Virus record (IMG/VR): IMGVR_UViG_3300032286_000719
Location: 1 to 64,000 of that record
DNA from: a virus
Direction: 5' to 3' (one strand)
Length of the DNA stretch: 64,000 bases
Part shown: positions 1 to 64,000 of the stretch, one piece after another
How the letters are laid out: every line of letters begins with the position of its first letter
Position numbering within the stretch: position 1 is the first letter of the stretch
Notes under the pieces: generated by a model
Seen by the model: only the letters and a program-made list of their open reading frames with translations
Database searches by the model: none
Told to the model about the DNA's origin: nothing
Translations under genes and position numbers: made by a program

Positions 1-1
1 T

Positions 2-229
2 GATGGTTCAATGGTAAACAACATTAGAGAAGTACGTATGAAAGGTGCTCCTTCTATGACATGGGGTTATATTGATGGTACTCGTCACCACTTAGGTTTT
101 GCTAAGTCTCAAGGTATGAGTTCAGCTAACAAATTCCCAGGATACGAAATCTGGATGAAAGACAGATGTGACGTATTTATTGAAGATCTTTCTAGAACTG
201 TGTTGATCGAGGAAATCCCACAATTCTAA
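2..229 (+). CDS. Major capsid protein, C-terminal fragment (gene starts upstream of the window)
   Basis: The reading frame is open from the window start. The C-terminus (...SSANKFPGYEIWMKDRCDVFIEDLSRTVLIEE) resembles crAss-like MCP ends, and it sits directly before the conserved crAss head/tail block. Confidence 0.7.
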   Translation, partial: DGSMVNNIREVRMKGAPSMTWGYIDGTRHHLGFAKSQGMSSANKFPGYEIWMKDRCDVFIEDLSRTVLIEEIPQF

Positions 230-240
230 TAATAAAATTC

Positions 241-348
241 GAGAAGAATCCCCTCACCTCCTCTCCCTCCTACGAGGGGATGATTCTCAACTCAGAGTGT
301 TTGATATGGATAGTATCCATGATCAGGTTCCTTCGATGGGACCACTCT
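241..348 (+). ncRNA. Structured intergenic RNA element (hairpin plus three-way junction) after the capsid gene
   Basis: GC-rich island. Stem gagaa/ttctc plus atcccctc/gaggggat (241-288). Then P1 agagt294-298/actct344-348, P2 302-311/315-325 and P3 ggttcc326-331/gggacc338-343 with a TTCGAT loop. Confidence 0.45.
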
Positions 349-383
349 ACTAAATAAAACCAAATTATTAAATTAACTACATT

Positions 384-1352
384 ATGGGTAAAACAGGCAA
401 AATTTCTACTATCAAGAGAGAATATAATAGTTCTCAATTACAAACTATGGATAGTGGGTTAGCACAAAAAGGAATGACAAGAATCCCTGGAACAGGTGTA
501 TTCAAATATCCTTATAAGGAATTAGATGGTAAATACAGAACAGGACTAGATCCAGATGCTGCTTACATCAAACGAATTCAAGATCCAACTGAAAAAGAAC
601 TTGAAATTGAAAGAGTTACTGCTCTTAGAAAAAGACTTGAAGACGAGATTGGTGATATTGATCTTGGACCACGTTCTAAATTCTGGAACTATGGATTATC
701 ATTATCTCCAGACGATCAAACTCACGTACAAGCAGTTAAATTGATGGATGGTGATAACTATTTTGATTTATCAAATGCTTTCCAAGAAATAGCCTTTTCA
801 TGGTTAAGAGTACATCCTACTATTGCATCAAGTCATCAAGCTTGGGAAAGAGGTGAATATCCAGCAGAGACACAGTTCTATGTTGTAGATGATGAAATAG
901 AGAATGCAGTGATCTTCAAGAAAAAACAATTGATAAACAAAGCAATTGTTAAGTTTGATTCAATGACTCCTGAGAAGAAACGTAAAGTTGCAAGACTTTT
1001 AGGACTTCCAGTATCAGAAGATTCAAAAGAAGAAGTGGTGTACAACTTAGTAGATAATGTATTAAAACAAACAGAATTCAAGAATGGTAAGTATTCAGGA
1101 TTGAATCCAGTTGAAGTTTTTAATAGATTTGCTGACATGAAAGAAAATTTACTCCATATTAAAGATTTAGTAAAACAAGCTATAACACATTCTATTTATA
1201 GAATCAAACCAAATGGTAAGGTTTATGAAGGTGAGTTTGAAATAGCTAAAGACGAAGAGGATTTAGTAAAATTCTTAGCTGATGATGATAACCAAGACGA
1301 GTTATTAGTATTAGAAGGAAAATTAAAAACTAAAAAACTAGCTGCTATATAA
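384..1352 (+). CDS. Conserved crAss-like protein downstream of MCP ('gene 75'-like)
   Basis: 322-aa ORF with an A-rich leader; occupies the slot immediately after MCP in crAss-like synteny. Confidence 0.6.
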   Translation: MGKTGKISTIKREYNSSQLQTMDSGLAQKGMTRIPGTGVFKYPYKELDGKYRTGLDPDAAYIKRIQDPTEKELEIERVTALRKRLEDEIGDIDLGPRSKFWNYGLSLSPDDQTHVQAVKLMDGDNYFDLSNAFQEIAFSWLRVHPTIASSHQAWERGEYPAETQFYVVDDEIENAVIFKKKQLINKAIVKFDSMTPEKKRKVARLLGLPVSEDSKEEVVYNLVDNVLKQTEFKNGKYSGLNPVEVFNRFADMKENLLHIKDLVKQAITHSIYRIKPNGKVYEGEFEIAKDEEDLVKFLADDDNQDELLVLEGKLKTKKLAAI

Positions 1353-1381
1353 GTGTGGCTAGTTTAAAAATATAAAAGCAT

Positions 1382-2113
1382 ATGATACCAGTAGATAGTT
1401 TATTATACAAGATTGATCAAAAACTAAATAAACTATCGACTAATTCACATCAACAGATTCAATTAGAAGACAAAATCTTAGCCCTTAATGAAGCTCAGAT
1501 TAAATTGATAAAACAAAAAGTCGATGGTATTAGTACTACTAGTCAATTAGGTCAAGATTCTTTTAAGAAACGTTATGAAGATTTACAGAGTCTTATATTA
1601 GATTATAATCATCAACCATTACCACTTACATTAGAAGATCCTAATTTAAATCAATGGCGTGCTGATGTTCATGATCTTGACCCAAAATATATGTTCTATG
1701 TAGATTCATATGTTTTAGCTGATAAGGGAAGATGTAAAGACAGAAGAATTTGGATCAATAGAGATCTTGCAAAACATGGTGATCTTCAGTTTATATTAAA
1801 CAACGATCATTATAAACCAAGCTTTGAATATCAAGAGACATTTAACTTTCTAGCATCTGATAAAATTTCTGTATTCACAGATGGTACGTTCACACCTAAG
1901 AATCTACAAATAATGTACATGAGATATCCTGTATACATAAACAAAGCAGGATATATAATGTTAGATGGGACTCCATCATTTGATCAAGATTGTGAACTTG
2001 AATTATATTTAGAGGATGAATTGTTAGACTTAACAGTACAAAATCTAGCAATGTATACTGAGAATGCTGCAGCAGTACAAAGTGCTCAGTTCAGAATACA
2101 AACAAACGAGTAA
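1382..2113 (+). CDS. Tail ring / head-tail connector protein
   Basis: 243 aa. The LNEAQ...KRYEDLQSL...YMRYP...CEL...ELLDLTV pattern is typical of crAss ring (P22 gp4-like) proteins; synteny agrees. Confidence 0.65.
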   Translation: MIPVDSLLYKIDQKLNKLSTNSHQQIQLEDKILALNEAQIKLIKQKVDGISTTSQLGQDSFKKRYEDLQSLILDYNHQPLPLTLEDPNLNQWRADVHDLDPKYMFYVDSYVLADKGRCKDRRIWINRDLAKHGDLQFILNNDHYKPSFEYQETFNFLASDKISVFTDGTFTPKNLQIMYMRYPVYINKAGYIMLDGTPSFDQDCELELYLEDELLDLTVQNLAMYTENAAAVQSAQFRIQTNE

Positions 2114-2138
2114 ATTTTTAACTTAATAAATAAATAAA

Positions 2139-3332
2139 ATGGCTGATTTTTCATTAACCACGTTATTCGTGGTTCCAGTAGGGCAGCAGGCTGTCCCTAG
2201 CTCTGGCTCAACACAAGACCTAACTGCAGGTACTGTGGGAATCTTTAACAACTTGTATGCTACAGTAGATGCTACAACTATTAAAGCTGCTCCTTATTTC
2301 TACGTTGCACAAGGTAGAGACAACACTTATCTTCAAGGATCTAAAAGATCTGACAAGATTGGAGTTCAAACAACTGCATTAACAGGTAATGCTCAAACAA
2401 TTTCAACAAAGAACTCTAATGTAACAGAATGGTACAAAGTATCAGGATGTCCTACAGCTGCTAATCAAATTACTGATGTAACTAATTTCACTGTACAATG
2501 TGGAGAAGTTATCACATTAACTTTGCGTGCTCACTCTTCTTACATTGATACATTGTATTTCAATGGTTTCACTCGTTCAGTAACAATCCAAGCTCCATGC
2601 TGTGGTTGTGACGAAAATCCATGTGATGATGTAAGTGATAACACTATCATCAACTTATTGATTGCTAAATTAACTCAACAAGCTCCTGGTATCAACCCTG
2701 ATAACATTAGTTTCAACACATTCTTTACATTTGAAAATGTAGGTGGTACAATCTTACGTATTACAGGAAAACCATTAACTCAATATGGACAACCTTGTGA
2801 TATTGCAGCGTTCCCATTTGAATATGACAGAATGTATTTCAGAACATTTGTATATGCTGGTCCAGCTACAACTGCTGACTTTATTGTTGCTGATAATTGT
2901 AACTTAGTTGCTAATCCTGTTATTACTCAACGTGCTTCTTATGCCACTGGTACATCTGCAGAAATTATCCAATTAGAGAAAAACTTCTACAGCTACCAAG
3001 CAGGTTACTTGAAACATTTATACAGAATAAATGGTTATAACGAAAACTTCGAATCTTATGTTTCTGCTGGTGAAACTTATAACACATTCTACATCAGATT
3101 CAATGAGTATAACAGATCTGAGTACCAATGGGGTGATTATATTCAACAAGACTCTACAGTTATTATTGCTATCCCACAAGGAGGTGGTAATTTAACTTCT
3201 GCGTTTGAAGCAATCTTAGTAGGTGCTTTAGGTGCTGTAGTAGATCAAGGTATTCCTTGTATCACAACTACAACTACTACATCTAGTGCTCCTGCATCAA
3301 CAACTACAACTACTTCTACAAATATTCCTTAA
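2139..3332 (+). CDS. Putative auxiliary capsid (decoration) protein with C-terminal Thr/Ser tail
   Basis: 397 aa, beta-rich, in the position of the crAss auxiliary capsid gene. Followed by a strong hairpin, as expected for a high-copy product. Ends ITTTTTTSSAPASTTTTTSTNIP. Confidence 0.6.
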   Translation: MADFSLTTLFVVPVGQQAVPSSGSTQDLTAGTVGIFNNLYATVDATTIKAAPYFYVAQGRDNTYLQGSKRSDKIGVQTTALTGNAQTISTKNSNVTEWYKVSGCPTAANQITDVTNFTVQCGEVITLTLRAHSSYIDTLYFNGFTRSVTIQAPCCGCDENPCDDVSDNTIINLLIAKLTQQAPGINPDNISFNTFFTFENVGGTILRITGKPLTQYGQPCDIAAFPFEYDRMYFRTFVYAGPATTADFIVADNCNLVANPVITQRASYATGTSAEIIQLEKNFYSYQAGYLKHLYRINGYNENFESYVSAGETYNTFYIRFNEYNRSEYQWGDYIQQDSTVIIAIPQGGGNLTSAFEAILVGALGAVVDQGIPCITTTTTTSSAPASTTTTTSTNIP

Positions 3333-3366
3333 GGATAAAGAAGAGTAAAAAATTTAAAAAATAACC

Positions 3367-3409
3367 TATGCCAGGGGAAAGAGGATATCACTCATATTCC
3401 TCTGGCATA
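3367..3409 (+). terminator. 13-bp stem-loop after the auxiliary capsid gene (attenuator or mRNA-stabilising hairpin)
   Basis: tatgccaggggaa ... ttcctctggcata (one G-U pair); no strong U-tract. Confidence 0.5.
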
Positions 3410-3423
3410 ATTATTATAAAAAC

Positions 3424-3987
3424 ATGGCAAACTTACAATTAGATATATTAGTAATCCCTACTTATAGTGTACTTACACTTGGTGTTGCAGATGTTTCTGT
3501 ATATCCTACTAATCCTCCAGTGGTGTCAGCACCTACTATTGAGATTGATATTCCAGGATTTGGAACCAAGATACTACCATTTGTTCCTGATGAAATCAAT
3601 GTATTTACATCGTCTAATTTAGGAATCACAGAACCAGGTTGTAATCAACCACTTCCAGATGGAATATACAGATTGAGATATTCTGTAGCTCCTTCATATT
3701 TATATAATGTAGAGAAGACAATAATACGTGTTGACAAGCTTCAAGAGAAGTTTGACAGTGCGTTTCTTCAATTAAATATGATGGAGTGTGATAGAGCCCT
3801 TAAAACACAATCTAGTGTACAACTAAATACAATTAACTTCTTTATTCAAGGAGCGATTGCAGCAGCTAATAACTGTGCAGAATTTGAATCAAATACATTA
3901 TATGCTCAGGCAGATAATTTGTTAAACAACTTTTTAAGAACCAACTGTGGTTGTTCTGGTAACAACTACTTAATAAACTTTTATTAA
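3424..3987 (+). CDS. Putative tail hub / fibre-docking protein
   Basis: 187 aa with an Ig-like N-half (LPDGIYRLRYSV), a helical C-half and a CGC end; position matches crAss tail hub genes. Confidence 0.5.
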   Translation: MANLQLDILVIPTYSVLTLGVADVSVYPTNPPVVSAPTIEIDIPGFGTKILPFVPDEINVFTSSNLGITEPGCNQPLPDGIYRLRYSVAPSYLYNVEKTIIRVDKLQEKFDSAFLQLNMMECDRALKTQSSVQLNTINFFIQGAIAAANNCAEFESNTLYAQADNLLNNFLRTNCGCSGNNYLINFY

Positions 3988-3989
3988 TT

Positions 3990-4085
3990 ATGGCACAATG
4001 TTCAGGATGTGGAGCTAATGTAGGCTGTGGATGTCAGCTGAAAAATGGAATGTGTGCAGCGTGTGCTGCAAAAGCAAATAAATAA
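3990..4085 (+). CDS. 31-aa Cys-rich microprotein MAQCSGCGANVGCGCQLKNGMCAACAAKANK (not in ORF track)
   Basis: The ATG is 2 nt after the previous stop, the ORF fills the gap exactly, and it has 6 Cys in CxxC/CxC/CxxC spacing. Confidence 0.7.
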   Translation: MAQCSGCGANVGCGCQLKNGMCAACAAKANK

Positions 4086-4095
4086 AATTGTTATT

Positions 4096-5682
4096 ATGTT
4101 ATCACCAAGACTAACCAACTGTCCTGAATGCCCGGACATTTCATCTTTACTTAAAAAAATAGATTGCAAGTTAGCAGAACTTGGTAACAACTTGTACAAC
4201 AATATTTCATATATGTTGAATAAACCTGTACCTGCAGATGACATAACTCAATTTATAGGATATAGAAGAATATTAATGTACAAACGTATTAATCCTAGTT
4301 ATGTACAGGATTATTCTGTAGCTATGATAGCTAGTAGAGTGATACGTCTTACAGTGGGATGTGTAAGTAGATGTAATACACCAGAACCTTGTATAGAGGA
4401 ACGTTGTGATGTAACTATTGTACCAAATCCTACCAGTACTAGTACTAGTACACTTGCACCTATTACAACTACTACTACTACTAGTTCAACCAGTACTACA
4501 ACCAGTACTAGTACCACTTTAGTACCAACCACTACCACTACTAGTTCTAGTAGCACCAGTACAAGCACTAGTACTAGTTCAACAACAACAACATCTACTA
4601 GCAGTAGCAGTACAACAACTACTACAACAACATTTATTCCTCCAGGAGCTGTTCCAATACCAGTTTTACTTGAGTATCAAACAATATCACCAGTAGAAGA
4701 TATTGTTGTATTTAATATTTTAGAAGATACCTGTCTTTTTTTCTATAATCTAGAAACTAGTAATGTTAATTTAGGCTCACTTGTATTTGATATTACAACT
4801 TATTATTATGATGAAGAAACTTCAATGTTATATAATAGTGTTACAAATACTTTTGCTGAAGATGGTTATTATATTTCAGATGCACCTTTATATGTTACTA
4901 ATGGTTTAGTAGAAGTACTTACACAAGAAGATCTTGATGGATTATGTAATTTTACAACAACAACAAGTTCTAGTTCTACTAGCACTTCTACAAGTACCAG
5001 TACGTCTACATCAACAAGTACTTCAACAAGTACAACTACATCTACAACCACAGCTGCACCAACAACCACTACAACTAGTTCTAGCACCAGTACTAGCACG
5101 TCAACTAGTACTAGTAGTAGCACAACAACTACTACAACAACAATACCAACCCTTGCCTGTTCAGGTGTAACGAACGCTGGAGATAATGAAGTTAAGGATA
5201 CTTACATTGAATTAGACCCAAATGGTGGTGTCATTACAATGTTGTTTTTTGTTGGTGGCCAATCTGATAAATTAGAGATATATCATGGATTACCTGAAGA
5301 TGGTGGAACTAATAAGATGGCAACATCGTCTATGAATGCAAACAATAATTATGGTCCTTTTGATAATGTATGGGGAACAAACCCAAACCCAGTTCCAGCA
5401 ACAACTACTGCCTCTAATCAGCTACCCCAATTTATAGGTTCAAATAAAGGAACAATACCACAGCGTAGAACCCAATTTAGTGCTGATACAGGTCTTAATA
5501 TACCTGTTAATGGACTTGGTCAGATGGTGTTCCCTAACCCTAATTACCCAACTGATCCATATCAACAAGTTATATGGTGGAAATATGATTCCAATGATTA
5601 TTTAACTGACTCAACAGTAACAATTAGAGTTACAGGTGGAGGTGGAACAACAGGTTGGTCTTTTTATAGATGGTGTCCATAA
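4096..5682 (+). CDS. Virion protein: helical N-terminal hub-like domain, two mucin-like Thr/Ser linkers and two beta tip domains
   Basis: The likely start is ATG 4096 (MLSPRLTNCPEC) rather than 4045. T/S tracts lie at about 4432-4632 and 4954-5148; the C-terminal beta-sandwich ends WSFYRWCP. Confidence 0.65.
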   Translation: MLSPRLTNCPECPDISSLLKKIDCKLAELGNNLYNNISYMLNKPVPADDITQFIGYRRILMYKRINPSYVQDYSVAMIASRVIRLTVGCVSRCNTPEPCIEERCDVTIVPNPTSTSTSTLAPITTTTTTSSTSTTTSTSTTLVPTTTTTSSSSTSTSTSTSSTTTTSTSSSSTTTTTTTFIPPGAVPIPVLLEYQTISPVEDIVVFNILEDTCLFFYNLETSNVNLGSLVFDITTYYYDEETSMLYNSVTNTFAEDGYYISDAPLYVTNGLVEVLTQEDLDGLCNFTTTTSSSSTSTSTSTSTSTSTSTSTSTTTSTTTAAPTTTTTSSSTSTSTSTSTSSSTTTTTTTIPTLACSGVTNAGDNEVKDTYIELDPNGGVITMLFFVGGQSDKLEIYHGLPEDGGTNKMATSSMNANNNYGPFDNVWGTNPNPVPATTTASNQLPQFIGSNKGTIPQRRTQFSADTGLNIPVNGLGQMVFPNPNYPTDPYQQVIWWKYDSNDYLTDSTVTIRVTGGGGTTGWSFYRWCP

Positions 5683-5736
5683 CCAACAGGGTAATAATAA
5701 AACTAATAATAAATCAAATTTTTAAAATAAAATAAT

Positions 5737-6825
5737 ATGTCAACTTGCTCAAATTGCTATAATGGATGTACAGAGATTGTCTCTGACAGATGTGTAAAAT
5801 ATACAGGAATAGATGTTCCTGTCCTAGGAATCCAAACAGGTGATTCATTATCATTTGTAGAACAAGCTTTAATTACATTCCTTGTATCAACATTAGATGG
5901 TACAGGAATAAAAATAGATCTTGGATCTACAGTGGTATGTAACCTTGTACAACAATATCTACCTACATGTGGAGACTTAACAATTGTAGATATATCAAAA
6001 GCTCTTATACAAGCTGCTTGTGATCTTCAAGTACAAGTGAATGCTATTAATGCTACACTTGCTACATTGAATGCTGATTATACAATTGGATGTTTGACAG
6101 GTGTTACAGCTTCTTCAGATACACATGCTATTGTACAAGCTGTAATTAACAAGTTGTGTCAAGTACAAGTTGATTTAACAGCATTAACTTTAAACTTATC
6201 TACTAATTATTCTAGTAATGGTGCACAGTTAGATGCTTACATAGCTAATTATTTAGCTACAAATTCTCCTACTTCTAATCTTATAAATAATAGAATGGTT
6301 CCTTATGCTGTAGTTGAATACTATGGTCCTGTTGCTGGTAATTTTGATGGAACAGGTAAAGGAACTGGAATTTGGGATAAAATATATCTATGTAATGGAT
6401 TAAATGGTACACCAGATAAAAGAGGAGTGGTAGGAGTAGGTGCTACAAATGGTGCAATGTTAGGAAATACAATGCCTGCACAGACTAATCCATCATTAGG
6501 AAATCCTACATATAATGTAGGTGGACCAATAGTAGGTAGCAATAATGTTGTCTTAGGACCTACACAAATACCTAGTCACACACACACTGCTACAGTTACA
6601 GACCCTGGACATACACATACAGTTACAGGATCGAATGCAAATAATGGTGATCCAGGAACTTTCTTTATTACTGCTGCTACAGAATCTAATGGTAATAGAA
6701 CTGTTGGAACACAAATTCCAAATATTACAGGTATAGGTGTAACTATTGGTCCTACAGGAGGAGGACAAGCACATGCAAACTTTCAACCTGGATTAGGTTG
6801 TTTATATATTCAATACAGACCTTAA
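5737..6825 (+). CDS. Tail fibre protein with tail-collar-like C-terminal domain
   Basis: N-terminal CVKYTG..D.L module and coiled coil, then LCNGLNGTPDKRG...QIPSHTHT...HTHT...HANFQP (collar / His-metal-knot fibre motifs). Confidence 0.7.
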   Translation: MSTCSNCYNGCTEIVSDRCVKYTGIDVPVLGIQTGDSLSFVEQALITFLVSTLDGTGIKIDLGSTVVCNLVQQYLPTCGDLTIVDISKALIQAACDLQVQVNAINATLATLNADYTIGCLTGVTASSDTHAIVQAVINKLCQVQVDLTALTLNLSTNYSSNGAQLDAYIANYLATNSPTSNLINNRMVPYAVVEYYGPVAGNFDGTGKGTGIWDKIYLCNGLNGTPDKRGVVGVGATNGAMLGNTMPAQTNPSLGNPTYNVGGPIVGSNNVVLGPTQIPSHTHTATVTDPGHTHTVTGSNANNGDPGTFFITAATESNGNRTVGTQIPNITGIGVTIGPTGGGQAHANFQPGLGCLYIQYRP

Positions 6826-6837
6826 TAAATCAATAAG

Positions 6838-8082
6838 ATGGCATATCCTTTTTTACCAGTTAATCCTTGCTGTACAGACGTAGTCTTAAATAGTCCTTGT
6901 GGATGTAGTTCTACAATTTCTAATAGTGGTTGTGGACAAAATCCATGTGGAACTAATGTTATTCTATCTAGCAATGTACGTTATGATGGTCCTGTATTGG
7001 ATTGCATTATAGTTGAGCCATGTGATACACTTAATGTAATATTGCAAAAGATTGATGAGATTATATGTAATCTACTTGTTCAGATTAACACATTGAATAT
7101 TCAAGTGGCAAACATCACCACTCAAATAATCAATATTAATAATGAGATAATCAATATTAATACTACATTAGAAGGATGTTGTGGTGCTACAACTACTACT
7201 ACTACTACTAGTTCAACTAGCACTACAACTACCACAACCACTCCAATACCAACTACTACAACTACAAGTTCTAGTTCAACTAGCACTAGCACATCTACTA
7301 GTACGTCTACATCAACTAGCACTTCTACAACAACAAGTTCAAGTACGAGTACAACAACAACTACAACTACAGCTGGACCTACCACTACTACAACAACAAC
7401 AGAATTTTCTGCAGCTTGTACATGTTTAAATTTTAACATAACTCAAGAAGATATAGATGCTGCTACAGGAAATGTTATCCATGGAAATAATATAGTTAGT
7501 ATAAGTGTTGGAAAAGGTGCAGTATGTGGAGGTGGTGATTTTGGTCAGAATGTTACCTCTGCAGGAACAATAGGTATATGTATTGAAACTTCAGAAATAG
7601 GTACAGCTGATATACTTTATTATGTAAACGATATCCCTGTTTTCTACCCAGCTACAACAAGTACATATGACGTGTTATACTCTGCTTGTACAACAAATGG
7701 TGAATGTGTACCTACAACTACTACCACTAGTTCTAGTAGTACAAGTACATCTACGAGTACAAGTACCTCGACTAGTACATCGACCAGTACTACAACTAGC
7801 ACAACTACAATACCTCCAACTACAACAACAACTACCACTGTAATTTATTCAGCAGAATTTTCTATAGGAACTGCAAATAATGCTTTAGCTTGTCTTGAAA
7901 CTGTTGCAGTGATAACGTTATACTCAACTAGTTCTACGTTTGCTTTTGGAAGTTTTGTATACACTGATGCAGGATTAACAACTATATTTGTTGGAGGAAA
8001 TTTATATTATAAAAATATATCAGCAAATAATGTAATCAGAGTGCCTAATTCTGGACAGATTAACTCAACTAGCTCTTGTTAA
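6838..8082 (+). CDS. Cys-rich fibre/decoration protein with coiled coil and two Thr/Ser tracts
   Basis: VRYDGPVLDC..CDTLNVILQKID anchor module, heptad repeat, T/S tracts, and a C-terminal AC...VYTD...GGNLYY tip module. Confidence 0.65.
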   Translation: MAYPFLPVNPCCTDVVLNSPCGCSSTISNSGCGQNPCGTNVILSSNVRYDGPVLDCIIVEPCDTLNVILQKIDEIICNLLVQINTLNIQVANITTQIININNEIININTTLEGCCGATTTTTTTSSTSTTTTTTTPIPTTTTTSSSSTSTSTSTSTSTSTSTSTTTSSSTSTTTTTTTAGPTTTTTTTEFSAACTCLNFNITQEDIDAATGNVIHGNNIVSISVGKGAVCGGGDFGQNVTSAGTIGICIETSEIGTADILYYVNDIPVFYPATTSTYDVLYSACTTNGECVPTTTTTSSSSTSTSTSTSTSTSTSTSTTTSTTTIPPTTTTTTTVIYSAEFSIGTANNALACLETVAVITLYSTSSTFAFGSFVYTDAGLTTIFVGGNLYYKNISANNVIRVPNSGQINSTSSC

Positions 8083-8117
8083 ACTTTTAAATTTAAATTA
8101 TATAATAGCAATATAAT

Positions 8118-8957
8118 ATGGCTGATTGTCCTCAAATAAATAATACAACAATAATAGGAACGAGTGCTGTCTCATATGATAGCACTCCACTTCCTTGTAC
8201 AGATGTAAAAGCATGTGATAATCTTAATACAATCCTTACTAAGTTTGATAATGTTATATGTTCTGCCATAAACAGTGTAAACATCCTTAAAGAAGAGATA
8301 ACAAATATCACTGAGGACTTAATGATGATTACAGAAGAGATAGAGGATATAAATGATCAAATCTTTATATGTTGTCCTATTTGTGATTTTACAATAACTG
8401 CCACTGAATTACCTGTATGTGATTTCACTGCAAGTGCTACTGAATTACCTACATGTAATTTTACAGGAAATGTTAATCAAGTTCCAGATCCTACAACTAC
8501 TACAACTAGTAGTTCTACTTCTACTTCTACTAGTACAAGTACAAGCACGTCTACAAGTACTACTAGTACAAGTACATCTACTTCAACAAGTACTAGCACT
8601 TCGACTAGTACATCAACTTCAACAAGTAGTAGTACTACTACAACAACCACCACCCCTACACCTGGTGAGTTAGGACAGTGTTGGTCATTGACTTGGCAAA
8701 ACGACGAAGAACCACCTTCAACGTTATACGCTCGATATACTAATTCATCAGGCAATGAAGTAGATACACAAATAACTAATCTTCCTAGGACAGTAGGAAC
8801 TTTTGAAACCACAGCATATATCTGTTCATATTACCCTAATGCACCTAACTGTGTAAGTTATGCTGTAAGCCCACCACTTATTGTAACTTGTGACCCATAT
8901 ACTTGGTTTACTCAATTTAATACGTGTACGAACAACTTAAGTTGTCTCCAAACATAA
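8118..8957 (+). CDS. Cys-rich fibre/decoration protein with 12-aa repeats and a Thr/Ser tract
   Basis: Same anchor (VSYDSTPLPC..CDNLNTILTKFD), then CDFTxxATELPx repeats and a T/S tract at about 8492-8660. Confidence 0.65.
   Translation: MADCPQINNTTIIGTSAVSYDSTPLPCTDVKACDNLNTILTKFDNVICSAINSVNILKEEITNITEDLMMITEEIEDINDQIFICCPICDFTITATELPVCDFTASATELPTCNFTGNVNQVPDPTTTTTSSSTSTSTSTSTSTSTSTTSTSTSTSTSTSTSTSTSTSTSSSTTTTTTTPTPGELGQCWSLTWQNDEEPPSTLYARYTNSSGNEVDTQITNLPRTVGTFETTAYICSYYPNAPNCVSYAVSPPLIVTCDPYTWFTQFNTCTNNLSCLQT
8382..8486 (+). repeat. Three tandem 36-nt (12-aa) repeats: CDFTITATELPV / CDFTASATELPT / CNFTGNVNQVP
   Basis: Directly visible in both DNA and protein. Confidence 0.85.
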
Positions 8958-9025
8958 TTAACCTTATTTAGTGGATGTAAAGTTTTATGTTGCAATTTAA
9001 TAATAAAAATAAATAAATAAAAAAT

Positions 9026-10258
9026 ATGATAATAGTAACAACATTAGTTATTCCTCCTGGAGGTGATGTAGGGCCATTTAATCTTTATTCAGATTCAGAT
9101 GGGTACACAGTTCCATTTGCAACGAATGTGTCTGCTGCTGCATTGCAAGCTGGATACAGTTCAACTGTACCTAATAATGCTACAATAATTAGAGTGGTGT
9201 CTACTGGATTATGTACAAACTTTATTGATTTAAATATAAATTTAATTACTACAACAACAACAAGTAGTTCTTCAACAAGCACAAGCACTACTAGCACTAG
9301 TACATCTACTAGTAGTAGTACTACAACAACAACAACAACGTGTTGTGTTGCTCAGAACGTAACAATTGGAATTCAAACTTGGTCGTCTTGTAACTTAAAT
9401 GTTTCTACATATAGTGATGGAACTCCAATTCCTGAAGTACAAGATGATGCTGAATGGGCAGCTTTAACCACAGGTGCTTGGTGCTATTTTAATAACGATC
9501 CTGCACTTGGATGCGTTTATGGTAAATTATATAACTGGTATGCAATGGTTGGTATATGGAATGAAGCCTCAAAAACAAATCCTGCATTGAGAAAACAGCT
9601 TGCTCCAGTAGGGTATCGTGTACCATCTATGAATGGTGATGTTGATACTTTAAGTACTTTTTTAGGTGGTTATACTGTTGCAGGTGGTAAAATGAAAACT
9701 ACAAATGCATCCCCTACTCCTATTTCAGGTGATGGATATTGGTATTCACCAAATGTTGGAGCTACTAATAGTAGTGGATGGTCAGCACTTGCAGGAGGTT
9801 GGAGATCTCATGGTACTGGTAGTTTTGGATTTGAACATTTTGAAGGTAAGTGGTGGACTGATTTGGGTGTTGAGAGTGGTGTTACTGAGAATTTTTCACT
9901 TTTTTATTTACAAGCTTCTTTAAATAAGGAAAATTATTTTAATGGGTTTAAAAGTCAAGGTTCTTCTATTAGAGTATTAGCAGATGACACTGGATTAATT
10001 ATAGGACTAAGGTCAAATACTAGTCTTGATTCAGGAGATGCTTGTCTTGAAGAGTTACTAACTTATTGTTATATTGACAACAATGGAATAGAGGGAAATT
10101 GGTATAGAGTGTACACTAACTCTGCAAGGGACCCATTTGATGGAAATGATAAATTTTGGCATTTACTAGATATAAATGCAGGAATTGAAGTTAGTGCTCA
10201 AATTGATACTGATGGATTTATTACACAACCTGTTACTGTTTGTATTCCACCACCATAA
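9026..10258 (+). CDS. Decoration protein: GPF anchor domain, Thr/Ser linker, Fib_succ_major (FISUMP) domain and tip module
   Basis: VTIGIQTWSSCNLNV...GAWCYFNND...YGKLYNWYA...GGKMK...ATNSSGWSALAGG...SIR is the Fibrobacter succinogenes major-domain signature. Confidence 0.75.
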   Translation: MIIVTTLVIPPGGDVGPFNLYSDSDGYTVPFATNVSAAALQAGYSSTVPNNATIIRVVSTGLCTNFIDLNINLITTTTTSSSSTSTSTTSTSTSTSSSTTTTTTTCCVAQNVTIGIQTWSSCNLNVSTYSDGTPIPEVQDDAEWAALTTGAWCYFNNDPALGCVYGKLYNWYAMVGIWNEASKTNPALRKQLAPVGYRVPSMNGDVDTLSTFLGGYTVAGGKMKTTNASPTPISGDGYWYSPNVGATNSSGWSALAGGWRSHGTGSFGFEHFEGKWWTDLGVESGVTENFSLFYLQASLNKENYFNGFKSQGSSIRVLADDTGLIIGLRSNTSLDSGDACLEELLTYCYIDNNGIEGNWYRVYTNSARDPFDGNDKFWHLLDINAGIEVSAQIDTDGFITQPVTVCIPPP

Positions 10259-10322
10259 ATTAAACTGAATACAATAAGTAAACTATTTATAAATAAAATA
10301 ATAATATAACAAACCAAATAAT

Positions 10323-10925
10323 ATGACAGTATTAATAACATTAACAGTAGCAGGAACAGACTCTGGACCATTTAATCTTTATTCAAATCTTGATGGATAT
10401 ACATCAGCTTTTGAATCAGGAGTGAGTAGAGCAGCTCTTTTAGCAGGATACGCTTCTGCATTAGTTCCTGATTTCACAACTATTGTAAGAGTACAATCTG
10501 TAGGGGATTGTAACAATCATATCGACATACAATTGTATGCTATTAGTACAACAAGTACTAGCACAAGTAGCACAAGTAGTACAACAACTACTAGTACAAC
10601 TGTTGCTAATACATGTTATGAATTTGAAAGTGATCCTTACACCACTACATTTTCAGCTCAATATATAGATTGTAATGGTGTTGTTCAAACAGCTAATGAT
10701 ACATGTTTATCTCCACCTTGTACATATACATTGTGTGGATTTGCTGTATTATCTAGTAGTTTACCTATAAATACTGTAGGAGTTTGTGGAACAACCACTA
10801 CTACAACTACATCTACTCCAACTACCACGACCACTAGTTCTAGTTCTAGTTCAACTACTACAAGCACAACTACTATAGTTGGTCCAACAACAACAACAAC
10901 AACTACTCCTGTTACTATTCTTTAA
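10323..10925 (+). CDS. Decoration protein: GPF anchor domain, Thr/Ser linkers and a small YxDCxG domain
   Basis: N-terminus is paralogous to 9026 and 10945 (GPFNLYS...TTIVRVQSVGDC). Confidence 0.7.
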   Translation: MTVLITLTVAGTDSGPFNLYSNLDGYTSAFESGVSRAALLAGYASALVPDFTTIVRVQSVGDCNNHIDIQLYAISTTSTSTSSTSSTTTTSTTVANTCYEFESDPYTTTFSAQYIDCNGVVQTANDTCLSPPCTYTLCGFAVLSSSLPINTVGVCGTTTTTTTSTPTTTTTSSSSSSTTTSTTTIVGPTTTTTTTPVTIL

Positions 10926-10944
10926 TCTTATAATAAATAAAAAC

Positions 10945-11976
10945 ATGACAATATTGATAACATTGACTTTACCACCTGGAGGTGACGCAGGTCCTTTCAA
11001 TCTTTATTCAAACACAGATGGGTATGTTACTCCATTTGCAACAAATATATCAGCTTCAGCTTTAATTGCTGGATATACAGCTACAAACGTGCCTAATGGA
11101 ACCACTACAATAAGAGTGCAGTCTGTAGGTGTATGTACAAACTTTGTTAATGTACAAGTTAATGTACTTCCTACTACAACAACAACTAGTAGTACATCTA
11201 CAAGTAGCACATCTACCACTACAAGTACTAGCACTACAGCTGTTCCAACTACCACTACAACTAGTAGTAGTTCAACAAGCACATCAACAACAAGCACATC
11301 AACATCAACCAGCACCAGTACATCTACAAGTTCAACTACTACTAGTACAACTACAGCAACCCCTACAACAACCACTACCACTACTCCAAGTGAGAATAAC
11401 TTAATTATTAATAATCAACAGTCAAGTGTTATAGTAGAAGGAATAACAGCAGGACCTTGTCCTGTAGCAAGTAGTGTACCTTTTGGTCCAGGAGGTGTTG
11501 ATTATGGATCTATTGGAACTTGTAATTCTGATATTGGTTTGGTATTTTCTGGAGTTTCTCCTGGTGATCATTGTATGTCACTTATTATAAATGGTATAAT
11601 AGAAGATGAGGTAACCTTTAATACAAATGGAACACATACATTTACTTTAACTCCACCAATTGCTAGTAATGATATAGTTGTAATAGTAATTAGAGATGGT
11701 GAATGTTTATCAGCTAGAGAAGGAGTTGTTTCAGCAACATCTGATCCATCAGATCCTTGTTCAATACCAATGACAATCCCTTGTTGGGTAGATGGTAATA
11801 CAGATATTGTCAATGGATTAACTGTATATACAGATATGTCAATGCTACAAGCATATAAATTTGTAGGTGATGGAGATTTTTATCACATAATATTAAATGA
11901 TTTTGGTCAGGATTACAGTACAATAATAACTAATGCTGGACTAATAGATACAGCAGTACCAGGAATATGTTTATAA
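10945..11976 (+). CDS. Decoration protein: GPF anchor domain, Thr/Ser linker and two tip domains
   Basis: The likely start is ATG 10945 (MTILITLTLPPGGDAGPFNLYS); paralogue of the 9026 and 10323 N-termini. Confidence 0.7.
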   Translation: MTILITLTLPPGGDAGPFNLYSNTDGYVTPFATNISASALIAGYTATNVPNGTTTIRVQSVGVCTNFVNVQVNVLPTTTTTSSTSTSSTSTTTSTSTTAVPTTTTTSSSSTSTSTTSTSTSTSTSTSTSSTTTSTTTATPTTTTTTTPSENNLIINNQQSSVIVEGITAGPCPVASSVPFGPGGVDYGSIGTCNSDIGLVFSGVSPGDHCMSLIINGIIEDEVTFNTNGTHTFTLTPPIASNDIVVIVIRDGECLSAREGVVSATSDPSDPCSIPMTIPCWVDGNTDIVNGLTVYTDMSMLQAYKFVGDGDFYHIILNDFGQDYSTIITNAGLIDTAVPGICL

Positions 11977-12017
11977 TAATAATAAAAAAATCATAGTTTG
12001 TTGGTTTTCTGTGATTT

Positions 12018-12050
12018 CTCCTCAAGGGTTTCCTTGGGGAGTTTTTGTTT
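12018..12050 (+). terminator. Rho-independent terminator
   Basis: ctcctcaagg-gttt-ccttggggag hairpin followed by tttttgttt. Confidence 0.8.
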
Positions 12051-12051
12051 C

Positions 12052-12127
12052 TAACTAATTTAGTTATAAATAATTACAGCTCTAACTAGAATTATTTGGA
12101 ATATATAAAAACTATTATTTATCTTTA
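12052..12127 (+). promoter_or_regulatory. Palindromic operator plus Bacteroidota-type promoter
   Basis: TAACTAA-T-TTAGTTA perfect inverted repeat at 12052-12066. TTTG at 12095-98, a 21-nt spacer, then TATCTTTA at 12120-27 (TAnnTTTG-like). Confidence 0.55.
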
Positions 12128-12156
12128 CAATATTTTTTTAACTAATATGAGTACAT

Positions 12157-13371
12157 ATGTCTGATTATCAAAGCTTATTAGGTCAATTGCAAGAATTACT
12201 GACACAAAAAAAGAGTAAGAAATTCTATGCTGAAAGACTTGGAATAAGTGAATATGAAGTTAATGAGCTTTTAAAAGAGCTTAGGGAGAAGGACAATTAT
12301 CAAAACGCAGAAGGAAAAAACTATATAGAAGAACGAAAAGTAAATGTTGAAAAGGGTACAATAGAAAGTACAATTGTATCTGATTTTGATCCTAAAGATG
12401 ATCTTGAACTAGCTAAGCTACACAAGATAAACCTAGATAAATACATCATAACCAACTACTGGTCTAAGATGTTACCAAGTGGAAAGTTCACTTCCTCAAT
12501 CTTTTCTAAGAGAAAAGAAGCAAAAGATTACTCACCTGAGGACTTTGCTAAGTTTTTAGAAAACTACAAACCAGCCAATATATTAGTTACCAAAATACCT
12601 AACTTCAAAGATGTGGTAAATGTAGAGATATCTCTATCTGACTACCACTTAGCTAAGAGAACTGTAGATGGTGATAACAGTGTTGAAGCAAGAGCTAAAC
12701 GATATCTTGATGTGGCTCAATCTTTGATTAACAAAGTTGTATCTAATTATCATATAGACACTGTTATATTGCCTATATCGAATGATTTCTTTCACACAGA
12801 TAACTATCAACATCAAACTACAAATGGTACCCCACAAGACACTATAATGGATTATTCAGAAGAATATGAATTAGGGTTTTCTATTCTTGTAGATACAATC
12901 AACATGTTGAGACAGTATGCAAATCAAGTGGTGGTAGTCTTAGTACAGGGTAACCATGATAGAACTAAATCTTTCTACCTAGCACATGCGTTAGATGTAT
13001 TCTTTAAAGACACACATGATGTAGATTTTATAAGAGAACATAGTGTAGTTAAGGGAATCACATTAGGAAATACATTCATTGGTTGGCACCATGGTAACTG
13101 TAAGATAGAAGATCTTCCATTATTGTTTGCAACACATTCTCAATATAGTCAAGCATTTGGTAATGCTAAATACAGAGAGGTGCATACAGGAGATAAACAT
13201 CACTACATGGCTAAAGAAATCAAGGGAGTGAGAATACAACAAATGCCTAGTCTTTCAGGAACTGATAGATGGCACTTAGATAATAACTACGTACATTCAG
13301 TAAGAGCTGCTCTAGCATTAGTATATGATCTTGAGCTTGGTAAGATTGCTGAATTTGAAAGTCGAATATAA
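12157..13371 (+). CDS. Calcineurin-like metallophosphoesterase with N-terminal HTH
   Basis: Motifs SDYH, NDFFH, GNHD, HHG and GDKHH; N-terminal YAERLGISEYEVNELL helix-turn-helix. Confidence 0.8.
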   Translation: MSDYQSLLGQLQELLTQKKSKKFYAERLGISEYEVNELLKELREKDNYQNAEGKNYIEERKVNVEKGTIESTIVSDFDPKDDLELAKLHKINLDKYIITNYWSKMLPSGKFTSSIFSKRKEAKDYSPEDFAKFLENYKPANILVTKIPNFKDVVNVEISLSDYHLAKRTVDGDNSVEARAKRYLDVAQSLINKVVSNYHIDTVILPISNDFFHTDNYQHQTTNGTPQDTIMDYSEEYELGFSILVDTINMLRQYANQVVVVLVQGNHDRTKSFYLAHALDVFFKDTHDVDFIREHSVVKGITLGNTFIGWHHGNCKIEDLPLLFATHSQYSQAFGNAKYREVHTGDKHHYMAKEIKGVRIQQMPSLSGTDRWHLDNNYVHSVRAALALVYDLELGKIAEFESRI

Positions 13372-13373
13372 TT

Positions 13374-14102
13374 ATGGCAACATTAAGAAAATTAGTCAGT
13401 GATGTTAGAAGTGTCCACAAGATACTTTCTACAGATAGTCTCATCACAGATAGAGCTATTGCTTCTGAGATCAGAAACAATGCTCTATTACTTATTAAGA
13501 GAGAAACCAATCTTAGAAAACTTTGGGCAACTGACACATTGTTCACTACAATTCCTTGTTTAGAGATGGTAGAAGTACCTATCTCTGAATGTTGCAACTA
13601 TGTAGATGAATGTAGTATTGCAAGAACTAAGTTTAAACTTCCACGTATATCAGAAGGTAATTACCAATATGTAATACAAGGAGTTTATTCTATTAATGCA
13701 TTAGGTGGTCAAGGAAAGAAGTTAAAAGAGATTACTATAAATAGATACATCAATCTATTGAAGCTTCCTATAATCAAGAAAGAAGAATACTATTGGATTA
13801 CTAATGGTTATTTATATGTGAACAATCCTTTGCTTAAATCAATTAGATTTGTAGCATTGTTTGAAGAAGATGTAGAGAATGAAATCATGTATCCAGAATG
13901 TGGATGTGGTTCTCCTGATTATACAAATGAACAATTATGTATGAACCCATTAGATAAAGAGTTTGCTCTTCCAGGATATCTAGAACAACAGGTGTTACAA
14001 CTTACATCACAAAAACTTCTAACTACTTATTTTAATCTTAAAACAGATATAAGTCAAGAAGGAATAGATGGCCAAGCACCTAATGCAAAACCAACTAATT
14101 AA
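13374..14102 (+). CDS. Tail ring protein
   Basis: 242 aa. The IPCLEMVEV...KLPRI...YYWITNGYLYV...EFALPGYL pattern and position before the IHF-like gene match crAss ring proteins. Confidence 0.6.
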   Translation: MATLRKLVSDVRSVHKILSTDSLITDRAIASEIRNNALLLIKRETNLRKLWATDTLFTTIPCLEMVEVPISECCNYVDECSIARTKFKLPRISEGNYQYVIQGVYSINALGGQGKKLKEITINRYINLLKLPIIKKEEYYWITNGYLYVNNPLLKSIRFVALFEEDVENEIMYPECGCGSPDYTNEQLCMNPLDKEFALPGYLEQQVLQLTSQKLLTTYFNLKTDISQEGIDGQAPNAKPTN

Positions 14103-14581
14103 TGAGAACAAAGGTTGATTGGAGAAGTTCTAGTAAGGACAACTATAATAGTTTCTGTAAAAAACATCCATCTATAAAACTAACATATGATGAATGGAGA
14201 AATGTCTTATACACTTACAATGAATTTTTTAAAGAATACATATTAGAAACAGGAGAGAAGGTAAAACTTCCTTTTGGATTTGGAGAGTTCTCTATCAACA
14301 AGAAGAAAAGAAGAAAACTAAAGAACAATGTAGATGGTAAAGAGTTTGTTAATCTTCCCATAGATTGGCAAAAGACCAGAGAGAAAGGAAAGGTGATCTA
14401 CAACTTTAATTACCACACAGAAGGTTATTTCTTTGGTTGGATGTGGTTTAAGAACACAGCAAGATTTAAAAACTCTGACCTATGGTATTTCAAACCTTCT
14501 AGACTAACATCAAGACTTTTGTCACATTACTTAAAGACCAACGACAAGTATCAATATATCTATAACGAATGGAAAAAATAA
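14102..14581 (+). CDS. IHF/HU-like DNA-binding protein (crAss 'gene 53' family)
   Basis: Basic 159-aa protein with VKLPFGFGEFSINKKK (HU-like beta arm) and IDWQKT...NYHTEGY...FKPSR. Confidence 0.7.
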   Translation: MRTKVDWRSSSKDNYNSFCKKHPSIKLTYDEWRNVLYTYNEFFKEYILETGEKVKLPFGFGEFSINKKKRRKLKNNVDGKEFVNLPIDWQKTREKGKVIYNFNYHTEGYFFGWMWFKNTARFKNSDLWYFKPSRLTSRLLSHYLKTNDKYQYIYNEWKK

Positions 14582-14584
14582 ATT

Positions 14585-15559
14585 ATGTCGTACTACTATA
14601 AATACAATTTCGTATCCCCAGAGCCTGTCTATTCAACAGTTAAAGAAGAACTTAAGAGTTATTTCGATACTGGTGCAGTGGATGATCTTTTATTTCCTAC
14701 TTACTTAGACAAAGCTCTTAAGAAGTTAGGAAGAACAACCTTTGTTATAAGTGAAGAGATCTTATATATAGAAGACTTTCAAGCTAGACTTCCTGATAAC
14801 TTTTATGCAGTGAGAGAAGCTTGGATGTGTACAGCAGTGAATGGTTTTCCATATCAAGATGCTAACTCATTTTATTCTCAAGCAGCTAATGCAACAACTA
14901 TACAAGTCTCTCCATTAACTATTGGAGGTACACCTTGTAACAATCCTGGTTGTCAGAATTCAGCTTGTGATGGTACGTGTATGCCAACATTAGTGCAAGC
15001 TGTTTATAAAACAAACAATAGTACACCTAGACAATTTACTCATGAGTATTTACTTAGACCTGGTAATATATCTGCAAGACAAAACTGTGGTGTAGATTAT
15101 ACAAGTGCTTGGGAATTCTATGCTGAAGCTCCTCCTATTCATCAGTTCACACCTGGTTCTGCTAGTCATGACTCATTTGACATTAGAGACAATAAGTTTG
15201 TAACAAACTTCAGAAATGGTATTGTTCACTTGTTATTCTATGCTACAGAGTATGATGATATAGGAAATCAAATGATTCCTGATAATTATCGTATAAGAGA
15301 ATATGTAGAAGCATTCATTAAGTTCAAAGTGTTTGAGATGCTTACTAATCAAACCAATGATGAAACATTCAATCAGTTACAACAAAAGATGATGTATCAC
15401 AAGCAAGCTTATGAAGAATCATATATCATGGCTGAGATTGAAATGAAGAAACAATCTCCTTGGGAAAAACAAAGAAGAATCAAAAATGATCTTAACAGAT
15501 TTAACATGTATGAACTTCCAAATCGTACTAACAGGTATGGTAGAAGACGTAATAATTAA
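14585..15559 (+). CDS. Tail tubular / ring protein 1
   Basis: 324 aa with ARLPDNF...FVTNFRNGIVHLLFYA...GNQMIPD; lies directly upstream of the stabilization gene. Confidence 0.65.
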   Translation: MSYYYKYNFVSPEPVYSTVKEELKSYFDTGAVDDLLFPTYLDKALKKLGRTTFVISEEILYIEDFQARLPDNFYAVREAWMCTAVNGFPYQDANSFYSQAANATTIQVSPLTIGGTPCNNPGCQNSACDGTCMPTLVQAVYKTNNSTPRQFTHEYLLRPGNISARQNCGVDYTSAWEFYAEAPPIHQFTPGSASHDSFDIRDNKFVTNFRNGIVHLLFYATEYDDIGNQMIPDNYRIREYVEAFIKFKVFEMLTNQTNDETFNQLQQKMMYHKQAYEESYIMAEIEMKKQSPWEKQRRIKNDLNRFNMYELPNRTNRYGRRRNN

Positions 15560-15567
15560 TACACATC

Positions 15568-18500
15568 ATGGCTGAAGAACAATCAAGAAATAACATAAAT
15601 CAAGAATCTAACACTGCAATTACTGGTCTAAACTTAGATAGCTCTGTAAATCAAGTTAAACAAGGTTCATTGACCTATGCGTTAAATGCTGCAATTGAAA
15701 ATTTTGATGGTAATATAGTTAACTATCAAAATGAAATGGGTAATGATTTATGTGTCACCTTTCCAAAATCTTATTTACTAATTGGTACTCATTTCATTAA
15801 TGAGAAGAATAAACATATATTCTTTCTTTTAAATCCTTTGACATCACTGAGTCAAATTGGATATATGGAAAACAATGATTGTATCTATCATGTATTAGTA
15901 GAAGCTGCATGTCTTAATTTTAACGTTGATCATCCTATACATAAAGTTGTACATAAGATTACAAACTGTACAATAGAGTTATATTGGACAGATGGATTAA
16001 ACCCAAGAAGATGGTTAGACATAAATAATATTCCTTATTTATTGACACCTGGAGCAGATCTTTGTAACCCTGAGTTTACAAATGAATTAGATTGTAATCA
16101 AATTAAGATACAACCTAACTTTAGTATTCCTCAACTTAAAGTTGTAGATGTTAGATCTGGAGGAGAACTTATATCAGGAACTTATCAGTTTGCTATACAA
16201 TATTGTGATCCTGTAGGTAATCCATACACTTCTTATTACTCAGTAACAAACCCCACTCCTATAGTAGATTTAACAATAGCCACTGTAAATTTCAACACTC
16301 CTGTAAGTAAATCTATTGTAGTGGATATAACAGATCTTGATGTTACAGGACAATTTCAATACTATAATATAGCTGTAATTAAAACAATCAACAATGTTTC
16401 ATCTGTTGAGTTAGTAGGTACATATTTTATTGAAGAAAACTACGATCAAATTATATACACTGGAGAGGATCAAACTGCAACACAACTAACTATTGCTGAT
16501 ATATTTGAGAAATTTCCTTATTACGAAATAGCACAAGATATTACATCTGTACAAGATATTCTTGTATGGGACAACCTTACATCTATTAGTAGAATCAACT
16601 ATCAATCAATAGCTAGTCAAATAACTGTTCAATGGGAATCATATAGAATACCTGCTAATGAAAGTTATGAAGATGAGCTCAATGCTACAAACCTACGTGG
16701 TTATCTACGTGATGAGGTGTATGCACTTGAGATTGTGTTCCTATTAAAGAATGGAAAACAAACAGATGGTTTTCATATTCCTGGAAGAGAACAAAACTTT
16801 AATGAGTTTTCTCAACCAGATATACCTGATACGAGTGCTGACTTTATTGGTGAACCTGATTACTATTCAGGTGGTGTAGGATATAGTCCTTATTGGAAAA
16901 TATATAATACAGCTTCTGTTACTGGATCTTCTCCAGGATATTCTCCTGACCCTGCTTACAAAGGACCATATCAATATGGCCAAATGGCGTATTGGGAATC
17001 TACAGAAGAGTATCCTTGTAATGAAGATCTTTGGGGTGATCTTGCTGGTAAAAATATTAGACACCACAAATTTCCAGATGTATTAGTTTCTCCTATAAAT
17101 GAAACAAAGATATTCTCAGGTCCTACAACAATGGTGATGGGTAATGATGCTGTATTTCCTATTGGTATTAAGATAGATATTGGTCAGATATCAAATCTTA
17201 TATACAACTCTAATTTAACTGATGATGAAAAGAGTGAGATAGCAGCGTTTAAAATCATTAGAGGTAACAGAGGAGTACATAAATCTATTATAGCTAAAGG
17301 AATACTTCGTAATGTTAACTCTTATGAAAGAGAAGACCAATATTATTATTATCCAAATTACCCATATAATGAAACAGGTCCTGACGATGATCCATTCTTA
17401 AATGAGACGAACAATGCATGGACAGACATATGTGAACCATGGGAGATTAATGTATTAGAATTTAATCTACCTGAAGGTCCTGGTCCATATACATATGCAG
17501 AAGTTGAATACACTAGTTGTAACAATGATAAAATTGGTAAAAAACAATACAATAAAATAGGTAAACATACATTGTGCTCTATTACTAGACCTGTACCACA
17601 AGGAAATGGACCATTCAATAGAATGAGACTTAATAGAGCAAGTCTTGAGACTCCTGTTCCAGGAACAAAGATGAATGTGTCTCCAATGAATTATGATATT
17701 TATAAACTTCAAGTTAAGACAAATTTTCTTGGACTTCCTAGAGCTGGATGGAGAGCTCAATGGCAAGATACAGTGACAGGAATAACTGATTTTTGGGTAT
17801 GCTGTGGAAGAAGTTATTTTGTTAATTGTATAAAAGGAACTCGACCAGTTAGCATACAGAATAATACTGATAGAATTTCTGGACCAGAAGAAATTAGAGT
17901 TTCTGATTGTAAAACTGAAGCTCCTCAAAAACCTGTATCTGCTAAACCAGAACTAGCATACAGACAAGTATTTAATTCTCCAGAAACATCTTTTGGACAA
18001 CCTTTCTTAGGTGATATATTAAAGATTGAGAATGTAATATTTGGTAAAGGACTTGGTCACTTTGTTGAAGTGAGAGGTAATGCTAAATATAAATTGCTTA
18101 CAGAACAAGCACAAAGAGATGCTCTTCAGGCTTCACAAAATATTGCTAATCTTGGTGGTTTCAGTGCAACAGCAATGTTTACTGTATACCAATCATATCT
18201 AACTATTTATATTAATGGTATTACAAGAAGAAACTATGCTTATTCATATAACTCAATAGCTGATTATAATTATAATGTAGGAGTGGGTAATAACATTACA
18301 ATGAATGGTGTTACAGGTATCAAACAAAGACCACTTGACATTAAGAGATATCTTATCCCTGGTGTACAATCTGTTGGTGATACAATTGTTGTTAATGGTG
18401 TTACTAAAAACGCTCCCATCAACAATTATAGAAGAGAGTCAACTGTTTATTTAAGAACATCGCTTTTTAGAGAAGATGGAGTTACAGCAGTACCACCATT

Positions 18501-20973
18501 ACCATTACCAAGTAACAGTCCTAGTATGATTATAGGAGGTTCTTCTATCGTTACAGAAAAATCTAGAATAACTATTGGATCAAGTGGAGCATGTGCTACC
18601 CCAGCTAGAGAACAAGATATTAGCGTTGTATCTTATTATGCGTCATTGAAAAATATAGTGGTGAATCAATGGGGACAAATATATTCATACAGAACAGTAG
18701 ACACAGGATTCCAATCACCTATTAATCCTACCTCAACAGGAAATTCAACAGTGTTTGGTGGAGATACATTTATAGGTAGGTTTACATTCAAAACAAAGCT
18801 TCCATTCTTTATTGATAACAGAGTGAATGCTCCTGATGATTCAGATATATTCTATGACGAGATTGGTAATATAGCCTATCCAAAATACTGGCACTCTGCT
18901 AGATCCATTTTAAAAGACTACACTGTAGTATCAGGAGCAGTAGGAACATTATCTAATATTATTTCATACAAAGCACATAACTTTGATTGTCCTAATAATC
19001 AAGAACCTGGACCAACATCAACTCCTTCTTTCCCAGGACAAGATAATCCTAATAGAACATTCTATAATGGATACTTCTATTTGTTTGCTTATGGTATTCC
19101 TAACTTCTATTGTGAGAGTTCTTACAATACAGACTTAAGACAAGCGTTTAATAATAGAGAAGGTGATTTCTGGCCACACGTATCAACAGGTATTCCTGAT
19201 GATTGGGTACAAGAGAACTACGTATCAATTGCGTTTGACAATACGTACAACTACAATGTAACATTCTCTAAACAAAACAAAGAGAATAACTTTACTCATT
19301 TACCTGCAGACTGGAAGAAAGACTTCTGTTTCACATACTATCCATTCAGAACTATCTATTCAGATTCTCAAAATACAGATGCTGATAATAGAGTGAATAG
19401 CTGGTTGACATATAGAGCAGTTTCATATTTTGATTTTCCTCAAAACTATGGTAACTTAACATCACTAGATGGTATTCAGAATAAAGCTATTCTTGCTAGA
19501 TTTGAGAATAAGTCATTGTTATACAATACATTATTAACAATTGATACAAGTAATCCACAAGCTGCTTATTTAGGTAACCCTACGTTATTTAGAAGTTCTC
19601 CTCCAGTTGATTTTGCTGAAACAGATCTTGGATACGTAGGAAGTCAGAATAAGTTCTTATTGAAGATTCCACAAGGACAAATCACTGTAGATGCTAAAAG
19701 AGGACAAGTCTTTTTACTTGGTAGTGAAGGAGCAAAAGATCTTACATCGTTCTCTTCAGGAATGAACAACTTCTTTACAAACCATTTAGCTTTTGAAATA
19801 CTAAGATATTTTCCAAGTAAGGATGTAATGGTAAATGGTAAACTAGTTACTATCCCTGGAGTTGATATAGATAATCATTTCAATGGTATTGGATTACATG
19901 GTGTATACGATAACAGATATGAAAGAATTATTATAACTAAAATTGATTACATTCCTGTAGACTCTAATGTTAAGTATGATTATGTAACAAAAGAATTCTA
20001 TGTAGAAGAACCTATCGTTGGAAGTGCTCCACTTAGAACAATTGTAAGTTTACAAGATCCTGATTACTTCTGTAACAAGTCTTGGTCAGTTTCTTATAAC
20101 TTCAATACACAAAGCTGGATATCATTCCATAGCTATATTCCTAATTTCTACATAGGAGAAAATAACTTCTTCTATTCAGGAATTAATGGATGTTGCGATG
20201 GTTTTGATGTTGATTCTAATTCTACTTTTAATTTTGTGGCAGGAAAAATTATTCCTGACCCTCCAAAAACAACAACCACTACCACTACTATTAATGAACC
20301 AATTACCACAACAACAACCACTACTGGATTTAGTTGTGATTTGTCTGGAAATATTATAATAACTGATTGTTCCTTAGATGGTACAGGTGTGATCACAGTG
20401 GAACCAGCACCTCCACCTTGTGAGAGACCTACAGATTTAACAGAGAATGACTTTATTATTGGATATACAATAACATCTATACCAATAACTGTAGTGTCTA
20501 CAGCTAGTCAATCAGATGCTTGTAATGCAATTAATTATTTAAATACTATTCCACCAAACACAACAGTTGATGAAATAACAGTAAGTTACTCAGATCTTCA
20601 AATTGGATCAGTAATTTATGAAGGACCAAACTTCCAAACAGATTGTACAGTTATTTCTGATGGATGGTATTTTACAAATGAAAGTTCAGCTAGTGGAATA
20701 GTTTATGAAGTGATAAGTGGAATAATTACACAAATTGGAAATTGTTTCCCAACTACGACCAGTACTACTACTGAATCCTTCTGTACATCATATAGAGCTA
20801 TTAAAACAACTGCTGGTGTAACATCAATAACCTTTACAAATTGTTTAGGACTTTCAGAAACTGTAATTGTTGGAAATGAAAATGGTGGTGCTTCATCAGT
20901 ATCTTTCTGTGCAAAATGTTGTATATCTGCTCTGCCATCAGATGTAACACTAACTAATAATGGAATTTGTTAA
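15568..20973 (+). CDS. Tail stabilization / muzzle protein, N-terminal part, with appended Thr-linker and Cys-rich tip modules
   Basis: 1801 aa with GLNLD...YALNA...LYWTDGLNPRR...GTYQFAIQY...GYLRDEVYA...IRHHKFP...FGGDTFI...WISFHSY, hallmarks of crAss tail stabilization proteins. Confidence 0.8.
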   Translation: MAEEQSRNNINQESNTAITGLNLDSSVNQVKQGSLTYALNAAIENFDGNIVNYQNEMGNDLCVTFPKSYLLIGTHFINEKNKHIFFLLNPLTSLSQIGYMENNDCIYHVLVEAACLNFNVDHPIHKVVHKITNCTIELYWTDGLNPRRWLDINNIPYLLTPGADLCNPEFTNELDCNQIKIQPNFSIPQLKVVDVRSGGELISGTYQFAIQYCDPVGNPYTSYYSVTNPTPIVDLTIATVNFNTPVSKSIVVDITDLDVTGQFQYYNIAVIKTINNVSSVELVGTYFIEENYDQIIYTGEDQTATQLTIADIFEKFPYYEIAQDITSVQDILVWDNLTSISRINYQSIASQITVQWESYRIPANESYEDELNATNLRGYLRDEVYALEIVFLLKNGKQTDGFHIPGREQNFNEFSQPDIPDTSADFIGEPDYYSGGVGYSPYWKIYNTASVTGSSPGYSPDPAYKGPYQYGQMAYWESTEEYPCNEDLWGDLAGKNIRHHKFPDVLVSPINETKIFSGPTTMVMGNDAVFPIGIKIDIGQISNLIYNSNLTDDEKSEIAAFKIIRGNRGVHKSIIAKGILRNVNSYEREDQYYYYPNYPYNETGPDDDPFLNETNNAWTDICEPWEINVLEFNLPEGPGPYTYAEVEYTSCNNDKIGKKQYNKIGKHTLCSITRPVPQGNGPFNRMRLNRASLETPVPGTKMNVSPMNYDIYKLQVKTNFLGLPRAGWRAQWQDTVTGITDFWVCCGRSYFVNCIKGTRPVSIQNNTDRISGPEEIRVSDCKTEAPQKPVSAKPELAYRQVFNSPETSFGQPFLGDILKIENVIFGKGLGHFVEVRGNAKYKLLTEQAQRDALQASQNIANLGGFSATAMFTVYQSYLTIYINGITRRNYAYSYNSIADYNYNVGVGNNITMNGVTGIKQRPLDIKRYLIPGVQSVGDTIVVNGVTKNAPINNYRRESTVYLRTSLFREDGVTAVPPLPLPSNSPSMIIGGSSIVTEKSRITIGSSGACATPAREQDISVVSYYASLKNIVVNQWGQIYSYRTVDTGFQSPINPTSTGNSTVFGGDTFIGRFTFKTKLPFFIDNRVNAPDDSDIFYDEIGNIAYPKYWHSARSILKDYTVVSGAVGTLSNIISYKAHNFDCPNNQEPGPTSTPSFPGQDNPNRTFYNGYFYLFAYGIPNFYCESSYNTDLRQAFNNREGDFWPHVSTGIPDDWVQENYVSIAFDNTYNYNVTFSKQNKENNFTHLPADWKKDFCFTYYPFRTIYSDSQNTDADNRVNSWLTYRAVSYFDFPQNYGNLTSLDGIQNKAILARFENKSLLYNTLLTIDTSNPQAAYLGNPTLFRSSPPVDFAETDLGYVGSQNKFLLKIPQGQITVDAKRGQVFLLGSEGAKDLTSFSSGMNNFFTNHLAFEILRYFPSKDVMVNGKLVTIPGVDIDNHFNGIGLHGVYDNRYERIIITKIDYIPVDSNVKYDYVTKEFYVEEPIVGSAPLRTIVSLQDPDYFCNKSWSVSYNFNTQSWISFHSYIPNFYIGENNFFYSGINGCCDGFDVDSNSTFNFVAGKIIPDPPKTTTTTTTINEPITTTTTTTGFSCDLSGNIIITDCSLDGTGVITVEPAPPPCERPTDLTENDFIIGYTITSIPITVVSTASQSDACNAINYLNTIPPNTTVDEITVSYSDLQIGSVIYEGPNFQTDCTVISDGWYFTNESSASGIVYEVISGIITQIGNCFPTTTSTTTESFCTSYRAIKTTAGVTSITFTNCLGLSETVIVGNENGGASSVSFCAKCCISALPSDVTLTNNGIC

Positions 20974-20976
20974 ACT

Positions 20977-21843
20977 ATGTCAAAAACTATTTCTATAAGA
21001 CTAACGCAATCAGGATCTAATACAGGACCCTTTGATATCTATGACCAATTTGGAAATTTGATAGCTGAAGGTGTGTCTAAGAAAACTCTTGCTAGAGGTG
21101 TGAGTTACATTGTAGACAATAATGTAACAATCATCACTATTAAATCTACTGGTAAATGTAGATCAGAAAAGAGTGTTAATGTTGAAAATATAACAGTATC
21201 GAATTACACAAGTATAAAGTTAGTTCAAACTACAACAGCATGTGTATGGACACACTTACTTAATATAAGAAACTATAACACCTTCTATGGAAACATAGAA
21301 CCTTACATTATTGAATACCCCTTTGCTTATAAGTTCCAGGATGAGATATTACAGAATGTAGTAGACTACACTAAGGCATATGATTATTTTCCTATTTTTG
21401 ATGGTGTGTTTAATAACAACACAAGAATAGAAACAAATGATAAATACTTTAATAAATCTATTCTATATAATGGACAACAGAGTTCTGGTCTCCTTGAGCT
21501 TGTAGCAAAACCATTAAATAATTTACAAGCATATAATCAATACCCTATCTTTAACGCTGATAGTAAAACCATCACATACACTAAGAGTGATAACTTCTAT
21601 CAGTACAATACATTCTGGGCTTTAGAGAAAAGTTCTCAGATTCCATTATTCAATAGAACATGTGAAAGCTTATCAATTGATAAAGTGATTAATCAAGGGA
21701 ATATGGATTATGGAACAAGAAGTTTTAAGAAATCTCCCCTAAGAGCAAAAGAACTTAAAGTGAGACATATATTAGATAACACATCAACAACACATCTAGT
21801 GAGTCAATTTATATTAACTCCTGCACAAATATCTTATAAGTAA
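20977..21843 (+). CDS. GPF anchor domain fused to the C-terminal part of the muzzle/stabilization protein
   Basis: N-terminal GPFDIY...GVS...ITIKSTGKC module, then VWTH...YNTFYG..EPYIIEY...FNKSILYNGQQSSG...LRAK, which continues the stabilization protein pattern. Confidence 0.6.
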   Translation: MSKTISIRLTQSGSNTGPFDIYDQFGNLIAEGVSKKTLARGVSYIVDNNVTIITIKSTGKCRSEKSVNVENITVSNYTSIKLVQTTTACVWTHLLNIRNYNTFYGNIEPYIIEYPFAYKFQDEILQNVVDYTKAYDYFPIFDGVFNNNTRIETNDKYFNKSILYNGQQSSGLLELVAKPLNNLQAYNQYPIFNADSKTITYTKSDNFYQYNTFWALEKSSQIPLFNRTCESLSIDKVINQGNMDYGTRSFKKSPLRAKELKVRHILDNTSTTHLVSQFILTPAQISYK

Positions 21844-24800
21844 TGAAAGGAAAAGTAAACTGCACATGTGGATGGAGCTGGAACAAATCTGATTCTAGCG
21901 TTAAAGATATGTACGTATGTCATCAATGTGGAAGAGACAATAGCAACAACATGAAGAATGGTGGTTGGTTAGAAAACTATAATGACTCACAAGCTTCTGC
22001 TCCTGAGGGAATGGTGGGTGATGGATTCTCTAATGTAGGTAGAAACTATTCTCCTGCATGGGGAGGACAGTTTCAAGGTGGTGGTTCTATTCCAGGAACT
22101 CCAGGATTTACATATGCACGTACAAATGATCCTGCTCCTTCAGAAGGACCTTATGCAAAGAAAACAATGGCTAGTGCTCAAGGTGGTAAGAAGATAAAGA
22201 TAAAAGATGAGAGAGGACTAGTAATGAAACCTGCTGAATCTACTAGTGTTAAAAGAAAAGACTTCGACTTATTACAATCTAAAGATAACAAAGCATACAA
22301 TAGTGCAGTGGTAGCACAAAATAAAGAAGCTGCTAGAAGAGCAAAGTTAACTAAAGAACAAAGAGAAAGAGAAGACTACAATGCATATGCTCAAGAGCAT
22401 GGAAACATTACTAAATCTGTTCCAGAAACAACTTGGGAAAGAACAAAAGCAATTGTATCTAATCCTATGACTGCTATAGGATATAAAGTGAGAGGTGAAA
22501 ATCTTCCTGGACGTTTTCAATATGGTCCAAGAAATGAACATGATTATGCAGTTGATTGGATAAACCCTTTACAAAGTGCTGCAGCTCTTTCTAATATTCC
22601 TGGACAATTAGGTAGAGGAGAATTTTTAGATGCAGGACTAAGTGCATTAGATGCTGCAGATCTTGGTATAATGTCTAAAGGACTAAAGAAAGTTGGTACT
22701 AATCAATTAAGAAATTTATCACCAGCAATGGGATATAGAGATGGTGGAATTGTTACAGACTATCCAATATCTCAGAATGGTAAGAAATTTGATTTTAGTA
22801 ATGGACCAGCTGGTAACATGAAACAATCTTTAATAACTGCAATCAATAAAGATAAAAAACAAACTTCAAACATAAAAGAACGAAACACTACAGTAGTAGA
22901 TAAAACTTCTACTAAACAAAATAAACAAAAAAAAACAGTAGATATACCATTAACAGAAAAAGAAAGGTTATACAATTCTATTAATAATCAAACACGTTTC
23001 ATGAAAGATTGGATGGACTCTCCAATGTATGATGAAATGGTTGATAATAGTACAACTGGATATTTTGATGAGCAGTATTTAAATTCTGGAAGAAATTTTA
23101 ATTTTAATAATACAAGAGTTCAACTACATCCTCAACCTAAAAATCATCCAACTTATGGTGCTGATTCTAATAATGAAACAGGATTAATAAGACTTTTTCC
23201 AGCAGGATCTCAGAGTGAGGCTGTTCAAGGAATGCTTGCTCATGAGTTTTCTCATTCTTCAGATAAACCTAGATTTTTAAATACTAATTCGTCTAGTAAA
23301 TTTATACCAAGAAACAAATATAATAATAAAGGTATTGATGAAGAAGTTAGATTAATACCTGAGAAAGATATAAATCTAATGAAGAGTTTTTACTCAAATA
23401 ATAAAACTTATAAAAACTTATTTAATAAATCTGCTTTAAAAAATAAAGACTTAAACGAGCAAAGAGAATGGTTTAACTATGTTAGTGAGCCAACAGAAAC
23501 AAGAGCTAGGTTAAATGACATAAGATATAATGCTAAAATACATGGCATATATGATCCATTCACTCAAAAAGTAACTCCTGAAATTCTAAATGAAATTAAA
23601 GAGTTAACAAAAAAAGCTGAAGGCTTTGATCCATTTAATCAATTACAAGGTGTGTATAGCGATGAAGAAATTCTTAAGTTACTAAACACTGTAAGTCAAA
23701 ATGAACAACCTAATGAAAATCCAAATATTGCTACAGCAAAGTATGGAAGAGTAATTAAAGATGATCGTGGACAATGGGATTATCCAGGAGAAATAACTGA
23801 AATCAATAGTAATGTAATAACAATGAAACCAGATCCAAAAACAGGTAAGCCATTAACAAAACCTTTATTAGGTATATCAGACACAGGAGATGTTAAACTT
23901 ATGCGTCCAGGTGGCAATTATAAATTTGATGGTAAAAGAGTTACAGAGTATCCTATCGCACAAGGTGGGTTAACTATGGGTACAACATCAACAGAAAATG
24001 ATGCAAGAGAATCTTCAGCAAAAGCTGCTAAAGCTAATACTGAAGCTAAAAGAAAAGCTAAATTAGAAGAAGCTCAATTGTTAGCAGACCAAAAAGAAAA
24101 TAGAAGAAATCTTTTTGCTAGAGATATTAAGGTGAGACAACCTGATGGTACAATTAAAATTGTAAATACAGGTTCACCAGAATATGAAGAAATGTATAAG
24201 GCAGGAGAAATACAAAGTGCTGATGCAGGCGAAGGTGATAATCCTTTCTTTGGTGGACAGCTTCCTGAAGTTGTTTTACAACAACAGATGACTCCTCTAT
24301 TAAGAAATAAACTAGATTATGGACGATTACATAATAGAGAAGATTTTATTAATCAAAAGAAAGATGAGTATATAAAAGGACTTGGTAAAAATAATTGGTA
24401 TGGTACTGATAGAAATAACTTCCCTGAGACTGTATTGCGTGATATAAACTCTCACTATGATTATGATAGAAATACAAGTGCTTTAGAAAAGATTGCAAAA
24501 AAAAGAGGCTTTGATTTAAATACTAGAGGTAATTGGATTTATGATCTTACACCAAGTGAAAGAGAAGCATTGATTAATTCTAAATACTCATCGCAACTAA
24601 ATCCAAATGAGTTTTCAGAGATGGCAAGTGGTATACAAGAAATTGGAAATACAATGCTTCCTGGACAACCTTTTAGATTTAAGATTCCTGGTCTTACAGA
24701 AAGAGAACTAGAAGAAGATAGAGAATCATGGCTATCTCCATTAAAGACATTTGCTCCTATAAATATGCCAGGTAACGCTGCAGCAAACTATTTGAAAAAC

Positions 24801-26705
24801 AATAACATGAGTTCATACCCACAATATAGAAATCAGGGTGAATTCGACATGCCATTTTTGGATGCACAAAGAATGGGTAACGTTGATGTTTGGGATTCAA
24901 TGGCTTTAAATCCACTTACGTATGTGGGTGCTGACGCTCTTGTAAATTTACCAGGTGCTGTAACTAAAGGTGCGAGAACATTAGCAACTATTGGAGGAGA
25001 AAATATTAGTAATATTAAGAACGCTATACCTGCTGTTAAAAAAGCTATACCTGCTGTTAAAGAGGTAGTAAAAGAATTACCAAAAGCAATAAAGAAAGGA
25101 GAAGTACCAGAGACAGTCTTTAAAGCAATGCCTGATGAATTTAAACAAAGTCCATTAGGAAAAGATATTCAAGGCACTATTGATCAGAGAGAAATGCTTA
25201 GAAATATGAAAAAGGATCTTCAGAAGACACTCGATGTAGAAGGTAGAGATCAAATTAAATATGATTGGATACAATCTCCATGGGATTTAGAATCTGAGGT
25301 TCAAAATCTGGATCGTATGTTTAGAAGAACAATGACTGATGTAGGAGGAAGAGAGCTTGCAGAGAAAGGTATGAAGGATGTAATAAATTTTCAAAATCAA
25401 TCTCCTGCATATCAAAGATTTCAAGAAATTGTTTTTCAAGGTAAATCTGCTACTCAAGCTGAAATGCAAGCTGTATTAAAAGAAATAGCTGACACTATGC
25501 CTAAAGCAACAAATTATACTAAAGAAGCAAGAAAAGCTATTACTCTTAGACAAAAAGATTTATTATACAATAAGAAAGATGTTCAAGACTTAAAAGCTGG
25601 TATTAAAGCTACTGCAAAAAATACCATTAATAAAATCAAAGGAAAGGATACACCAGATATATCAGAAGCTGCTCCAGTAAATTATTCTCCAGAAGAGGAA
25701 GCAACGCTTGATACAATTAAAGAATTAGGTAAGTATAAAAATTTATTTAGTCAAAATGCAGCACTAGCAAAATCTCATCCTCAGACAATGGAGAATGTAA
25801 ATAATCTAATATCAAAACTTGATGATGATGTTGTAAAGAACGTATTAGGAGTTGGTAAACAAGATCTTATTAATTCATATAGAAACATTGCTCCAAATGT
25901 AAAACAAGCAGAAGCTAATGCAGCAATGGCACAAAAACCTTTTGGTTTAAGTGAGCTTCAAACTATCCTTCCTGATGAATCTAATAATGCTCTTCGAGAT
26001 CTTTACATGAATAAGTATGATGCTCCATATACTAGTGAGCCTAGTTTAGTATCAAAAATTAATAAACGTAAAGCACTAGAGAACTTAGGATATGAACTTG
26101 AAGCTCCTTCATCTTATCCACAAGATTTAATAAAGTACGTAGCAACTAATTATGAACTTAATCCTGATAGCACTAAACCAATCATGGATGCTGCTGGAAA
26201 TGTAATAGATTATGAAAGAGTTTTATCAAGTGCAGGTAATGCAAAAGCACAAATAAAAAATGCAATTAATACTGTAAATAATGCTCTACCAGGTGAAAAT
26301 GTAATAGGATCATCTAGTCTTAGTACAGATTCATATGCTCTTACACTTGATGCAGCGTTACCATATGTAAAAAAAGGTAGATTAGAAGTTAAGGTGGATG
26401 TTGATCCACAAGTTACAAATTCTATGGGATATGCTACTAGGTTTCCAGGATTAGCTTTAAAAGATATTAACTCTAAAATTGAAGCAATAGAAAAAGCTTC
26501 AGGAGTAAAAATACCTAGAGCAAAATATAACAAAGACTATAATGAGTATGATTTTCCAAGAATTTATTTTACTAAAATTAAAAAAAATGGAGGATACATA
26601 GATAGAGCAAAACATGGAAATCAGTTGGTCAAACTAGATCAATTAACTAACTTTACAAACTATAACAAACCACAACCAGGTGGATGGTTGAGCAAATACG
26701 AATAA
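21843..26705 (+). CDS. Mosaic ejected/internal cargo protein with zinc ribbon, zincin (HEFSH) cassette and repeated xxxGG motifs
   Basis: CxC..CxxC at the N-terminus; HEFSH at 23241-23255 with downstream PTETRAR; GGWLxxY at both ends; located after the muzzle gene. Confidence 0.6.
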   Translation: MKGKVNCTCGWSWNKSDSSVKDMYVCHQCGRDNSNNMKNGGWLENYNDSQASAPEGMVGDGFSNVGRNYSPAWGGQFQGGGSIPGTPGFTYARTNDPAPSEGPYAKKTMASAQGGKKIKIKDERGLVMKPAESTSVKRKDFDLLQSKDNKAYNSAVVAQNKEAARRAKLTKEQREREDYNAYAQEHGNITKSVPETTWERTKAIVSNPMTAIGYKVRGENLPGRFQYGPRNEHDYAVDWINPLQSAAALSNIPGQLGRGEFLDAGLSALDAADLGIMSKGLKKVGTNQLRNLSPAMGYRDGGIVTDYPISQNGKKFDFSNGPAGNMKQSLITAINKDKKQTSNIKERNTTVVDKTSTKQNKQKKTVDIPLTEKERLYNSINNQTRFMKDWMDSPMYDEMVDNSTTGYFDEQYLNSGRNFNFNNTRVQLHPQPKNHPTYGADSNNETGLIRLFPAGSQSEAVQGMLAHEFSHSSDKPRFLNTNSSSKFIPRNKYNNKGIDEEVRLIPEKDINLMKSFYSNNKTYKNLFNKSALKNKDLNEQREWFNYVSEPTETRARLNDIRYNAKIHGIYDPFTQKVTPEILNEIKELTKKAEGFDPFNQLQGVYSDEEILKLLNTVSQNEQPNENPNIATAKYGRVIKDDRGQWDYPGEITEINSNVITMKPDPKTGKPLTKPLLGISDTGDVKLMRPGGNYKFDGKRVTEYPIAQGGLTMGTTSTENDARESSAKAAKANTEAKRKAKLEEAQLLADQKENRRNLFARDIKVRQPDGTIKIVNTGSPEYEEMYKAGEIQSADAGEGDNPFFGGQLPEVVLQQQMTPLLRNKLDYGRLHNREDFINQKKDEYIKGLGKNNWYGTDRNNFPETVLRDINSHYDYDRNTSALEKIAKKRGFDLNTRGNWIYDLTPSEREALINSKYSSQLNPNEFSEMASGIQEIGNTMLPGQPFRFKIPGLTERELEEDRESWLSPLKTFAPINMPGNAAANYLKNNNMSSYPQYRNQGEFDMPFLDAQRMGNVDVWDSMALNPLTYVGADALVNLPGAVTKGARTLATIGGENISNIKNAIPAVKKAIPAVKEVVKELPKAIKKGEVPETVFKAMPDEFKQSPLGKDIQGTIDQREMLRNMKKDLQKTLDVEGRDQIKYDWIQSPWDLESEVQNLDRMFRRTMTDVGGRELAEKGMKDVINFQNQSPAYQRFQEIVFQGKSATQAEMQAVLKEIADTMPKATNYTKEARKAITLRQKDLLYNKKDVQDLKAGIKATAKNTINKIKGKDTPDISEAAPVNYSPEEEATLDTIKELGKYKNLFSQNAALAKSHPQTMENVNNLISKLDDDVVKNVLGVGKQDLINSYRNIAPNVKQAEANAAMAQKPFGLSELQTILPDESNNALRDLYMNKYDAPYTSEPSLVSKINKRKALENLGYELEAPSSYPQDLIKYVATNYELNPDSTKPIMDAAGNVIDYERVLSSAGNAKAQIKNAINTVNNALPGENVIGSSSLSTDSYALTLDAALPYVKKGRLEVKVDVDPQVTNSMGYATRFPGLALKDINSKIEAIEKASGVKIPRAKYNKDYNEYDFPRIYFTKIKKNGGYIDRAKHGNQLVKLDQLTNFTNYNKPQPGGWLSKYE
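25023..25061 (+). repeat. 21-nt-period direct repeat (gctatacctgctgttaaa twice; AIPAVK)
   Basis: Exact 18-nt duplicate visible in the sequence. Confidence 0.85.
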
Positions 26706-26706
26706 T

Positions 26707-29700
26707 ATGAAAGCACAAATTTTAAAAATCGCTGGTGTTAAATCTGAAAAGGAGTTCTACAAAAAATATCCTTCAGAGGAAGCATTCATGAAAGTGCATG
26801 GAAAAGCTTTTAAGAAAGCTCAGTTTGGAACTCTTATTGGTGGAGCCACTCCTAAACAAACTGTTCCTAAACCTATGTCATTTATAGACTACCAAGAGTA
26901 TCGTGATGAAGCTGATAAAATAGTCACTGGAAAAACTCAAGAAGAAAAAGATAAAGAAGCATATGAACAAGCTATGCTTGCTGCTGCTGCCAAAGGTGGA
27001 GGTGGTGGAGGTGGTGGAATGGGTAGTTTAAGTAGCATCATGAGTATGGCAGGTATGGCAGCTGGTGGTGGTGGTGGAGAAGCTCTTGGTGGTGGAACTG
27101 ATTCTGCTATGCCTGATTTAGCTATGTCTTTAGGAGGTGGTGGTAGATATGGAAAAAGAATTCGTAAAGCACAAGATGGTGATGGTGTAATGGATGGTAT
27201 TGGTAATTTCCCACCTCCTATAGATTCAAGTCTTGAAGGATCTCCTGGATATCAATACCAACAAGCACACGATGCTCCAAGTGGTGGTGGATTTATGAAT
27301 AGCTTAAGTAATATAGGGCAACTTGCTGGAAAATATGCAGGTCCTATTGGTCAAATAGGTGAAGGACTTAGTATGCTTAAAGCTGGAAGACAAAAAAAGA
27401 AAGAAGCTCAACGAATGGCTAAGATTAGTGATGTTGCTGCTAGAGCATCAGCAACTAGAGAAGAAGAATCTAAAAGAAGATATGTTCGTCCTGAAGATAT
27501 ATCAAATACAGGAGAAGAATTTTTCCCTATATATGGTGTAGGTACAAATGTACTTACTAGAAATGGTGGAGCAGTTAGAAGAGCTCAAGATGGTAGTTTT
27601 ATAACTGGTAATCCTACAGAGATACAAAACACTTATTCTCCTGAATATGATCTTTATGAAGATCTTGGATATGAACCATTGAATGATTCAAACCAAGTTA
27701 AATCTTTTTATCATGGTGGAAGATTATATCAAATGCAAGATGGTGGTGGAACTCCATGGGGAGCAATAGGAGGTATGGCTAATAACCTTGGACAATCTAT
27801 GATGGGTGGAGAAGATGGTGGTGGTAAAATTGGTAGTACAATAGGAAGCACTGCAGGTACTCTTATTGGTGGACCTCTTGGAGGAGCCATTGGTGGATTT
27901 GTTGGTGGTGTGGCTGGTAATCTTTTAGACACAAATGATAGAGATACTAGAAAAGCAGAAGCTAGAACAAAAAATAATGTCCAAAGAATGGCTCTTAATT
28001 CAGCATTCCAAGGATTAAATGCACAGAACAATAGATACGTAAGAAATGGTGGTGATATAGATAGCTATGAAGATGGTGGGTACATGAATCCTGAATATAA
28101 TCCAAAAGTGATAACAATGTTTGGTGATCACACTGCACAAGACTTTGCTGACTATGCAAAGAAAGATCAATTTAGAGCTGGTGGACATTTAAAATCATAC
28201 ACTCCTCCAAGTGAGAGAGCTATGGAAACATATGCTATGGGTGGACAGCTTAAAACTCATTGGGGTGGAAAAGCTGAGACTATGTCTCATAATCCTTATA
28301 TGCCAGGTTCTGGTGAGACAGTAGTATTTAGAGGACAATCACATAATGAGTCTGACAAAGAAGGTAACACTGGTATTGGTATTACATATGGTGAGAGTCC
28401 TGTAGAAGTGGAAAGAGGAGAACCTATGTTTGAAATGCAAGCTGGTGGTGAAATAAATCCTGAAACAGGAGAAGCAGAAAACACTGGTGTAGTATTTGGT
28501 AATATGCCTATAGATAAAAAAATAGCAGGACAGTTTGATGATCCAGACCTTATGGAAATAGCAAACAAATATCATGGTAAGAAATTCAAGAACGTTGGAA
28601 TAGAACTTGCTAAACAAGAAGCTAAACAAAACAAGATTATTGATAAGAACGCAAAAATGTTAGATTCATTTAAAGTGGAGACATCTCTTGACAAAGCAAA
28701 ATTTGCTGCAATACAAGCTAACATGGAAGGAGCTGATTCTAAACTTAGAAACATAGCTAATACTAAAATAACATTAGCTAACTACCAAAACGCAATCAAT
28801 GATGCTAAAGAAGAACTATCTGATGCGATAGGAGAAAATCTTAGTGCTGAAGATCTTGCTAGAGGATACACTAAGCTTGACAAAGACCCTGTAACAAAAG
28901 ATGCTAAGTGGGGTGGTAACATTGCTAAGAAAGCTAAAGATGGTATAACTACAACAGCTGAAACAACTCTTCCTCCAAAAACATTTAAGACTAAAAGAGA
29001 AGCTGAAGCTGCAGGATATAAACAAAACCCTACTACAAAGGTATGGGAAAGAGTTATTACAAAATATAACAAAGATAAGACTAAAGTAGATAAATCTGCA
29101 ACTGCTATGGATAACATTCCTAAACAATCAATAGATAAAGGAACAGGGTTTGCAGGAGGAGTAACAAAAGACAAATTTGAACAGTTTAAAAAGAGATTCC
29201 CTGATTATCCTGGTATAGACAAGTTAGACCCAAAAGATCCAATTAGTTTACATGACTTTAAAACTTGGGCTAACAACAAAGCTAAAGAAATGGGATCAAG
29301 TGCTCGTATATTAGATGATCCTAAAACTAAAAGCAATCCACAAGGACTTCCTATATTTGGTGATCAATACCTTAGTTTTACTGTAGATGAATCTAAGAAA
29401 TCAGAACCAGATGAAACTAAAGAAGTATCAACAGCAGTAGTTGATGAACCAGGTGAAACTCCTATGCCAGAAGAGAAAGCTAAGTTCCCTTGGCAAGCAA
29501 TAGGTAATGCAATTCTTCCTTTTATTAGACCTACAGATCAAGAAGGAATGGATATGAATCAACTATATCCAGAAATGTATGCTATGGCTACTAATCAAGT
29601 AGAACCTGTGCCTGCACAGAGCTATCAACCAGAACTAATAGTTCCTTATGATATTTCTTTACAGGCACAACGTAATGCTGTAACATCTGGTCAAAGAGCT

Positions 29701-30306
29701 CTTGAAAGACAAGTTGGTTATAATCCAGCTGCACAAGCTAATCTTGCTCCAGCTGCTTACAATGCAATAAACGAAATAAACGAAAAAGAGTTTATTGCTA
29801 ATCAAGGATTGAAGAACCAAGTTTACACTGGTAACGTTAATACAATGAACGAAGCTAAGAAAATAAACTTAGCAATATTTGCTGATCAATGGGCTAAACA
29901 ATCTCAAGCTCTATCTAACACTAAAGCTACAACACAGGCTGCTCTTAACTCTATTGCTGACAAGTATGCTAAAAACAAACTTGAGAATAGAAAACTTAGC
30001 ATCTACGAGAACATGTACAACTATAGATTTGGTAAGAGTGGTAGAGCTCAAAACTACAACCCACTTCAATTCTTTGATACTAGTGCAGGTGGAAGTGGTT
30101 CATCAGATAAATCAGGAGGATTGGCTGAAGGAAAAGAGTTCACATATGATAAGTATGGAAATATTGTAGGTGTTAAATCTGTTGATAAAAATAGTGTATC
30201 AGATGCTGATCTTGAAGCAGTAGGAGGAATCAAAGATAGAAATGGAGGATACACTAAAATCAAAAGTAAAAATGGTTCGATACTAAGAGCCTTCAAAAAT
30301 TTATAA
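26707..30306 (+). CDS. Ejected cargo protein with glycine-zipper membrane segment and many xxxGG motifs
   Basis: 1199 aa with a GSTIGSTAGTLIGGPLGGAIGGFVGG zipper, VEVERGE..VFG motif and Q/N/A-rich helical C-terminus, as seen in crAss cargo proteins. Confidence 0.6.
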   Translation: MKAQILKIAGVKSEKEFYKKYPSEEAFMKVHGKAFKKAQFGTLIGGATPKQTVPKPMSFIDYQEYRDEADKIVTGKTQEEKDKEAYEQAMLAAAAKGGGGGGGGMGSLSSIMSMAGMAAGGGGGEALGGGTDSAMPDLAMSLGGGGRYGKRIRKAQDGDGVMDGIGNFPPPIDSSLEGSPGYQYQQAHDAPSGGGFMNSLSNIGQLAGKYAGPIGQIGEGLSMLKAGRQKKKEAQRMAKISDVAARASATREEESKRRYVRPEDISNTGEEFFPIYGVGTNVLTRNGGAVRRAQDGSFITGNPTEIQNTYSPEYDLYEDLGYEPLNDSNQVKSFYHGGRLYQMQDGGGTPWGAIGGMANNLGQSMMGGEDGGGKIGSTIGSTAGTLIGGPLGGAIGGFVGGVAGNLLDTNDRDTRKAEARTKNNVQRMALNSAFQGLNAQNNRYVRNGGDIDSYEDGGYMNPEYNPKVITMFGDHTAQDFADYAKKDQFRAGGHLKSYTPPSERAMETYAMGGQLKTHWGGKAETMSHNPYMPGSGETVVFRGQSHNESDKEGNTGIGITYGESPVEVERGEPMFEMQAGGEINPETGEAENTGVVFGNMPIDKKIAGQFDDPDLMEIANKYHGKKFKNVGIELAKQEAKQNKIIDKNAKMLDSFKVETSLDKAKFAAIQANMEGADSKLRNIANTKITLANYQNAINDAKEELSDAIGENLSAEDLARGYTKLDKDPVTKDAKWGGNIAKKAKDGITTTAETTLPPKTFKTKREAEAAGYKQNPTTKVWERVITKYNKDKTKVDKSATAMDNIPKQSIDKGTGFAGGVTKDKFEQFKKRFPDYPGIDKLDPKDPISLHDFKTWANNKAKEMGSSARILDDPKTKSNPQGLPIFGDQYLSFTVDESKKSEPDETKEVSTAVVDEPGETPMPEEKAKFPWQAIGNAILPFIRPTDQEGMDMNQLYPEMYAMATNQVEPVPAQSYQPELIVPYDISLQAQRNAVTSGQRALERQVGYNPAAQANLAPAAYNAINEINEKEFIANQGLKNQVYTGNVNTMNEAKKINLAIFADQWAKQSQALSNTKATTQAALNSIADKYAKNKLENRKLSIYENMYNYRFGKSGRAQNYNPLQFFDTSAGGSGSSDKSGGLAEGKEFTYDKYGNIVGVKSVDKNSVSDADLEAVGGIKDRNGGYTKIKSKNGSILRAFKNL

Positions 30307-30379
30307 CTAATTTAATTATAAAGAATTAACACAGATCGTTATACTCTATTGTATAATCTAATAATTCATATTATATTTG
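30301..30379 (+). promoter_or_regulatory. Palindromic operator plus Bacteroidota sigma-A promoter upstream of the vRNAP cargo operon
   Basis: TTATAACTAA-T-TTAATTATAA dyad (one mismatch). ATTG at 30348-51, a 20-nt spacer, then TATATTTG at 30372-79 matching TAnnTTTG. Confidence 0.6.
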
Positions 30380-30394
30380 CTTAACTAATACGCT

Positions 30395-33124
30395 ATGGCT
30401 TCATATACAGACAAAATCCCAACCTTTAATCCTTACGTAGAGCAACAACCTGTTGATGCTATGCTTAAGGTGGGTATGTACAAACAACAAAAGTACGAAG
30501 AGGGTGTAAAGAAAATACAAACCAATATTGACAATGTTGCAGGATTAGATATTGCTAATGAGGTTCAACAGAAATATCTACAGTCTAAACTTAATGCTCT
30601 TGGTAATAACTTGACATTCTTTGCTGCTAGTGATTTCTCAGACTTCTCATTGGTAAACTCTGTTAATGGAATGACTAAGCAGATAACTAAAGATGATGAT
30701 ATTATAAATGCTGTTAGTTCTACATCTAAGCTTAGAGCAGGATATAAGAAAAAAGCTGAGTTAGCAAAGAAAGGACTGACAGATAAAAACAATGATGACT
30801 ACTATGATATGTATGCATCAGAGTATGTTGATAGTAAAGACTTAAAAGCTTCTTTCAGTGCTGACTACATTCCTTATACAAACATTGTTAAAAAGTTACA
30901 AGATGCTCTTAAAGAAGCAGGTGAAAGTGAAACTATAGCAGAACAGATATTCGTTACTGGTCCTGATGGTAAACCACTTATCACTAATGGACAATTTACA
31001 TATGCTGATTCAAAAGCTATTGATAAGCTTGTGACAAACAAACCAGCAGTGATGGCTGCTATAGGTAATGTACTAAATGAAGGAAATGTAAAACAACAAT
31101 TAGCAATTGATGGTTGGGCTACATATAGAAACACTGAAGCTACAGAATTACTAGAACCTTTAAAGAATCAATATGATGATGAGAGAGATAGACTAGAACA
31201 ACAGTCAGTAGAAATAACTGCTATGTTGAATAGCACAAACCTATCTACTGAAGAAAAAGAAATGTATACTAAAGCAGCTGCTGAAATAGAAGCTTCTTTA
31301 TTAAAGAATGATAATACATTTATGACACTCTCTCAAGAAGCTGAGGAAAATCCAGAATCATTTAAACAAAGTTATTACACTCAAGAGTTCAAACAACGAT
31401 TGATGAATCAGTTTGTTAAAGAAAATATATCTAGAACATATGGAAAGAATGATGCTCTAGAAGTACAAATGAAAAGAGATGAAACTGCATTTAATCAGGC
31501 AATGAAGAGAAGAGAACTAGCGATTAGTGAATCTAAACTTAGTTTGGACTACATGACATTTTATAGAGACTCTGAACAAGATCCTGTTACAGGAAATTGG
31601 AATAAAAAACCTGATCCAAATAAAACACCAGGAACAACATTTGATGCAAACAAACCTTTATTCACTGGATCTAATTCAGGAGAGGAAGTGGATGCTGTAT
31701 ATCTGATGAAAGAAGATATAAATACATTGAGTAACGATAAAAATAAAATGGCAATGTCATTATATGCTGATTTTATTAGAGCGAATAAAGATGATCCTTC
31801 ACTTTCAGATCAAGTTATATTAGCACAAGCTGATAAATATGCAAAGAAGTTAGGGGTTACCAGAGAAGCATTCTTAGATAGATGGGCAACTAACATCAAA
31901 AACAAATATGAAGAGAATGACTTAATGCCTCCACCTAATTTAAATGAAAAGTTAATAGAATATAACAACACTGCGTTTTCATTAAACAATAAAGTTAACT
32001 CAGATAACACAGCTTGGGTAGCTGCTTCTAGAGAATCTGGATTAGCTGATTTAGAAAGCAAAGTATTAAAAGGAAAGACAGGTCTTAAGTTTACTTACAA
32101 AGGTCAAACAGTTCAACTATCTGCTAAAGAAATTATGGATGTTTCACTAGCATTAACTCCTACCAAAATTAAAGATAATGCAGGCCATGAGAAAACTGTA
32201 CAGTTATTAGATATTGGTAAATTAAATGATAGACAATTAAAGTATGCAGAAGGTACTTATGGAAAAGGAATGTTTGGAAAAATGACAAATGGTCAGATGA
32301 AATCACTTGGTTATTCAGGTAACCCAACTTTAGATGTGGGAGTGAGAATGGATATTTCTAAAATAGTACAACCACATGCACAAGCTGCAAATCAAATACG
32401 TGAAGCTAATAAAAAAACATTTAAAATATATAATCAAAATCTAGCTAAGGTAGTTGGTGTCTCAGATAGTGTTACAGGAACTTTACCAACAGCAGAAGCT
32501 ACTCAAAGAGAAGTGAGTGTAGCTAAAGTGGTTACGTATGTAACTGGTGGTTTAAGAAACTATGCATCTGGATCAGATAAAGAAAAGATATTAAAAGCTT
32601 TAAAAAATGATGCCACTATAACTTGGACAGCAAAGAAACCTACTAACTCTAGAGAAACCTGGACAGGTAACATAATAATTAGTGACAAAGATGGGAAAGA
32701 TTATACCATCACTAATATAAATCAGACAGACTTAGCAACTTTTACAGACGCTAAGTTTACTCAATATGAAGAGAAACCTATTCAGGATGCTTTAAATATA
32801 AATCAGAATACAAAATCTACAAATGCTGTTTATATGCCTAACTCTCCTAATGCATGGCGTACAGCTTATTTTAAAGGAGGTCAGATAAATCCTGAAGTTC
32901 AAAAACAAGGATGGGCATATAGAGCAGATGTTGTAAATACAGCTGGAGGATATAGACTTGTTCATTATGTTAGAAAACCAGGGAGCAAACAATTTACCAC
33001 TATATATGGTAATGCAATAGCACTTGATGAACGTATTATAACTAATACAGTAAGCATGACAACTCCAGCACAATTAAACGCTATGTACTTAAATCACGAA
33101 CATAGTACTAAATCTAAAAAATAA
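30395..33124 (+). CDS. Ejected cargo protein
   Basis: 909 aa with an N-terminal FNPYVEQQP...KQQKYEEG helical pattern typical of the crAss gene preceding the vRNAP. Confidence 0.6.
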   Translation: MASYTDKIPTFNPYVEQQPVDAMLKVGMYKQQKYEEGVKKIQTNIDNVAGLDIANEVQQKYLQSKLNALGNNLTFFAASDFSDFSLVNSVNGMTKQITKDDDIINAVSSTSKLRAGYKKKAELAKKGLTDKNNDDYYDMYASEYVDSKDLKASFSADYIPYTNIVKKLQDALKEAGESETIAEQIFVTGPDGKPLITNGQFTYADSKAIDKLVTNKPAVMAAIGNVLNEGNVKQQLAIDGWATYRNTEATELLEPLKNQYDDERDRLEQQSVEITAMLNSTNLSTEEKEMYTKAAAEIEASLLKNDNTFMTLSQEAEENPESFKQSYYTQEFKQRLMNQFVKENISRTYGKNDALEVQMKRDETAFNQAMKRRELAISESKLSLDYMTFYRDSEQDPVTGNWNKKPDPNKTPGTTFDANKPLFTGSNSGEEVDAVYLMKEDINTLSNDKNKMAMSLYADFIRANKDDPSLSDQVILAQADKYAKKLGVTREAFLDRWATNIKNKYEENDLMPPPNLNEKLIEYNNTAFSLNNKVNSDNTAWVAASRESGLADLESKVLKGKTGLKFTYKGQTVQLSAKEIMDVSLALTPTKIKDNAGHEKTVQLLDIGKLNDRQLKYAEGTYGKGMFGKMTNGQMKSLGYSGNPTLDVGVRMDISKIVQPHAQAANQIREANKKTFKIYNQNLAKVVGVSDSVTGTLPTAEATQREVSVAKVVTYVTGGLRNYASGSDKEKILKALKNDATITWTAKKPTNSRETWTGNIIISDKDGKDYTITNINQTDLATFTDAKFTQYEEKPIQDALNINQNTKSTNAVYMPNSPNAWRTAYFKGGQINPEVQKQGWAYRADVVNTAGGYRLVHYVRKPGSKQFTTIYGNAIALDERIITNTVSMTTPAQLNAMYLNHEHSTKSKK

Positions 33125-33136
33125 TAATAATATATT

Positions 33137-36100
33137 ATGCCAGATCCTACTAATATTAATTTTGCAGGAAGACCTTACGTAAGAGGACCTCTTGATCCAA
33201 ATCTTCCATCATCTCCAAATACAGGATTTCCAGGACAACGTTCAGGAAAAGCTTTGACTCCAGATGACATGATCAATATGCAGAATAGTCAGCTAGATCT
33301 TAATGAGATTAGACCAGGTAAAACTTATTTAGCTGATGTTGCAGGAGACTTAACAGGTAGATATGATACAGTTGTCTATGGAGCTAATAATGAAGATGCT
33401 TGGGGAGCACAACAATCTACAATATCAAGAGGTGTAAATGGTATATTAAAAGGTACCAGCCTTGCTGCTACAACTGTAGTTGGTGGGTTTGCTGCACTTG
33501 GTGGAGCTGTTGCATCTTTGTTTACAGGAAGAATGTCTGACATTTGGGATAATCCTGTAATGCAAAATATTGATAAATGGAATGAGAAGCTAGATCAAGA
33601 ATACCTACCTAACTATTATACAGATCAAGAAAAGAATGCTGAGTGGTATTCTCCTGATAACTGGTTTACAGCAAACTTCTTATTTGATAAAGTGATTAAG
33701 AACTCAGGCTTTGCTGTGGGTGCTGTTATATCTGGTAACCTAGCTTCTGGTGCATTAGGTGCAGCAGGTAGTGGTATTGGTAGAGGAGCTGCTGCATTAG
33801 AAGCTAACCAAGCATTTAAAGCGTTCTCTCCATTATTAAAAGGTACAGCTAGAGCTTTCTCTGCAGGTAAGAATGCTGAGGCTGCTGCTATATTGGAAGG
33901 TCGAATTTCTTCTATTGCAGATATTACAGAAAGAACTTCTAAGCTAGCTCAAATTGCACAACAGACAAATCAGTTTGGAAAAATTAATGATGTTGGTAGA
34001 AGAATTGGTATCGCTGTATATTCTCAAGGTGGAGAATCTGCATTCGAAGGATTGCAAACATCTAATGAGTTTAGAAAACAATTAATAGAAAAACAAACAA
34101 TAGATAACTTTGGTGTAGCACCAAACGAAGAACAGTTAAGAAAAATTGATCAACAAGTAGAAAAGTTAGGTAAAGCATCTTTTCTTGCCAACATGGCATT
34201 ATTAGCTGCTACAGAATATGTACAGCTTCCTAAGTTATTAGGAAGTACATATGCTGCTGAAAGACAGGCTGCAAATAACTTAGCTGGAATGACTGGTGAT
34301 GTTATATTGAAAGATGGTAAGTATATTGCTAAAGAGGCTGCTAAAACTAAGTTTGGTAAACTATATAATACAGTTAAAGGTGTAGGTAAATATGTATTTG
34401 ATCCTAAAGAGATGCGTCAAGAGATTGGTCAGTATGCTATACAGATAGGATCACAAAACTATTACAGTAAAGCATTTCAAGGAAAAGATGCTAACGTATT
34501 AGTTGATGGTGTGCTATATGGTATGTTTGGTACAGATGAATCTGGTAAAGACGTTGGTGCATTAGTATCTAAAGAAGGACTTGAAGGTGGACTTATTGGA
34601 GGTCTTACTGGTGGTGTTATGCAAGCTAAGGCTAATTATAAAATGGACAAAGCTGTTAAGACAAACACTGCAGCCTTTTTAGAAGAACTTAACACTACAC
34701 CTACATTTAAAGAAGCAGTTCAATATAAAATGGATGCTGTAAATAGAGGAGTAAAACTTCAAGAACAACAACAAGATGCTATTGAACAAGGTGAGAAGTT
34801 AGAAGCAAAAGATCTTAACGCTGACATGATGCATAACTATTTATCACCACGTATCAAGTATGGTAGAATAGATATGGTGATGGATGATATTTCTGAAATG
34901 AGAAAAGAATCCATGTCTGAGGAAGGAATGGCATCTCTTAAACAATTAGGACTTGCTAATGCAAATGATACATCTATAACATTCAATGCTAGACTTTCTA
35001 AGTTTGAACAAACAGCTAAAAATACAGAACAAATATTTAACTCTACAAACCTTAGATACTCTGGAGAGATATTAAGAGAATATACTCTTGAGACAAAAGA
35101 TGGTATTAGAAATCTTACTATAGAAGAATATAATAAACTTGATAAAGAAGATAAGGCAAAAGCAAAAGCTAATGGTAAACCTATATTAAACGAAAAAGGA
35201 GAAAAACAAAGAAAATACTCTGATCAAGTAATTGATCAAATGATTTATACTGCTAGTAAAGTGGCAGACTATGATGTTCGTATTCCTGAAGTGTCTATGC
35301 TTCCTGTTTCACAAGGTGTCCTCGTACAAGATATAATCAATGAAGAATTAACTAATCCAGAATCTACAGCACTTGCTGATAAGCTTGCTGAACTTGATGC
35401 TAACCCAGAAGTCGACACTCCAGAAGTTAAACAAGACTTGATAGACTCTGTTGAATTAGCAATGAGAAGAAAAGAATATCTTAAAGAATACAATGATCTT
35501 ATTACTAATCCATCTAAATACAATCAACAAAGAGAAGAGTTTAAAGATCCTGAAGAAATTGCAAAGGCTAAAGAAACAATCTCTATCAAGACTAAAAGAG
35601 GACCTAGAGATATTGAGATAGGTACAGAATACTTCTTAGGAAAAGTTACTGATAAAAGTAAAGGAGGTAAAGATGTATATCGTGCTCCTAGATTAATTGT
35701 CTTAGGTAGAAATGAAGATGGTACAATCAAGGTGCAAGACTCAGATGGTGTAATTCATGATGTAAAAGAATCTACACTAGAGAGATATAATCTTGGAAAA
35801 GTAGAATCAACATTAAAGAATAAGAAAGCCAAGTTCTATATGGAACATTGGAACACTGTCTATGAGTTTAACTTTGGTGCAAAAACAGGAGGTAAACAAA
35901 AAGGTAGAATTGAGTATGATCCTGAGGAGAATAAAATGCTTTTTGTTTATAATAATAAAAAAGGAGAGCGTAAAGAGATTGAGGTTACAGGAGATCAATT
36001 TGTTCCTAATAAGAAAAAAGGATTTACAGAACCTATGATTAAGGCAATAGATGAGTTAACTGCTGTTCAAAAACAAGCTTTAGCTGCATTTACTTCTGAA

Positions 36101-39100
36101 ACAGATCCACGTCTAGATGCTAAACGAGAAGCTCGTCTTGCTATATTGACTGAGTTATTTGATGAACTAGCTGGTAGACAAGATAAGATTCAAAAGACTA
36201 TTGATCAAAAACAAAAAGAACTTACTAAAGCTAAAGAGGAGTACGAAGCATTAGCAAAAGAAATAGAAGAAGCTGGCCTTGATAAACGTAATAAGAAAGT
36301 TGACAAGTTTAAAGCCACTACATCAAGAGCTCTTGAGAATGCTATGAAGCTTTCTAGAATGCAAGAGCAAATTGAAAGAGAGATAGAAGACCTAACTACA
36401 GACTCAGAAGAGATTGAAGCTACACTTGCTTATATTACAGACATGGCTGATAATATAGATGAGTACTCAACCAACTTCAAAGATTTCATGAATGAGTTAC
36501 AAGAAGAAATCTTAGATCTTGAAATCTTACAAGAGACAACTAAAAAACAAATCACTATTCTATCTAAGTTAGGAAGAGAAACACAGAATGCATTAGATGC
36601 AACTATTGACTATCTATCTAAACTAATATCAAACTTTGAATCTAAGTATCCAAATGTTCCTAGACTTATGGGACAAGACTGGGTTGACTTCTTAAAAGAC
36701 AATCCTAACTTCCTTAAACTTAAACCTAACTATCGATCTGATTTACAGATGATTGATGACATTGTTGCTGAGATGGAAGATGGAGAAATCAACATCAATG
36801 AAACAAGACTGAAAGATGTTATTGAGCATTTAGATATTTTACAAGGATCTTTAGATGAAACTCAAAGAGAAATCGAAGCTAAAGAAGCTATTCTTAATAA
36901 GTTTAGAGATATTGCTGAGAAATATAAACAACAGAAAGCTGAAGAGAAGAGATTACAAAATGATCTTGCTCTTCGTAAGGAATACTTAGGAACTAACAGT
37001 GATGCTGTACAAAGTTTCTTTAGTAATGAATACTATGAAGCATCAGCTAAGAAAGATGATCTTGAGTTAGTTAGTTCAACAGTTGCTGTTACTAGAGGTA
37101 AAAAAGGTGAGCAGATTAGAGAACATCATGCTAGAGCAAATCGTTTTGGTTTCAACATGCACAAGTTTGCAAATAGAGATGATATTCGTGGTGTTGTAGT
37201 TACATCTAAAACAGAAGAAACACTTGGCATTGAAGGCCTTATGAATCATCTAACTGATGGTGGTAGAGCTGTAGATGATAAAGGTAAACCTATTGACCCT
37301 AACAAAATCATTGCTCTTGTAATGGTACAAGATAATGGGGATGGTACGATTACAATGGTTGATGAAAATGGAACTCCTTTTACAGCAGACCAATTAGCTG
37401 ATCCTATTAATAATGCTATCTATCAAGTATTTCCTAATTCTGAATTAGAAGCTAACTATAGAAATCCAGAAGGTGATATAGAGAGAGGATCTATGTTCAG
37501 AAAACAAACTGAAGATGGCTCATTAACTGATGCACAAAAATCTTTACAGTTACAATATGCTAAGTGGAGAGATGATCGTTTAAAAGAAATTAAACTTCCT
37601 GAAGCACAACCTGTATCTGAATCATTTGGTATTCCAGACTATGTTACACGCTTAGATGAAAAAGGAAAAGAAGTAAGAGATCTTGATGCTAGAGTGGCTG
37701 TAACAGAAACAGGTATGGTATCTGAATCAGATCTACTTGAGGATAATGTATTAATGGTTGCTACAAAGAATGACTCTGTTACTTATGGTAATGTTACATT
37801 CAACACTCCACAAGGTAGAGTGTTCTTGAAAGTTCCTGGTGGATTACTTAAGTTGAAAAACAGACAACTTAATGAGAAAGAAGTTAATGCAATATATGAT
37901 GTAATGCTTCAAGTAACTAAGAACACACAGAGAGATGGCACTACTAAAACAAAAGAAACACAATACTTATTTGACTGGTTAAAGACTATTGTCTATTGGG
38001 GTATTCCTAGAAACACTCAGACAGGGGAAAGAAAAGAAAATCCTGGATATAACAGTGTATGGTTTGAAGATGTTACAGAAGGTAATAAGTCTTTCACTAA
38101 ACTATTCATGTCAGGTATTGGTGCAGAACCATTTGATTTTACAACAACTGGATTACAGAATAAAGAAAATGAAATCAAAGCTGTCCTTAGAGGAATGTAC
38201 AATAATGTAAATGCCACTTTGGTTAACGAGAGATCATTTAGAGATGACTACACTGAAATACTTGGTATAGATGAGAATGGTGAGCCTATCAAAAAAGAAT
38301 GGGATAACTATCAAACATATCTATTATCACCAGAAGGAAGAACTGCTGATGAGATTCCTTTAGTGACACAAGTTAGACCACTGACTAATCCTGATATTCC
38401 TAACAAGAAAGGTATTTATTTTACAATGGATTCAATATCAGATGATTTTGAAATTCCAAAAGCTCCTCCTGTGGCTACAGCTGCTCCAGCTCCTAAAGCT
38501 CCTGCTAAACCTAATGTTAAAAAAGATGCATTAGAAAGAATCAAAAACACAGTTACCACTGAAGAGGATATTGAACCTTTCATGGATGGTATATTCAATA
38601 TCATTGACCAAGATAAATATATAGCTTGGCAAGAAACTTTAGATCAAGAAGAATTAGCTATTGATTTAGGAAATCTTCTTGAAGGTGTTGAGCAAGATGA
38701 AGCTAAGATCTATAACATAACTAGCAAGTATTTATTAAATAAGTACATTGATCAGTTATTAGCTGAAGCAAATAAAACTGCTGCTGCTGCACCTGCTGCA
38801 ACAACAGCTGCTACACAAAAAGAATATGATTTAGAAGGTGGAGAGAATAATTATGCTTTAGGTAAGTATGGTAATCTTTCTTTTAAAATGAATGGTCAGG
38901 AGTTTGTAGACACAAATGAAGAAAAAGGATTCACTATTACATTTGTAGGTTCTACTATGGATGCATTTATGAATGATAGAGGAATCACTGATCAAGAAGA
39001 AGCTAAAGCAATTGTGTATGGTGCTATACTAGCTAAACTAAGACCACAATTAGATGCACTAAAGACTAAGACCAAGGTGCCTGCTGCAAATGCTCCACAA

Positions 39101-42100
39101 ACTACATTCCAATTAAATGGACTAGCAGAGAACACTGTACAGATAGGTGGATATGGTAAAATAGTATTTACATTAGATGGTAAGAAGTTTAATGAAACTG
39201 GTGATGGATTCAATATTCAGTTTGGTTCTTATGATGGAGAGGTTACAAAAGGAGTGATGCAAGCTAAGGGTATTACACAACCAGAAGCTCAAGAATTAAT
39301 TGGTAATGATATATACGCTAAAGTGTATACACAATTGGAAGCAATGAAAGTTCCAGTTGAACCACCACTTGCTACACCATTTACACCAAATGTTCCTCCT
39401 GATGTAATTGGAGCAGATGAGTATGCTAACTTCATTGATAATGGAATAGTTACAGAAGATAGAATCAATTCTATTGCTGAGAAGATTAAGAACAATGAAC
39501 AATTATCTCCAAAAGAAATGGAGATATTTACTGATAAGACTTCTGAGATAAATGCAAAACTTGCTGATGAAGAAGTAGTAGTACCAACTCCTCCTACTCA
39601 ACCAAAAACTACTGGAGCACAAATGCTTGCTAGTAGACAAAGAAAACAAGCTCCTGATGATTCAGCAATGCGTGTTGTCTTAGCTGAACAAGCTAGAAAG
39701 TTCCAAGGTGAAGACTGGAGTAAATTAGAAGAAGGTATCAAGAAGATGCTTCCTAATGTTCCTATATACAGAGTGAAGAACATCATTCAAGCTACCAATG
39801 GTAGACAAGCTTGGGGTATGCTTCACAATGGTGCTATTTACATATATGAGAATGCTGAGGTTGGTACTGTGTATCACGAGGTGTTTGAAGCTGTATGGAA
39901 AATGTTTGCTGATCCAAGTGAGAAAGAAGCTATCCTTAAAGAGTTTGCAAGTAGACCAGGAACATTTGTTGATAGAGAAACAGGCAAAACTGTTGAATAT
40001 AAATATGCTACAGCTTTTCAAATCAAAGAAGAACTTGCTGAAGAGTTTAGAGATGCTGTACTTAATGATAAGTTAGGTATTCCAAATGAATCTAAAAGCT
40101 TAATTGGTAGATTGTTTTCTCAATTGATTGACTTCATCAAGTCTTTCTTTACAGGAAATAATGCTCAACGTAATACAAGAGAGTTATTCAACAAGATAGG
40201 TAATGGATATTATAATACATATAATCCATACATGTCTCAGTTAGCATATGCTAAGGTGGGGATAATCGATATAGAAAATGCTACAGCTGATATTACATCA
40301 GATCTTAGAGTGGAAGGAATACCTGGTGTCCAATTACATGAGGTGATAGAGGAGATGACGTTCATCACTCTTAAAGATATGATTGATAGAAAGGAAAGCT
40401 TATTTAATGTAGTTAAACCTAGACAAAAAGAATTATATCAGATGCTTCAAGTAAGAATGTCAGATGTAATTGGTCATCAAATAGATCTTGTTGAGGATAA
40501 CATGGCTGATGGTACAACTACTAAGAAAGATGGGGCTAAACAGAAAAATGATTTAGAAGCTTTATACATTAATGTATTTGATAAATGGGATGACATTATT
40601 GAATTACACAAACAAAAGCTTAAAACATTTGATATACAGTTTGATGAGAATGATGAACTTGTTTTAGGTGACGAGGATGCATCTGGAAAATCAGACTGGC
40701 AAGATGCTAGAAAGATTGATTCATTCAGAAAAGCAAATGGTGCTGTTAAGTTATTACTAGGAACTCTTCCTGTTTCATATGTAGACACAACTGATGGAGT
40801 TAGAAAATTAAGAAATAAGCGTTCTTCTATTGGTGGTGCTATTCTTCTACCTGCAGATGAGGTGTTTATTAAATTGAAAAACAAACTTCACAACTCCTTA
40901 AGTCCAAATGAGATGTTAGCCACACTTAAAGATATGGCTAAAACAGATCCTACTTATGAGAATCTATATGCAAGACTTACTAAAACAAGTCCTAGTGCAA
41001 CAATTGATTTCAAATCATTTGATCAAAGTACAATACAACTGTTCTCTGCATTCTGGAAAGCAATGAAGAGTCAGAATGCTGATGCTATTTCTGTATTCGT
41101 TCTTCCTGGTGGAGAAGTGATAGTTAGTGATTCAACATTAACTAGTGCTGCTAAACAAGCTAAGCGTGACATGACTACTGATATGATTGATAAAATCAAA
41201 TCTGATTCTAAATTATTTACATATGATAATAAGACAGGAAGATATTTTGCTACAGACGTGATCAAATCAATGCAATTGACTGGTTCAGATTTAAGTAGCT
41301 ATACTAAACTACTTGAGGAATTAGGAATTGAGTTTAACATCAAAGACATAAAGAAGTTAAAAGATGATAAGTTATTAAACTTTACAGATGCTGTAGAAGG
41401 TATTAAACAAACATTCATTGAATTAAATGATCAAGGTAAAGCTAAAACTGAAGCAGAGATTGCAGCAGATGAAGCTAATGGAGAAGTTGCCAGAGGTATC
41501 ACTGTATTAACTCCTAGAACATTAAATATAGAAGGACGTTTAATGCAACTAGGACTTACTAAAGCTTTCATTGAGAATAAATCATTTGAGAGTACGTATT
41601 TCAATATGAATGGAGAACGTACACAAACTTACATAGGAGTGAATGCATTAAGTAGTTTACATAATGTTCTTTCTAAATTAAATAACATTAAAGAATTAGA
41701 CACTCAACCTGAATATAGTCAATACAGATACTTACGTACAGATGTATTTGCTAAAGGAAGTGTATTGTTACAGAAGATGTTTAACTTAGATCCTAAAAAA
41801 GGAACAGGTAATCGTATCAAGGGTACAGAAGACTTAGGTAAATCTGTATACATTGATGGTATGGATAACCAACGTAAAGGTAAAAAGAAAGAAAGTTCTA
41901 AACTTACAGCTAAAGAAAGAATCGTACAAGAGCTAAATCTTAATGTAAATGGATACTACTTAAATCTTGTACCTGGAGATGCATCTATTGAGTGGGCTGT
42001 TAAGATGGGTGAATTCTTAAATGGCAAAAGCTTTATAGATGGTAAACATTATGAGATATTTAAAAACTATTTCATGTCTGAACTAGAACTTGCTAGAGAT

Positions 42101-45100
42101 GATCGTTTTGTTGTTGAAGGTAAGAAAGCAACAGACTTACGTTTCTTTAAAGCTATTCTTGGTGAAGAACTTAATAATGAAATTACTAGTGATAAATACA
42201 AAAACACTCCTGCTGAGGAGGTGTATGATGCATTTGAATCTAAAATAAAAAGAGCTGTAGATGCATTTATTGAACAAGATGCTAAAGACACAAGAGAACT
42301 TCTTGGAGACTATGGTATTGTATTTTATAGTGATGAAGGACTGACTATCGAAGATGTTGAGTTTGAGAATAGTAGTGACATAAAATTAACAGAAGAAAGT
42401 TTACAAGATAGACTTAAACTACTTTCAGTTAACTATATGATTGCAAACATTGAGATGCATAAGATTCTTTATTCAGATCCTTATCAATATAGTGATGAGT
42501 TGAAACGTATCAAAAACTTCAACTCTCCTAGACAAGCTCTTATGACTGGATCCCAAGATATAAATGATGCACTTGATGCTGTTTACAATAAAGGATATAA
42601 ACCTGGAGATGCTGGTTACACTGATATGAATAATGAATTCTTCAGAGCAATCACTATGGGTGATGTATTAAGTGCTAGTGATCTTAAGGATTATGACCCA
42701 TACAAAGAGACTGATGGTGGTGGATATATTCTTGATAAGGCTAATCGTATCTTTGGAATACGTTCTGGAGAATGGACTGAAGCTAATGAAGCTCAGTACA
42801 GACATGATATAGAGTATATGGAATTAGTTAAAGCTGGAGCAACTAAAAGAGAACTAGAAAGATTTGATAGAAAAAGCCCTAATGTAGCAAGTACATACAC
42901 TCCTAGAAAACCTATTGTATCTGGTAACAAACAGGATGGTAGAAACTATAATGATGTTGTGCTACACAAGTTTGCATTACTTCCTCTATCATTTAGATTG
43001 CTACATAAGATGAACCCTAACTCTAATGCTATCAAGTTGTATGACAAGATGATGAATGAGAATATAGACTATGCTGTATTCGAAACAGGAGTTAAAGTGG
43101 GTGCTGAAAAGATATCTCCTCTATATGATAAAGATGGTAACTTTGATGAGACACCATTCGAAGATCCTAATGCTCTAATAGATATTTATGAGAAACAAGC
43201 TGTTTCCAAAATACCATTTAGTATCATGGGTGTACAGGCAGAGATTCCTTCTAAAGAGGCTAACTACGTAACACAAGGATCTCAGATTACAAAACTTGTT
43301 ACAATGGACTTCATGGAAGCTGGTGTACCAATTGATTTTGAAACTAAAGATTCTAAAGGAAACGTTATTACAGATTTCAATGCTAGATTTATTAAATGGA
43401 TGGGAATGTCTGAGGCTGAGAAAAATGATAGTTCTGAGTTGTATAGAGACATCAAACATAACCAAGAACTATTACAAGCTAAAATAGAGAATGGATACAA
43501 AACTCTTCTTAAAAAACTTGGTATAAAAGAAACTATTGGTGCTAATGGTAAAAAGAGTTTCAGAATATCTGATGTCAATAAACTAGTTGATACATTAGAA
43601 GATGAGATATTGAAACGAGAAGTGAACTATAACATCACTGATGCGTTTAATGGATTTAAGAATGGAGATGTTGTGTTAGAAGCAACGCCTGCATATCAAC
43701 AGATCAGAAACATTCTATATTCTATTGCTGACAAAAATGTTACATCTCCTAAGATATCTGGAGGTATGAAAGTACAGATTCCTAATACATTATTAGAATC
43801 AAAAAGACCTGGGCAACAAGTAGTTAAAGGTAAGAATGTTTATAGCTCAGACCTACTTAGATTCTATAGTAGAAATGAGAATGGTAAGCCAATTAATGTT
43901 TGTCAAATAATGGTGGCTCCATGGTTTAAATCAACTATGTCTGAGGATGAGCTTATTGACTATTTCAACAATGATCCAGAAGGAAAGAAAGAGTTTCAAG
44001 CTATAATGGGTGTAGCATTTCGTATTCCAACACAGAAACAAAACTCTATTGATGTATTTGAGATAGCTAAGTTCTTACCTGAAGGATATAAAGACTCAGT
44101 AGTTATTCCATCAGAACTTGTTATGAAAGCTGGATCTGACTTTGATATTGATAAGTTGTCAATCTATTTGAAAAACATATATCCTGGTGAAGATGGAAAA
44201 CCTAAAGTGATTCCTTACTTAGGAATAGGTGAGAAAGCAATTGCTAAGTTTGGTAAGATGTATGATGATGGAGCATTCAATGAGTATTTAAGATCTAAAA
44301 AACTTTTACAAAAAGGAGAGTCTGTAGATAAGTTAATGGAAGCCATCTTCCCTGAGGACTACTCATTCCAAAGAGAAGATGTTATTGAAGATCTTTACAG
44401 ACAATCATTAGAGAATGAATATATAGACTCTCTACAAAAACTAGTATCAAACGATCTTAACTTTGATAACTTAATCAAACCTAACTCTGCAGACGATCTT
44501 AAAGGTTTATCTAAAGAGATAAATGATAAGCTTGGTAATCCTGAGATTGACTATGGTGATGTTAAGAACATGCTAAGTAGAACATTCATGACTAACTTAA
44601 GACATGCGTTTGTTACAGGTAAGTATGCAATTGGTATTGCTGCTGTAAACCAAACTAACAATGCACAAAATCAACGTACTCCTATATTTATTGATCCAGA
44701 AAAAATAGAAACAATAGTTAATGAGGAAGATAGAGAATGGTTAGGTGATGGTAAAATTAAATTCAAAGAATATAACTCAATCATGGTTAATGGTGAGAGA
44801 TATGCCACTCTATCTAAAATAAAAAGTGCTGATAATAAAACATATATCTCTGATACTATTGGACAGTTTATTGATGGATATGTGGATATTGCTAAGGGAC
44901 CATGGATTATGAGACTTGGTGCTACACCAAACGTAGCTTCTACATGGTTGTTCTTGGCTAAAGTGGGTGTACCTATTAAGACAGTTGGTTATTTTATGAA
45001 CCAACCAATTGTTCGTGAGTACTTAAAAACAATTCAGAACAATGGATACTCATGGTTGTTTATTGATAACTTTGTTGCAGATGCTAAGTATGAATACTTA

Positions 45101-46831
45101 ACTGATGAACAAGTGGATGAAATGCCTAGTGAGACAGAGTTATTTGACATGATAGGTAAGTCTCCTGCAGACATGAGTCCTAAAGAATTAGCTGCACAAT
45201 CGTTTGTATTAGATGAATTCTTGAAATATTCCATGATGGCTAACCACATGTTTCAAGTTACACAAGGATCTAACTTTGATACAGCTACAATTAATGATCC
45301 ATATTTAGTAACTAAGAAACAAGTACAACTTGCTAAAGCACAAAAGACTATATTTTCTTCTGTAAATGAAGATGGTGATATAATCCCTGCTGTAGATGCT
45401 ATTCTTAGTAGTTCTTTTATAGGACCTCTTGCTGACACTATATATAATATACGTGATGCAAATGCTGAAATTCTTATATCTGATAAACCTAAGATAAGAG
45501 CTGTGCTAGAACCTGTTCTTATTCCTTATGCAGATCTTAATGATAGAGACTTCCTTAAGATTTCTCAGAAAACAGTGAATGATCTATTTGACTGGGCTGT
45601 ACAAAATAATAGAAAGCTTAACAACTCTATTAAGAAAATCTTATTAGGAACTGCAACAGAAAAAAGTGCTGCTAAACAACTTATTGAGTTTAGAGATAAA
45701 GTGTTAAAAGATAAGAATCATTCTTTGTTTGATAACTTGATTATCAACTCATTACAACTTGAAGCTGGTAATAAGATTATATTAGATGAATACAAACTAA
45801 GTGATGGTAATACTTATAAGAAAGAAGACATAAGCGAAGAGTTATTAAATAGATTAGGGTATCTTCCTAGACAAGTTAAAAAGATGATGAATATGTTTAT
45901 TCCTAAAGTGGATAACATTTCTATCAAAGGAAGAGATGGTAAAGTGTATGACCAAAACTTGATCATATATGGATTCGAAGAACTGAAAAAGAAACTTGGA
46001 GATGAGAACAAAGATCTTTATGGTAAACTTGTTAGACTTGCTGTAATACAGTCAGGACTTACTAACTCTCCTATTGCGTTCACTAATCTTCTTCCTTATG
46101 AAGACTTCAAAGAATTTTACAATCAAACGTTGTCAAATCTAGAAAATATACCTAATTTAGCTGACTTCAAGACATTAGATACAATGGAAAGAAACAACTG
46201 GAATAATACTAACATTGTATCTTATAGAAAAGGAAAGCTACAAGAAAGTAAATCAACTCCAGGAAGATGGTTTTATAAAGAAGAACAATTCTTAAGTAAA
46301 AAACTATCTAATAAAATGAAATCAGGAGAACTACCTAAAATGATTGTGTTCTCTAAAGGTTCAAAAGAAGGACGTAATGATTTTGTTTCATTCACTTGGG
46401 AAGATAAGATAACTAAGAACCAAAGAAAGAAAGCTAGAAGAACAGGTGATACAGCTCATATCAATAAAGGATTGTTTAAGAAAGTGTATACAGTGAATGA
46501 AGCTGGTAAAAGAGTTCCTTTGATTCAAGAATCTGAATATGATGGTAGAGTATATTTAAATTATGTATATAAAGCTATCAATGCTTGGGGTGATTCATTC
46601 AGAGCTCAAGAGTTTTATGGTAAAGAGTTTCCTTCAGAACGTTTATCAACAGTGTCTACACAATCTGTATTAGATAATGGATTCTTGAAAGTGACAAGAG
46701 AAGTGGAAGATAGTGAGATTGAATTGGCTCTTCTAGGTACAACACCTTCAATTGAAAAACCTGAAAATATTGCACAAGAAGAATGGGATGGTTTATCAGA
46801 TGAAGAAAAAATTAAAATAAAAGAATGTTAA
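33137..46831 (+). CDS. Giant virion-packaged RNA polymerase polyprotein (membrane/coiled-coil N-terminal part, degenerate zincin, two-barrel RNAP)
   Basis: GSDFDIDK catalytic loop (DFDID at 44138-44152) and FRIPTQ (44021-44035), as in crAss vRNAPs such as phi14:2 gp66. HEVFE zincin remnant at 39875-39889; hydrophobic Gly/Ala segments near the N-terminus. Confidence 0.9.
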   Translation: MPDPTNINFAGRPYVRGPLDPNLPSSPNTGFPGQRSGKALTPDDMINMQNSQLDLNEIRPGKTYLADVAGDLTGRYDTVVYGANNEDAWGAQQSTISRGVNGILKGTSLAATTVVGGFAALGGAVASLFTGRMSDIWDNPVMQNIDKWNEKLDQEYLPNYYTDQEKNAEWYSPDNWFTANFLFDKVIKNSGFAVGAVISGNLASGALGAAGSGIGRGAAALEANQAFKAFSPLLKGTARAFSAGKNAEAAAILEGRISSIADITERTSKLAQIAQQTNQFGKINDVGRRIGIAVYSQGGESAFEGLQTSNEFRKQLIEKQTIDNFGVAPNEEQLRKIDQQVEKLGKASFLANMALLAATEYVQLPKLLGSTYAAERQAANNLAGMTGDVILKDGKYIAKEAAKTKFGKLYNTVKGVGKYVFDPKEMRQEIGQYAIQIGSQNYYSKAFQGKDANVLVDGVLYGMFGTDESGKDVGALVSKEGLEGGLIGGLTGGVMQAKANYKMDKAVKTNTAAFLEELNTTPTFKEAVQYKMDAVNRGVKLQEQQQDAIEQGEKLEAKDLNADMMHNYLSPRIKYGRIDMVMDDISEMRKESMSEEGMASLKQLGLANANDTSITFNARLSKFEQTAKNTEQIFNSTNLRYSGEILREYTLETKDGIRNLTIEEYNKLDKEDKAKAKANGKPILNEKGEKQRKYSDQVIDQMIYTASKVADYDVRIPEVSMLPVSQGVLVQDIINEELTNPESTALADKLAELDANPEVDTPEVKQDLIDSVELAMRRKEYLKEYNDLITNPSKYNQQREEFKDPEEIAKAKETISIKTKRGPRDIEIGTEYFLGKVTDKSKGGKDVYRAPRLIVLGRNEDGTIKVQDSDGVIHDVKESTLERYNLGKVESTLKNKKAKFYMEHWNTVYEFNFGAKTGGKQKGRIEYDPEENKMLFVYNNKKGERKEIEVTGDQFVPNKKKGFTEPMIKAIDELTAVQKQALAAFTSETDPRLDAKREARLAILTELFDELAGRQDKIQKTIDQKQKELTKAKEEYEALAKEIEEAGLDKRNKKVDKFKATTSRALENAMKLSRMQEQIEREIEDLTTDSEEIEATLAYITDMADNIDEYSTNFKDFMNELQEEILDLEILQETTKKQITILSKLGRETQNALDATIDYLSKLISNFESKYPNVPRLMGQDWVDFLKDNPNFLKLKPNYRSDLQMIDDIVAEMEDGEININETRLKDVIEHLDILQGSLDETQREIEAKEAILNKFRDIAEKYKQQKAEEKRLQNDLALRKEYLGTNSDAVQSFFSNEYYEASAKKDDLELVSSTVAVTRGKKGEQIREHHARANRFGFNMHKFANRDDIRGVVVTSKTEETLGIEGLMNHLTDGGRAVDDKGKPIDPNKIIALVMVQDNGDGTITMVDENGTPFTADQLADPINNAIYQVFPNSELEANYRNPEGDIERGSMFRKQTEDGSLTDAQKSLQLQYAKWRDDRLKEIKLPEAQPVSESFGIPDYVTRLDEKGKEVRDLDARVAVTETGMVSESDLLEDNVLMVATKNDSVTYGNVTFNTPQGRVFLKVPGGLLKLKNRQLNEKEVNAIYDVMLQVTKNTQRDGTTKTKETQYLFDWLKTIVYWGIPRNTQTGERKENPGYNSVWFEDVTEGNKSFTKLFMSGIGAEPFDFTTTGLQNKENEIKAVLRGMYNNVNATLVNERSFRDDYTEILGIDENGEPIKKEWDNYQTYLLSPEGRTADEIPLVTQVRPLTNPDIPNKKGIYFTMDSISDDFEIPKAPPVATAAPAPKAPAKPNVKKDALERIKNTVTTEEDIEPFMDGIFNIIDQDKYIAWQETLDQEELAIDLGNLLEGVEQDEAKIYNITSKYLLNKYIDQLLAEANKTAAAAPAATTAATQKEYDLEGGENNYALGKYGNLSFKMNGQEFVDTNEEKGFTITFVGSTMDAFMNDRGITDQEEAKAIVYGAILAKLRPQLDALKTKTKVPAANAPQTTFQLNGLAENTVQIGGYGKIVFTLDGKKFNETGDGFNIQFGSYDGEVTKGVMQAKGITQPEAQELIGNDIYAKVYTQLEAMKVPVEPPLATPFTPNVPPDVIGADEYANFIDNGIVTEDRINSIAEKIKNNEQLSPKEMEIFTDKTSEINAKLADEEVVVPTPPTQPKTTGAQMLASRQRKQAPDDSAMRVVLAEQARKFQGEDWSKLEEGIKKMLPNVPIYRVKNIIQATNGRQAWGMLHNGAIYIYENAEVGTVYHEVFEAVWKMFADPSEKEAILKEFASRPGTFVDRETGKTVEYKYATAFQIKEELAEEFRDAVLNDKLGIPNESKSLIGRLFSQLIDFIKSFFTGNNAQRNTRELFNKIGNGYYNTYNPYMSQLAYAKVGIIDIENATADITSDLRVEGIPGVQLHEVIEEMTFITLKDMIDRKESLFNVVKPRQKELYQMLQVRMSDVIGHQIDLVEDNMADGTTTKKDGAKQKNDLEALYINVFDKWDDIIELHKQKLKTFDIQFDENDELVLGDEDASGKSDWQDARKIDSFRKANGAVKLLLGTLPVSYVDTTDGVRKLRNKRSSIGGAILLPADEVFIKLKNKLHNSLSPNEMLATLKDMAKTDPTYENLYARLTKTSPSATIDFKSFDQSTIQLFSAFWKAMKSQNADAISVFVLPGGEVIVSDSTLTSAAKQAKRDMTTDMIDKIKSDSKLFTYDNKTGRYFATDVIKSMQLTGSDLSSYTKLLEELGIEFNIKDIKKLKDDKLLNFTDAVEGIKQTFIELNDQGKAKTEAEIAADEANGEVARGITVLTPRTLNIEGRLMQLGLTKAFIENKSFESTYFNMNGERTQTYIGVNALSSLHNVLSKLNNIKELDTQPEYSQYRYLRTDVFAKGSVLLQKMFNLDPKKGTGNRIKGTEDLGKSVYIDGMDNQRKGKKKESSKLTAKERIVQELNLNVNGYYLNLVPGDASIEWAVKMGEFLNGKSFIDGKHYEIFKNYFMSELELARDDRFVVEGKKATDLRFFKAILGEELNNEITSDKYKNTPAEEVYDAFESKIKRAVDAFIEQDAKDTRELLGDYGIVFYSDEGLTIEDVEFENSSDIKLTEESLQDRLKLLSVNYMIANIEMHKILYSDPYQYSDELKRIKNFNSPRQALMTGSQDINDALDAVYNKGYKPGDAGYTDMNNEFFRAITMGDVLSASDLKDYDPYKETDGGGYILDKANRIFGIRSGEWTEANEAQYRHDIEYMELVKAGATKRELERFDRKSPNVASTYTPRKPIVSGNKQDGRNYNDVVLHKFALLPLSFRLLHKMNPNSNAIKLYDKMMNENIDYAVFETGVKVGAEKISPLYDKDGNFDETPFEDPNALIDIYEKQAVSKIPFSIMGVQAEIPSKEANYVTQGSQITKLVTMDFMEAGVPIDFETKDSKGNVITDFNARFIKWMGMSEAEKNDSSELYRDIKHNQELLQAKIENGYKTLLKKLGIKETIGANGKKSFRISDVNKLVDTLEDEILKREVNYNITDAFNGFKNGDVVLEATPAYQQIRNILYSIADKNVTSPKISGGMKVQIPNTLLESKRPGQQVVKGKNVYSSDLLRFYSRNENGKPINVCQIMVAPWFKSTMSEDELIDYFNNDPEGKKEFQAIMGVAFRIPTQKQNSIDVFEIAKFLPEGYKDSVVIPSELVMKAGSDFDIDKLSIYLKNIYPGEDGKPKVIPYLGIGEKAIAKFGKMYDDGAFNEYLRSKKLLQKGESVDKLMEAIFPEDYSFQREDVIEDLYRQSLENEYIDSLQKLVSNDLNFDNLIKPNSADDLKGLSKEINDKLGNPEIDYGDVKNMLSRTFMTNLRHAFVTGKYAIGIAAVNQTNNAQNQRTPIFIDPEKIETIVNEEDREWLGDGKIKFKEYNSIMVNGERYATLSKIKSADNKTYISDTIGQFIDGYVDIAKGPWIMRLGATPNVASTWLFLAKVGVPIKTVGYFMNQPIVREYLKTIQNNGYSWLFIDNFVADAKYEYLTDEQVDEMPSETELFDMIGKSPADMSPKELAAQSFVLDEFLKYSMMANHMFQVTQGSNFDTATINDPYLVTKKQVQLAKAQKTIFSSVNEDGDIIPAVDAILSSSFIGPLADTIYNIRDANAEILISDKPKIRAVLEPVLIPYADLNDRDFLKISQKTVNDLFDWAVQNNRKLNNSIKKILLGTATEKSAAKQLIEFRDKVLKDKNHSLFDNLIINSLQLEAGNKIILDEYKLSDGNTYKKEDISEELLNRLGYLPRQVKKMMNMFIPKVDNISIKGRDGKVYDQNLIIYGFEELKKKLGDENKDLYGKLVRLAVIQSGLTNSPIAFTNLLPYEDFKEFYNQTLSNLENIPNLADFKTLDTMERNNWNNTNIVSYRKGKLQESKSTPGRWFYKEEQFLSKKLSNKMKSGELPKMIVFSKGSKEGRNDFVSFTWEDKITKNQRKKARRTGDTAHINKGLFKKVYTVNEAGKRVPLIQESEYDGRVYLNYVYKAINAWGDSFRAQEFYGKEFPSERLSTVSTQSVLDNGFLKVTREVEDSEIELALLGTTPSIEKPENIAQEEWDGLSDEEKIKIKEC

Positions 46832-46832
46832 T

Positions 46833-49800
46833 ATGGCATATTGTGTAAACAGAAGCTCACCAGAGTTTAAAGCATTAGCTGAACAATCTAATATCAATCC
46901 AGTAATTCTTGCTGCAAAGGTTTCTTTGTGGCAAGAAAAGAATGGATTAGATAGCTTTCCTAACTTGGATGACATAGAGATCAAGTCATTTCCTAAACTT
47001 GATATTAAACCTGAAGAGTTTGTTTCTCTTCAATTAGAGGATATGCCTGCGTCTAAAGCTTCTGATCAGACAGTTTCTTTAATGAGAGCTGTAGCTAAAC
47101 AGATGGATGTAGATATACAATCGCTAGATGAATATGCTAAAGGTAATCCTGATATAAATGTTAAAGGAATAAATGGACTTGCTGATCTATTTAAAGGAGT
47201 GATAGCTGTTGCCCAGGGTAAGGAAAACTATGCTATAACAGAAGAGGTGATACACATAGCTACAGCTATCATAGAACAAACTAACCCAAGAGTTATTACA
47301 GAAATGATCTCTAAGATAGGTAGATTCAAAATCTATGATGAGACATTAAAAGCTTACAAAAATAATAAGGCATATCAACTATCTAATGGTAAACCAGACA
47401 TCAGAAAGATAAAAAAGGAAGCTGTGGATAAACTTATAGCTGAATTGATTATCAATGAATCTGAAGGCTCTACACAGTTTCCTGAGTTAATGGATGAAGC
47501 TAATCGTTCTATGATTCAGAAATTTTTTGATTTTATTCTTGATTTAATTAAATTACAATATAGAAAGTCTAATATAGATATATTCCAACAAACTTCTAAT
47601 AGAGTGTTGTCTGGTAAAGTGGGTGGTATAGTTTCTGATATAACTAATGGTGGTATATTCTATCAAGTTAAGAACTCTGCTGTAGATAAACTTTATGATA
47701 TAATTGCAGATTTCAATGAAAGAATAACATTAGTTGATCAAACAATAAACGCAGCAGGTGAAACAATACCTAGACACTATGAAATTGATGGACTGCCTGA
47801 ACAGATTCCTTCTGTAACAGCAAAACTTAAAAAGAGTAGTAAAATGCCTGATAGAACTGATCTTCAGAAGTTCTTAGATGATCAGAAAAAAGATTGGGGA
47901 ACTGAGATACATGATTACATAGACAAATACATTACTAATAATCTTATTGATAAGAATGGATATAAATTAGCTACTCCTTTAAATGATGCGATAGCAACTA
48001 AACTTACTCCTAAAATTAAAGAACGAGTAGAACAATTTAGTAAAGAGCTTATCAACTCTTATGAGCCAGGTACACGTTTTATATTAGAAGCAAAAGCAAT
48101 TAATGAAAAGGTGAAAGGTAAACTTGCATCTAAAATTGACTTCATTGCTATTGAGCCTTATACAAAAGAAGATGGTACAGAGGATGTTAAAGTGGATATC
48201 CTTGACTGGAAAACTACATCTGTGAACAAAAGTCTTGATGAAGATATCCATTGGGGTAAACAGAAAGATTGGAAAGCTCAGATGGGTGAGTATACAAAAA
48301 TGCTTTACAACTATGGATTGAAGCCTAATCAATTGAGAAAGGCCAGAATGATTCCTTTTGTAATAAATTATAAATACGCTGTTGAAGGAAAACCTGAAAG
48401 TGGATTCTCTGCTCCTACATCAATGGAGATAGGTAAGTTGAATTCATTAGAAGAAACAAACTTATATTTACTTCCTGTTCCTATCAATTCAGAAACTACA
48501 GGTAATGCAAAGATTGATTCTCTTGTTAAATCATTAAGAGAGCAATGGGAAAAACTATATAAGAAACCAGTGCCTGCTGAAGATAGATATGCTAAGATTT
48601 TAGAAATCAATAAGTTAAGTGATGCTATTCGTAATCTACATGTTAGATTAAACTTCTCACCTCTTGTAACTGTAGGTAAATCATTCTTGAATAACGCAAG
48701 AACTGCATTAGATGACTTTGCTAATGTAGACTATGAAACAATAAGTAAAGAGGAGCTAGATAAAAAACTAGGGGACTTAATTGAGTATGGTGCTAGTGCT
48801 GTAAAGTTTACATCAATGGACCAAGTGTTTCTTTCTCAATATGAAAGAGAAGGAATGACTGATGAAAACAAAAAGACATTAAAGGAACTAGAGCATATAT
48901 CTTCTATGGCAGGCAGAATGTTGAATGAGATTTCTGAATTACAGAGTCAATACGCTGTACACTTAGGAATGAAAGAAGGCATCACTACAGAGAAAACAAA
49001 AGAAACTATACTTAATGCTGAAAGAGAGATTGATGGTTTTGCTAAGACATTCTTAGAAGGATCTAAACTTTCTGCTAAAATCATCAAGCTTGCTTCTAAT
49101 TTAATTATGAATGCAAAGAGTCTTGTAAACATTGAGTTTGCTAGAAAAATGAAGGAGTATGAAAAAATACTTATTCCATTAGAGAAAGAAGCTGCAGCCA
49201 GAGGTGTGAAAGCATTTGACTTGATTGGGACAATGTCTCCAACAGGATTAAATCTTATCAAGAAGTTTGATCCAGCATTCTGGACTGAAATGAAAGATGC
49301 TAGAGAGAAACGTGATAAATCTTTCTTCTTAAAGAACATGAATATCACTGAGTATGATAAACTTTCTAAAGCTGCAATTGAAAAAGGATTGGCAGATCTT
49401 GATAAAACTGTATTCTCAAATGATGCAGAGGAAGATTCATTACAACGTTCTTGGAGAAAAGCTAAACTTAGAGACTCATTAGATATACACAGTGAGAAAT
49501 TTGATGGATATGATAACTACAGATTCAAACAGTTGTTCAGAGAAACAATGATTGAAGAAGGACATCTATCTAAAGAGTATGAAGACTTACGTAAAAACAA
49601 AGCTGCACATGATGTATGGCAATTTTTTACTGACTTAAATGTTAAAGCTGCTAAAATGGGATACCTTGATAAACAAGGAAGTTCTTTCTTTCCATTAATA
49701 GAAGCTACAATGCTTCAGAAGTTTGCACAAACAGATGACCTGTCTGCTCAAGCAAAAGAATCTTTGTGGACAGACTTTTATCAAACTAGGATAAATGAAG

Positions 49801-51668
49801 AACAGAATCTTTCTAAGATAGATCCTGAGACAGGTAAGGTGAGAAAATCAATTCCTAAATACTTTACTCGAACAGATAAATCTGTAAATCAATTGTCTAC
49901 AGATCTTAATAAGATTGGGGCACTGTGGGTTAAGTCTTTATTTGAATATGAGAGTTCTAAAAACTTAGAGAACACTCTACTTACATTACATGCTGTTGAG
50001 AAAGCTAAAGGAAGTCTTATAGTTGAGAATGGTGTGGTTCAGTTTACAGATGGAGAGTTAAGTGTAAATGAATCAGAGAACAAGAACGCAGATGTATTAA
50101 GAACAATCATTGATGATGGACTGTATAAACTAGGACAAGATCTTGGGTCATTAGGAAATGTTGGTTTTGCTACACTTGGAGAAAAACTTGGTAAGACAGA
50201 AGAAGAAAAAGAAGCAAAGGCAGTGAATGCTAAAAAGCTGTTAAGTAATGCTGACTCATTAACTAGATCTCTTGCTGTTGGTCTTAAACCTCTTATTGCT
50301 ATAGCTAACTTTGTAGGATATAATTTCCAGGCATTTGTTAATGAAGGAACTATGTATTCATTTAAAGAATTTCAAAAGAACAACTTCAAGGTTGTTACAG
50401 GAAATAACTTCAGTGTAATACAAAAAGGACTTCTAGATCTTATTGTACCATTGAATGAAGATGTAACTACAGAAGAAAGAAGAAAAATAGCTAAGAAACA
50501 AGGACTTGGTAAATACTTATCTACATGGACATTTACTGATGTGATGATGTCAACTAACTCTTTTGCTGAGAGAAGATTACAAATGGGTAATGCATTGAGC
50601 ATTATTGATAACTCAATGGTGGTAGATGGTAAGATTGTGAACATAGTTCAATATCTAAAACAGCAAGATAGAAATGCTAGAAAAGGATTGTCTGAGAGTG
50701 AAAGAAAGGCTTTGGAAAAATCATTCAAAGAGAGAGTAAAAGAACTAAAAGAATCTTCTTCATTAGATAAGGTGGCTACCATTGAAAATGATGAGGTGAT
50801 TATTCCAGGAGTGAGTGATCTTGAACTTGCTAAATTCAGAACAATGATTGTTGAGTATGGTAGAAAGCTTAATGGACAGATGAATGAAGACAATAAAGCT
50901 GGCTATAGAAGAGATACTATATTCAGTTCATTCATGATGTTCAAGAACTGGATGCCTAAATTGGTTGCTGAGCATACATTAGGAATTGACAAGAATGCAG
51001 AACTTGATAAATGGGAGTATGGTAGAACTAGAGCATTTGTTAAAACCTGGCAACATGTAGGGTTTAGAAACATAGCAAAAATGAGAGCCATCATAACTGG
51101 TACTGATGAAGGATTGCAAATTCTTAATGAAATGCTTGAAGCTAAGAAGTTGGACTATTTCAAAAAGACTGGTCAAGAATTAGAGATTACAGAAGAAGAG
51201 TTTCAAGATCTTATAAGAGAACAGATAGCTAATCAAATGAAAGAACTATATTTATTATTTAGTGTAATAGGTTTAGTTATTGCAGCTAAAGCAGCTGAAC
51301 CACCAGAAGATGCTACAGATGAAGAAAAGAATAAATACAAATGGACTCTAAAACTTGTAAACAAAGTGTCTGATGAGATTACATTCTATTACAATCCTCT
51401 ATCATTTGAAAGTATGACAAAAGGATCTGTAATTCCATCTCTTGGACTTTTAACTAGAGCTACACAAGTGATGTGGTATACAAGTAGAGAAATGTATGGA
51501 GAAGCAACAGATGATGAACAGATGATTGAGAAGTCACATCCTACTAAATATTTCTTTAATATGATTCCTGTAGCTGCACAATTTCAAAATGAACTACTTC
51601 CTTATTTATATCCAGAACTAGCTAAAGAACAAGGCATAAGAGTTACTGGTGAAGCTAGATCTAGATAA
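46833..51668 (+). CDS. Ejected cargo protein with degenerate zincin and PD-(D/E)xK nuclease domain
   Basis: EEVIH remnant; PSVT...GTEIH...E...KID...DILDWKT...QMGEY nuclease motifs; hydrophobic helix LYLLFSVIGLVIAA near the C-terminus. Confidence 0.7.
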   Translation: MAYCVNRSSPEFKALAEQSNINPVILAAKVSLWQEKNGLDSFPNLDDIEIKSFPKLDIKPEEFVSLQLEDMPASKASDQTVSLMRAVAKQMDVDIQSLDEYAKGNPDINVKGINGLADLFKGVIAVAQGKENYAITEEVIHIATAIIEQTNPRVITEMISKIGRFKIYDETLKAYKNNKAYQLSNGKPDIRKIKKEAVDKLIAELIINESEGSTQFPELMDEANRSMIQKFFDFILDLIKLQYRKSNIDIFQQTSNRVLSGKVGGIVSDITNGGIFYQVKNSAVDKLYDIIADFNERITLVDQTINAAGETIPRHYEIDGLPEQIPSVTAKLKKSSKMPDRTDLQKFLDDQKKDWGTEIHDYIDKYITNNLIDKNGYKLATPLNDAIATKLTPKIKERVEQFSKELINSYEPGTRFILEAKAINEKVKGKLASKIDFIAIEPYTKEDGTEDVKVDILDWKTTSVNKSLDEDIHWGKQKDWKAQMGEYTKMLYNYGLKPNQLRKARMIPFVINYKYAVEGKPESGFSAPTSMEIGKLNSLEETNLYLLPVPINSETTGNAKIDSLVKSLREQWEKLYKKPVPAEDRYAKILEINKLSDAIRNLHVRLNFSPLVTVGKSFLNNARTALDDFANVDYETISKEELDKKLGDLIEYGASAVKFTSMDQVFLSQYEREGMTDENKKTLKELEHISSMAGRMLNEISELQSQYAVHLGMKEGITTEKTKETILNAEREIDGFAKTFLEGSKLSAKIIKLASNLIMNAKSLVNIEFARKMKEYEKILIPLEKEAAARGVKAFDLIGTMSPTGLNLIKKFDPAFWTEMKDAREKRDKSFFLKNMNITEYDKLSKAAIEKGLADLDKTVFSNDAEEDSLQRSWRKAKLRDSLDIHSEKFDGYDNYRFKQLFRETMIEEGHLSKEYEDLRKNKAAHDVWQFFTDLNVKAAKMGYLDKQGSSFFPLIEATMLQKFAQTDDLSAQAKESLWTDFYQTRINEEQNLSKIDPETGKVRKSIPKYFTRTDKSVNQLSTDLNKIGALWVKSLFEYESSKNLENTLLTLHAVEKAKGSLIVENGVVQFTDGELSVNESENKNADVLRTIIDDGLYKLGQDLGSLGNVGFATLGEKLGKTEEEKEAKAVNAKKLLSNADSLTRSLAVGLKPLIAIANFVGYNFQAFVNEGTMYSFKEFQKNNFKVVTGNNFSVIQKGLLDLIVPLNEDVTTEERRKIAKKQGLGKYLSTWTFTDVMMSTNSFAERRLQMGNALSIIDNSMVVDGKIVNIVQYLKQQDRNARKGLSESERKALEKSFKERVKELKESSSLDKVATIENDEVIIPGVSDLELAKFRTMIVEYGRKLNGQMNEDNKAGYRRDTIFSSFMMFKNWMPKLVAEHTLGIDKNAELDKWEYGRTRAFVKTWQHVGFRNIAKMRAIITGTDEGLQILNEMLEAKKLDYFKKTGQELEITEEEFQDLIREQIANQMKELYLLFSVIGLVIAAKAAEPPEDATDEEKNKYKWTLKLVNKVSDEITFYYNPLSFESMTKGSVIPSLGLLTRATQVMWYTSREMYGEATDDEQMIEKSHPTKYFFNMIPVAAQFQNELLPYLYPELAKEQGIRVTGEARSR

Positions 51669-51701
51669 CGCTATATTATATCATTTATTTGATACACCCT
51701 C

Positions 51702-51732
51702 TTTCAAAATACATAATTAATAATTAAATTTG
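51702..51732 (+). promoter_or_regulatory. Bacteroidota-type promoter for the lysis block, probably producing leaderless mRNA
   Basis: TAAATTTG at 51725-51732 with TTTC 19 nt upstream; the ATG is only 5 nt downstream. Confidence 0.5.
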
Positions 51733-51737
51733 CTCAC

Positions 51738-52127
51738 ATGAGAACAGCTGCAATTTGCCCAACCTGTGCTACGTATGAGAATGCTAAATGCATTATATAC
51801 AATGGCCCAATCCTTACTAATATAAATGTAAATCCTTTAGAGGATCTACCAACTATATTAGCAAAGATAAATACTAACTTAGTACCAAAAACTGGTACCA
51901 CTGCTCCTAGCATCCCTGCTATATATCTAGGACAAACTTATTTAAATACAACCACAAAGCTGCTATACTTTGCTAAGTCTGTAGGTACAGGAGCAACAGA
52001 CTGGAATCTTGTATTAACAGCACCTACTGTCACTCCTCAATTTGCTAACAACTCTGCTGCAGTATTTGCTGGTTTAGTTCCTGGACAAATATATCGTACA
52101 GGAGATCTTCTTAAAATAGTTCATTAA
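51738..52127 (+). CDS. Small fibre/decoration protein
   Basis: Same CxxYxG..L..IL.KI anchor module as the 5737, 6838 and 8118 genes; ends FANNSAAVFAGLVPGQIYRTG. Confidence 0.6.
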   Translation: MRTAAICPTCATYENAKCIIYNGPILTNINVNPLEDLPTILAKINTNLVPKTGTTAPSIPAIYLGQTYLNTTTKLLYFAKSVGTGATDWNLVLTAPTVTPQFANNSAAVFAGLVPGQIYRTGDLLKIVH

Positions 52128-52145
52128 CAATCTATTGCTCCCTAA

Positions 52146-52583
52146 ATGAAAACATTTCTTTTACAACTATTAACAGCCCTACTTTTATTCTTTGCACCAA
52201 TTCAACAGTTAGTTATTGTTGTAGGTCTAGCAATCTTGTGTGACACATTCACAGGTATTTATAAATCAGTTAAATTACATGGATGGAAATCTATTCGTAG
52301 TAGAAAGTTATCAAACATAATAAGCAAAATGGTTCTTTATGAGGTGGCAATTATTGTCCTCTATCCAATTGATAAATTTTTATTGAACGAACTATTACTA
52401 AACATTGTTTCAGTTCAATACTTTTCTACAAAAGTTGCATGTGTTCTTCTTATTCTTGTAGAAATAACATCAATTAAAGAAAACATAGAAGCAGCTTTAA
52501 AGATTGACATTTGGAAAACATTAAAAAACTTTATCAAAAGAGCAAAAGAAGTATCAAATAACTACGATGAAATCAAAAATTAA
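52146..52583 (+). CDS. Holin (Phage_holin_4_1-like)
   Basis: Three hydrophobic helices; DTFTG...SRKL...K...Y...E..SI.EN signature. Confidence 0.8.
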   Translation: MKTFLLQLLTALLLFFAPIQQLVIVVGLAILCDTFTGIYKSVKLHGWKSIRSRKLSNIISKMVLYEVAIIVLYPIDKFLLNELLLNIVSVQYFSTKVACVLLILVEITSIKENIEAALKIDIWKTLKNFIKRAKEVSNNYDEIKN

Positions 52584-53187
52584 CTTTACTTACATAATTA
52601 TAGCTGTACTTGTTGTAATAATCTTTTTACAAAGGTCTTGTTCTTCTGTATCAACTACTGAGGAACCAACTGTTATTACAAAGTATGACACTATATGGAA
52701 AGAAACACACGACACTATTACGAAGGAAGTGGAGGTTGTTAAAATACAATATGTTAAACCAGAGGGTCCTGAATACACTCCAGGAGAACATATAGACACA
52801 TGTAGAGCAAGATTCAATTACTTATTGAAACAACACACTGCAAGAAGAACATATAAAGACACAATTAAACTAGACAGTCTTGGAACTATAACAGTGATTG
52901 ACACTGTTTGGTTAAACAAGCTTGGTAAAAGAACCTACATTAAAGACTATAAGATACCTCTTGTTACCAAGACAGTTACAATTATTAAAGCACAACAACC
53001 AAAAAGACAGCTTTACATAGGAGGTAACTTGTTTGGTGACAGGAGAACCCTACAATCATTTACTCCTGGTCTTATATATAAAGATAGAAAGGACAGAGTG
53101 TATCAAGCTAATGTTGGTGTAAACTTTGATGGTACATTAATCTTTGGTGTTGGTACATATTGGAAAATCAACTTGAACAAAAAATAA
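52567..53187 (+). CDS. Putative spanin-like membrane/lipoprotein
   Basis: N-terminal TM ending at QRSC (possible lipobox), xDTx repeats and C-terminal amphipathic beta strands; lies between holin and endolysin. Confidence 0.55.
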   Translation: MKSKINFTYIIIAVLVVIIFLQRSCSSVSTTEEPTVITKYDTIWKETHDTITKEVEVVKIQYVKPEGPEYTPGEHIDTCRARFNYLLKQHTARRTYKDTIKLDSLGTITVIDTVWLNKLGKRTYIKDYKIPLVTKTVTIIKAQQPKRQLYIGGNLFGDRRTLQSFTPGLIYKDRKDRVYQANVGVNFDGTLIFGVGTYWKINLNKK

Positions 53188-53193
53188 TAACCA

Positions 53194-53610
53194 ATGGTAA
53201 CAAGTGCACAAGCTTTAAAAAAATATGGAGATCCAAACTTACAAAAAAGTTTAGTTCTTTTTGATGTACCAACTGAACTTGAAATAGGTTTAATACCTAA
53301 AAGAATATATTGCAACAAAGATCTTGTTGCACCTCTTACACAAGCATTTAAAAACTTAATTGCAACTGGTCATGTAAAAGAAATTAAAACATGGGATGGT
53401 TGTTTTAACATTAGAAAGAAAAGAGGATTAACTAGTATGTCATTACATTCTTGGGGAATTGCTGTTGATATAAATGCATTTGAAAATGGTCTTGGTAAAA
53501 CTCCTAAGTTGTCATCAGGATTTGTAAAATGTTTTACAGATGCAGGTTTTGATTGGGGAGGAACATGGACACGTAAAGATGGAATGCACTTCCAATTAAG
53601 TAAAATATAA
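53194..53610 (+). CDS. Endolysin, M15-family Zn peptidase
   Basis: R...SLHSWGIAVDIN...WGG.W..KDGMHFQ, the Peptidase_M15 (L-Ala-D-Glu / D,D-peptidase) motifs. Confidence 0.85.
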   Translation: MVTSAQALKKYGDPNLQKSLVLFDVPTELEIGLIPKRIYCNKDLVAPLTQAFKNLIATGHVKEIKTWDGCFNIRKKRGLTSMSLHSWGIAVDINAFENGLGKTPKLSSGFVKCFTDAGFDWGGTWTRKDGMHFQLSKI

Positions 53611-53747
53611 TGGCAAAGATAACCAACACAGTAGTGAAGTTAGAAAGACCAAAGGTTAATAGACCTAATGTACATGCTAAATCACAAACATCAAACTTAA
53701 AAAGCTCTAAGAATTACAAGAAACTTTATAAAGGACAAGGTAGATGA
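53610..53747 (+). CDS. 45-aa basic microprotein ending KKLYKGQGR (not in ORF track)
   Basis: TAATG overlap with the endolysin stop; MAKITNTVVKLERPKVNRPNVHAKSQTSNLKSSKNYKKLYKGQGR. Confidence 0.7.
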   Translation: MAKITNTVVKLERPKVNRPNVHAKSQTSNLKSSKNYKKLYKGQGR

Positions 53748-53896
53748 TGGAATGGGAATTAGAAATAGGGTTTCATTGGCCACATGATAGACTAGCTTTA
53801 GGTTGGGAGATTATATATGCTGATGACAAATATAATTTTGATACATATATTCTATATGTTGGAATTATGACAATAACACTAGACGTATGGAAGTAA
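53747..53896 (+). CDS. 49-aa aromatic/acidic microprotein (not in ORF track)
   Basis: TGATG coupling with the previous ORF; MEWELEIGFHWPHDRLALGWEIIYADDKYNFDTYILYVGIMTITLDVWK; fills the gap. Confidence 0.6.
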   Translation: MEWELEIGFHWPHDRLALGWEIIYADDKYNFDTYILYVGIMTITLDVWK

Positions 53897-54189
53897 TATA
53901 TCAAGGAGATGTAGCAACAGATGGTAGTACAAAAATACTTTGTACAACGTCATCATTGAATGTAACTAACATTGTTATAAACAATCTTAGTTCAAACTAT
54001 GTTTTCAACTTAAATAGAATTAAGAATGACTCTCCTTTAGTTACAGTTCCTATATATGAATTAAGTTTAGATGCAGGAGATTCAATAAGAGATACAAATC
54101 CTTACATCTTATATAACTCTGATTATATACAATTCATTTCAGATGTAGTAGGAACAACATATTATGTTAAAGCAACACTAGAAATATAA
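53887..54189 (+). CDS. Small beta-sandwich virion protein
   Basis: 100 aa, beta-rich (LSLDAGDS...LYNSDYI), precedes a fibre gene. Confidence 0.5.
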   Translation: MEVIYQGDVATDGSTKILCTTSSLNVTNIVINNLSSNYVFNLNRIKNDSPLVTVPIYELSLDAGDSIRDTNPYILYNSDYIQFISDVVGTTYYVKATLEI

Positions 54190-55604
54190 TGTATGAGTTT
54201 ATAGATAAGAATGGAAAAATCTCAGCTAACTCTGCTAATGTTATTGTAATAGATAAGAATGGATTAGTAAAGCAAGTTGGCACAGGGGGAGGAGGAGGCT
54301 CTCCAACAGGCCCTGCAGGAGGTGACTTATCTGGAACCTATCCCAATCCATCAGTTGTATGGAATAATGGAACAAGTACATATAATTTATTATACTATCC
54401 TCTTTCATCTAATCCAGCTAATTATCTTACATCAACTTCAGCAGGCTTACTTTATTATCCTTTATCAAGTAATCCTGCAGGATATGTAACTCCTACTTTT
54501 CCAGGAGCAGGAACAAATAGATATATTACTAGATGGAGTGGTACAGGAACTATTGAAAATAGTAATCTGTATGATTCAGGAGGAGGTATATATAATGTTA
54601 ATCCTGTATCAGGTAATTATTCTTTTCAAATAAATGGATTTTCTGGTTTAGGAACATCTTATGGATTACAAATAATTGCAGGTTCAAATAATAGCGATAC
54701 TTCTTTTAATGTAAGAAATTATAATGGAACTGTTCAATTATTTAAAATAAAAGGAGATGGAGAATTACAAATAGGTGTAACTCCAACAACAGGAACAACA
54801 TCTGATTATATTTTATTAAGAGATAGTTCAGGTAATGTAAAACAAATAGCCTATCCTACTATTCCTAGTGGAGGTGTTATATCAGTTACAGGAACTTCTC
54901 CAATAGTTTCAAGTGGAGGAGCTACTCCTGCAATTAGTATTCCTTTAGGAACATCATCAGTTGATGGCTATTTATCTGCTACTGATAGAACAAATTTTCA
55001 AACTGCTTATTCTAATAGAATAACATCTTTAACTACAACAGGTTCTGGTGCTGCAACATTAATATCTAATGTGTTAAATATACCTACTCCAGTTATACCA
55101 ACAGTTGGTACTTGGGGAACATTAAACTATCCAACATGGACTACAGGCACACCATTTGTTAAAATGACTGCTGTAGGCACATTTACTTTAGATACAACTA
55201 CATATTTATCATCTATTACATCTTCAGATGTAACAACAGCATTAGGATATACACCAGTTACAAACGCAAGAACAATATCCACAACATCTCCTTTGAGTGG
55301 TGGTGGTGATTTAACTGCAGATAGAACATTTAGTATTACACAAGCTACAACATCAACTGATGGATATTTAAGTGCTACAGATTGGACTACATTTAATAGT
55401 AAACAAAATGGTTCATCAAGAAGAAATGCAAACAATTCTACAAATAATAATATAAATTATTGTGGATATGCACCAGTTGGTTCTGCAGAATCTGCAACAG
55501 TGTGGACAATAACAAGAATAACAGTAGCTGCAAGTGGCTCAATAACAACAGGTTTAGCTACAAACGTAGCTTGGACAAGTAGAGAATCTATACCATATAC
55601 ATAA
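54189..55604 (+). CDS. Tail/head fibre protein
   Basis: GPAGGDLSGTYPNP, duplicated YYPLSSNPAxY, duplicated DGYLSATD segments and VTTALGYTP, all typical fibre shaft motifs. Confidence 0.7.
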   Translation: MYEFIDKNGKISANSANVIVIDKNGLVKQVGTGGGGGSPTGPAGGDLSGTYPNPSVVWNNGTSTYNLLYYPLSSNPANYLTSTSAGLLYYPLSSNPAGYVTPTFPGAGTNRYITRWSGTGTIENSNLYDSGGGIYNVNPVSGNYSFQINGFSGLGTSYGLQIIAGSNNSDTSFNVRNYNGTVQLFKIKGDGELQIGVTPTTGTTSDYILLRDSSGNVKQIAYPTIPSGGVISVTGTSPIVSSGGATPAISIPLGTSSVDGYLSATDRTNFQTAYSNRITSLTTTGSGAATLISNVLNIPTPVIPTVGTWGTLNYPTWTTGTPFVKMTAVGTFTLDTTTYLSSITSSDVTTALGYTPVTNARTISTTSPLSGGGDLTADRTFSITQATTSTDGYLSATDWTTFNSKQNGSSRRNANNSTNNNINYCGYAPVGSAESATVWTITRITVAASGSITTGLATNVAWTSRESIPYT

Positions 55605-55615
55605 AAAATAAAATT

Positions 55616-55906
55616 ATGCCAATTACAAGTAATAATCCAATAGAAGTAGATGGAAATGTTTATCCATACTACATGATTAATTTAGCAATATCGCCATTAG
55701 TTAAACCAACTGATATAGGTGGTAGTGTAGCTATGCGTTTAACACCTTACAGAGTTTTAGAAGATGGAAGTTCAGTAAGTTTGCCTGACAATTCAATTCC
55801 TATTACATATATGGATGTTTTTGATAGTGGAGACACAGATGCTATAAATGCAGCAGCTACAATTATGGGTGCATTGCAAACATTTATTAATGATAAAAAT
55901 CTTTAA
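55616..55906 (+). CDS. Hypothetical protein (possible fibre chaperone/adaptor)
   Basis: 96-aa ORF between two fibre-like genes. Confidence 0.5.
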   Translation: MPITSNNPIEVDGNVYPYYMINLAISPLVKPTDIGGSVAMRLTPYRVLEDGSSVSLPDNSIPITYMDVFDSGDTDAINAAATIMGALQTFINDKNL

Positions 55907-55908
55907 TT

Positions 55909-57183
55909 ATGGCAGTAAGATATGCAGTAGCAAGTGGTAACTGGAGTAATACTGCTACTTGGAATGGTGGTACATTACCAACAAGTGCAGATGATGTATA
56001 TGCTAATGGTTTTACTGTTACTATAAATGGTACTTTTACTGTATTATCTATAAGAAGTACATCAAATGCGTCACCTGTTGTTTTGGTAGGAGGTCAATTT
56101 ATTTATGCTAATGGGGGAGATTTAACTTGCACTGCTGCTCAAGCTATTGTTATTGGTTCACTCACTTCAGTATTAGAGATGAATTTAGCAAGTCCTAATA
56201 CTGCCACTTTTAGAGGTAGTATTTTAACGTCTAATGTTGTTACAGGTTCTACTACTATTTTATTATCATCAACTGGAACTTTTAATTTAATAGGAAATTA
56301 TAGTGCAGATGGTTCCACAAGCAATTCAACTGGAGGTAAAACTATTATAGGTTCAACAGGAAATGGAACATTAAATATAGTTGGTGATTTAAATAATGCA
56401 AGTAATATTGGAGGAAGTCAAAGTAGTAACACATTAGTATTAACAGGAGGAATATTAAATTTAACAGGCAATGTAAGTAATGCTTCTATTTCATCAGGTT
56501 CAGGAAATGCATTTACAATAAATTCAGCATCTGCTACTGCAAATATAACTGGAAATATTACAAATTCATCTCCTAAAATATCTATATCAATTAATGGAGG
56601 TAACCTTAATGTTGTTGGAAATACAACAGGAGGTAGTACTCAACCAGCAATTTTTAATCAAACAACTGCTGCAACAATTTCTGTTACTGGTATAATTACT
56701 GCAAGTACTGGAGCACCAGCTATTTATTCATCTTTTGCTCTTACATCAGCATATAGTTCAGGAACATTTGTAAAAGTCTCTGGAAACGTAGTTAATTCAA
56801 CTAATAATATGGCTATTGTAGCACCAAGAGTAACAATAGACACTGCTACATCAAGTTGGTTATTTCAAATAAGCACAGGTGGTAATAGAACATTATACGC
56901 AGCAGGTGTTGCTTTAGGAAATCCTGCAACTAATAATGTAAGAAGTGGAACAGTTTATGGAGCATCAAGTGAATTAACAGGAACATTGATTGTACCATCT
57001 CCATCTAATGTATTACAGGGAGTTGGAACAGATGCTACAGTGGGAACATTATTAATGACACCAGCTGACTTTTGGAATTATTTAATATCAAGTGGTTTCA
57101 CAGCAAATAGTATTGGAGATAGATTACAAAATGCAGCAACTGTAGCTACAACTGGTGGACAAATAGCATCATATAATATATAA
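55909..57183 (+). CDS. Beta-helical spike/adhesin-like protein
   Basis: SGNWSNTATWNGGTLPTSADDV N-cap followed by G/N/T-rich xLNIxGx repeats typical of beta-solenoids. Confidence 0.6.
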   Translation: MAVRYAVASGNWSNTATWNGGTLPTSADDVYANGFTVTINGTFTVLSIRSTSNASPVVLVGGQFIYANGGDLTCTAAQAIVIGSLTSVLEMNLASPNTATFRGSILTSNVVTGSTTILLSSTGTFNLIGNYSADGSTSNSTGGKTIIGSTGNGTLNIVGDLNNASNIGGSQSSNTLVLTGGILNLTGNVSNASISSGSGNAFTINSASATANITGNITNSSPKISISINGGNLNVVGNTTGGSTQPAIFNQTTAATISVTGIITASTGAPAIYSSFALTSAYSSGTFVKVSGNVVNSTNNMAIVAPRVTIDTATSSWLFQISTGGNRTLYAAGVALGNPATNNVRSGTVYGASSELTGTLIVPSPSNVLQGVGTDATVGTLLMTPADFWNYLISSGFTANSIGDRLQNAATVATTGGQIASYNI

Positions 57184-57199
57184 ATAAAAATAAATAAAA

Positions 57200-57237
57200 T
57201 ATATTTGTATTTGATATAGAAATTATCACTACATTTA
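57200..57237 (+). promoter_or_regulatory. Candidate Bacteroidota promoter
   Basis: TATATTTG at 57200-57207 and TACATTTA at 57230-57237 in the intergenic gap; AT-rich context lowers specificity. Confidence 0.35.
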
Positions 57238-57270
57238 TAGCGTCATTTAATAATCTTTAAAATAAAAATC

Positions 57271-58296
57271 ATGGCAATACCATCAAGAGGAATAGGCTGG
57301 AGTACAGAAGATAACCTGTTATGGCAAATCTCTAAGCAATTAGAAAGACTAACGCAAGTTACAGGTAATAGTGTAAGTGGATCTCAAACACTTGCACAAA
57401 CACTTGTTATTGGAAACAATACAGGTGGAACTGATATACTATTAAATAATGATGATGCAATACAGTTAGAGAATAATTCTTCAATTAAAAAAGGAACTTA
57501 TGACTTTGGTCAAAATGGTGGTGTTTCTCGTATATGTGGAGTCGATTATGAGGATATGTGGCAAGGTGGAATTAGACACGTTTTTGATAACAATGGATAT
57601 ATTAGAAATTCAACAAATGGTTTTAATACAGTTCCTAATACCAGTTTTGATGATACTTTAAGATTTAAAGTAGGTTCATTTTGGACTTTAGATGATGGTA
57701 CTACTTACAAATGTATTGACAATAGTACAGGAGCAGCTGTTTGGGAATTATATTCTTCACCACCTAAATATAAAGTGTATACAGCTTTATTAACACAGAG
57801 TGGTTCTAGTAATCCTCAAGATATTAACTCAGGAAATTTAACTGTAGGTGTAACATATTTCATCAATAATAATGTGTTAGGAGATTTTACAAATGTAGGA
57901 GCACCTAATAATGATAATGGTACATATTTTGTGGCAACAGGTACAACTCCAGCTGACTGGGGTATAAATATTAGTGGTGATACACTTACTTTTGATACAG
58001 CAACTCCAATAGTAAGAATATTAGAAAACACTATTGGTGATGTTTGGTTTGTATATTTAGACCTTGGGAATTACGCTTGTTATTGCTCAACGCCTTTATT
58101 TACTGTTAATAAAACAACATTAAATAGTGAGATATTTTATAGTAACACTAACGACCAAATGTGCTCTTTAATTAGTAGCACAGGTGATTTTGACAGCCAA
58201 TCTGTAGTTTTTTCATCTGTAAGAAGTTCAGGGTCAATACAATTTGAAAATAACGCATTGCAAGATACATTTTTTGAAATAAGAGTGTACAACTAA
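57271..58296 (+). CDS. Virion fibre/decoration protein, LLWQISKQL anchor family member 1
   Basis: MAIPSRGIGWSTEDNLLWQISKQLERL N-terminus; C-terminal KYKVYTALLTQSG...LENTIG...EIRVY domain. Confidence 0.65.
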   Translation: MAIPSRGIGWSTEDNLLWQISKQLERLTQVTGNSVSGSQTLAQTLVIGNNTGGTDILLNNDDAIQLENNSSIKKGTYDFGQNGGVSRICGVDYEDMWQGGIRHVFDNNGYIRNSTNGFNTVPNTSFDDTLRFKVGSFWTLDDGTTYKCIDNSTGAAVWELYSSPPKYKVYTALLTQSGSSNPQDINSGNLTVGVTYFINNNVLGDFTNVGAPNNDNGTYFVATGTTPADWGINISGDTLTFDTATPIVRILENTIGDVWFVYLDLGNYACYCSTPLFTVNKTTLNSEIFYSNTNDQMCSLISSTGDFDSQSVVFSSVRSSGSIQFENNALQDTFFEIRVYN

Positions 58297-58314
58297 TAAT
58301 ATATAAAGAAAGAA

Positions 58315-59301
58315 ATGGCTATACCTAGTAGACAAATTGGTTGGAGCACACAATCTAACTTACTATGGCAGATATCTAAACAATTAGAACGTCTGACATG
58401 TGTAACTGCTGGTGGATGTGGCACAACTACTACTACAACTACTACTACTACAGGATGTTTAAATTGTGTAGAAGAACCTGTTGTTATTGGCACACAAACT
58501 TGGGACAAATGTAATTTAAATGTAACTACTTATGCTAATGGAGATCCTATCCCAGAGGTAACAGATCCTGCTGTATGGACTAGTTTAACTACTGGAGCTT
58601 GGTGCTATTATGACAATGACCCTCTAAATGAACCTATATATGGAAAACTCTACAACTGGTATGCATTAACAGATCCAAGAGGATTAGCTCCTGTAGGTAA
58701 AAGTATTCCAACAGATGAAGACTGGACCACTTTAACCACTTTCTTAGGAGGAGAATCAATTGCTGGAGGATCAATGAAAGAGACAGGACTATGTCATTGG
58801 GCAGATCCAAACACAGATGCTACAAACAGTAGTGGTTTTACAGCTCTTGGAGGAGGTTATAGAGACATTGATAGCACATTCTTAGAGTTTAATACCTATG
58901 GTGTATGGTGGGCTTCGACAGAGATAAATTCAGGTGCTTATCTTCGAATTTTATTTTACAGCGATGGTAGTGTAAACAGATCAGGTAGTGATAAAAGGCA
59001 TGGTTTCTCAGTTAGATGCTTAGTAGATAATACAACTACTACTACTACAACATTAAATCCTTTAATTAATACAAATTATACATTTATTAATTGTATAGCA
59101 CCTTGTGGTGGTGGATGTAGAAGACCTCTTTCTTATTATGATGTTTGGATGATACAATCATGTATAGACTCTTGGCCATTGATAGGATGTGCAGTTTGGT
59201 TAGATGAAGCAGGAACAACACCATTTCCTTCAGGTAATTATAATAATAATGACATTAATTGTATTGAAATAACAGATGGTGTGGTAACCAATATTGTTTA
59301 A
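58315..59301 (+). CDS. LLWQISKQL anchor, Thr linker, Fib_succ_major domain and Cys-rich tip
   Basis: VIGTQTWDKCNLNV...YGKLYNWYA...GFSVRC FISUMP signature. Confidence 0.75.
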   Translation: MAIPSRQIGWSTQSNLLWQISKQLERLTCVTAGGCGTTTTTTTTTTGCLNCVEEPVVIGTQTWDKCNLNVTTYANGDPIPEVTDPAVWTSLTTGAWCYYDNDPLNEPIYGKLYNWYALTDPRGLAPVGKSIPTDEDWTTLTTFLGGESIAGGSMKETGLCHWADPNTDATNSSGFTALGGGYRDIDSTFLEFNTYGVWWASTEINSGAYLRILFYSDGSVNRSGSDKRHGFSVRCLVDNTTTTTTTLNPLINTNYTFINCIAPCGGGCRRPLSYYDVWMIQSCIDSWPLIGCAVWLDEAGTTPFPSGNYNNNDINCIEITDGVVTNIV

Positions 59302-59314
59302 AATAAAAATAAAA

Positions 59315-60190
59315 ATGAGTATAGCACCAAGACAAATAGGACAGAGTACAAGAAGTAATCTTCTTTGGCAAATATCTAAACAACTTGAAAGATTGATATG
59401 TGTTAGAGCTGGTGGATGTAATACTACAACTACATCAACAACAACCATAACACCTACCACCACCACTACTACCACTCCTGCTCCAACATCAGAATGGTAT
59501 GAAGTAACTGAGTGTTATACTACAAATGTTATTTATAGTGTTGAGTATCCTGTAGGAACATTTCAATTAAATGATGGTGTTACTTATTATCTTGGTGGTG
59601 ATTGGACAATAACAAATATATTTTATACAGATCCAGGAGGTGCACAATTTGGTTTAAGTAACATATTTCAGATAGGATGTCCAACTACAACCACAACAAC
59701 AACAACAATTACACCATGTATTGAAGTGTCATTTTTAGCTATTACTGATTGTCCTGATTTAGGATATGCTACAGTGGAATACACAGATTGTAATGGAATA
59801 TATCAAACAGGTAATGTTGTTGCTGGAAGTGGAAATTCTTTAAAAGTTTGTACATTAACTGCAGGTATAACTCCTGCATTTACATGTGGAGATGGAGAGA
59901 TTACCTATGGATCAGCTTGTACTACTACAACTACTACTACAGCTGCACCTGTAGTTAATAGCACAAATAAATTTGTTAATTGTGCAGGACCATGTTTTGA
60001 ATCTGAATGTGTACCACTTAATTATTTTAATGTATGGATGACACAAGCATGTATAAATTCATGGCCAACTATTGGTTGTGAAGTATGGTTGGATTCTGAA
60101 GGAACAATACCATTTCCTAGTGGAGCTTATAATAATGGTGAGGGTGGTTGTGTATATATAGAAAATGGCACAATAACTGATATTCCTTAA
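59315..60190 (+). CDS. LLWQISKQL anchor with three small Cys-rich domains separated by Thr linkers
   Basis: The likely start is ATG 59315 (MSIAPRQIGQSTRSNLLWQISKQL); the last domain is paralogous to the C-terminus of 58315. Confidence 0.7.
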   Translation: MSIAPRQIGQSTRSNLLWQISKQLERLICVRAGGCNTTTTSTTTITPTTTTTTTPAPTSEWYEVTECYTTNVIYSVEYPVGTFQLNDGVTYYLGGDWTITNIFYTDPGGAQFGLSNIFQIGCPTTTTTTTTITPCIEVSFLAITDCPDLGYATVEYTDCNGIYQTGNVVAGSGNSLKVCTLTAGITPAFTCGDGEITYGSACTTTTTTTAAPVVNSTNKFVNCAGPCFESECVPLNYFNVWMTQACINSWPTIGCEVWLDSEGTIPFPSGAYNNGEGGCVYIENGTITDIP

Positions 60191-60223
60191 TATAAAAAAA
60201 TAAAAATTAAAACCAACTACATT

Positions 60224-61240
60224 ATGAAAGAATTAAAATTTATCCAAGCTTGTCCTAGTGACATTTATTACACATGGCAAGTGAATCTATGGATGGAGAG
60301 TCTTAAAGAAATAGGACACTCTGACAAAGCAATCAATCTAATCTTTACACCTAAAGGAAGAGAGAATAGAGATAAGTGGAAACAGATAGAAGATCTATAT
60401 CCAGAAGCAGAGTTTCATTATTACGAAGATGAGGATAATCTGAATCGATTGATTGGAATATATATTCCTGTATTAAGACCATACGTTCTTTGGAAACATT
60501 TTAAGAAACATCCAGAACTAAGTGATTGTGCTATATTCTATTGTGATTCAGATATTCTTTTTATGAAAGATTTTAATGTGGATCAGTTTTTGGAAGATGA
60601 TGTTAACTACTTATCAGATACAAACAGTTATATTAACGCTAAGTATTTTGATAGCAAGGTGCATCAAGTGTTACCAGAGAAACTGGAAGAATATAAAGGA
60701 AGAGATGTTCTTGCTGAGATAGCAAGTGTTGTTGGAATAAGCAGAGAAATAGCTGAAGCTAATAATGATCATTCAGGAGGAGCTCAATATCTATTAAAGA
60801 ATGTAGATGCTGACTTCTGGAGTAAGGTGATGAATGATTGTATTCTTATAAGAACCTATTTACAACAAGTGAATAGAGAATTCTTTAAAGATGAGAACAG
60901 TGGATTCCAAAGTTGGTGTGCAGACATGTGGGCTGTTCTTTGGAACATATGGGTTAGAGAAAAAGAAACAAGAGTGGTGCCTGAACTAGCATTTGCTTGG
61001 GCAACAGATCCTATCACAAAACTTGATACCCACACCATCTTTCATAATGCAGGCATAGTGTCTGAGACAGGAAATGGTTATCCAGCTTTCTATAAAGGTA
61101 AATATCACATGGGAACAGATCCAACAAAAGATCCTAACCTAGATATGATTCTTGAGAACGAACAATCAAAAAAATATTGCACGTGGTTTTATGCCACTAA
61201 ACTAAACGAAATCAAAAACAAATATAACCTAGACTATTAA
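60224..61240 (+). CDS. GT-A fold glycosyltransferase resembling peptide O-glycosyltransferases (GT96/GT95-like)
   Basis: IFYCDSDILF (DxD at 60545-60553), YYTWQ, YIPVLRP, GGAQY, WCADMW and a C-terminal IFH. Confidence 0.7.
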   Translation: MKELKFIQACPSDIYYTWQVNLWMESLKEIGHSDKAINLIFTPKGRENRDKWKQIEDLYPEAEFHYYEDEDNLNRLIGIYIPVLRPYVLWKHFKKHPELSDCAIFYCDSDILFMKDFNVDQFLEDDVNYLSDTNSYINAKYFDSKVHQVLPEKLEEYKGRDVLAEIASVVGISREIAEANNDHSGGAQYLLKNVDADFWSKVMNDCILIRTYLQQVNREFFKDENSGFQSWCADMWAVLWNIWVREKETRVVPELAFAWATDPITKLDTHTIFHNAGIVSETGNGYPAFYKGKYHMGTDPTKDPNLDMILENEQSKKYCTWFYATKLNEIKNKYNLDY

Positions 61241-61256
61241 CCCTAAATTTTAAACA

Positions 61257-61490
61257 ATGGGAAGCATTAATTCAAGACCTTTAAAGGCTTTTGTTAGATT
61301 CGATGGATCTGGCAGAATAGTTGCAGGAAGCTTAATCCTTAGAAAAAATAAGCCCAAGGTGGGTAAGTGGAAAGAAATACAAGCATATGAGTGCTGTTTT
61401 CTTACTACCACTACAACCACTACAGTAGCTCCTACTACTACTAGCACAACAACTGCAAGAGCTACAACAACAACTACAACAACAAGATAA
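61257..61490 (+). CDS. Mini-mucin 1: LKAFVRFDGSGRI domain plus Thr tail
   Basis: 77 aa: a domain of about 45 aa ending ECC, then an almost pure Thr tail. Confidence 0.7.
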   Translation: MGSINSRPLKAFVRFDGSGRIVAGSLILRKNKPKVGKWKEIQAYECCFLTTTTTTTVAPTTTSTTTARATTTTTTTR

Positions 61491-61492
61491 TC

Positions 61493-61735
61493 ATGGCTAG
61501 AAATAACAATAACAAGCTTAAAGCTTTTGTACGTTTTGATGGATCAGGACGTATTATACCAAGTAGTTTAATTGTACAAGCATTTAAACCTGCTGTAGGT
61601 AACTATGTAGAGATAGATGCTAAAGAGTGTTGCAACTATACAACCACTACAACATCAACAACTGCTGCCCCTACTACAACTACTACAACTACTGTAGCAC
61701 CAACCACCACTAGTACGACAACACCAGCTCCTTAA
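61493..61735 (+). CDS. Mini-mucin 2: LKAFVRFDGSGRI domain plus Thr tail
   Basis: 80 aa; paralogue of the previous gene. Confidence 0.7.
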   Translation: MARNNNNKLKAFVRFDGSGRIIPSSLIVQAFKPAVGNYVEIDAKECCNYTTTTTSTTAAPTTTTTTTVAPTTTSTTTPAP

Positions 61736-61737
61736 TT

Positions 61738-62154
61738 ATGGCAATGAAATCTATATTTCCAGATGACATGATGAAATCATCAGCATCTGAAGGCTTAACG
61801 TTAGAAAGCATAGCTGCAAAGCTTACTTACTTCCATGAGCAATTACATTTGACTCATTGGCAAACAACTAGTTATGCAGAGCATCAAGCCACAGGAGCAT
61901 TGTATGATTATGTACATGATTTCAAAGATGGATTGGTTGAAAAGATTATGGGATATACAGGTAAAAGACCTGCTCCATATAAAATAGAACCTCTTACAAA
62001 CTGTACAGCTGGTGAGTGCGTTAATAATCTTTTATCTTTTGCATCAGCTTTAAAGATGTATGGTGAGAAGAATGGTTATCATGATGTATGTAATCTAGCA
62101 GATTCATTATCAGGAGAAGCAGCTAAAACTAAATACCTGTTAACATTGTCATAA
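61738..62154 (+). CDS. Ferritin/Dps-like four-helix protein (DUF5856-like)
   Basis: LHLTHWQTTSYAEHQA...YD...DGLVE...KYLLTL. Confidence 0.7.
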   Translation: MAMKSIFPDDMMKSSASEGLTLESIAAKLTYFHEQLHLTHWQTTSYAEHQATGALYDYVHDFKDGLVEKIMGYTGKRPAPYKIEPLTNCTAGECVNNLLSFASALKMYGEKNGYHDVCNLADSLSGEAAKTKYLLTLS

Positions 62155-62441
62155 TGGATATAAACAGAAAACATTTTCCTAAGGTGATGCAAGATAACGA
62201 TGAAGTCTTTCTTGCACACTTAGAAGGTGTTATCTCTTCTGTTGATGAACTATGTAGTCTTGAGATCACAAAGAATCCTGATAACTATAGATTCAGAATA
62301 GCAGCAAGTCATCCAATGTACAACAATATGCTTATAGAAGAAATTCTTAAGTTCTGTAACATGTTCAAGATAAGAGTGGACATGAGCAAATCAATTAAAA
62401 CAACAAGCGTTATTACGTTTGAAATAAACTTAAAAGAATAA
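62154..62441 (+). CDS. Hypothetical protein
   Basis: 95-aa ORF translationally coupled to the previous gene (TAATG). Confidence 0.6.
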   Translation: MDINRKHFPKVMQDNDEVFLAHLEGVISSVDELCSLEITKNPDNYRFRIAASHPMYNNMLIEEILKFCNMFKIRVDMSKSIKTTSVITFEINLKE

Positions 62442-62443
62442 TT

Positions 62444-63016
62444 ATGCCTACATTTATTAAACCTACCCTTTGGGAAAAAAGAACTAATCCTGCACAAGGA
62501 TATAAAGGAGAATTAAACCTTGATCAATTTGTAGAAAATAAAATACCTGCTCCTACGAGTCTGTATTCTGCTACTTTTTTTGATACCACATTACAAACTA
62601 ATGGTGGAGCAACAACAGCTAATCAAGTTTTAATTAATTCAACACAATCTGCTAATGGATTTACATTAGGACCTAATAATAGAGTAAATGTTACTAATGC
62701 AGGAATTTATTATATAGATCTTAGTCTTCAACTTGCATTTACAGGAGGTGCATCAAATTTTAATGTGACAGTATGGTATACAATAAATGATGCAATTGTA
62801 CCTAACTCTGCTTTTACATTTACAACATCATCTCAACAAAATGATCAAACTTTAGCAAGGATAGCAGATACAATAGCATTAACAGCTGGACAATATCTTA
62901 AGTTCTATTGGTGGGCTCCAGCAACTGGTATGCGTTTGTTACCAACTGCTGCAGGAACTAATCCAACAAGACCATTATCACCATCAGTAAACTTTTCTAT
63001 ATTTAATGTTGGATAA
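62444..63016 (+). CDS. C1q/BclA-like trimeric head-domain protein
   Basis: RVNVTNAGIYYIDLSLQL...VWYTIND..VPNS...LTAGQYL TNF-like jelly-roll pattern. Confidence 0.6.
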   Translation: MPTFIKPTLWEKRTNPAQGYKGELNLDQFVENKIPAPTSLYSATFFDTTLQTNGGATTANQVLINSTQSANGFTLGPNNRVNVTNAGIYYIDLSLQLAFTGGASNFNVTVWYTINDAIVPNSAFTFTTSSQQNDQTLARIADTIALTAGQYLKFYWWAPATGMRLLPTAAGTNPTRPLSPSVNFSIFNVG

Positions 63017-63065
63017 TTAAAAAACATTATATACTTTTACTGTTAATTTTAAAACCAATTAAACT

Positions 63066-63320
63066 ATGGCACAGTATGATCCTGCAAAAAGGTACACATG
63101 GACTCCTGAAGACAAATTCACGTTAACAGGACAACAGTTTGGATTAATCCTAAACACAGTTAGATCTTATTTATCATCAGAAGAAGCAGCACGTTTCCAA
63201 TTGATGGTTCAAACTAATCAAGTGATTGAAGAGTTAATGATCCAAGGTGTGGAAGCTGACATCATTAAAGAAGTGATAGAAGAAGCTCCTATAGAAGAAG
63301 TTTCTTCTAAAGATCTTTAA
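63066..63320 (+). CDS. Hypothetical acidic protein
   Basis: 84-aa ORF with an aaaaccaa leader. Confidence 0.6.
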   Translation: MAQYDPAKRYTWTPEDKFTLTGQQFGLILNTVRSYLSSEEAARFQLMVQTNQVIEELMIQGVEADIIKEVIEEAPIEEVSSKDL

Positions 63321-63327
63321 AACAACG

Positions 63328-63358
63328 TAGCTGCTGGGTGAAGAATAGCAGCTGTTTT
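63328..63358 (+). terminator. Weak hairpin / possible terminator
   Basis: tagctgct...agcagctg followed by tttt. Confidence 0.35.
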
Positions 63359-63377
63359 CAAACAAAAGCACTTCTCT

Positions 63378-63578
63378 ATGAGAATATACGAACCAAAGAA
63401 TAGAATAGATGTTATAACGCCTAAGGGAGAAGGTATTATCTGGCTTGTTACAGAATTTGGAACAGAGACAGACACCATCTATACAATTATAATAAACACT
63501 ACAGGTGAGCTGTGGCAATACACTCACAAAGATATAATCGTTAAACCCAATATAACATTTAAACGCTATGGCAAATAA
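63378..63578 (+). CDS. Small hypothetical phage protein
   Basis: 66-aa ORF (V.TPKGEG...GELW...I....N.TF), SH3-like size. Confidence 0.55.
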   Translation: MRIYEPKNRIDVITPKGEGIIWLVTEFGTETDTIYTIIINTTGELWQYTHKDIIVKPNITFKRYGK

Positions 63579-63750
63579 AACAAAAGGTGGAAGTCTATCT
63601 GGACTTAAAGCATCTAACAAAAGAGTTGGTCCTGTAGATCCTAAAGGAGCATTCACAAATGTGCAAAAGAATACATTAGCTGGTGCTACAAGTAAAGCTA
63701 AACTTGTTAAAAATAAACAACTTGGTGCTACCAAGATGAAGAAGAAATAA
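63568..63750 (+). CDS. Small basic protein
   Basis: 60 aa, Lys-rich. Confidence 0.55.
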   Translation: MANKTKGGSLSGLKASNKRVGPVDPKGAFTNVQKNTLAGATSKAKLVKNKQLGATKMKKK

Positions 63751-63753
63751 GTC

Positions 63754-64000
63754 ATGAAAGCTATTAAGAAAGCAGTTAATGGTACTACTACCAAAAAAAC
63801 TACTCTTGATCCTAAGAGTAGAGAGCTTATTGTTAAACAATTTAAAGAGAATCAAATAAAAAAAGATTCTACTTATGAGGCTAATACAAAAAGTAATTTA
63901 GAAAAAAGTATAAAAGATCTTGCATTAAAAGCTCAACAGAAGCAATTAGAAGAAAATAGAAAAGCTAAATTACCTAGACAGAAAAATGGTGGTTCTGTAG
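63754..64000 (+). CDS. Lys-rich protein, truncated by the window end, carrying KAVNG / QKNGG motifs
   Basis: Frame open from ATG 63754 to the window end: MKAIKKAVNGTTT...LPRQKNGGSV. Confidence 0.6.
   Translation, partial: MKAIKKAVNGTTTKKTTLDPKSRELIVKQFKENQIKKDSTYEANTKSNLEKSIKDLALKAQQKQLEENRKAKLPRQKNGGSV

Follow-up and report, generated by a model that had tools for sequence, protein, structure and literature searches.

We think it likely that a crAss-like phage carries two gene cassettes encoding modular proteins, arranged like beads on a string, that are diversified by recombination with junctions in their linker tracts. The window, the whole 64,000-nucleotide stretch of DNA analyzed here, covers the initial 64 kb of this phage's genome, which is complete at 112.8 kb and comes from freshwater metagenomes. 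Sequence data throughout are short-read metagenome assemblies, and all genes whose start and end coordinates we give lie on the + strand.

Genomic setting

Cassette 1 (4.0-12.0 kb) follows a conserved structural gene (3424..3987; PHROG 31752) and lies beside a context gene for an SbcD/Mre11-like exonuclease (12157-13371). Adjoining it are the genes for both tail ring proteins, R1 and R2, of a Crassvirales-type virion, namely crAss tail ring protein 2 (13374-14102; PF25702, E 3e-17) and crAss tail ring protein 1 (14585-15559; PF24228, E 5e-12), each match being above cut-off. Consecutive giant ORFs of 1801, 1620, 1199, 909, 4564 and 1611 aa have sizes like those of muzzle, cargo and virion-RNAP genes; the 1801-aa ORF matches PHROG 37948 (E 9e-106) and a "structural protein" of phage csAssE-Sib, and family searches with the remaining five gave no match. 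The phage also encodes a RecA. A PF00078 search of the complete 112.8 kb genome for reverse transcriptase returned zero matches while its controls were positive, and the route of diversification is therefore independent of a diversity-generating retroelement (DGR), as the sequence-only reading of this DNA had proposed.

Architecture of the two cassettes

The first gene of cassette 1, ORF 4045..5682, encodes an N-terminal anchor (A_4045, 4045-4428), a Thr/Ser tract (4429-4635), tip t30 (4636-4950), a second tract (4951-5145) and tip t44 (5146-5679). ORF 6838..8082 begins with an A_CC anchor (6838-7185), in which a Cys-rich motif precedes a heptad-like Ile/Asn-rich stretch with CC at the end, and continues with a composite tract (7186-7404), tip t8 (7405-7710), another tract (7711-7842) and terminal tip t7 (7843-8079), while ORF 8118..8957 comprises a second A_CC anchor (8118-8489), a tract (8490-8660) and tip t45 (8661-8954). 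Genes with a GPF anchor follow: ORF 9026..10258 (anchor 9026-9244, tract 9245-9343, FISUMP domain 9344-9985 and, joined to FISUMP without a tract, a terminal t7-like domain, 10010-10243), ORF 10323..10925 (anchor 10323-10541, tract 10542-10604, YxDCxG tip t12 10605-10787 and a tract, 10788-10910, after which the protein terminates) and ORF 10945..11976 (anchor 10945-11169, tract 11170-11391 and tip t31 11392-11973, the last part of which, 11719-11958, is t7-like). We note that tractless domain junctions exist, in 9026 between FISUMP and the t7-like domain and in 10945. ORF 5737..6825 is a constant, tail-fibre-like gene with no tract, found in all 42 cassettes compared with a fixed architecture and a diverging sequence (median 56% aa identity). 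A "collar" tip had been proposed for it; support for it comes from the tail-fibre PHROGs 8763 and 8469 only, and a Pfam search gave zero families at E <= 0.1.

Cassette 2 (57.3-61.7 kb) draws on the same tip pool. Its LLWQ block (57271..60190) holds three LLWQ-anchored genes: 57271 consists of anchor and body without a tract; 58315 of anchor, T-tract, FISUMP, T-tract and a C-terminal tip; and 59315 of anchor, tracts, a t13-like YxDCxG tip and, at the C-terminus, the tip that 58315 has there. In relatives, LLWQ genes carry other tips or no tip. The LKAF pair (61257..61735) comprises two tipless genes, each ending in a Thr tract, and the LKAF anchor bears t7-like or t55-like tips in relatives. 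The sole match of ORF 60224 is to PHROG 4417 (function unknown), and it has no Pfam family. Two anchor carriers lie elsewhere in the window. ORF 20977..21843 joins a GPF domain (residues 4-63) directly, with no tract, to a structural domain that is conserved and gives a match to PHROG 15100 at the latter's C-terminus, and ORF 51738..52127 encodes a small tractless protein with an A_CC-like N-terminus (PHROG 25268, tail protein).

Thr/Ser tracts occur in 13 ORFs of the window, all on the + strand, with nine tracts falling within 4045-11976, and their linker units follow the grammar P-T5-S3/4-(TS)n-T3-S-T3-x-x-P-T7. The idea that anchors are joined to tips through such tracts does not extend to 5737, 20977, 51738 and 57271, which are tractless.

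Anchor families

Reuse of a few N-terminal anchors had been suggested from the letters of the window, and pairwise protein comparisons of the N-terminal modules, made with the tracts masked, recovered four real families (A_CC, GPF, LLWQ and LKAF), with a fifth on ORF 4045. In these comparisons the GPF module is common to 9026, 10323 and 10945 (E 1e-15 to 1e-21) and extends to 20977 (E 4e-7; GPF profile E 3e-9), and the A_CC modules of 6838 and 8118 match at E 2e-11; the A_CC profile also matches residues 14-46 of 51738 (E 7e-5). The LLWQ anchors of 57271, 58315 and 59315 are 70-84% identical, and the LKAF anchors of 61257 and 61493 match at E 2e-16. ORF 5737, which had been counted as a member of the CxxYxG (A_CC) family, is not confirmed as one, with no BLASTP or HMM match to it and an hhalign probability of 8% (E 0.004).

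The GPF anchor is found in 1,780 representative protein clusters. Among the best 150 of these 1,780 the anchor is N-terminal, a tract is present in 137 (91%), and the tract begins at residue 65-79 in 133. The predicted structure of this anchor (pLDDT 92.6), a candidate FN3/Ig-like sandwich of seven strands, has its best structural matches among FN3 and glycosidase accessory domains (64-70 residues aligned, rmsd 2.1-2.8, Z 5.0-6.0), below the Z of 8 from which trust is advised. A search of the anchors against the solved crAss001 chains found no sequence match.

Tips are shared across anchors and turn over rapidly

The same tip had been said to occur on different anchors, and this proves to be so within the window. 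The FISUMP domain of 9026, on a GPF anchor, is PF09603 (TIGR02145; Pfam score 88.1 bits against a gathering cut-off of 33.9), and residues 51-238 of 58315, on an LLWQ anchor, are 46% identical to it and match the t9 profile at 4e-88. The "VYTD..YY" tip (t7), at the C-terminus of 6838, recurs in 10945 (t7 profile, 6e-9) and 9026 (2e-7), and YxDCxG modules, Cys-bracketed and 60-70 aa long, are confirmed in 10323 and 59315. Twenty tip representatives scanned against Pfam gave nothing besides FISUMP, and the structure predicted for t7 is a small alpha/beta domain; for the tips scanned, these results do not bear out a reading of the C-terminal modules as beta-helix depolymerases or tailspikes.

With gene 3424..3987 as the upstream syntenic marker for locus recovery, we confirmed 175 relatives in IMG/VR and retained 80 as loci, 41 of which span the cassette (flanking-gene gap 3.5-9.3 kb). 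Among these 41 close relatives the order of anchors is constant, and the A_4045 anchor is kept in 42/42 cassettes (median 85% aa identity), where it has 18 different first neighbours; the second A_CC slot (A_CC2) has 22. Anchor-tip pairings are accordingly not fixed: 35 of 42 cassette architectures are distinct and, of the 34 tip families that recur, 18 are found with at least two types of anchor. Tips t7 and t9 each occur with every anchor class that was scored in cassette 1, four in all (A_4045, A_CC1, A_CC2 and GPF). Where flanks are 97-99.5% identical, the Jaccard index of tip families is 0.43, and half of the tip repertoire has turned over once the flanking gene has diverged by 0.5-3%.

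Another conceivable source of these combinations is the single genome, in which duplication together with unequal crossing-over from tract to tract would generate them, with no exchange between phages. Tandem tips of the same family do occur in one ORF (t4~t4, t8~t8, t7~t7, t9~t9, t11~t11, t21~t21), and GPF genes stand in tandem, one to three of them. However, the tandem copies are only 32-59% identical and each is nearer to copies in other genomes (69-100%), an age that leaves no sign of recent unequal crossing-over; the FISUMP copies of the window are likewise just 46% identical, and different architectures occur in one sample (L033/L034, L049/L074). We consider an origin within each genome improbable.

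It is less probable still that the shuffling is an artefact of short-read assemblers mis-joining strains at low-complexity tracts. Some observations fit such mis-joining: short contigs with an end close to the cassette are numerous in the family, breaks in the Logan unitigs fall at 7175-7293, 8995-9029 and 11961-11998, and the cross-tract "joints" in the Logan comparison have short sides. Nevertheless, the same 5.2-9.5 kb cassette recurs at 99.8-100% identity in four groups of independent metagenomes, which makes random chimeras unlikely, and a second assembler (Logan contigs from the source run) reproduces the junctions of the window with 0 differences. Exact matches between non-allelic tracts (median 10 nt, maximum 23 nt) are also shorter than usual k-mer sizes.

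Left junctions of transfers lie in or at the tracts

We found six recent non-allelic transfers, at 86-93% DNA identity. That the transferred tips are not 100% identical points to divergence after transfer and counts further against an assembly artefact. In 6/6 the left junction falls within or at a tract in each of the two partners, while right-hand junctions are often in AT-rich intergenic spacers or the next anchor. The tract and t7 tip of 6838, for example, share 98.7% aa identity with the C-terminal end of the 4045 homologue in the relative L009, and residue-level alignment of this transfer shows a composite tract. Ends of HSPs with 90%+ identity lie in or <=15 nt from a tract in 52% of cases against 16% expected, and homology ends in allelic comparisons do not place the crossover, because they are confounded with domain boundaries.

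At the DNA level, codon identity between non-allelic tracts (30 tract pairs) is 0.36, as in the synonymous-shuffle null (0.36), and the longest exact DNA match is 23 nt, with a median of 10 nt. There is thus little classical homology in tract DNA, and joints driven by homology at conserved DNA repeats are not supported by these pairs; it is as protein that the tracts are conserved, rather than as DNA repeats. Of the suggestion that tracts act as recombination joints, the position of the junctions holds, with the qualification that the tracts are not recombination sequences at the level of DNA. We note that, whatever the register, the periodic A-C/G-N pattern leaves tracts about 75% identical and supplies microhomology in frame. 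The DNA of the tract may promote crossover, or selection may simply retain crossovers located where the linker tolerates any register.

A stronger form of the latter would make the tracts passive linkers, flexible or glycosylated and mucin-like, that mark joints without causing them. Recombination would then occur anywhere, mostly allelically in anchors or flanks, and junctions would seem to be located in tracts because chimeras that cut folded domains are lost. The codon identity and short exact matches fit such an account, as do the tractless domain junctions, the right-hand boundaries in spacers or anchors, and the anchors themselves, whose 62-85% protein identity would provide long DNA homology for allelic exchange. 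Allelic exchange cannot, however, yield the six non-allelic transfers, every one of which begins in a tract; composite tracts resemble the scars of joins, and the A-C/G-N periodicity still offers microhomology in any register. We view passive linkers as a credible but somewhat doubtful explanation.

Discussion

We favor recombination with junctions in the linker tracts and propose that the cassettes encode small fibre or decoration proteins, each with three kinds of part. The first is a conserved N-terminal module, from one of at least five families, that probably inserts into a capsid pocket or the tail hub, by analogy with the head and tail fibres of crAss001; the second, a Thr/Ser linker of one or several units of stereotyped make-up; and the third, one to seven small tips from a population-wide pool (FISUMP, YxDCxG, terminal t7 and many orphans), which would bind ligands and mediate adhesion at the virion surface. 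Novel combinations would arise by recombination among related, co-occurring phages, in which a tip usually brings along the linker unit upstream of it and is spliced into the recipient tract, so leaving a composite tract. Because ACN/AGY codons follow one another in frame throughout the homogeneous tract, crossing over at any of them would yield a functional fusion, which makes the tract analogous to a phase-compatible intron in exon shuffling. The enzymology may be microhomology or homeologous recombination, in which the phage RecA possibly takes part, and selection would then keep products whose domains are intact.

A bolder version, to which we give a little less than an even chance, is that the tract is a dedicated universal adaptor, by which a pool of hundreds of tips, common to a whole lineage of freshwater crAss-like phages, is shown singly or strung together on at least five capsid and tail docking sites, and that the tracts may double as glycosylated stalks, a candidate parallel to the O-glycosylated Ser/Thr-rich virion segments of mycobacteriophages. 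If so, nature would have in this adaptor a plug-and-play scaffold for display, and phages would have a third general way to diversify host range and adhesion, in addition to point mutation or DGRs and the replacement of whole genes.

We rate the system as a form of modular receptor-binding-protein shuffling. The receptor-binding proteins (RBPs) of Klebsiella and E. coli podophages combine an N-terminal anchor with a depolymerase or tailspike at the C-terminus that can be exchanged (PMC6872550, PMC8262889, PMC10408124), and here too the N-terminal module is conserved while the C-terminal module, putatively one of specificity, is exchanged horizontally. In podophages the N-terminal module attaches to the tail, with several RBPs per virion, and our proteins would resemble them in this. 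The tips of our proteins, by contrast, are small (60-300 aa) and mostly orphan, the scanned representatives being Pfam-negative except for FISUMP; up to seven occur per chain; anchors of at least five families draw on a single pool; and the joints are stereotyped Thr/Ser tracts instead of conserved structural linkers. The T-even gp37/gp38 adhesins have hypervariable segments between conserved glycine-rich motifs (PMC3157838), but the gp38 motifs build the folded core of a single domain whose loops are exchanged, whereas in our proteins the unit of exchange is a whole folded domain and the linkers are unstructured, with no DNA identity beyond that due to amino-acid composition.

The collagen-like repeats of Streptococcus thermophilus phage antireceptors reportedly act as recombination sites. 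Such repeats separate domains and also surround VR2 (Duplessis and Moineau 2001, via PMC5601072), and, as far as that account goes, they resemble our tracts in being low-complexity repeats with three-base periodicity between the domains of a host-range protein. As described there, a single gene has one or two variable regions and the repeat is a G-X-Y collagen triple helix, whereas here a multi-gene, multi-anchor library is joined by Thr/Ser tracts.

The crAss001 fibres (head gp21 and gp29; tail gp22) are described as docking via residues 1-26, 1-38 and 1-58, with these N-terminal 26-58 residues buried in a hexon pocket or the tail hub (PMC10172136). Our phage is also crAss-like, with ring proteins 1 and 2 adjoining the cassette, but its anchors have no detected sequence similarity to the solved chains, and the parts of the crAss001 atlas consulted (PMC10172136) are silent on Thr/Ser tracts and on a common pool of tips. 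As with DGRs acting on phage tail fibres, it is the distal, here putatively ligand-binding, part that is diversified, but by swaps of whole domains instead of targeted mutagenesis and with no reverse transcriptase.

A low-complexity linker of a multi-domain protein accepts any in-frame junction, and in exon shuffling and in the Pro/Thr-rich linkers of cellulosomal and glycoside-hydrolase proteins, low-complexity linkers let modules recombine with folds unharmed. The cassettes offer an unusually clear natural example of such protein domain shuffling, one that differs in proceeding within a virus population and on a short time scale.

Results

Thr/Ser tracts are encoded in frame by thirteen ORFs of the window, each on the + strand, and are concentrated at 2.1-12 kb and 58-62 kb. 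All-against-all BLASTP with the tracts masked recovered shared N-terminal modules (anchors) that a sequence-only reading had proposed, namely the GPF module in the ORFs starting at 9026, 10323 and 10945 and, more weakly, 20977, the A_CC module in 6838 and 8118, the LLWQ module in 57271, 58315 and 59315, and the LKAF module in 61257 and 61493. The A_CC profile added ORF 51738 (E 7e-5) but not ORF 5737, which the same reading had assigned to this CxxYxG module; a profile-profile comparison with the N-terminus of 5737 gave a probability of only 8%, and its assignment is therefore unsupported. ORF 4045 has a separate anchor of its own (A_4045). Alignments mixing one full protein with module fragments were dropped in favour of single-domain ones because MAFFT stacked fragments of the tips (the domains carried behind the tracts) on the anchor region; in a single-linkage grouping of the profiles into superfamilies, composite tips linked 27 clusters to one another, so that the figure is not usable as a count of families.

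The proposal that tips recur on different anchors was borne out within the window. The FISUMP tip is recognized by Pfam in 9026 and has a relative, 46% identical, in 58315; the profile of the VYTD..YY terminal tip (t7) matches the C-termini of both 10945 and 9026; and the Cys-bracketed YxDCxG modules are real and numerous. We note that in ORF 57271 the LLWQ anchor is fused directly to the body of the protein with no tract, unlike in the relative L141, where an LLWQ anchor is followed by a Thr tract and then by a body homologous to that of 57271.

We examined how these modules are combined in relatives, taking the upstream structural gene at 3424-3987 as a marker for the cassette at 4.0-12.0 kb (cassette 1). 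This gave 175 confirmed relatives, the best 80 of which (87-99% identical) were kept as loci; 41 of these extend to the exonuclease gene downstream of the cassette, with flank-to-flank distances of 3.5-9.3 kb. Every ORF was cut at its tracts and the resulting 579 pieces were clustered into 73 module clusters. Cassette 1 has a constant skeleton (A_4045, the fibre gene 5737, two successive A_CC genes and then one to three GPF genes), and the content behind the tracts is highly variable. The 42 cassettes, counting that of the window, display 35 distinct architectures, and of 34 tip families found two or more times, 18 occur on more than one anchor type, so that pairings of anchor and tip are clearly not fixed. 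FISUMP and t7 each occur with every one of the four anchor classes scored in cassette 1 (A_4045, A_CC1, A_CC2 and GPF), and an A_CC1 chain holds as many as seven tips. Tip families are shared at 43% between relatives whose flanking gene is 97-99.5% identical and at 23% where it is 93-97% identical, figures that refer to pairs among the relatives, with pairs including the window left out. Differing architectures also occur within one sample (L033 and L034; L049 and L074), which provides an opportunity for exchange.

Tracts do not always lead to a tip: 25 of 82 GPF genes, 9 of 42 A_4045 genes and 8 of 42 A_CC2 genes of cassette 1 end in a bare tract, which either has a use of its own or is an empty socket left by deletion.

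For the cassette at 57.3-61.7 kb (cassette 2), which holds the LLWQ and LKAF genes, the region 55909-57183 was rejected as a marker, its relatives being just 38-74% identical and mostly without LLWQ genes, and four near-complete relatives were searched directly instead. In these four, and in five more distant relatives, the tips on LLWQ and LKAF anchors are different ones or are lacking, and those present belong to families that also occur in cassette 1 (t7, t9 [the FISUMP family], t13, t55 and t57).

Where the joins fall can be asked in two ways. Of the ends of DNA alignments of at least 90% identity between loci, 52% lie inside a tract or no more than 15 nt from one (expected: 16%), and roughly 60% of unique junction sites are close to a tract; both figures are confounded, because where the same anchor carries different tips homology ends at the tract wherever the crossover occurred. 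Six distinct non-allelic transfers, in which the same tip stands behind different upstream modules at 86-93% DNA identity (t22, t7 twice, t27, t13 and t38), are the informative cases: on the left, every one of them begins inside a tract or at most one codon from its edge, and this holds for both partners. On the right they stop in a further tract, where the tip ends, in the short AT-rich spacer that precedes the following gene or within the next anchor. In residue-level alignment, window ORF 6838 and the L009 homologue of 4045 have a complete linker unit and t7 in common, upstream of which unrelated modules end (t8 and t30, respectively), and the composite linker of L009 still contains a stub of t30's own downstream tract. 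Long tracts of two or three units split by P, A, I or G may likewise be scars of joins. Recent unequal crossing-over was considered as a source and rejected, the tandem tips of the same family being old.

Chimeric assembly of short reads could in principle join tips to foreign anchors at low-complexity sequence. However, the same cassette of 5.2-9.5 kb recurs at 99.8-100% identity in four contig groups from different metagenomes, contigs of the source run from an independent assembler agree with the window at its junctions across every tract with 0 differences, exact matches between non-allelic tracts are short (median 10 nt, maximum 23 nt) and transferred tips are 86-93% rather than 100% identical. 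These results make it improbable that the pattern arises mainly from chimeric assembly. Apparent joints across tracts in Logan contigs all had sides of fewer than 35 letters at 90% likeness, which makes them unreliable, and were excluded as evidence, as were sister-sample bins without cover. We also observed that at 11285, within the tract at 11170-11391, 3 nt are missing from a source-run contig with a depth of 10.5 of 25.1, and that sister samples have in-frame differences of 12 nt in the tracts at 9269-9283 and 10843-10847; tract length thus seems to vary by whole codons within populations.

The tracts follow a protein grammar, P-T5-S3/4-(TS)n-T3-S-T3-x-x-P-T7, and the AGY share of their Ser codons is 67%, compared with about 30% outside. 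Across 30 non-allelic pairs of tracts in the window codon identity is 0.36, which is the value of a synonymous-codon shuffle, and the tracts are therefore conserved as protein and not as DNA repeats. Their DNA is about 75% identical, with in-frame microhomologies and no classical homology. The tracts had been put forward as recombination joints that shuffle tips independently of a DGR; the data establish that new joins are found there, and no more than a possible role of tract DNA in promoting crossover. A serious partial rival is that the tract is a passive linker and that selection for intact domains, not tract DNA, places the joins in it; selection of this kind would leave an identical pattern, since a fusion at any in-frame position of the linker is tolerated. 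The facts bearing on mechanism are a RecA-family recombinase gene (70944-71717, minus strand, outside the window; E 4.6e-87), an SbcD-like nuclease gene that adjoins cassette 1, and a search of the genome that found no RecT, ERF or reverse transcriptase.

The library is very large. Among 1.84 billion proteins the GPF anchor profile matched 1,780 representative clusters (1,352 at E <= 1e-10). In the best 150 of these the anchor starts at residue 1-6 in nearly all and at residue 23-24 in two, and a tract is present in 137, starting at residue 65-79 in 133; their 163 tips form 90 clusters, and only 67 of the tips match families of the 42 cassettes. The GPF anchor is modelled with high confidence (pLDDT 92.6); the model is a small beta-sandwich whose FN3-like matches are generic and low-scoring (Z 5-6), and in a library of viral structures it matches five paralogues of 77-939 aa from the marine Virus NIOZ-UU157. 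The t7 tip (7843-8079) is an 80-aa Cys-bracketed terminal domain whose very confident model (pLDDT 97.2) had no clear match among 48,161 solved chains (best Z 3.8), and its fold may be one that no solved structure represents yet. The domain is found again in proteins from Cellulophaga phage phi17:1, NIOZ-UU157 and uncultured viruses; among longer proteins its profile matched only hypothetical proteins, some on phage-sized contigs, with one co-occurrence of FISUMP. Pfam recognized no family besides FISUMP in 20 tip representatives, sequence comparison of the anchors, FISUMP and 5737 with PDB chains gave nothing useful, the GPF and A_CC anchors had no match in isolate phages, and searches of the ESM Atlas returned unnamed viral clusters only.

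The source IMG/VR virus record is a complete genome of 112,819 bp with direct terminal repeats, of which the window is the first 64 kb. All long ORFs of the window are on the + strand, and they include a row of giant genes (1801, 1620, 1199, 909, 4564 and 1611 aa). Genes on the + strand for crAss tail ring protein 2 (13374-14102) and tail ring protein 1 (14585-15559) score above the Pfam cut-off, the 1801-aa ORF has structural proteins as its matches in Cellulophaga phages phi4:1 and phi17:2, Leptolyngbya phage Lbo-JY46 and a gut crAss-like phage, and the runs containing the stretch are freshwater or lake metagenomes; the library is therefore placed within the tail-gene block of a crAss-like phage from fresh water.

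The 1801-aa muzzle-like protein (15568-20973) has short Thr tracts at its end (20266-20328 and 20749-20778), and the gene after it (20977-21843) has a GPF domain at its start; the N-terminus of the former and the C-terminus of the latter both match PHROG 15100 (1783 aa), and the pair looks like a single ancestral gene that was split, with library modules at the break. A 397-aa ORF on the + strand (2139-3332), without a family match, has two terminal Thr tracts (3261-3323) and no tip after them. Within cassette 2, the + strand ORF 60224-61240 is 90-91% identical across four relatives; its sole match is PHROG 4417, of unknown function (E 1e-55), with no Pfam family at E <= 0.01.

Discussion

Distal domains of virion appendages underlie the host range of phages and the adhesion of their particles, and modular exchange of these domains is known, usually in single genes and with poorly defined junctions. 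It is established that podophages of Klebsiella and E. coli combine conserved anchors with C-terminal specificity modules that can be exchanged (PMC6872550, PMC8262889, PMC10408124), exchanges in gp38 of T-even phages are described at conserved motifs (PMC3157838), and antireceptors of S. thermophilus phages have domains separated by collagen-like repeats (PMC5601072). In contrast to these systems, the general junction here is one low-complexity linker grammar, a chain can carry several folded tips, one pool of tips is common to at least five anchor families and two cassettes, and the library is very large. No account of such a system emerged from literature searches on Thr-rich linkers or poly-threonine in the fibres of phages.

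The position and conservation of the N-terminal modules, the GPF domain heading the gene after the muzzle-like protein and the analogy with crAss001 suggest that these modules dock on the virion, and we infer that the tips bind ligands. In crAss001 the attachment segments are residues 1-38 and 1-58 of head fibres gp21 and gp29, respectively, and residues 1-26 of tail fibre gp22 (PMC10172136).

The rules of this library (fixed anchors, a recognizable linker grammar and a very large pool of tips) are legible from sequence, and the turnover of tips can be measured against the divergence of flanking genes. It thus offers a tractable natural system for domain shuffling in a virus population, in which the central question, whether crossover is driven by linker DNA or filtered by selection, is testable. 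The library is also a catalogue of compact orphan domains, t7 among them, and a possible blueprint for engineered phages with exchangeable binding modules. It is relevant, too, to the ecology of abundant and almost unstudied freshwater phages, whose hosts are probably Bacteroidota.

Lastly, we note that the fibre gene at 5737-6825 has an unchanged architecture in all 42 cassettes yet is the most divergent of the conserved genes, with a median amino acid identity of 56%. Homology between the window and L009 (at least 80% identity) breaks off at about 6210 and returns at about 6738, inside this gene, whose divergence looks like a second mode of diversification, one that operates without tracts.

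What the first reader, a model, noticed from the sequence alone, without database searches (positions are those of the whole stretch)
58315..61735. Candidate phage-encoded virion O-glycosylation ('phage mucin') system: GT96/GT95-like glycosyltransferase embedded among Thr-tract substrates
Seen: a soluble 338-aa DxD protein (60224-61240) is flanked by two Thr-linker proteins upstream and two mini-proteins downstream that are about 40% poly-Thr. Twelve genes in the window carry such tracts (2139, 4096, 6838, 8118, 9026, 10323, 10945, 15568, 58315, 59315, 61257, 61493). Knowledge: its motifs line up in order with plant peptidyl-serine alpha-galactosyltransferase (SERGT1, GT96) and Hyp-arabinosyltransferase (GT95) as I recall them: C..YYTWQ ~ C..YFDWQ, YIPVLRP ~ YPAINKP, FYCDSD ~ ILDAD, SWCADMW ~ GWISEMY. 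Those enzymes glycosylate hydroxy-amino-acid-rich peptides. Virion glycosylation by phage glycosyltransferases is known in some mycobacteriophages, but I know of no description for crAss-like phages. Inference: the phage glycosylates its own capsid/tail decorations in the cytoplasm, producing stiff bottle-brush linkers or a glycan coat for protease resistance, receptor reach, or shielding from grazers and adsorption.
Basis: partly seen in the sequence, partly recalled or inferred. Interest (0 to 1): 0.93.

Follow-up and report, generated by a model that had tools for sequence, protein, structure and literature searches.

The report
Phage sugar-transferase paired with poly-threonine proteins
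A freshwater crAss-like phage encodes an unnamed sugar-adding enzyme among twelve particle proteins that carry threonine-only stretches; the same enzyme travels with such stretches in unrelated phages and both are missing from their relatives, so these phages very probably sugar-coat their own particles, which has been measured only for mycobacteriophages.

Summary
The window is the first 64 kb of a complete 112.8-kb crAss-like phage genome. Exactly the twelve genes listed carry poly-Thr or Thr/Ser tracts. All lie in the structural block, and the other 49 kb has none.

The 338-aa protein (60224-61240) has no Pfam family. It belongs to phrog_4417 (function unknown). Its model (pLDDT 97) is a GT-A fold closest to retaining GT8-clan enzymes such as glycogenin, UGGT, Skp1 alpha-GalT, LgtC and GlyE. 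The DxD motif (D108, D110) is invariant.

Of 11 phages with this enzyme, 10 have runs of six or more Thr, and the eleventh has TTV(K/A)P repeats. The tract-bearing gene usually sits directly beside the enzyme gene, often on capsid or tail-tube C-termini. None of 8 relatives without the enzyme has such runs.

The genome also carries a GT11-GT2-methyltransferase cassette, which varies across the clade.

Best reading: cytoplasmic O-glycosylation of Thr tracts on virion proteins. No glycan has been measured.

The enzyme is unrelated in sequence to the mycobacteriophage virion glycosyltransferases. The claimed GT95/GT96 kinship is unproven: there is no HMM match, only a language-model lead.

Earlier agents of this scan reached the same pairing on other genomes. 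I found no paper describing it.

The parts
60224..61240 (+). 338-aa soluble GT-A glycosyltransferase (phrog_4417) with DxD at D108/D110. Proposed initiating peptide O-glycosyltransferase.
61257..61490 (+). 77-aa mini-protein: a 47-aa N-terminal anchor module followed by a Thr-rich tail with no payload domain.
   Evidence: The anchor module recurs in 121 proteins of 50-660 aa in 69 of 80 clade loci.
61493..61735 (+). 80-aa paralogue of the mini-protein (60% identical over the anchor) with a Thr-rich tail.
58315..59301 (+). 328-aa fibre-like protein: a 30-aa shared N-terminal anchor, poly-Thr, a Fib_succ_major domain, poly-Thr, then a Cys-rich C-terminal domain.
   Evidence: PF09603 at 1.6e-39. 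Tracts at residues 37-46 and 240-246. The anchor is shared with 57271 and 59315.
59315..60190 (+). 291-aa paralogue with the same N-terminal anchor, four Thr tracts and the same C-terminal domain as 58315.
57271..58296 (+). 341-aa paralogue that shares the N-terminal anchor but has no Thr tract.
   Evidence: 84% identity over residues 1-32 with 58315. No tract found.
2139..3332 (+). 397-aa highly conserved structural-block protein (candidate capsid protein, identity unproven) ending in a Thr-rich tail.
   Evidence: Tail at residues 376-394. More than 3400 homologues exist, and all 120 listed keep the tail. The fold was not resolved (pLDDT 46). There is a weak Atlas lead to crAss_AuxCP.
4045..5682 (+). 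545-aa protein with nine Thr or Thr/Ser linker tracts.
6838..8082 (+). 414-aa protein with nine Thr or Thr/Ser tracts. Its N-terminal region is shared with 8118.
8118..8957 (+). 279-aa protein with a long (TS)n/poly-Thr linker.
9026..10258 (+). 410-aa protein: a 75-aa anchor shared with 10323 and 10945, a Thr/Ser linker, then a Fib_succ_major-like domain (46% identical to that of 58315).
10323..10925 (+). 200-aa protein with the same 75-aa anchor and Thr tracts that run to the C-terminus.
10945..11976 (+). 343-aa protein with the same 75-aa anchor, a long Thr/Ser linker and a distinct C-terminal domain.
15568..20973 (+). 1801-aa virion structural protein with three Thr tracts near the C-terminus.
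   Evidence: phrog_37948 at 8.5e-106. Tracts at residues 1568-1735.

Best explanation
The gene at 60224-61240 encodes a soluble, metal-dependent GT-A glycosyltransferase of the retaining type.

Proposed mechanism (inferred): late in infection, in the host cytoplasm, it transfers a sugar from a host nucleotide-sugar onto the hydroxyl groups of the poly-Thr and Thr/Ser tracts of the phage's own particle proteins. These tracts are interdomain linkers in eight fibre-like proteins and C-terminal tails in four others, including the two anchor-plus-tail mini-proteins next to the enzyme gene.

The first sugar is then probably extended and capped by accessory enzymes encoded a few kb away. In this genome these are a GT11, a GT2 and a methyltransferase. 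Across the clade they are a different, highly variable set.

The result would be mucin-like glycan brushes on the head and tail appendages.

Shown here: the fold, the conserved catalytic motif, and the cross-phylum genomic pairing of enzyme and Thr tracts. Inferred: that Thr is the acceptor, which sugar is used, and what the coat is for (linker stiffening and protease resistance, adhesion, or masking).

For: 2. Pairing within the clade. By the first ORF scan, 75 of 80 related contigs carry Thr-tract genes. In most of them the tract gene starts about 20 bp after the enzyme gene. The rate is 153 of 2173 ORFs in these contigs against 7 of 1006 in control viral DNA.

3. Pairing in unrelated phages.
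- Enterococcus phiFL1A: Thr tails on the capsid and tail-tube proteins, with the enzyme gene directly after the tail-tube gene.
- Lactococcus 1706 and Clostridium phiCTP1: the same layout.
- Mammaliicoccus phage F1 and Arcanobacterium TPWB06.
- Enterococcus Planchet, Lactobacillus Iacchus and Chryseobacterium MA9V-3.
- Lactobacillus SAC12B: TTV(K/A)P repeats on the gene just upstream of the enzyme gene.
- Three of four metagenomic contigs found through poly-Thr codons have the tract gene immediately upstream of the enzyme gene.

4. Absence together.
- The four nearest relatives by terminase (Lbo-JY46, phi17:2, csAssE-Sib, cr50_1) have no such enzyme and no run of six Thr in 520 kb.
- Tail-tube orthologues 50-60% identical to phiFL1A gp50 in Javan47, 315.6, phiJL-1 and cIP1 stop without a Thr tail, and those genomes lack the enzyme.
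- Lacticaseibacillus R3.3 has both the tail and the enzyme.
- Tally: 10 of 11 phages with the enzyme have runs of six Thr, against 0 of 8 without it.

5. More glycan enzymes. A GT11 (1.2e-25), a GT2 (7e-12) and a weak methyltransferase match lie at 66180-68156 on the minus strand. In the clade this region holds five GT2 clusters, two Gly_transf_sug clusters, one GT6, one GT11, several methyltransferases and a hexapeptide acyltransferase.

6. No thymidylate-synthase-type hydroxymethylase is present for a DNA-sugar pathway.
Against: - No glycan has been measured on any of these proteins. All support is comparative and structural.
- Poly-Thr tracts are not exclusive to this enzyme. Of 36 viral records picked by a nine-Thr codon pattern, 32 lack it, against 38 of 39 controls. 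That difference is not significant, and most records are fragments.
- Thr/Ser/Pro-rich linkers work as plain flexible spacers in many secreted proteins.
- In Lactococcus 1706 and SAC12B a holin also carries a Thr-rich tail, so the targets may not be limited to virion proteins.
- In Herelleviridae (SAC12B, Iacchus) the enzyme gene lies in the replication and lysis region, not the structural module.
Confidence: 0.7

Rival explanations
1. The enzyme glycosylates a non-protein target, such as a host envelope glycan (LOS, O-antigen, teichoic acid or capsule) for superinfection exclusion or receptor masking. The Thr tracts are then only flexible spacers that happen to lie in the same late operon.
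For: LgtC (LOS) and WbbM (O-antigen) are among the best structural matches. Phage glycosyltransferases that convert the serotype of their host are well known (general knowledge). In Herelleviridae the gene lies outside the structural module.
Against: The enzyme is soluble, with no membrane segment. It is conserved with Thr tracts in hosts whose envelopes are built very differently (Bacteroidota, Enterococcus, Lactococcus, Clostridium, Mammaliicoccus). In six lineages it sits immediately next to the tract-bearing gene. Orthologous tail-tube proteins lose the Thr tail exactly where the enzyme is absent. A spacer-only reading does not predict that.
Confidence: 0.12
2. The protein is a non-catalytic or structural partner of the Thr tracts, for example an assembly chaperone or virion component with a glycosyltransferase-like fold that binds poly-Thr without transferring sugar.
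For: In siphophages it occupies the slot between the tail-tube and tail-chaperone genes, where assembly factors are usually encoded.
Against: The DxD motif and the other candidate active-site residues (Q229, H274, K291) are invariant over 70 homologues down to 30% identity, as expected for an active enzyme. Fusions to other glycosyltransferase and methyltransferase domains and the accompanying GT and methyltransferase cassettes point to a glycan pathway.
Confidence: 0.05
3. The enzyme glycosylates phage DNA (hypermodified bases) to evade restriction.
For: DNA glycosylation is the classical role of phage glycosyltransferases (T-even phages; general knowledge).
Against: No thymidylate-synthase-type hydroxymethylase is present in the genome, although the same search rings in 10 of 14 control genomes. 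No DNA glycosyltransferase appears among the 50 best structural matches. This reading does not explain the link with Thr tracts.
Confidence: 0.03

Closest known systems
Virion glycosylation of mycobacteriophages Che8, Corndog and Myrna (Freeman et al. 2023, Cell Host Microbe; the paper is not held here and is known to me through citing papers PMC12619734 and PMC12363180 and from memory)
   Same: Phage-encoded glycosyltransferases act in the cytoplasm. O-linked glycans sit on C-terminal extensions of capsid and tail-tube subunits. Several glycosyltransferases plus a methyltransferase work together: Che8 gp108 is a GT2 plus Methyltransf_24 fusion, and this genome has separate GT2 and methyltransferase genes.
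   Different: There is no detectable homology: hhalign of the family profile against Che8 gp109 and gp110 gives probability below 1%. Che8 has no run of five or more Thr on its forward strand. Here the acceptor is a homopolymeric Thr tag or linker. The hosts here are Bacteroidota and Firmicutes, not Actinobacteria. Nothing has been measured here.
Cytoplasmic glycosylation of serine-rich repeat adhesins of Gram-positive bacteria (for example the GT8 enzyme GlyE acting on PsrP of Streptococcus pneumoniae, PDB 5GVV)
   Different: No sequence-level relationship exists: there is no Pfam GT8 match. In that system the first sugar is added by a GT-B pair (GtfA/B; general knowledge). Here the acceptors are phage particle proteins and the repeats are Thr, not Ser.
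Glycogenin, UGGT and Skp1 alpha-galactosyltransferase (GT8/GT24 retaining enzymes acting on proteins or protein-bound glycans)
   Different: Sequence identity is 8-9%. The enzyme here has about 80 extra residues and a different spacing of the His and Lys motif. The acceptors are unrelated.
Plant hydroxyproline O-arabinosyltransferase (HPAT, GT95) and peptidyl-serine alpha-galactosyltransferase (SGT1/SERGT1, GT96)
   Same: Both are peptide-directed enzymes that start O-glycans on hydroxy-amino-acid-rich, extensin-like repeats. Language-model neighbour clusters of this protein carry Pfam HPAT in 10% and 58% of their members.
   Different: No HMM-level match to PF23452 appears in this protein, in 70 relatives or in five phage genomes. 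No solved structure of those families is available to compare.
Chlorella virus PBCV-1 capsid glycosylation (A64R, PDB 2P6W)
   Different: The structural match is weaker. PBCV-1 glycans are N-linked to Asn in atypical sequons (general knowledge). It is a eukaryotic virus.

Membership tests
GT-A fold, DxD-dependent glycosyltransferase | Rossmann-like nucleotide-sugar-binding GT-A fold | tested here: met
GT-A fold, DxD-dependent glycosyltransferase | Conserved DxD metal-binding motif | tested here: met
   D108 and D110 (DSD) are invariant in 70 homologues and in the 20-sequence set.
CAZy GT8 (sequence family) | Match to the Glyco_transf_8 profile | tested here: not met
   No Pfam family at E <= 1 for this protein, and none in 70 homologues at E <= 0.01. 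The similarity is at the level of fold only.
CAZy GT95 (HPAT) / GT96 (SGT1) | Match to the HPAT profile (PF23452) or demonstrable homology to plant members | tested here: inconclusive
   No PF23452 match, but the six-frame search had no positive control. Atlas neighbour clusters carry PF23452 in 10-58% of members at score 0.96-0.97. No plant sequence or structure was available for direct comparison.
CAZy GT95 (HPAT) / GT96 (SGT1) | Transfers the first sugar to a hydroxy amino acid of a repeat-rich peptide | not testable with these tools
   This needs an enzyme assay or glycoproteomics.
Mycobacteriophage-type virion glycosylation system | Phage-encoded glycosyltransferase(s) homologous to Che8 gp108-110 | tested here: not met
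   hhalign probability is 0.05-0.2% against gp110 and gp109. Those proteins are GT2- and GT25-like. Only the accessory GT2 and methyltransferase are of the same broad families.
Mycobacteriophage-type virion glycosylation system | Acceptor sites on C-terminal extensions of capsid and tail-tube subunits | tested here: inconclusive
   Candidate acceptor tails are present in Gram-positive carriers of this enzyme, where annotated capsid and tail-tube proteins end in Thr tails. In this genome four proteins have C-terminal tails and eight have internal linkers. The capsid identity of 2139-3332 is unproven.
Mycobacteriophage-type virion glycosylation system | Glycan detected on virion proteins | not testable with these tools
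   No experimental data exist for any carrier of this enzyme family, as far as the library searches show.
phrog_4417 | Full-length match to the family profile | tested here: met
   E 1e-55, residues 4-321 on profile positions 1-287 of 293. The family is annotated 'unknown function'.
crAss-like phage | crAss-specific tail ring proteins and a related terminase and portal | tested here: met
   CrAss_Ring_2 (PF25702) at 2.9e-17 and CrAss_Ring_1 (PF24228) at 5.3e-12, both above their cut-offs. The terminase matches Cellulophaga, Flavobacterium and Crassvirales phages at 26-32% identity. The nearest is Leptolyngbya phage Lbo-JY46 at 40%.

The most novel reading that the evidence does not exclude
A single, widely spread enzyme family (phrog_4417) is the conserved initiator of a phage 'glyco-serotype' system. 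It puts the first sugar on genetically encoded poly-Thr tags. These tags can be appended to any particle protein: as C-terminal tails, as interdomain linkers, as anchor-plus-tail mini-proteins, or even through a frameshifted capsid extension. A hypervariable island of extending glycosyltransferases, methyltransferases and acyltransferases then diversifies the glycan between closely related phages, much as O-antigen loci do in bacteria. Virion glycosylation would then be common in phages of Bacteroidota and Firmicutes, including abundant freshwater crAss-like phages, rather than a speciality of actinobacteriophages.
Probability: 0.4. Interest if true: 0.85.

Novelty: new variant of a known kind. 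Interest (0 to 1): 0.74.

Why it matters
Virion glycosylation by phage enzymes has been shown only for mycobacteriophages. As I recall that paper's abstract, it saw little evidence of it among other phages.

Here a different, unannotated enzyme family with thousands of homologues is tied to an easily recognised acceptor tag. The tie holds in phages of lactic acid bacteria, enterococci, clostridia and staphylococcus-like hosts, and in an abundant lake-water crAss-like clade.

If the tags are glycosylated, three things follow:
- Phage particles are far more often sugar-coated than assumed. That bears on phage therapy (antibody recognition, clearance), dairy phage adsorption, mucus or particle adherence, and the interpretation of cryo-EM maps and virion proteomics.
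- The system offers a compact, cytoplasmic, tag-directed O-glycosylation tool: one enzyme plus a poly-Thr tag.
- The claim is directly testable with cultured phages.

Tried and rejected
- Sequence searches of the enzyme against Pfam and against PDB sequences, both as a single sequence and as a profile, gave nothing useful.
- The HPAT profile search gave no match. A search from a distant family member (P0225) looking for HPAT-labelled relatives also gave none.
A 20-sequence alignment worked, but it returned only the phage's own clade.
- The reverse co-occurrence test was underpowered. The enzyme was found in 4 of 36 records picked by a poly-Thr codon pattern and in 1 of 39 records picked by an acidic-tract control pattern. 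Only about half of the pattern matches are in-frame Thr tracts, and most records are fragments. The adjacency within the positive records was more telling than the rate.
- Identification of 2139-3332 as the major capsid protein failed. The AF2 model had pLDDT 46. There was no PDB sequence match, no Pfam or PHROG match and no tblastn match in cultured phages. The only lead is a 0.88 Atlas hit to crAss_AuxCP.
- Freeman et al. 2023 could not be read because it is not held.
- Five literature searches for poly-Thr tags or this enzyme family in phages found nothing relevant.
- Metatranscriptome contigs from three lake or sediment studies, 90-95% alike, cover the enzyme and mini-protein genes. Contigs from RNA libraries cannot prove transcription, so I draw no expression claim from them.
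- Complex prediction was not run. An enzyme with its substrate tail is a poor case for that test.
- SAC12B first looked like an exception, with no run of six Thr. It was rescued by reading the neighbouring gene, which ends in TTV(K/A)P repeats.


Full report
**What the window is.** The window is bases 1-64000 of a complete 112,819-bp viral record with direct terminal repeats.
- Two proteins match crAss-specific tail ring families above their cut-offs: CrAss_Ring_2 at 13374-14102 (2.9e-17) and CrAss_Ring_1 at 14585-15559 (5.3e-12).
- The terminase and portal lie beyond the window. The terminase resembles Leptolyngbya phage Lbo-JY46 (40% identity), Cellulophaga phi17:2 and phi4:1, Flavobacterium phages and gut Crassvirales (26-32%).
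- Near-identical DNA is held mainly by lake-water and freshwater metagenomes.
The host is probably a freshwater member of Bacteroidota, but that is inference.

**The observation.**
- A pattern scan of all ORFs finds Thr or Thr/Ser tracts in exactly the twelve genes listed: 50 tracts covering 462 residues.
- All twelve lie in the plus-strand structural block. None of about 90 ORFs in the other 49 kb has a tract.
- The genome has 50 runs of six Thr codons, all on the coding strand, against one for the reversed control pattern.
- In 708 kb of viral contigs chosen by an unrelated pattern, only 7 of 1006 ORFs have such tracts.
- The tracts use all four Thr codons in mixed order, so they are kept by selection on the protein.
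- Four proteins carry the tract as a C-terminal tail (2139, 10323, 61257, 61493). Eight carry it as a linker between domains.

**The tract proteins are modular.** All-against-all BLAST shows three families of short N-terminal modules with exchangeable C-terminal payloads.
- One module of about 30 aa is shared by 57271, 58315 and 59315.
- One of about 75 aa is shared by 9026, 10323 and 10945.
- One of 47 aa is shared by the two mini-proteins.
- 58315 and 9026 carry the same Fib_succ_major domain (PF09603, 1.6e-39).
- The mini-protein module recurs in 121 proteins of 50-660 aa in 69 of 80 related contigs. It behaves as an anchor that can carry a Thr tail alone or a linker plus payload.
- The 397-aa protein at 2139-3332 has more than 3400 homologues, and all 120 listed keep the Thr-rich tail. 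Its role as a capsid protein could not be shown.

**The enzyme.** The 338-aa protein has no Pfam family and no membrane segment. It matches phrog_4417, annotated 'unknown function', over its full length.
- It has 2688 relatives in the 5.8-billion-protein set and 770 representatives at 50% clustering.
- With a 70-sequence alignment, AlphaFold2 gives a model of mean pLDDT 97.
- The order DxD, Gln, His, Lys recalls the GT8 active site. That is my inference from knowledge of LgtC and glycogenin, because the tools give no residue-level superposition.
- Longer family members are fused to GT2, GT6, Gly_transf_sug and methyltransferase domains, which places the family in glycan assembly.

**Does the enzyme travel with Thr tracts? 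Within the clade.** The gene is 64-95% identical in 80 related contigs. By the first ORF scan, 75 of them have Thr-tract genes. Most often this is a 60-90-aa mini-protein that starts about 20 bp after the enzyme gene.

**Outside the clade.** The association is striking.
- Enterococcus phage phiFL1A: the major head and major tail proteins both end in Thr tails, and the enzyme gene (gp51) lies between the tail-tube gene and the tail chaperones.
- Lactococcus phage 1706: the capsid-protease fusion and the tail-tube protein both end in a Thr run followed by HHD, and the enzyme gene is orf14.
- Clostridium phage phiCTP1: the portal, a small head protein and the tail tube carry Thr tails, and the enzyme gene is ORF19.
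- Mammaliicoccus phage F1 and Arcanobacterium phage TPWB06 show the same layout.
- Enterococcus Planchet: the enzyme follows the capsid gene.
- Lactobacillus Iacchus: the enzyme follows two small Thr-tailed proteins.
- Chryseobacterium MA9V-3: the enzyme follows two proteins with long Thr/Ser tracts.
- Lactobacillus brevis SAC12B has no run of six Thr, but the gene just upstream of its enzyme ends in seven TTV(K/A)P repeats.
- Of four further metagenomic contigs found through poly-Thr codons that also have the enzyme, three have the tract gene immediately upstream of it.

**Absence together.**
- The four nearest complete relatives by terminase have neither the enzyme nor a single run of six Thr in 520 kb.
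- Tail-tube orthologues 50-60% identical to phiFL1A gp50 in Streptococcus phages Javan47 and 315.6, Lactobacillus phiJL-1 and Pediococcus cIP1 end at the shared C-terminal motif without a tail. Those genomes lack both the enzyme and Thr runs. phiFL1A served as the positive control for the profile search, at 1.5e-84.
- The orthologue in Lacticaseibacillus R3.3 ends in six Thr. That genome has the enzyme elsewhere (2e-83), with another Thr run just upstream of it.
- The tally is 10 of 11 enzyme-positive phages with runs of six Thr (11 of 11 counting SAC12B's repeats) against 0 of 8 enzyme-negative relatives. By my own Fisher's exact calculation this is about 1e-4. The lineages are not all independent.

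**Limits of the association.** The reverse direction is weak.
- Among records picked by a nine-Thr codon pattern, 4 of 36 have the enzyme, against 1 of 39 records picked by an acidic-tract control pattern.
- Many in-frame poly-Thr proteins therefore occur in viral contigs without this enzyme, although most of those contigs are fragments.
- Poly-Thr is thus not exclusive to this family. Other transferases, or no modification at all, may apply there.

**Further glycan enzymes.** At 66180-68156 on the minus strand lie a GT11 (1.2e-25), a GT2 (7.2e-12) and a weak methyltransferase match that falls below the Pfam cut-offs.
- Across 54 clade contigs that reach this region, a GT2-like gene is found in 43 but at only 30% median identity. 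The methyltransferase is found in 14 and the GT11 in 2. The main enzyme is 74% identical on median.
- I clustered the minus-strand genes downstream into 61 clusters and scanned them. They include five GT2 clusters, two Gly_transf_sug, one GT6, one GT11, one TcdA/TcdB-like glycosyltransferase domain, several methyltransferase families and a hexapeptide acyltransferase.
- A conserved initiator with a variable set of extenders is the simplest reading. This is inference.

**Rival readings.**
- A host-envelope target is suggested by LgtC and WbbM among the fold matches. It does not explain why Thr tails on orthologous tail-tube proteins appear and vanish with the enzyme in hosts with unrelated envelopes.
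- DNA glycosylation is unlikely. No thymidylate-synthase-type hydroxymethylase is present and no DNA glycosyltransferase is among the fold matches.
- A non-catalytic role is unlikely given the invariant DxD motif and the fusions to other enzymes.
- I put about 0.7 on direct O-glycosylation of the Thr tracts.

**Comparison with what is known.**
- The nearest described system is mycobacteriophage virion glycosylation. I know it through citing papers and from memory, because the original is not held. The concept is the same.
- The enzymes are not the same. Che8 gp108-110 are GT2 plus methyltransferase, GT2-like and GT25-like. Two of them, gp109 and gp110, were compared with this family by hhalign and showed no profile similarity.
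- Che8 has no poly-Thr tags on its forward strand.
- Mechanistically the closest analogue may be the cytoplasmic glycosylation of serine-rich repeat adhesins in Gram-positive bacteria, which uses GT8 enzymes such as GlyE.
Atlas neighbour clusters carry Pfam HPAT in 10-58% of members, but no HMM match was found.

**Novelty and standing.** Five full-text searches found no description of this enzyme family or of poly-Thr tags as phage glycosylation sites. Earlier agents of this scan reported the same pairing on other genomes: Enterococcus, Clostridium and Lactobacillus phages and other crAss-like phages. I reproduced the core tests independently here. Against the literature I class it as a new variant of a known kind: virion glycosylation with a new enzyme family, a new kind of acceptor tag and new host ranges. 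It is still unmeasured.

Noticed in passing
L332:3740-3900 (Enterococcus phage Planchet, record 9890-10050): The poly-Thr segment upstream of the enzyme gene has no start codon. It lies in the -1 frame overlapping the end of the major capsid gene, just after a canonical slippery heptamer, CCCAAAA. A programmed -1 frameshift would give a fraction of capsid subunits a Thr-rich extension of roughly 50 residues.
   Followed up: partly
L084:964-1368 (Lactococcus 1706 orf3) and L330:18686-19303 (Lactobacillus SAC12B): The annotated holin or lysis proteins of two enzyme-carrying phages also end in Thr-rich tails (a TTTTTTT run, and ETTVEP repeats). The tag may therefore not be limited to virion proteins.
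   Followed up: no
window 57271-60190, 9026-11976 and 61257-61735: There are three families of short N-terminal anchor modules (about 30, 75 and 47 aa), each shared by two or three adjacent genes with different C-terminal payloads. This suggests cassette-like exchange of fibre tips.
   Followed up: partly
window 61738-62154: A 138-aa DUF5856 / Dps-like protein (PF19174 at 2.6e-13; phrog_858 'starvation-inducible regulator') lies directly after the mini-proteins. It is conserved in 46 of 54 clade contigs. SAC12B also encodes a Dps-like protein.
   Followed up: no
G000 66180-68156, minus strand (beyond the window): A GT11-GT2-methyltransferase cassette. The equivalent region in related contigs is a hypervariable island of glycosyltransferases, methyltransferases and an acyltransferase.
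   Followed up: yes
window 33137-46831: A single 4564-aa ORF with no PHROG match tried. The neighbouring ORFs of 1620, 1199, 909 and 1611 aa also lack family matches. These are probably the crAss-type cargo or virion RNA polymerase block.
   Followed up: no
window 12157-13371: An SbcD/Mre11-like 'DNA repair exonuclease' (phrog_704 at 1.2e-52) sits inside the structural block, between the fibre genes and the tail ring proteins.
   Followed up: no
window 60236-61640: Contigs from three independent lake or sediment metatranscriptome libraries, 90-95% alike, cover the enzyme and mini-protein genes. This is compatible with expression of relatives in nature, but it is not proof.
   Followed up: partly
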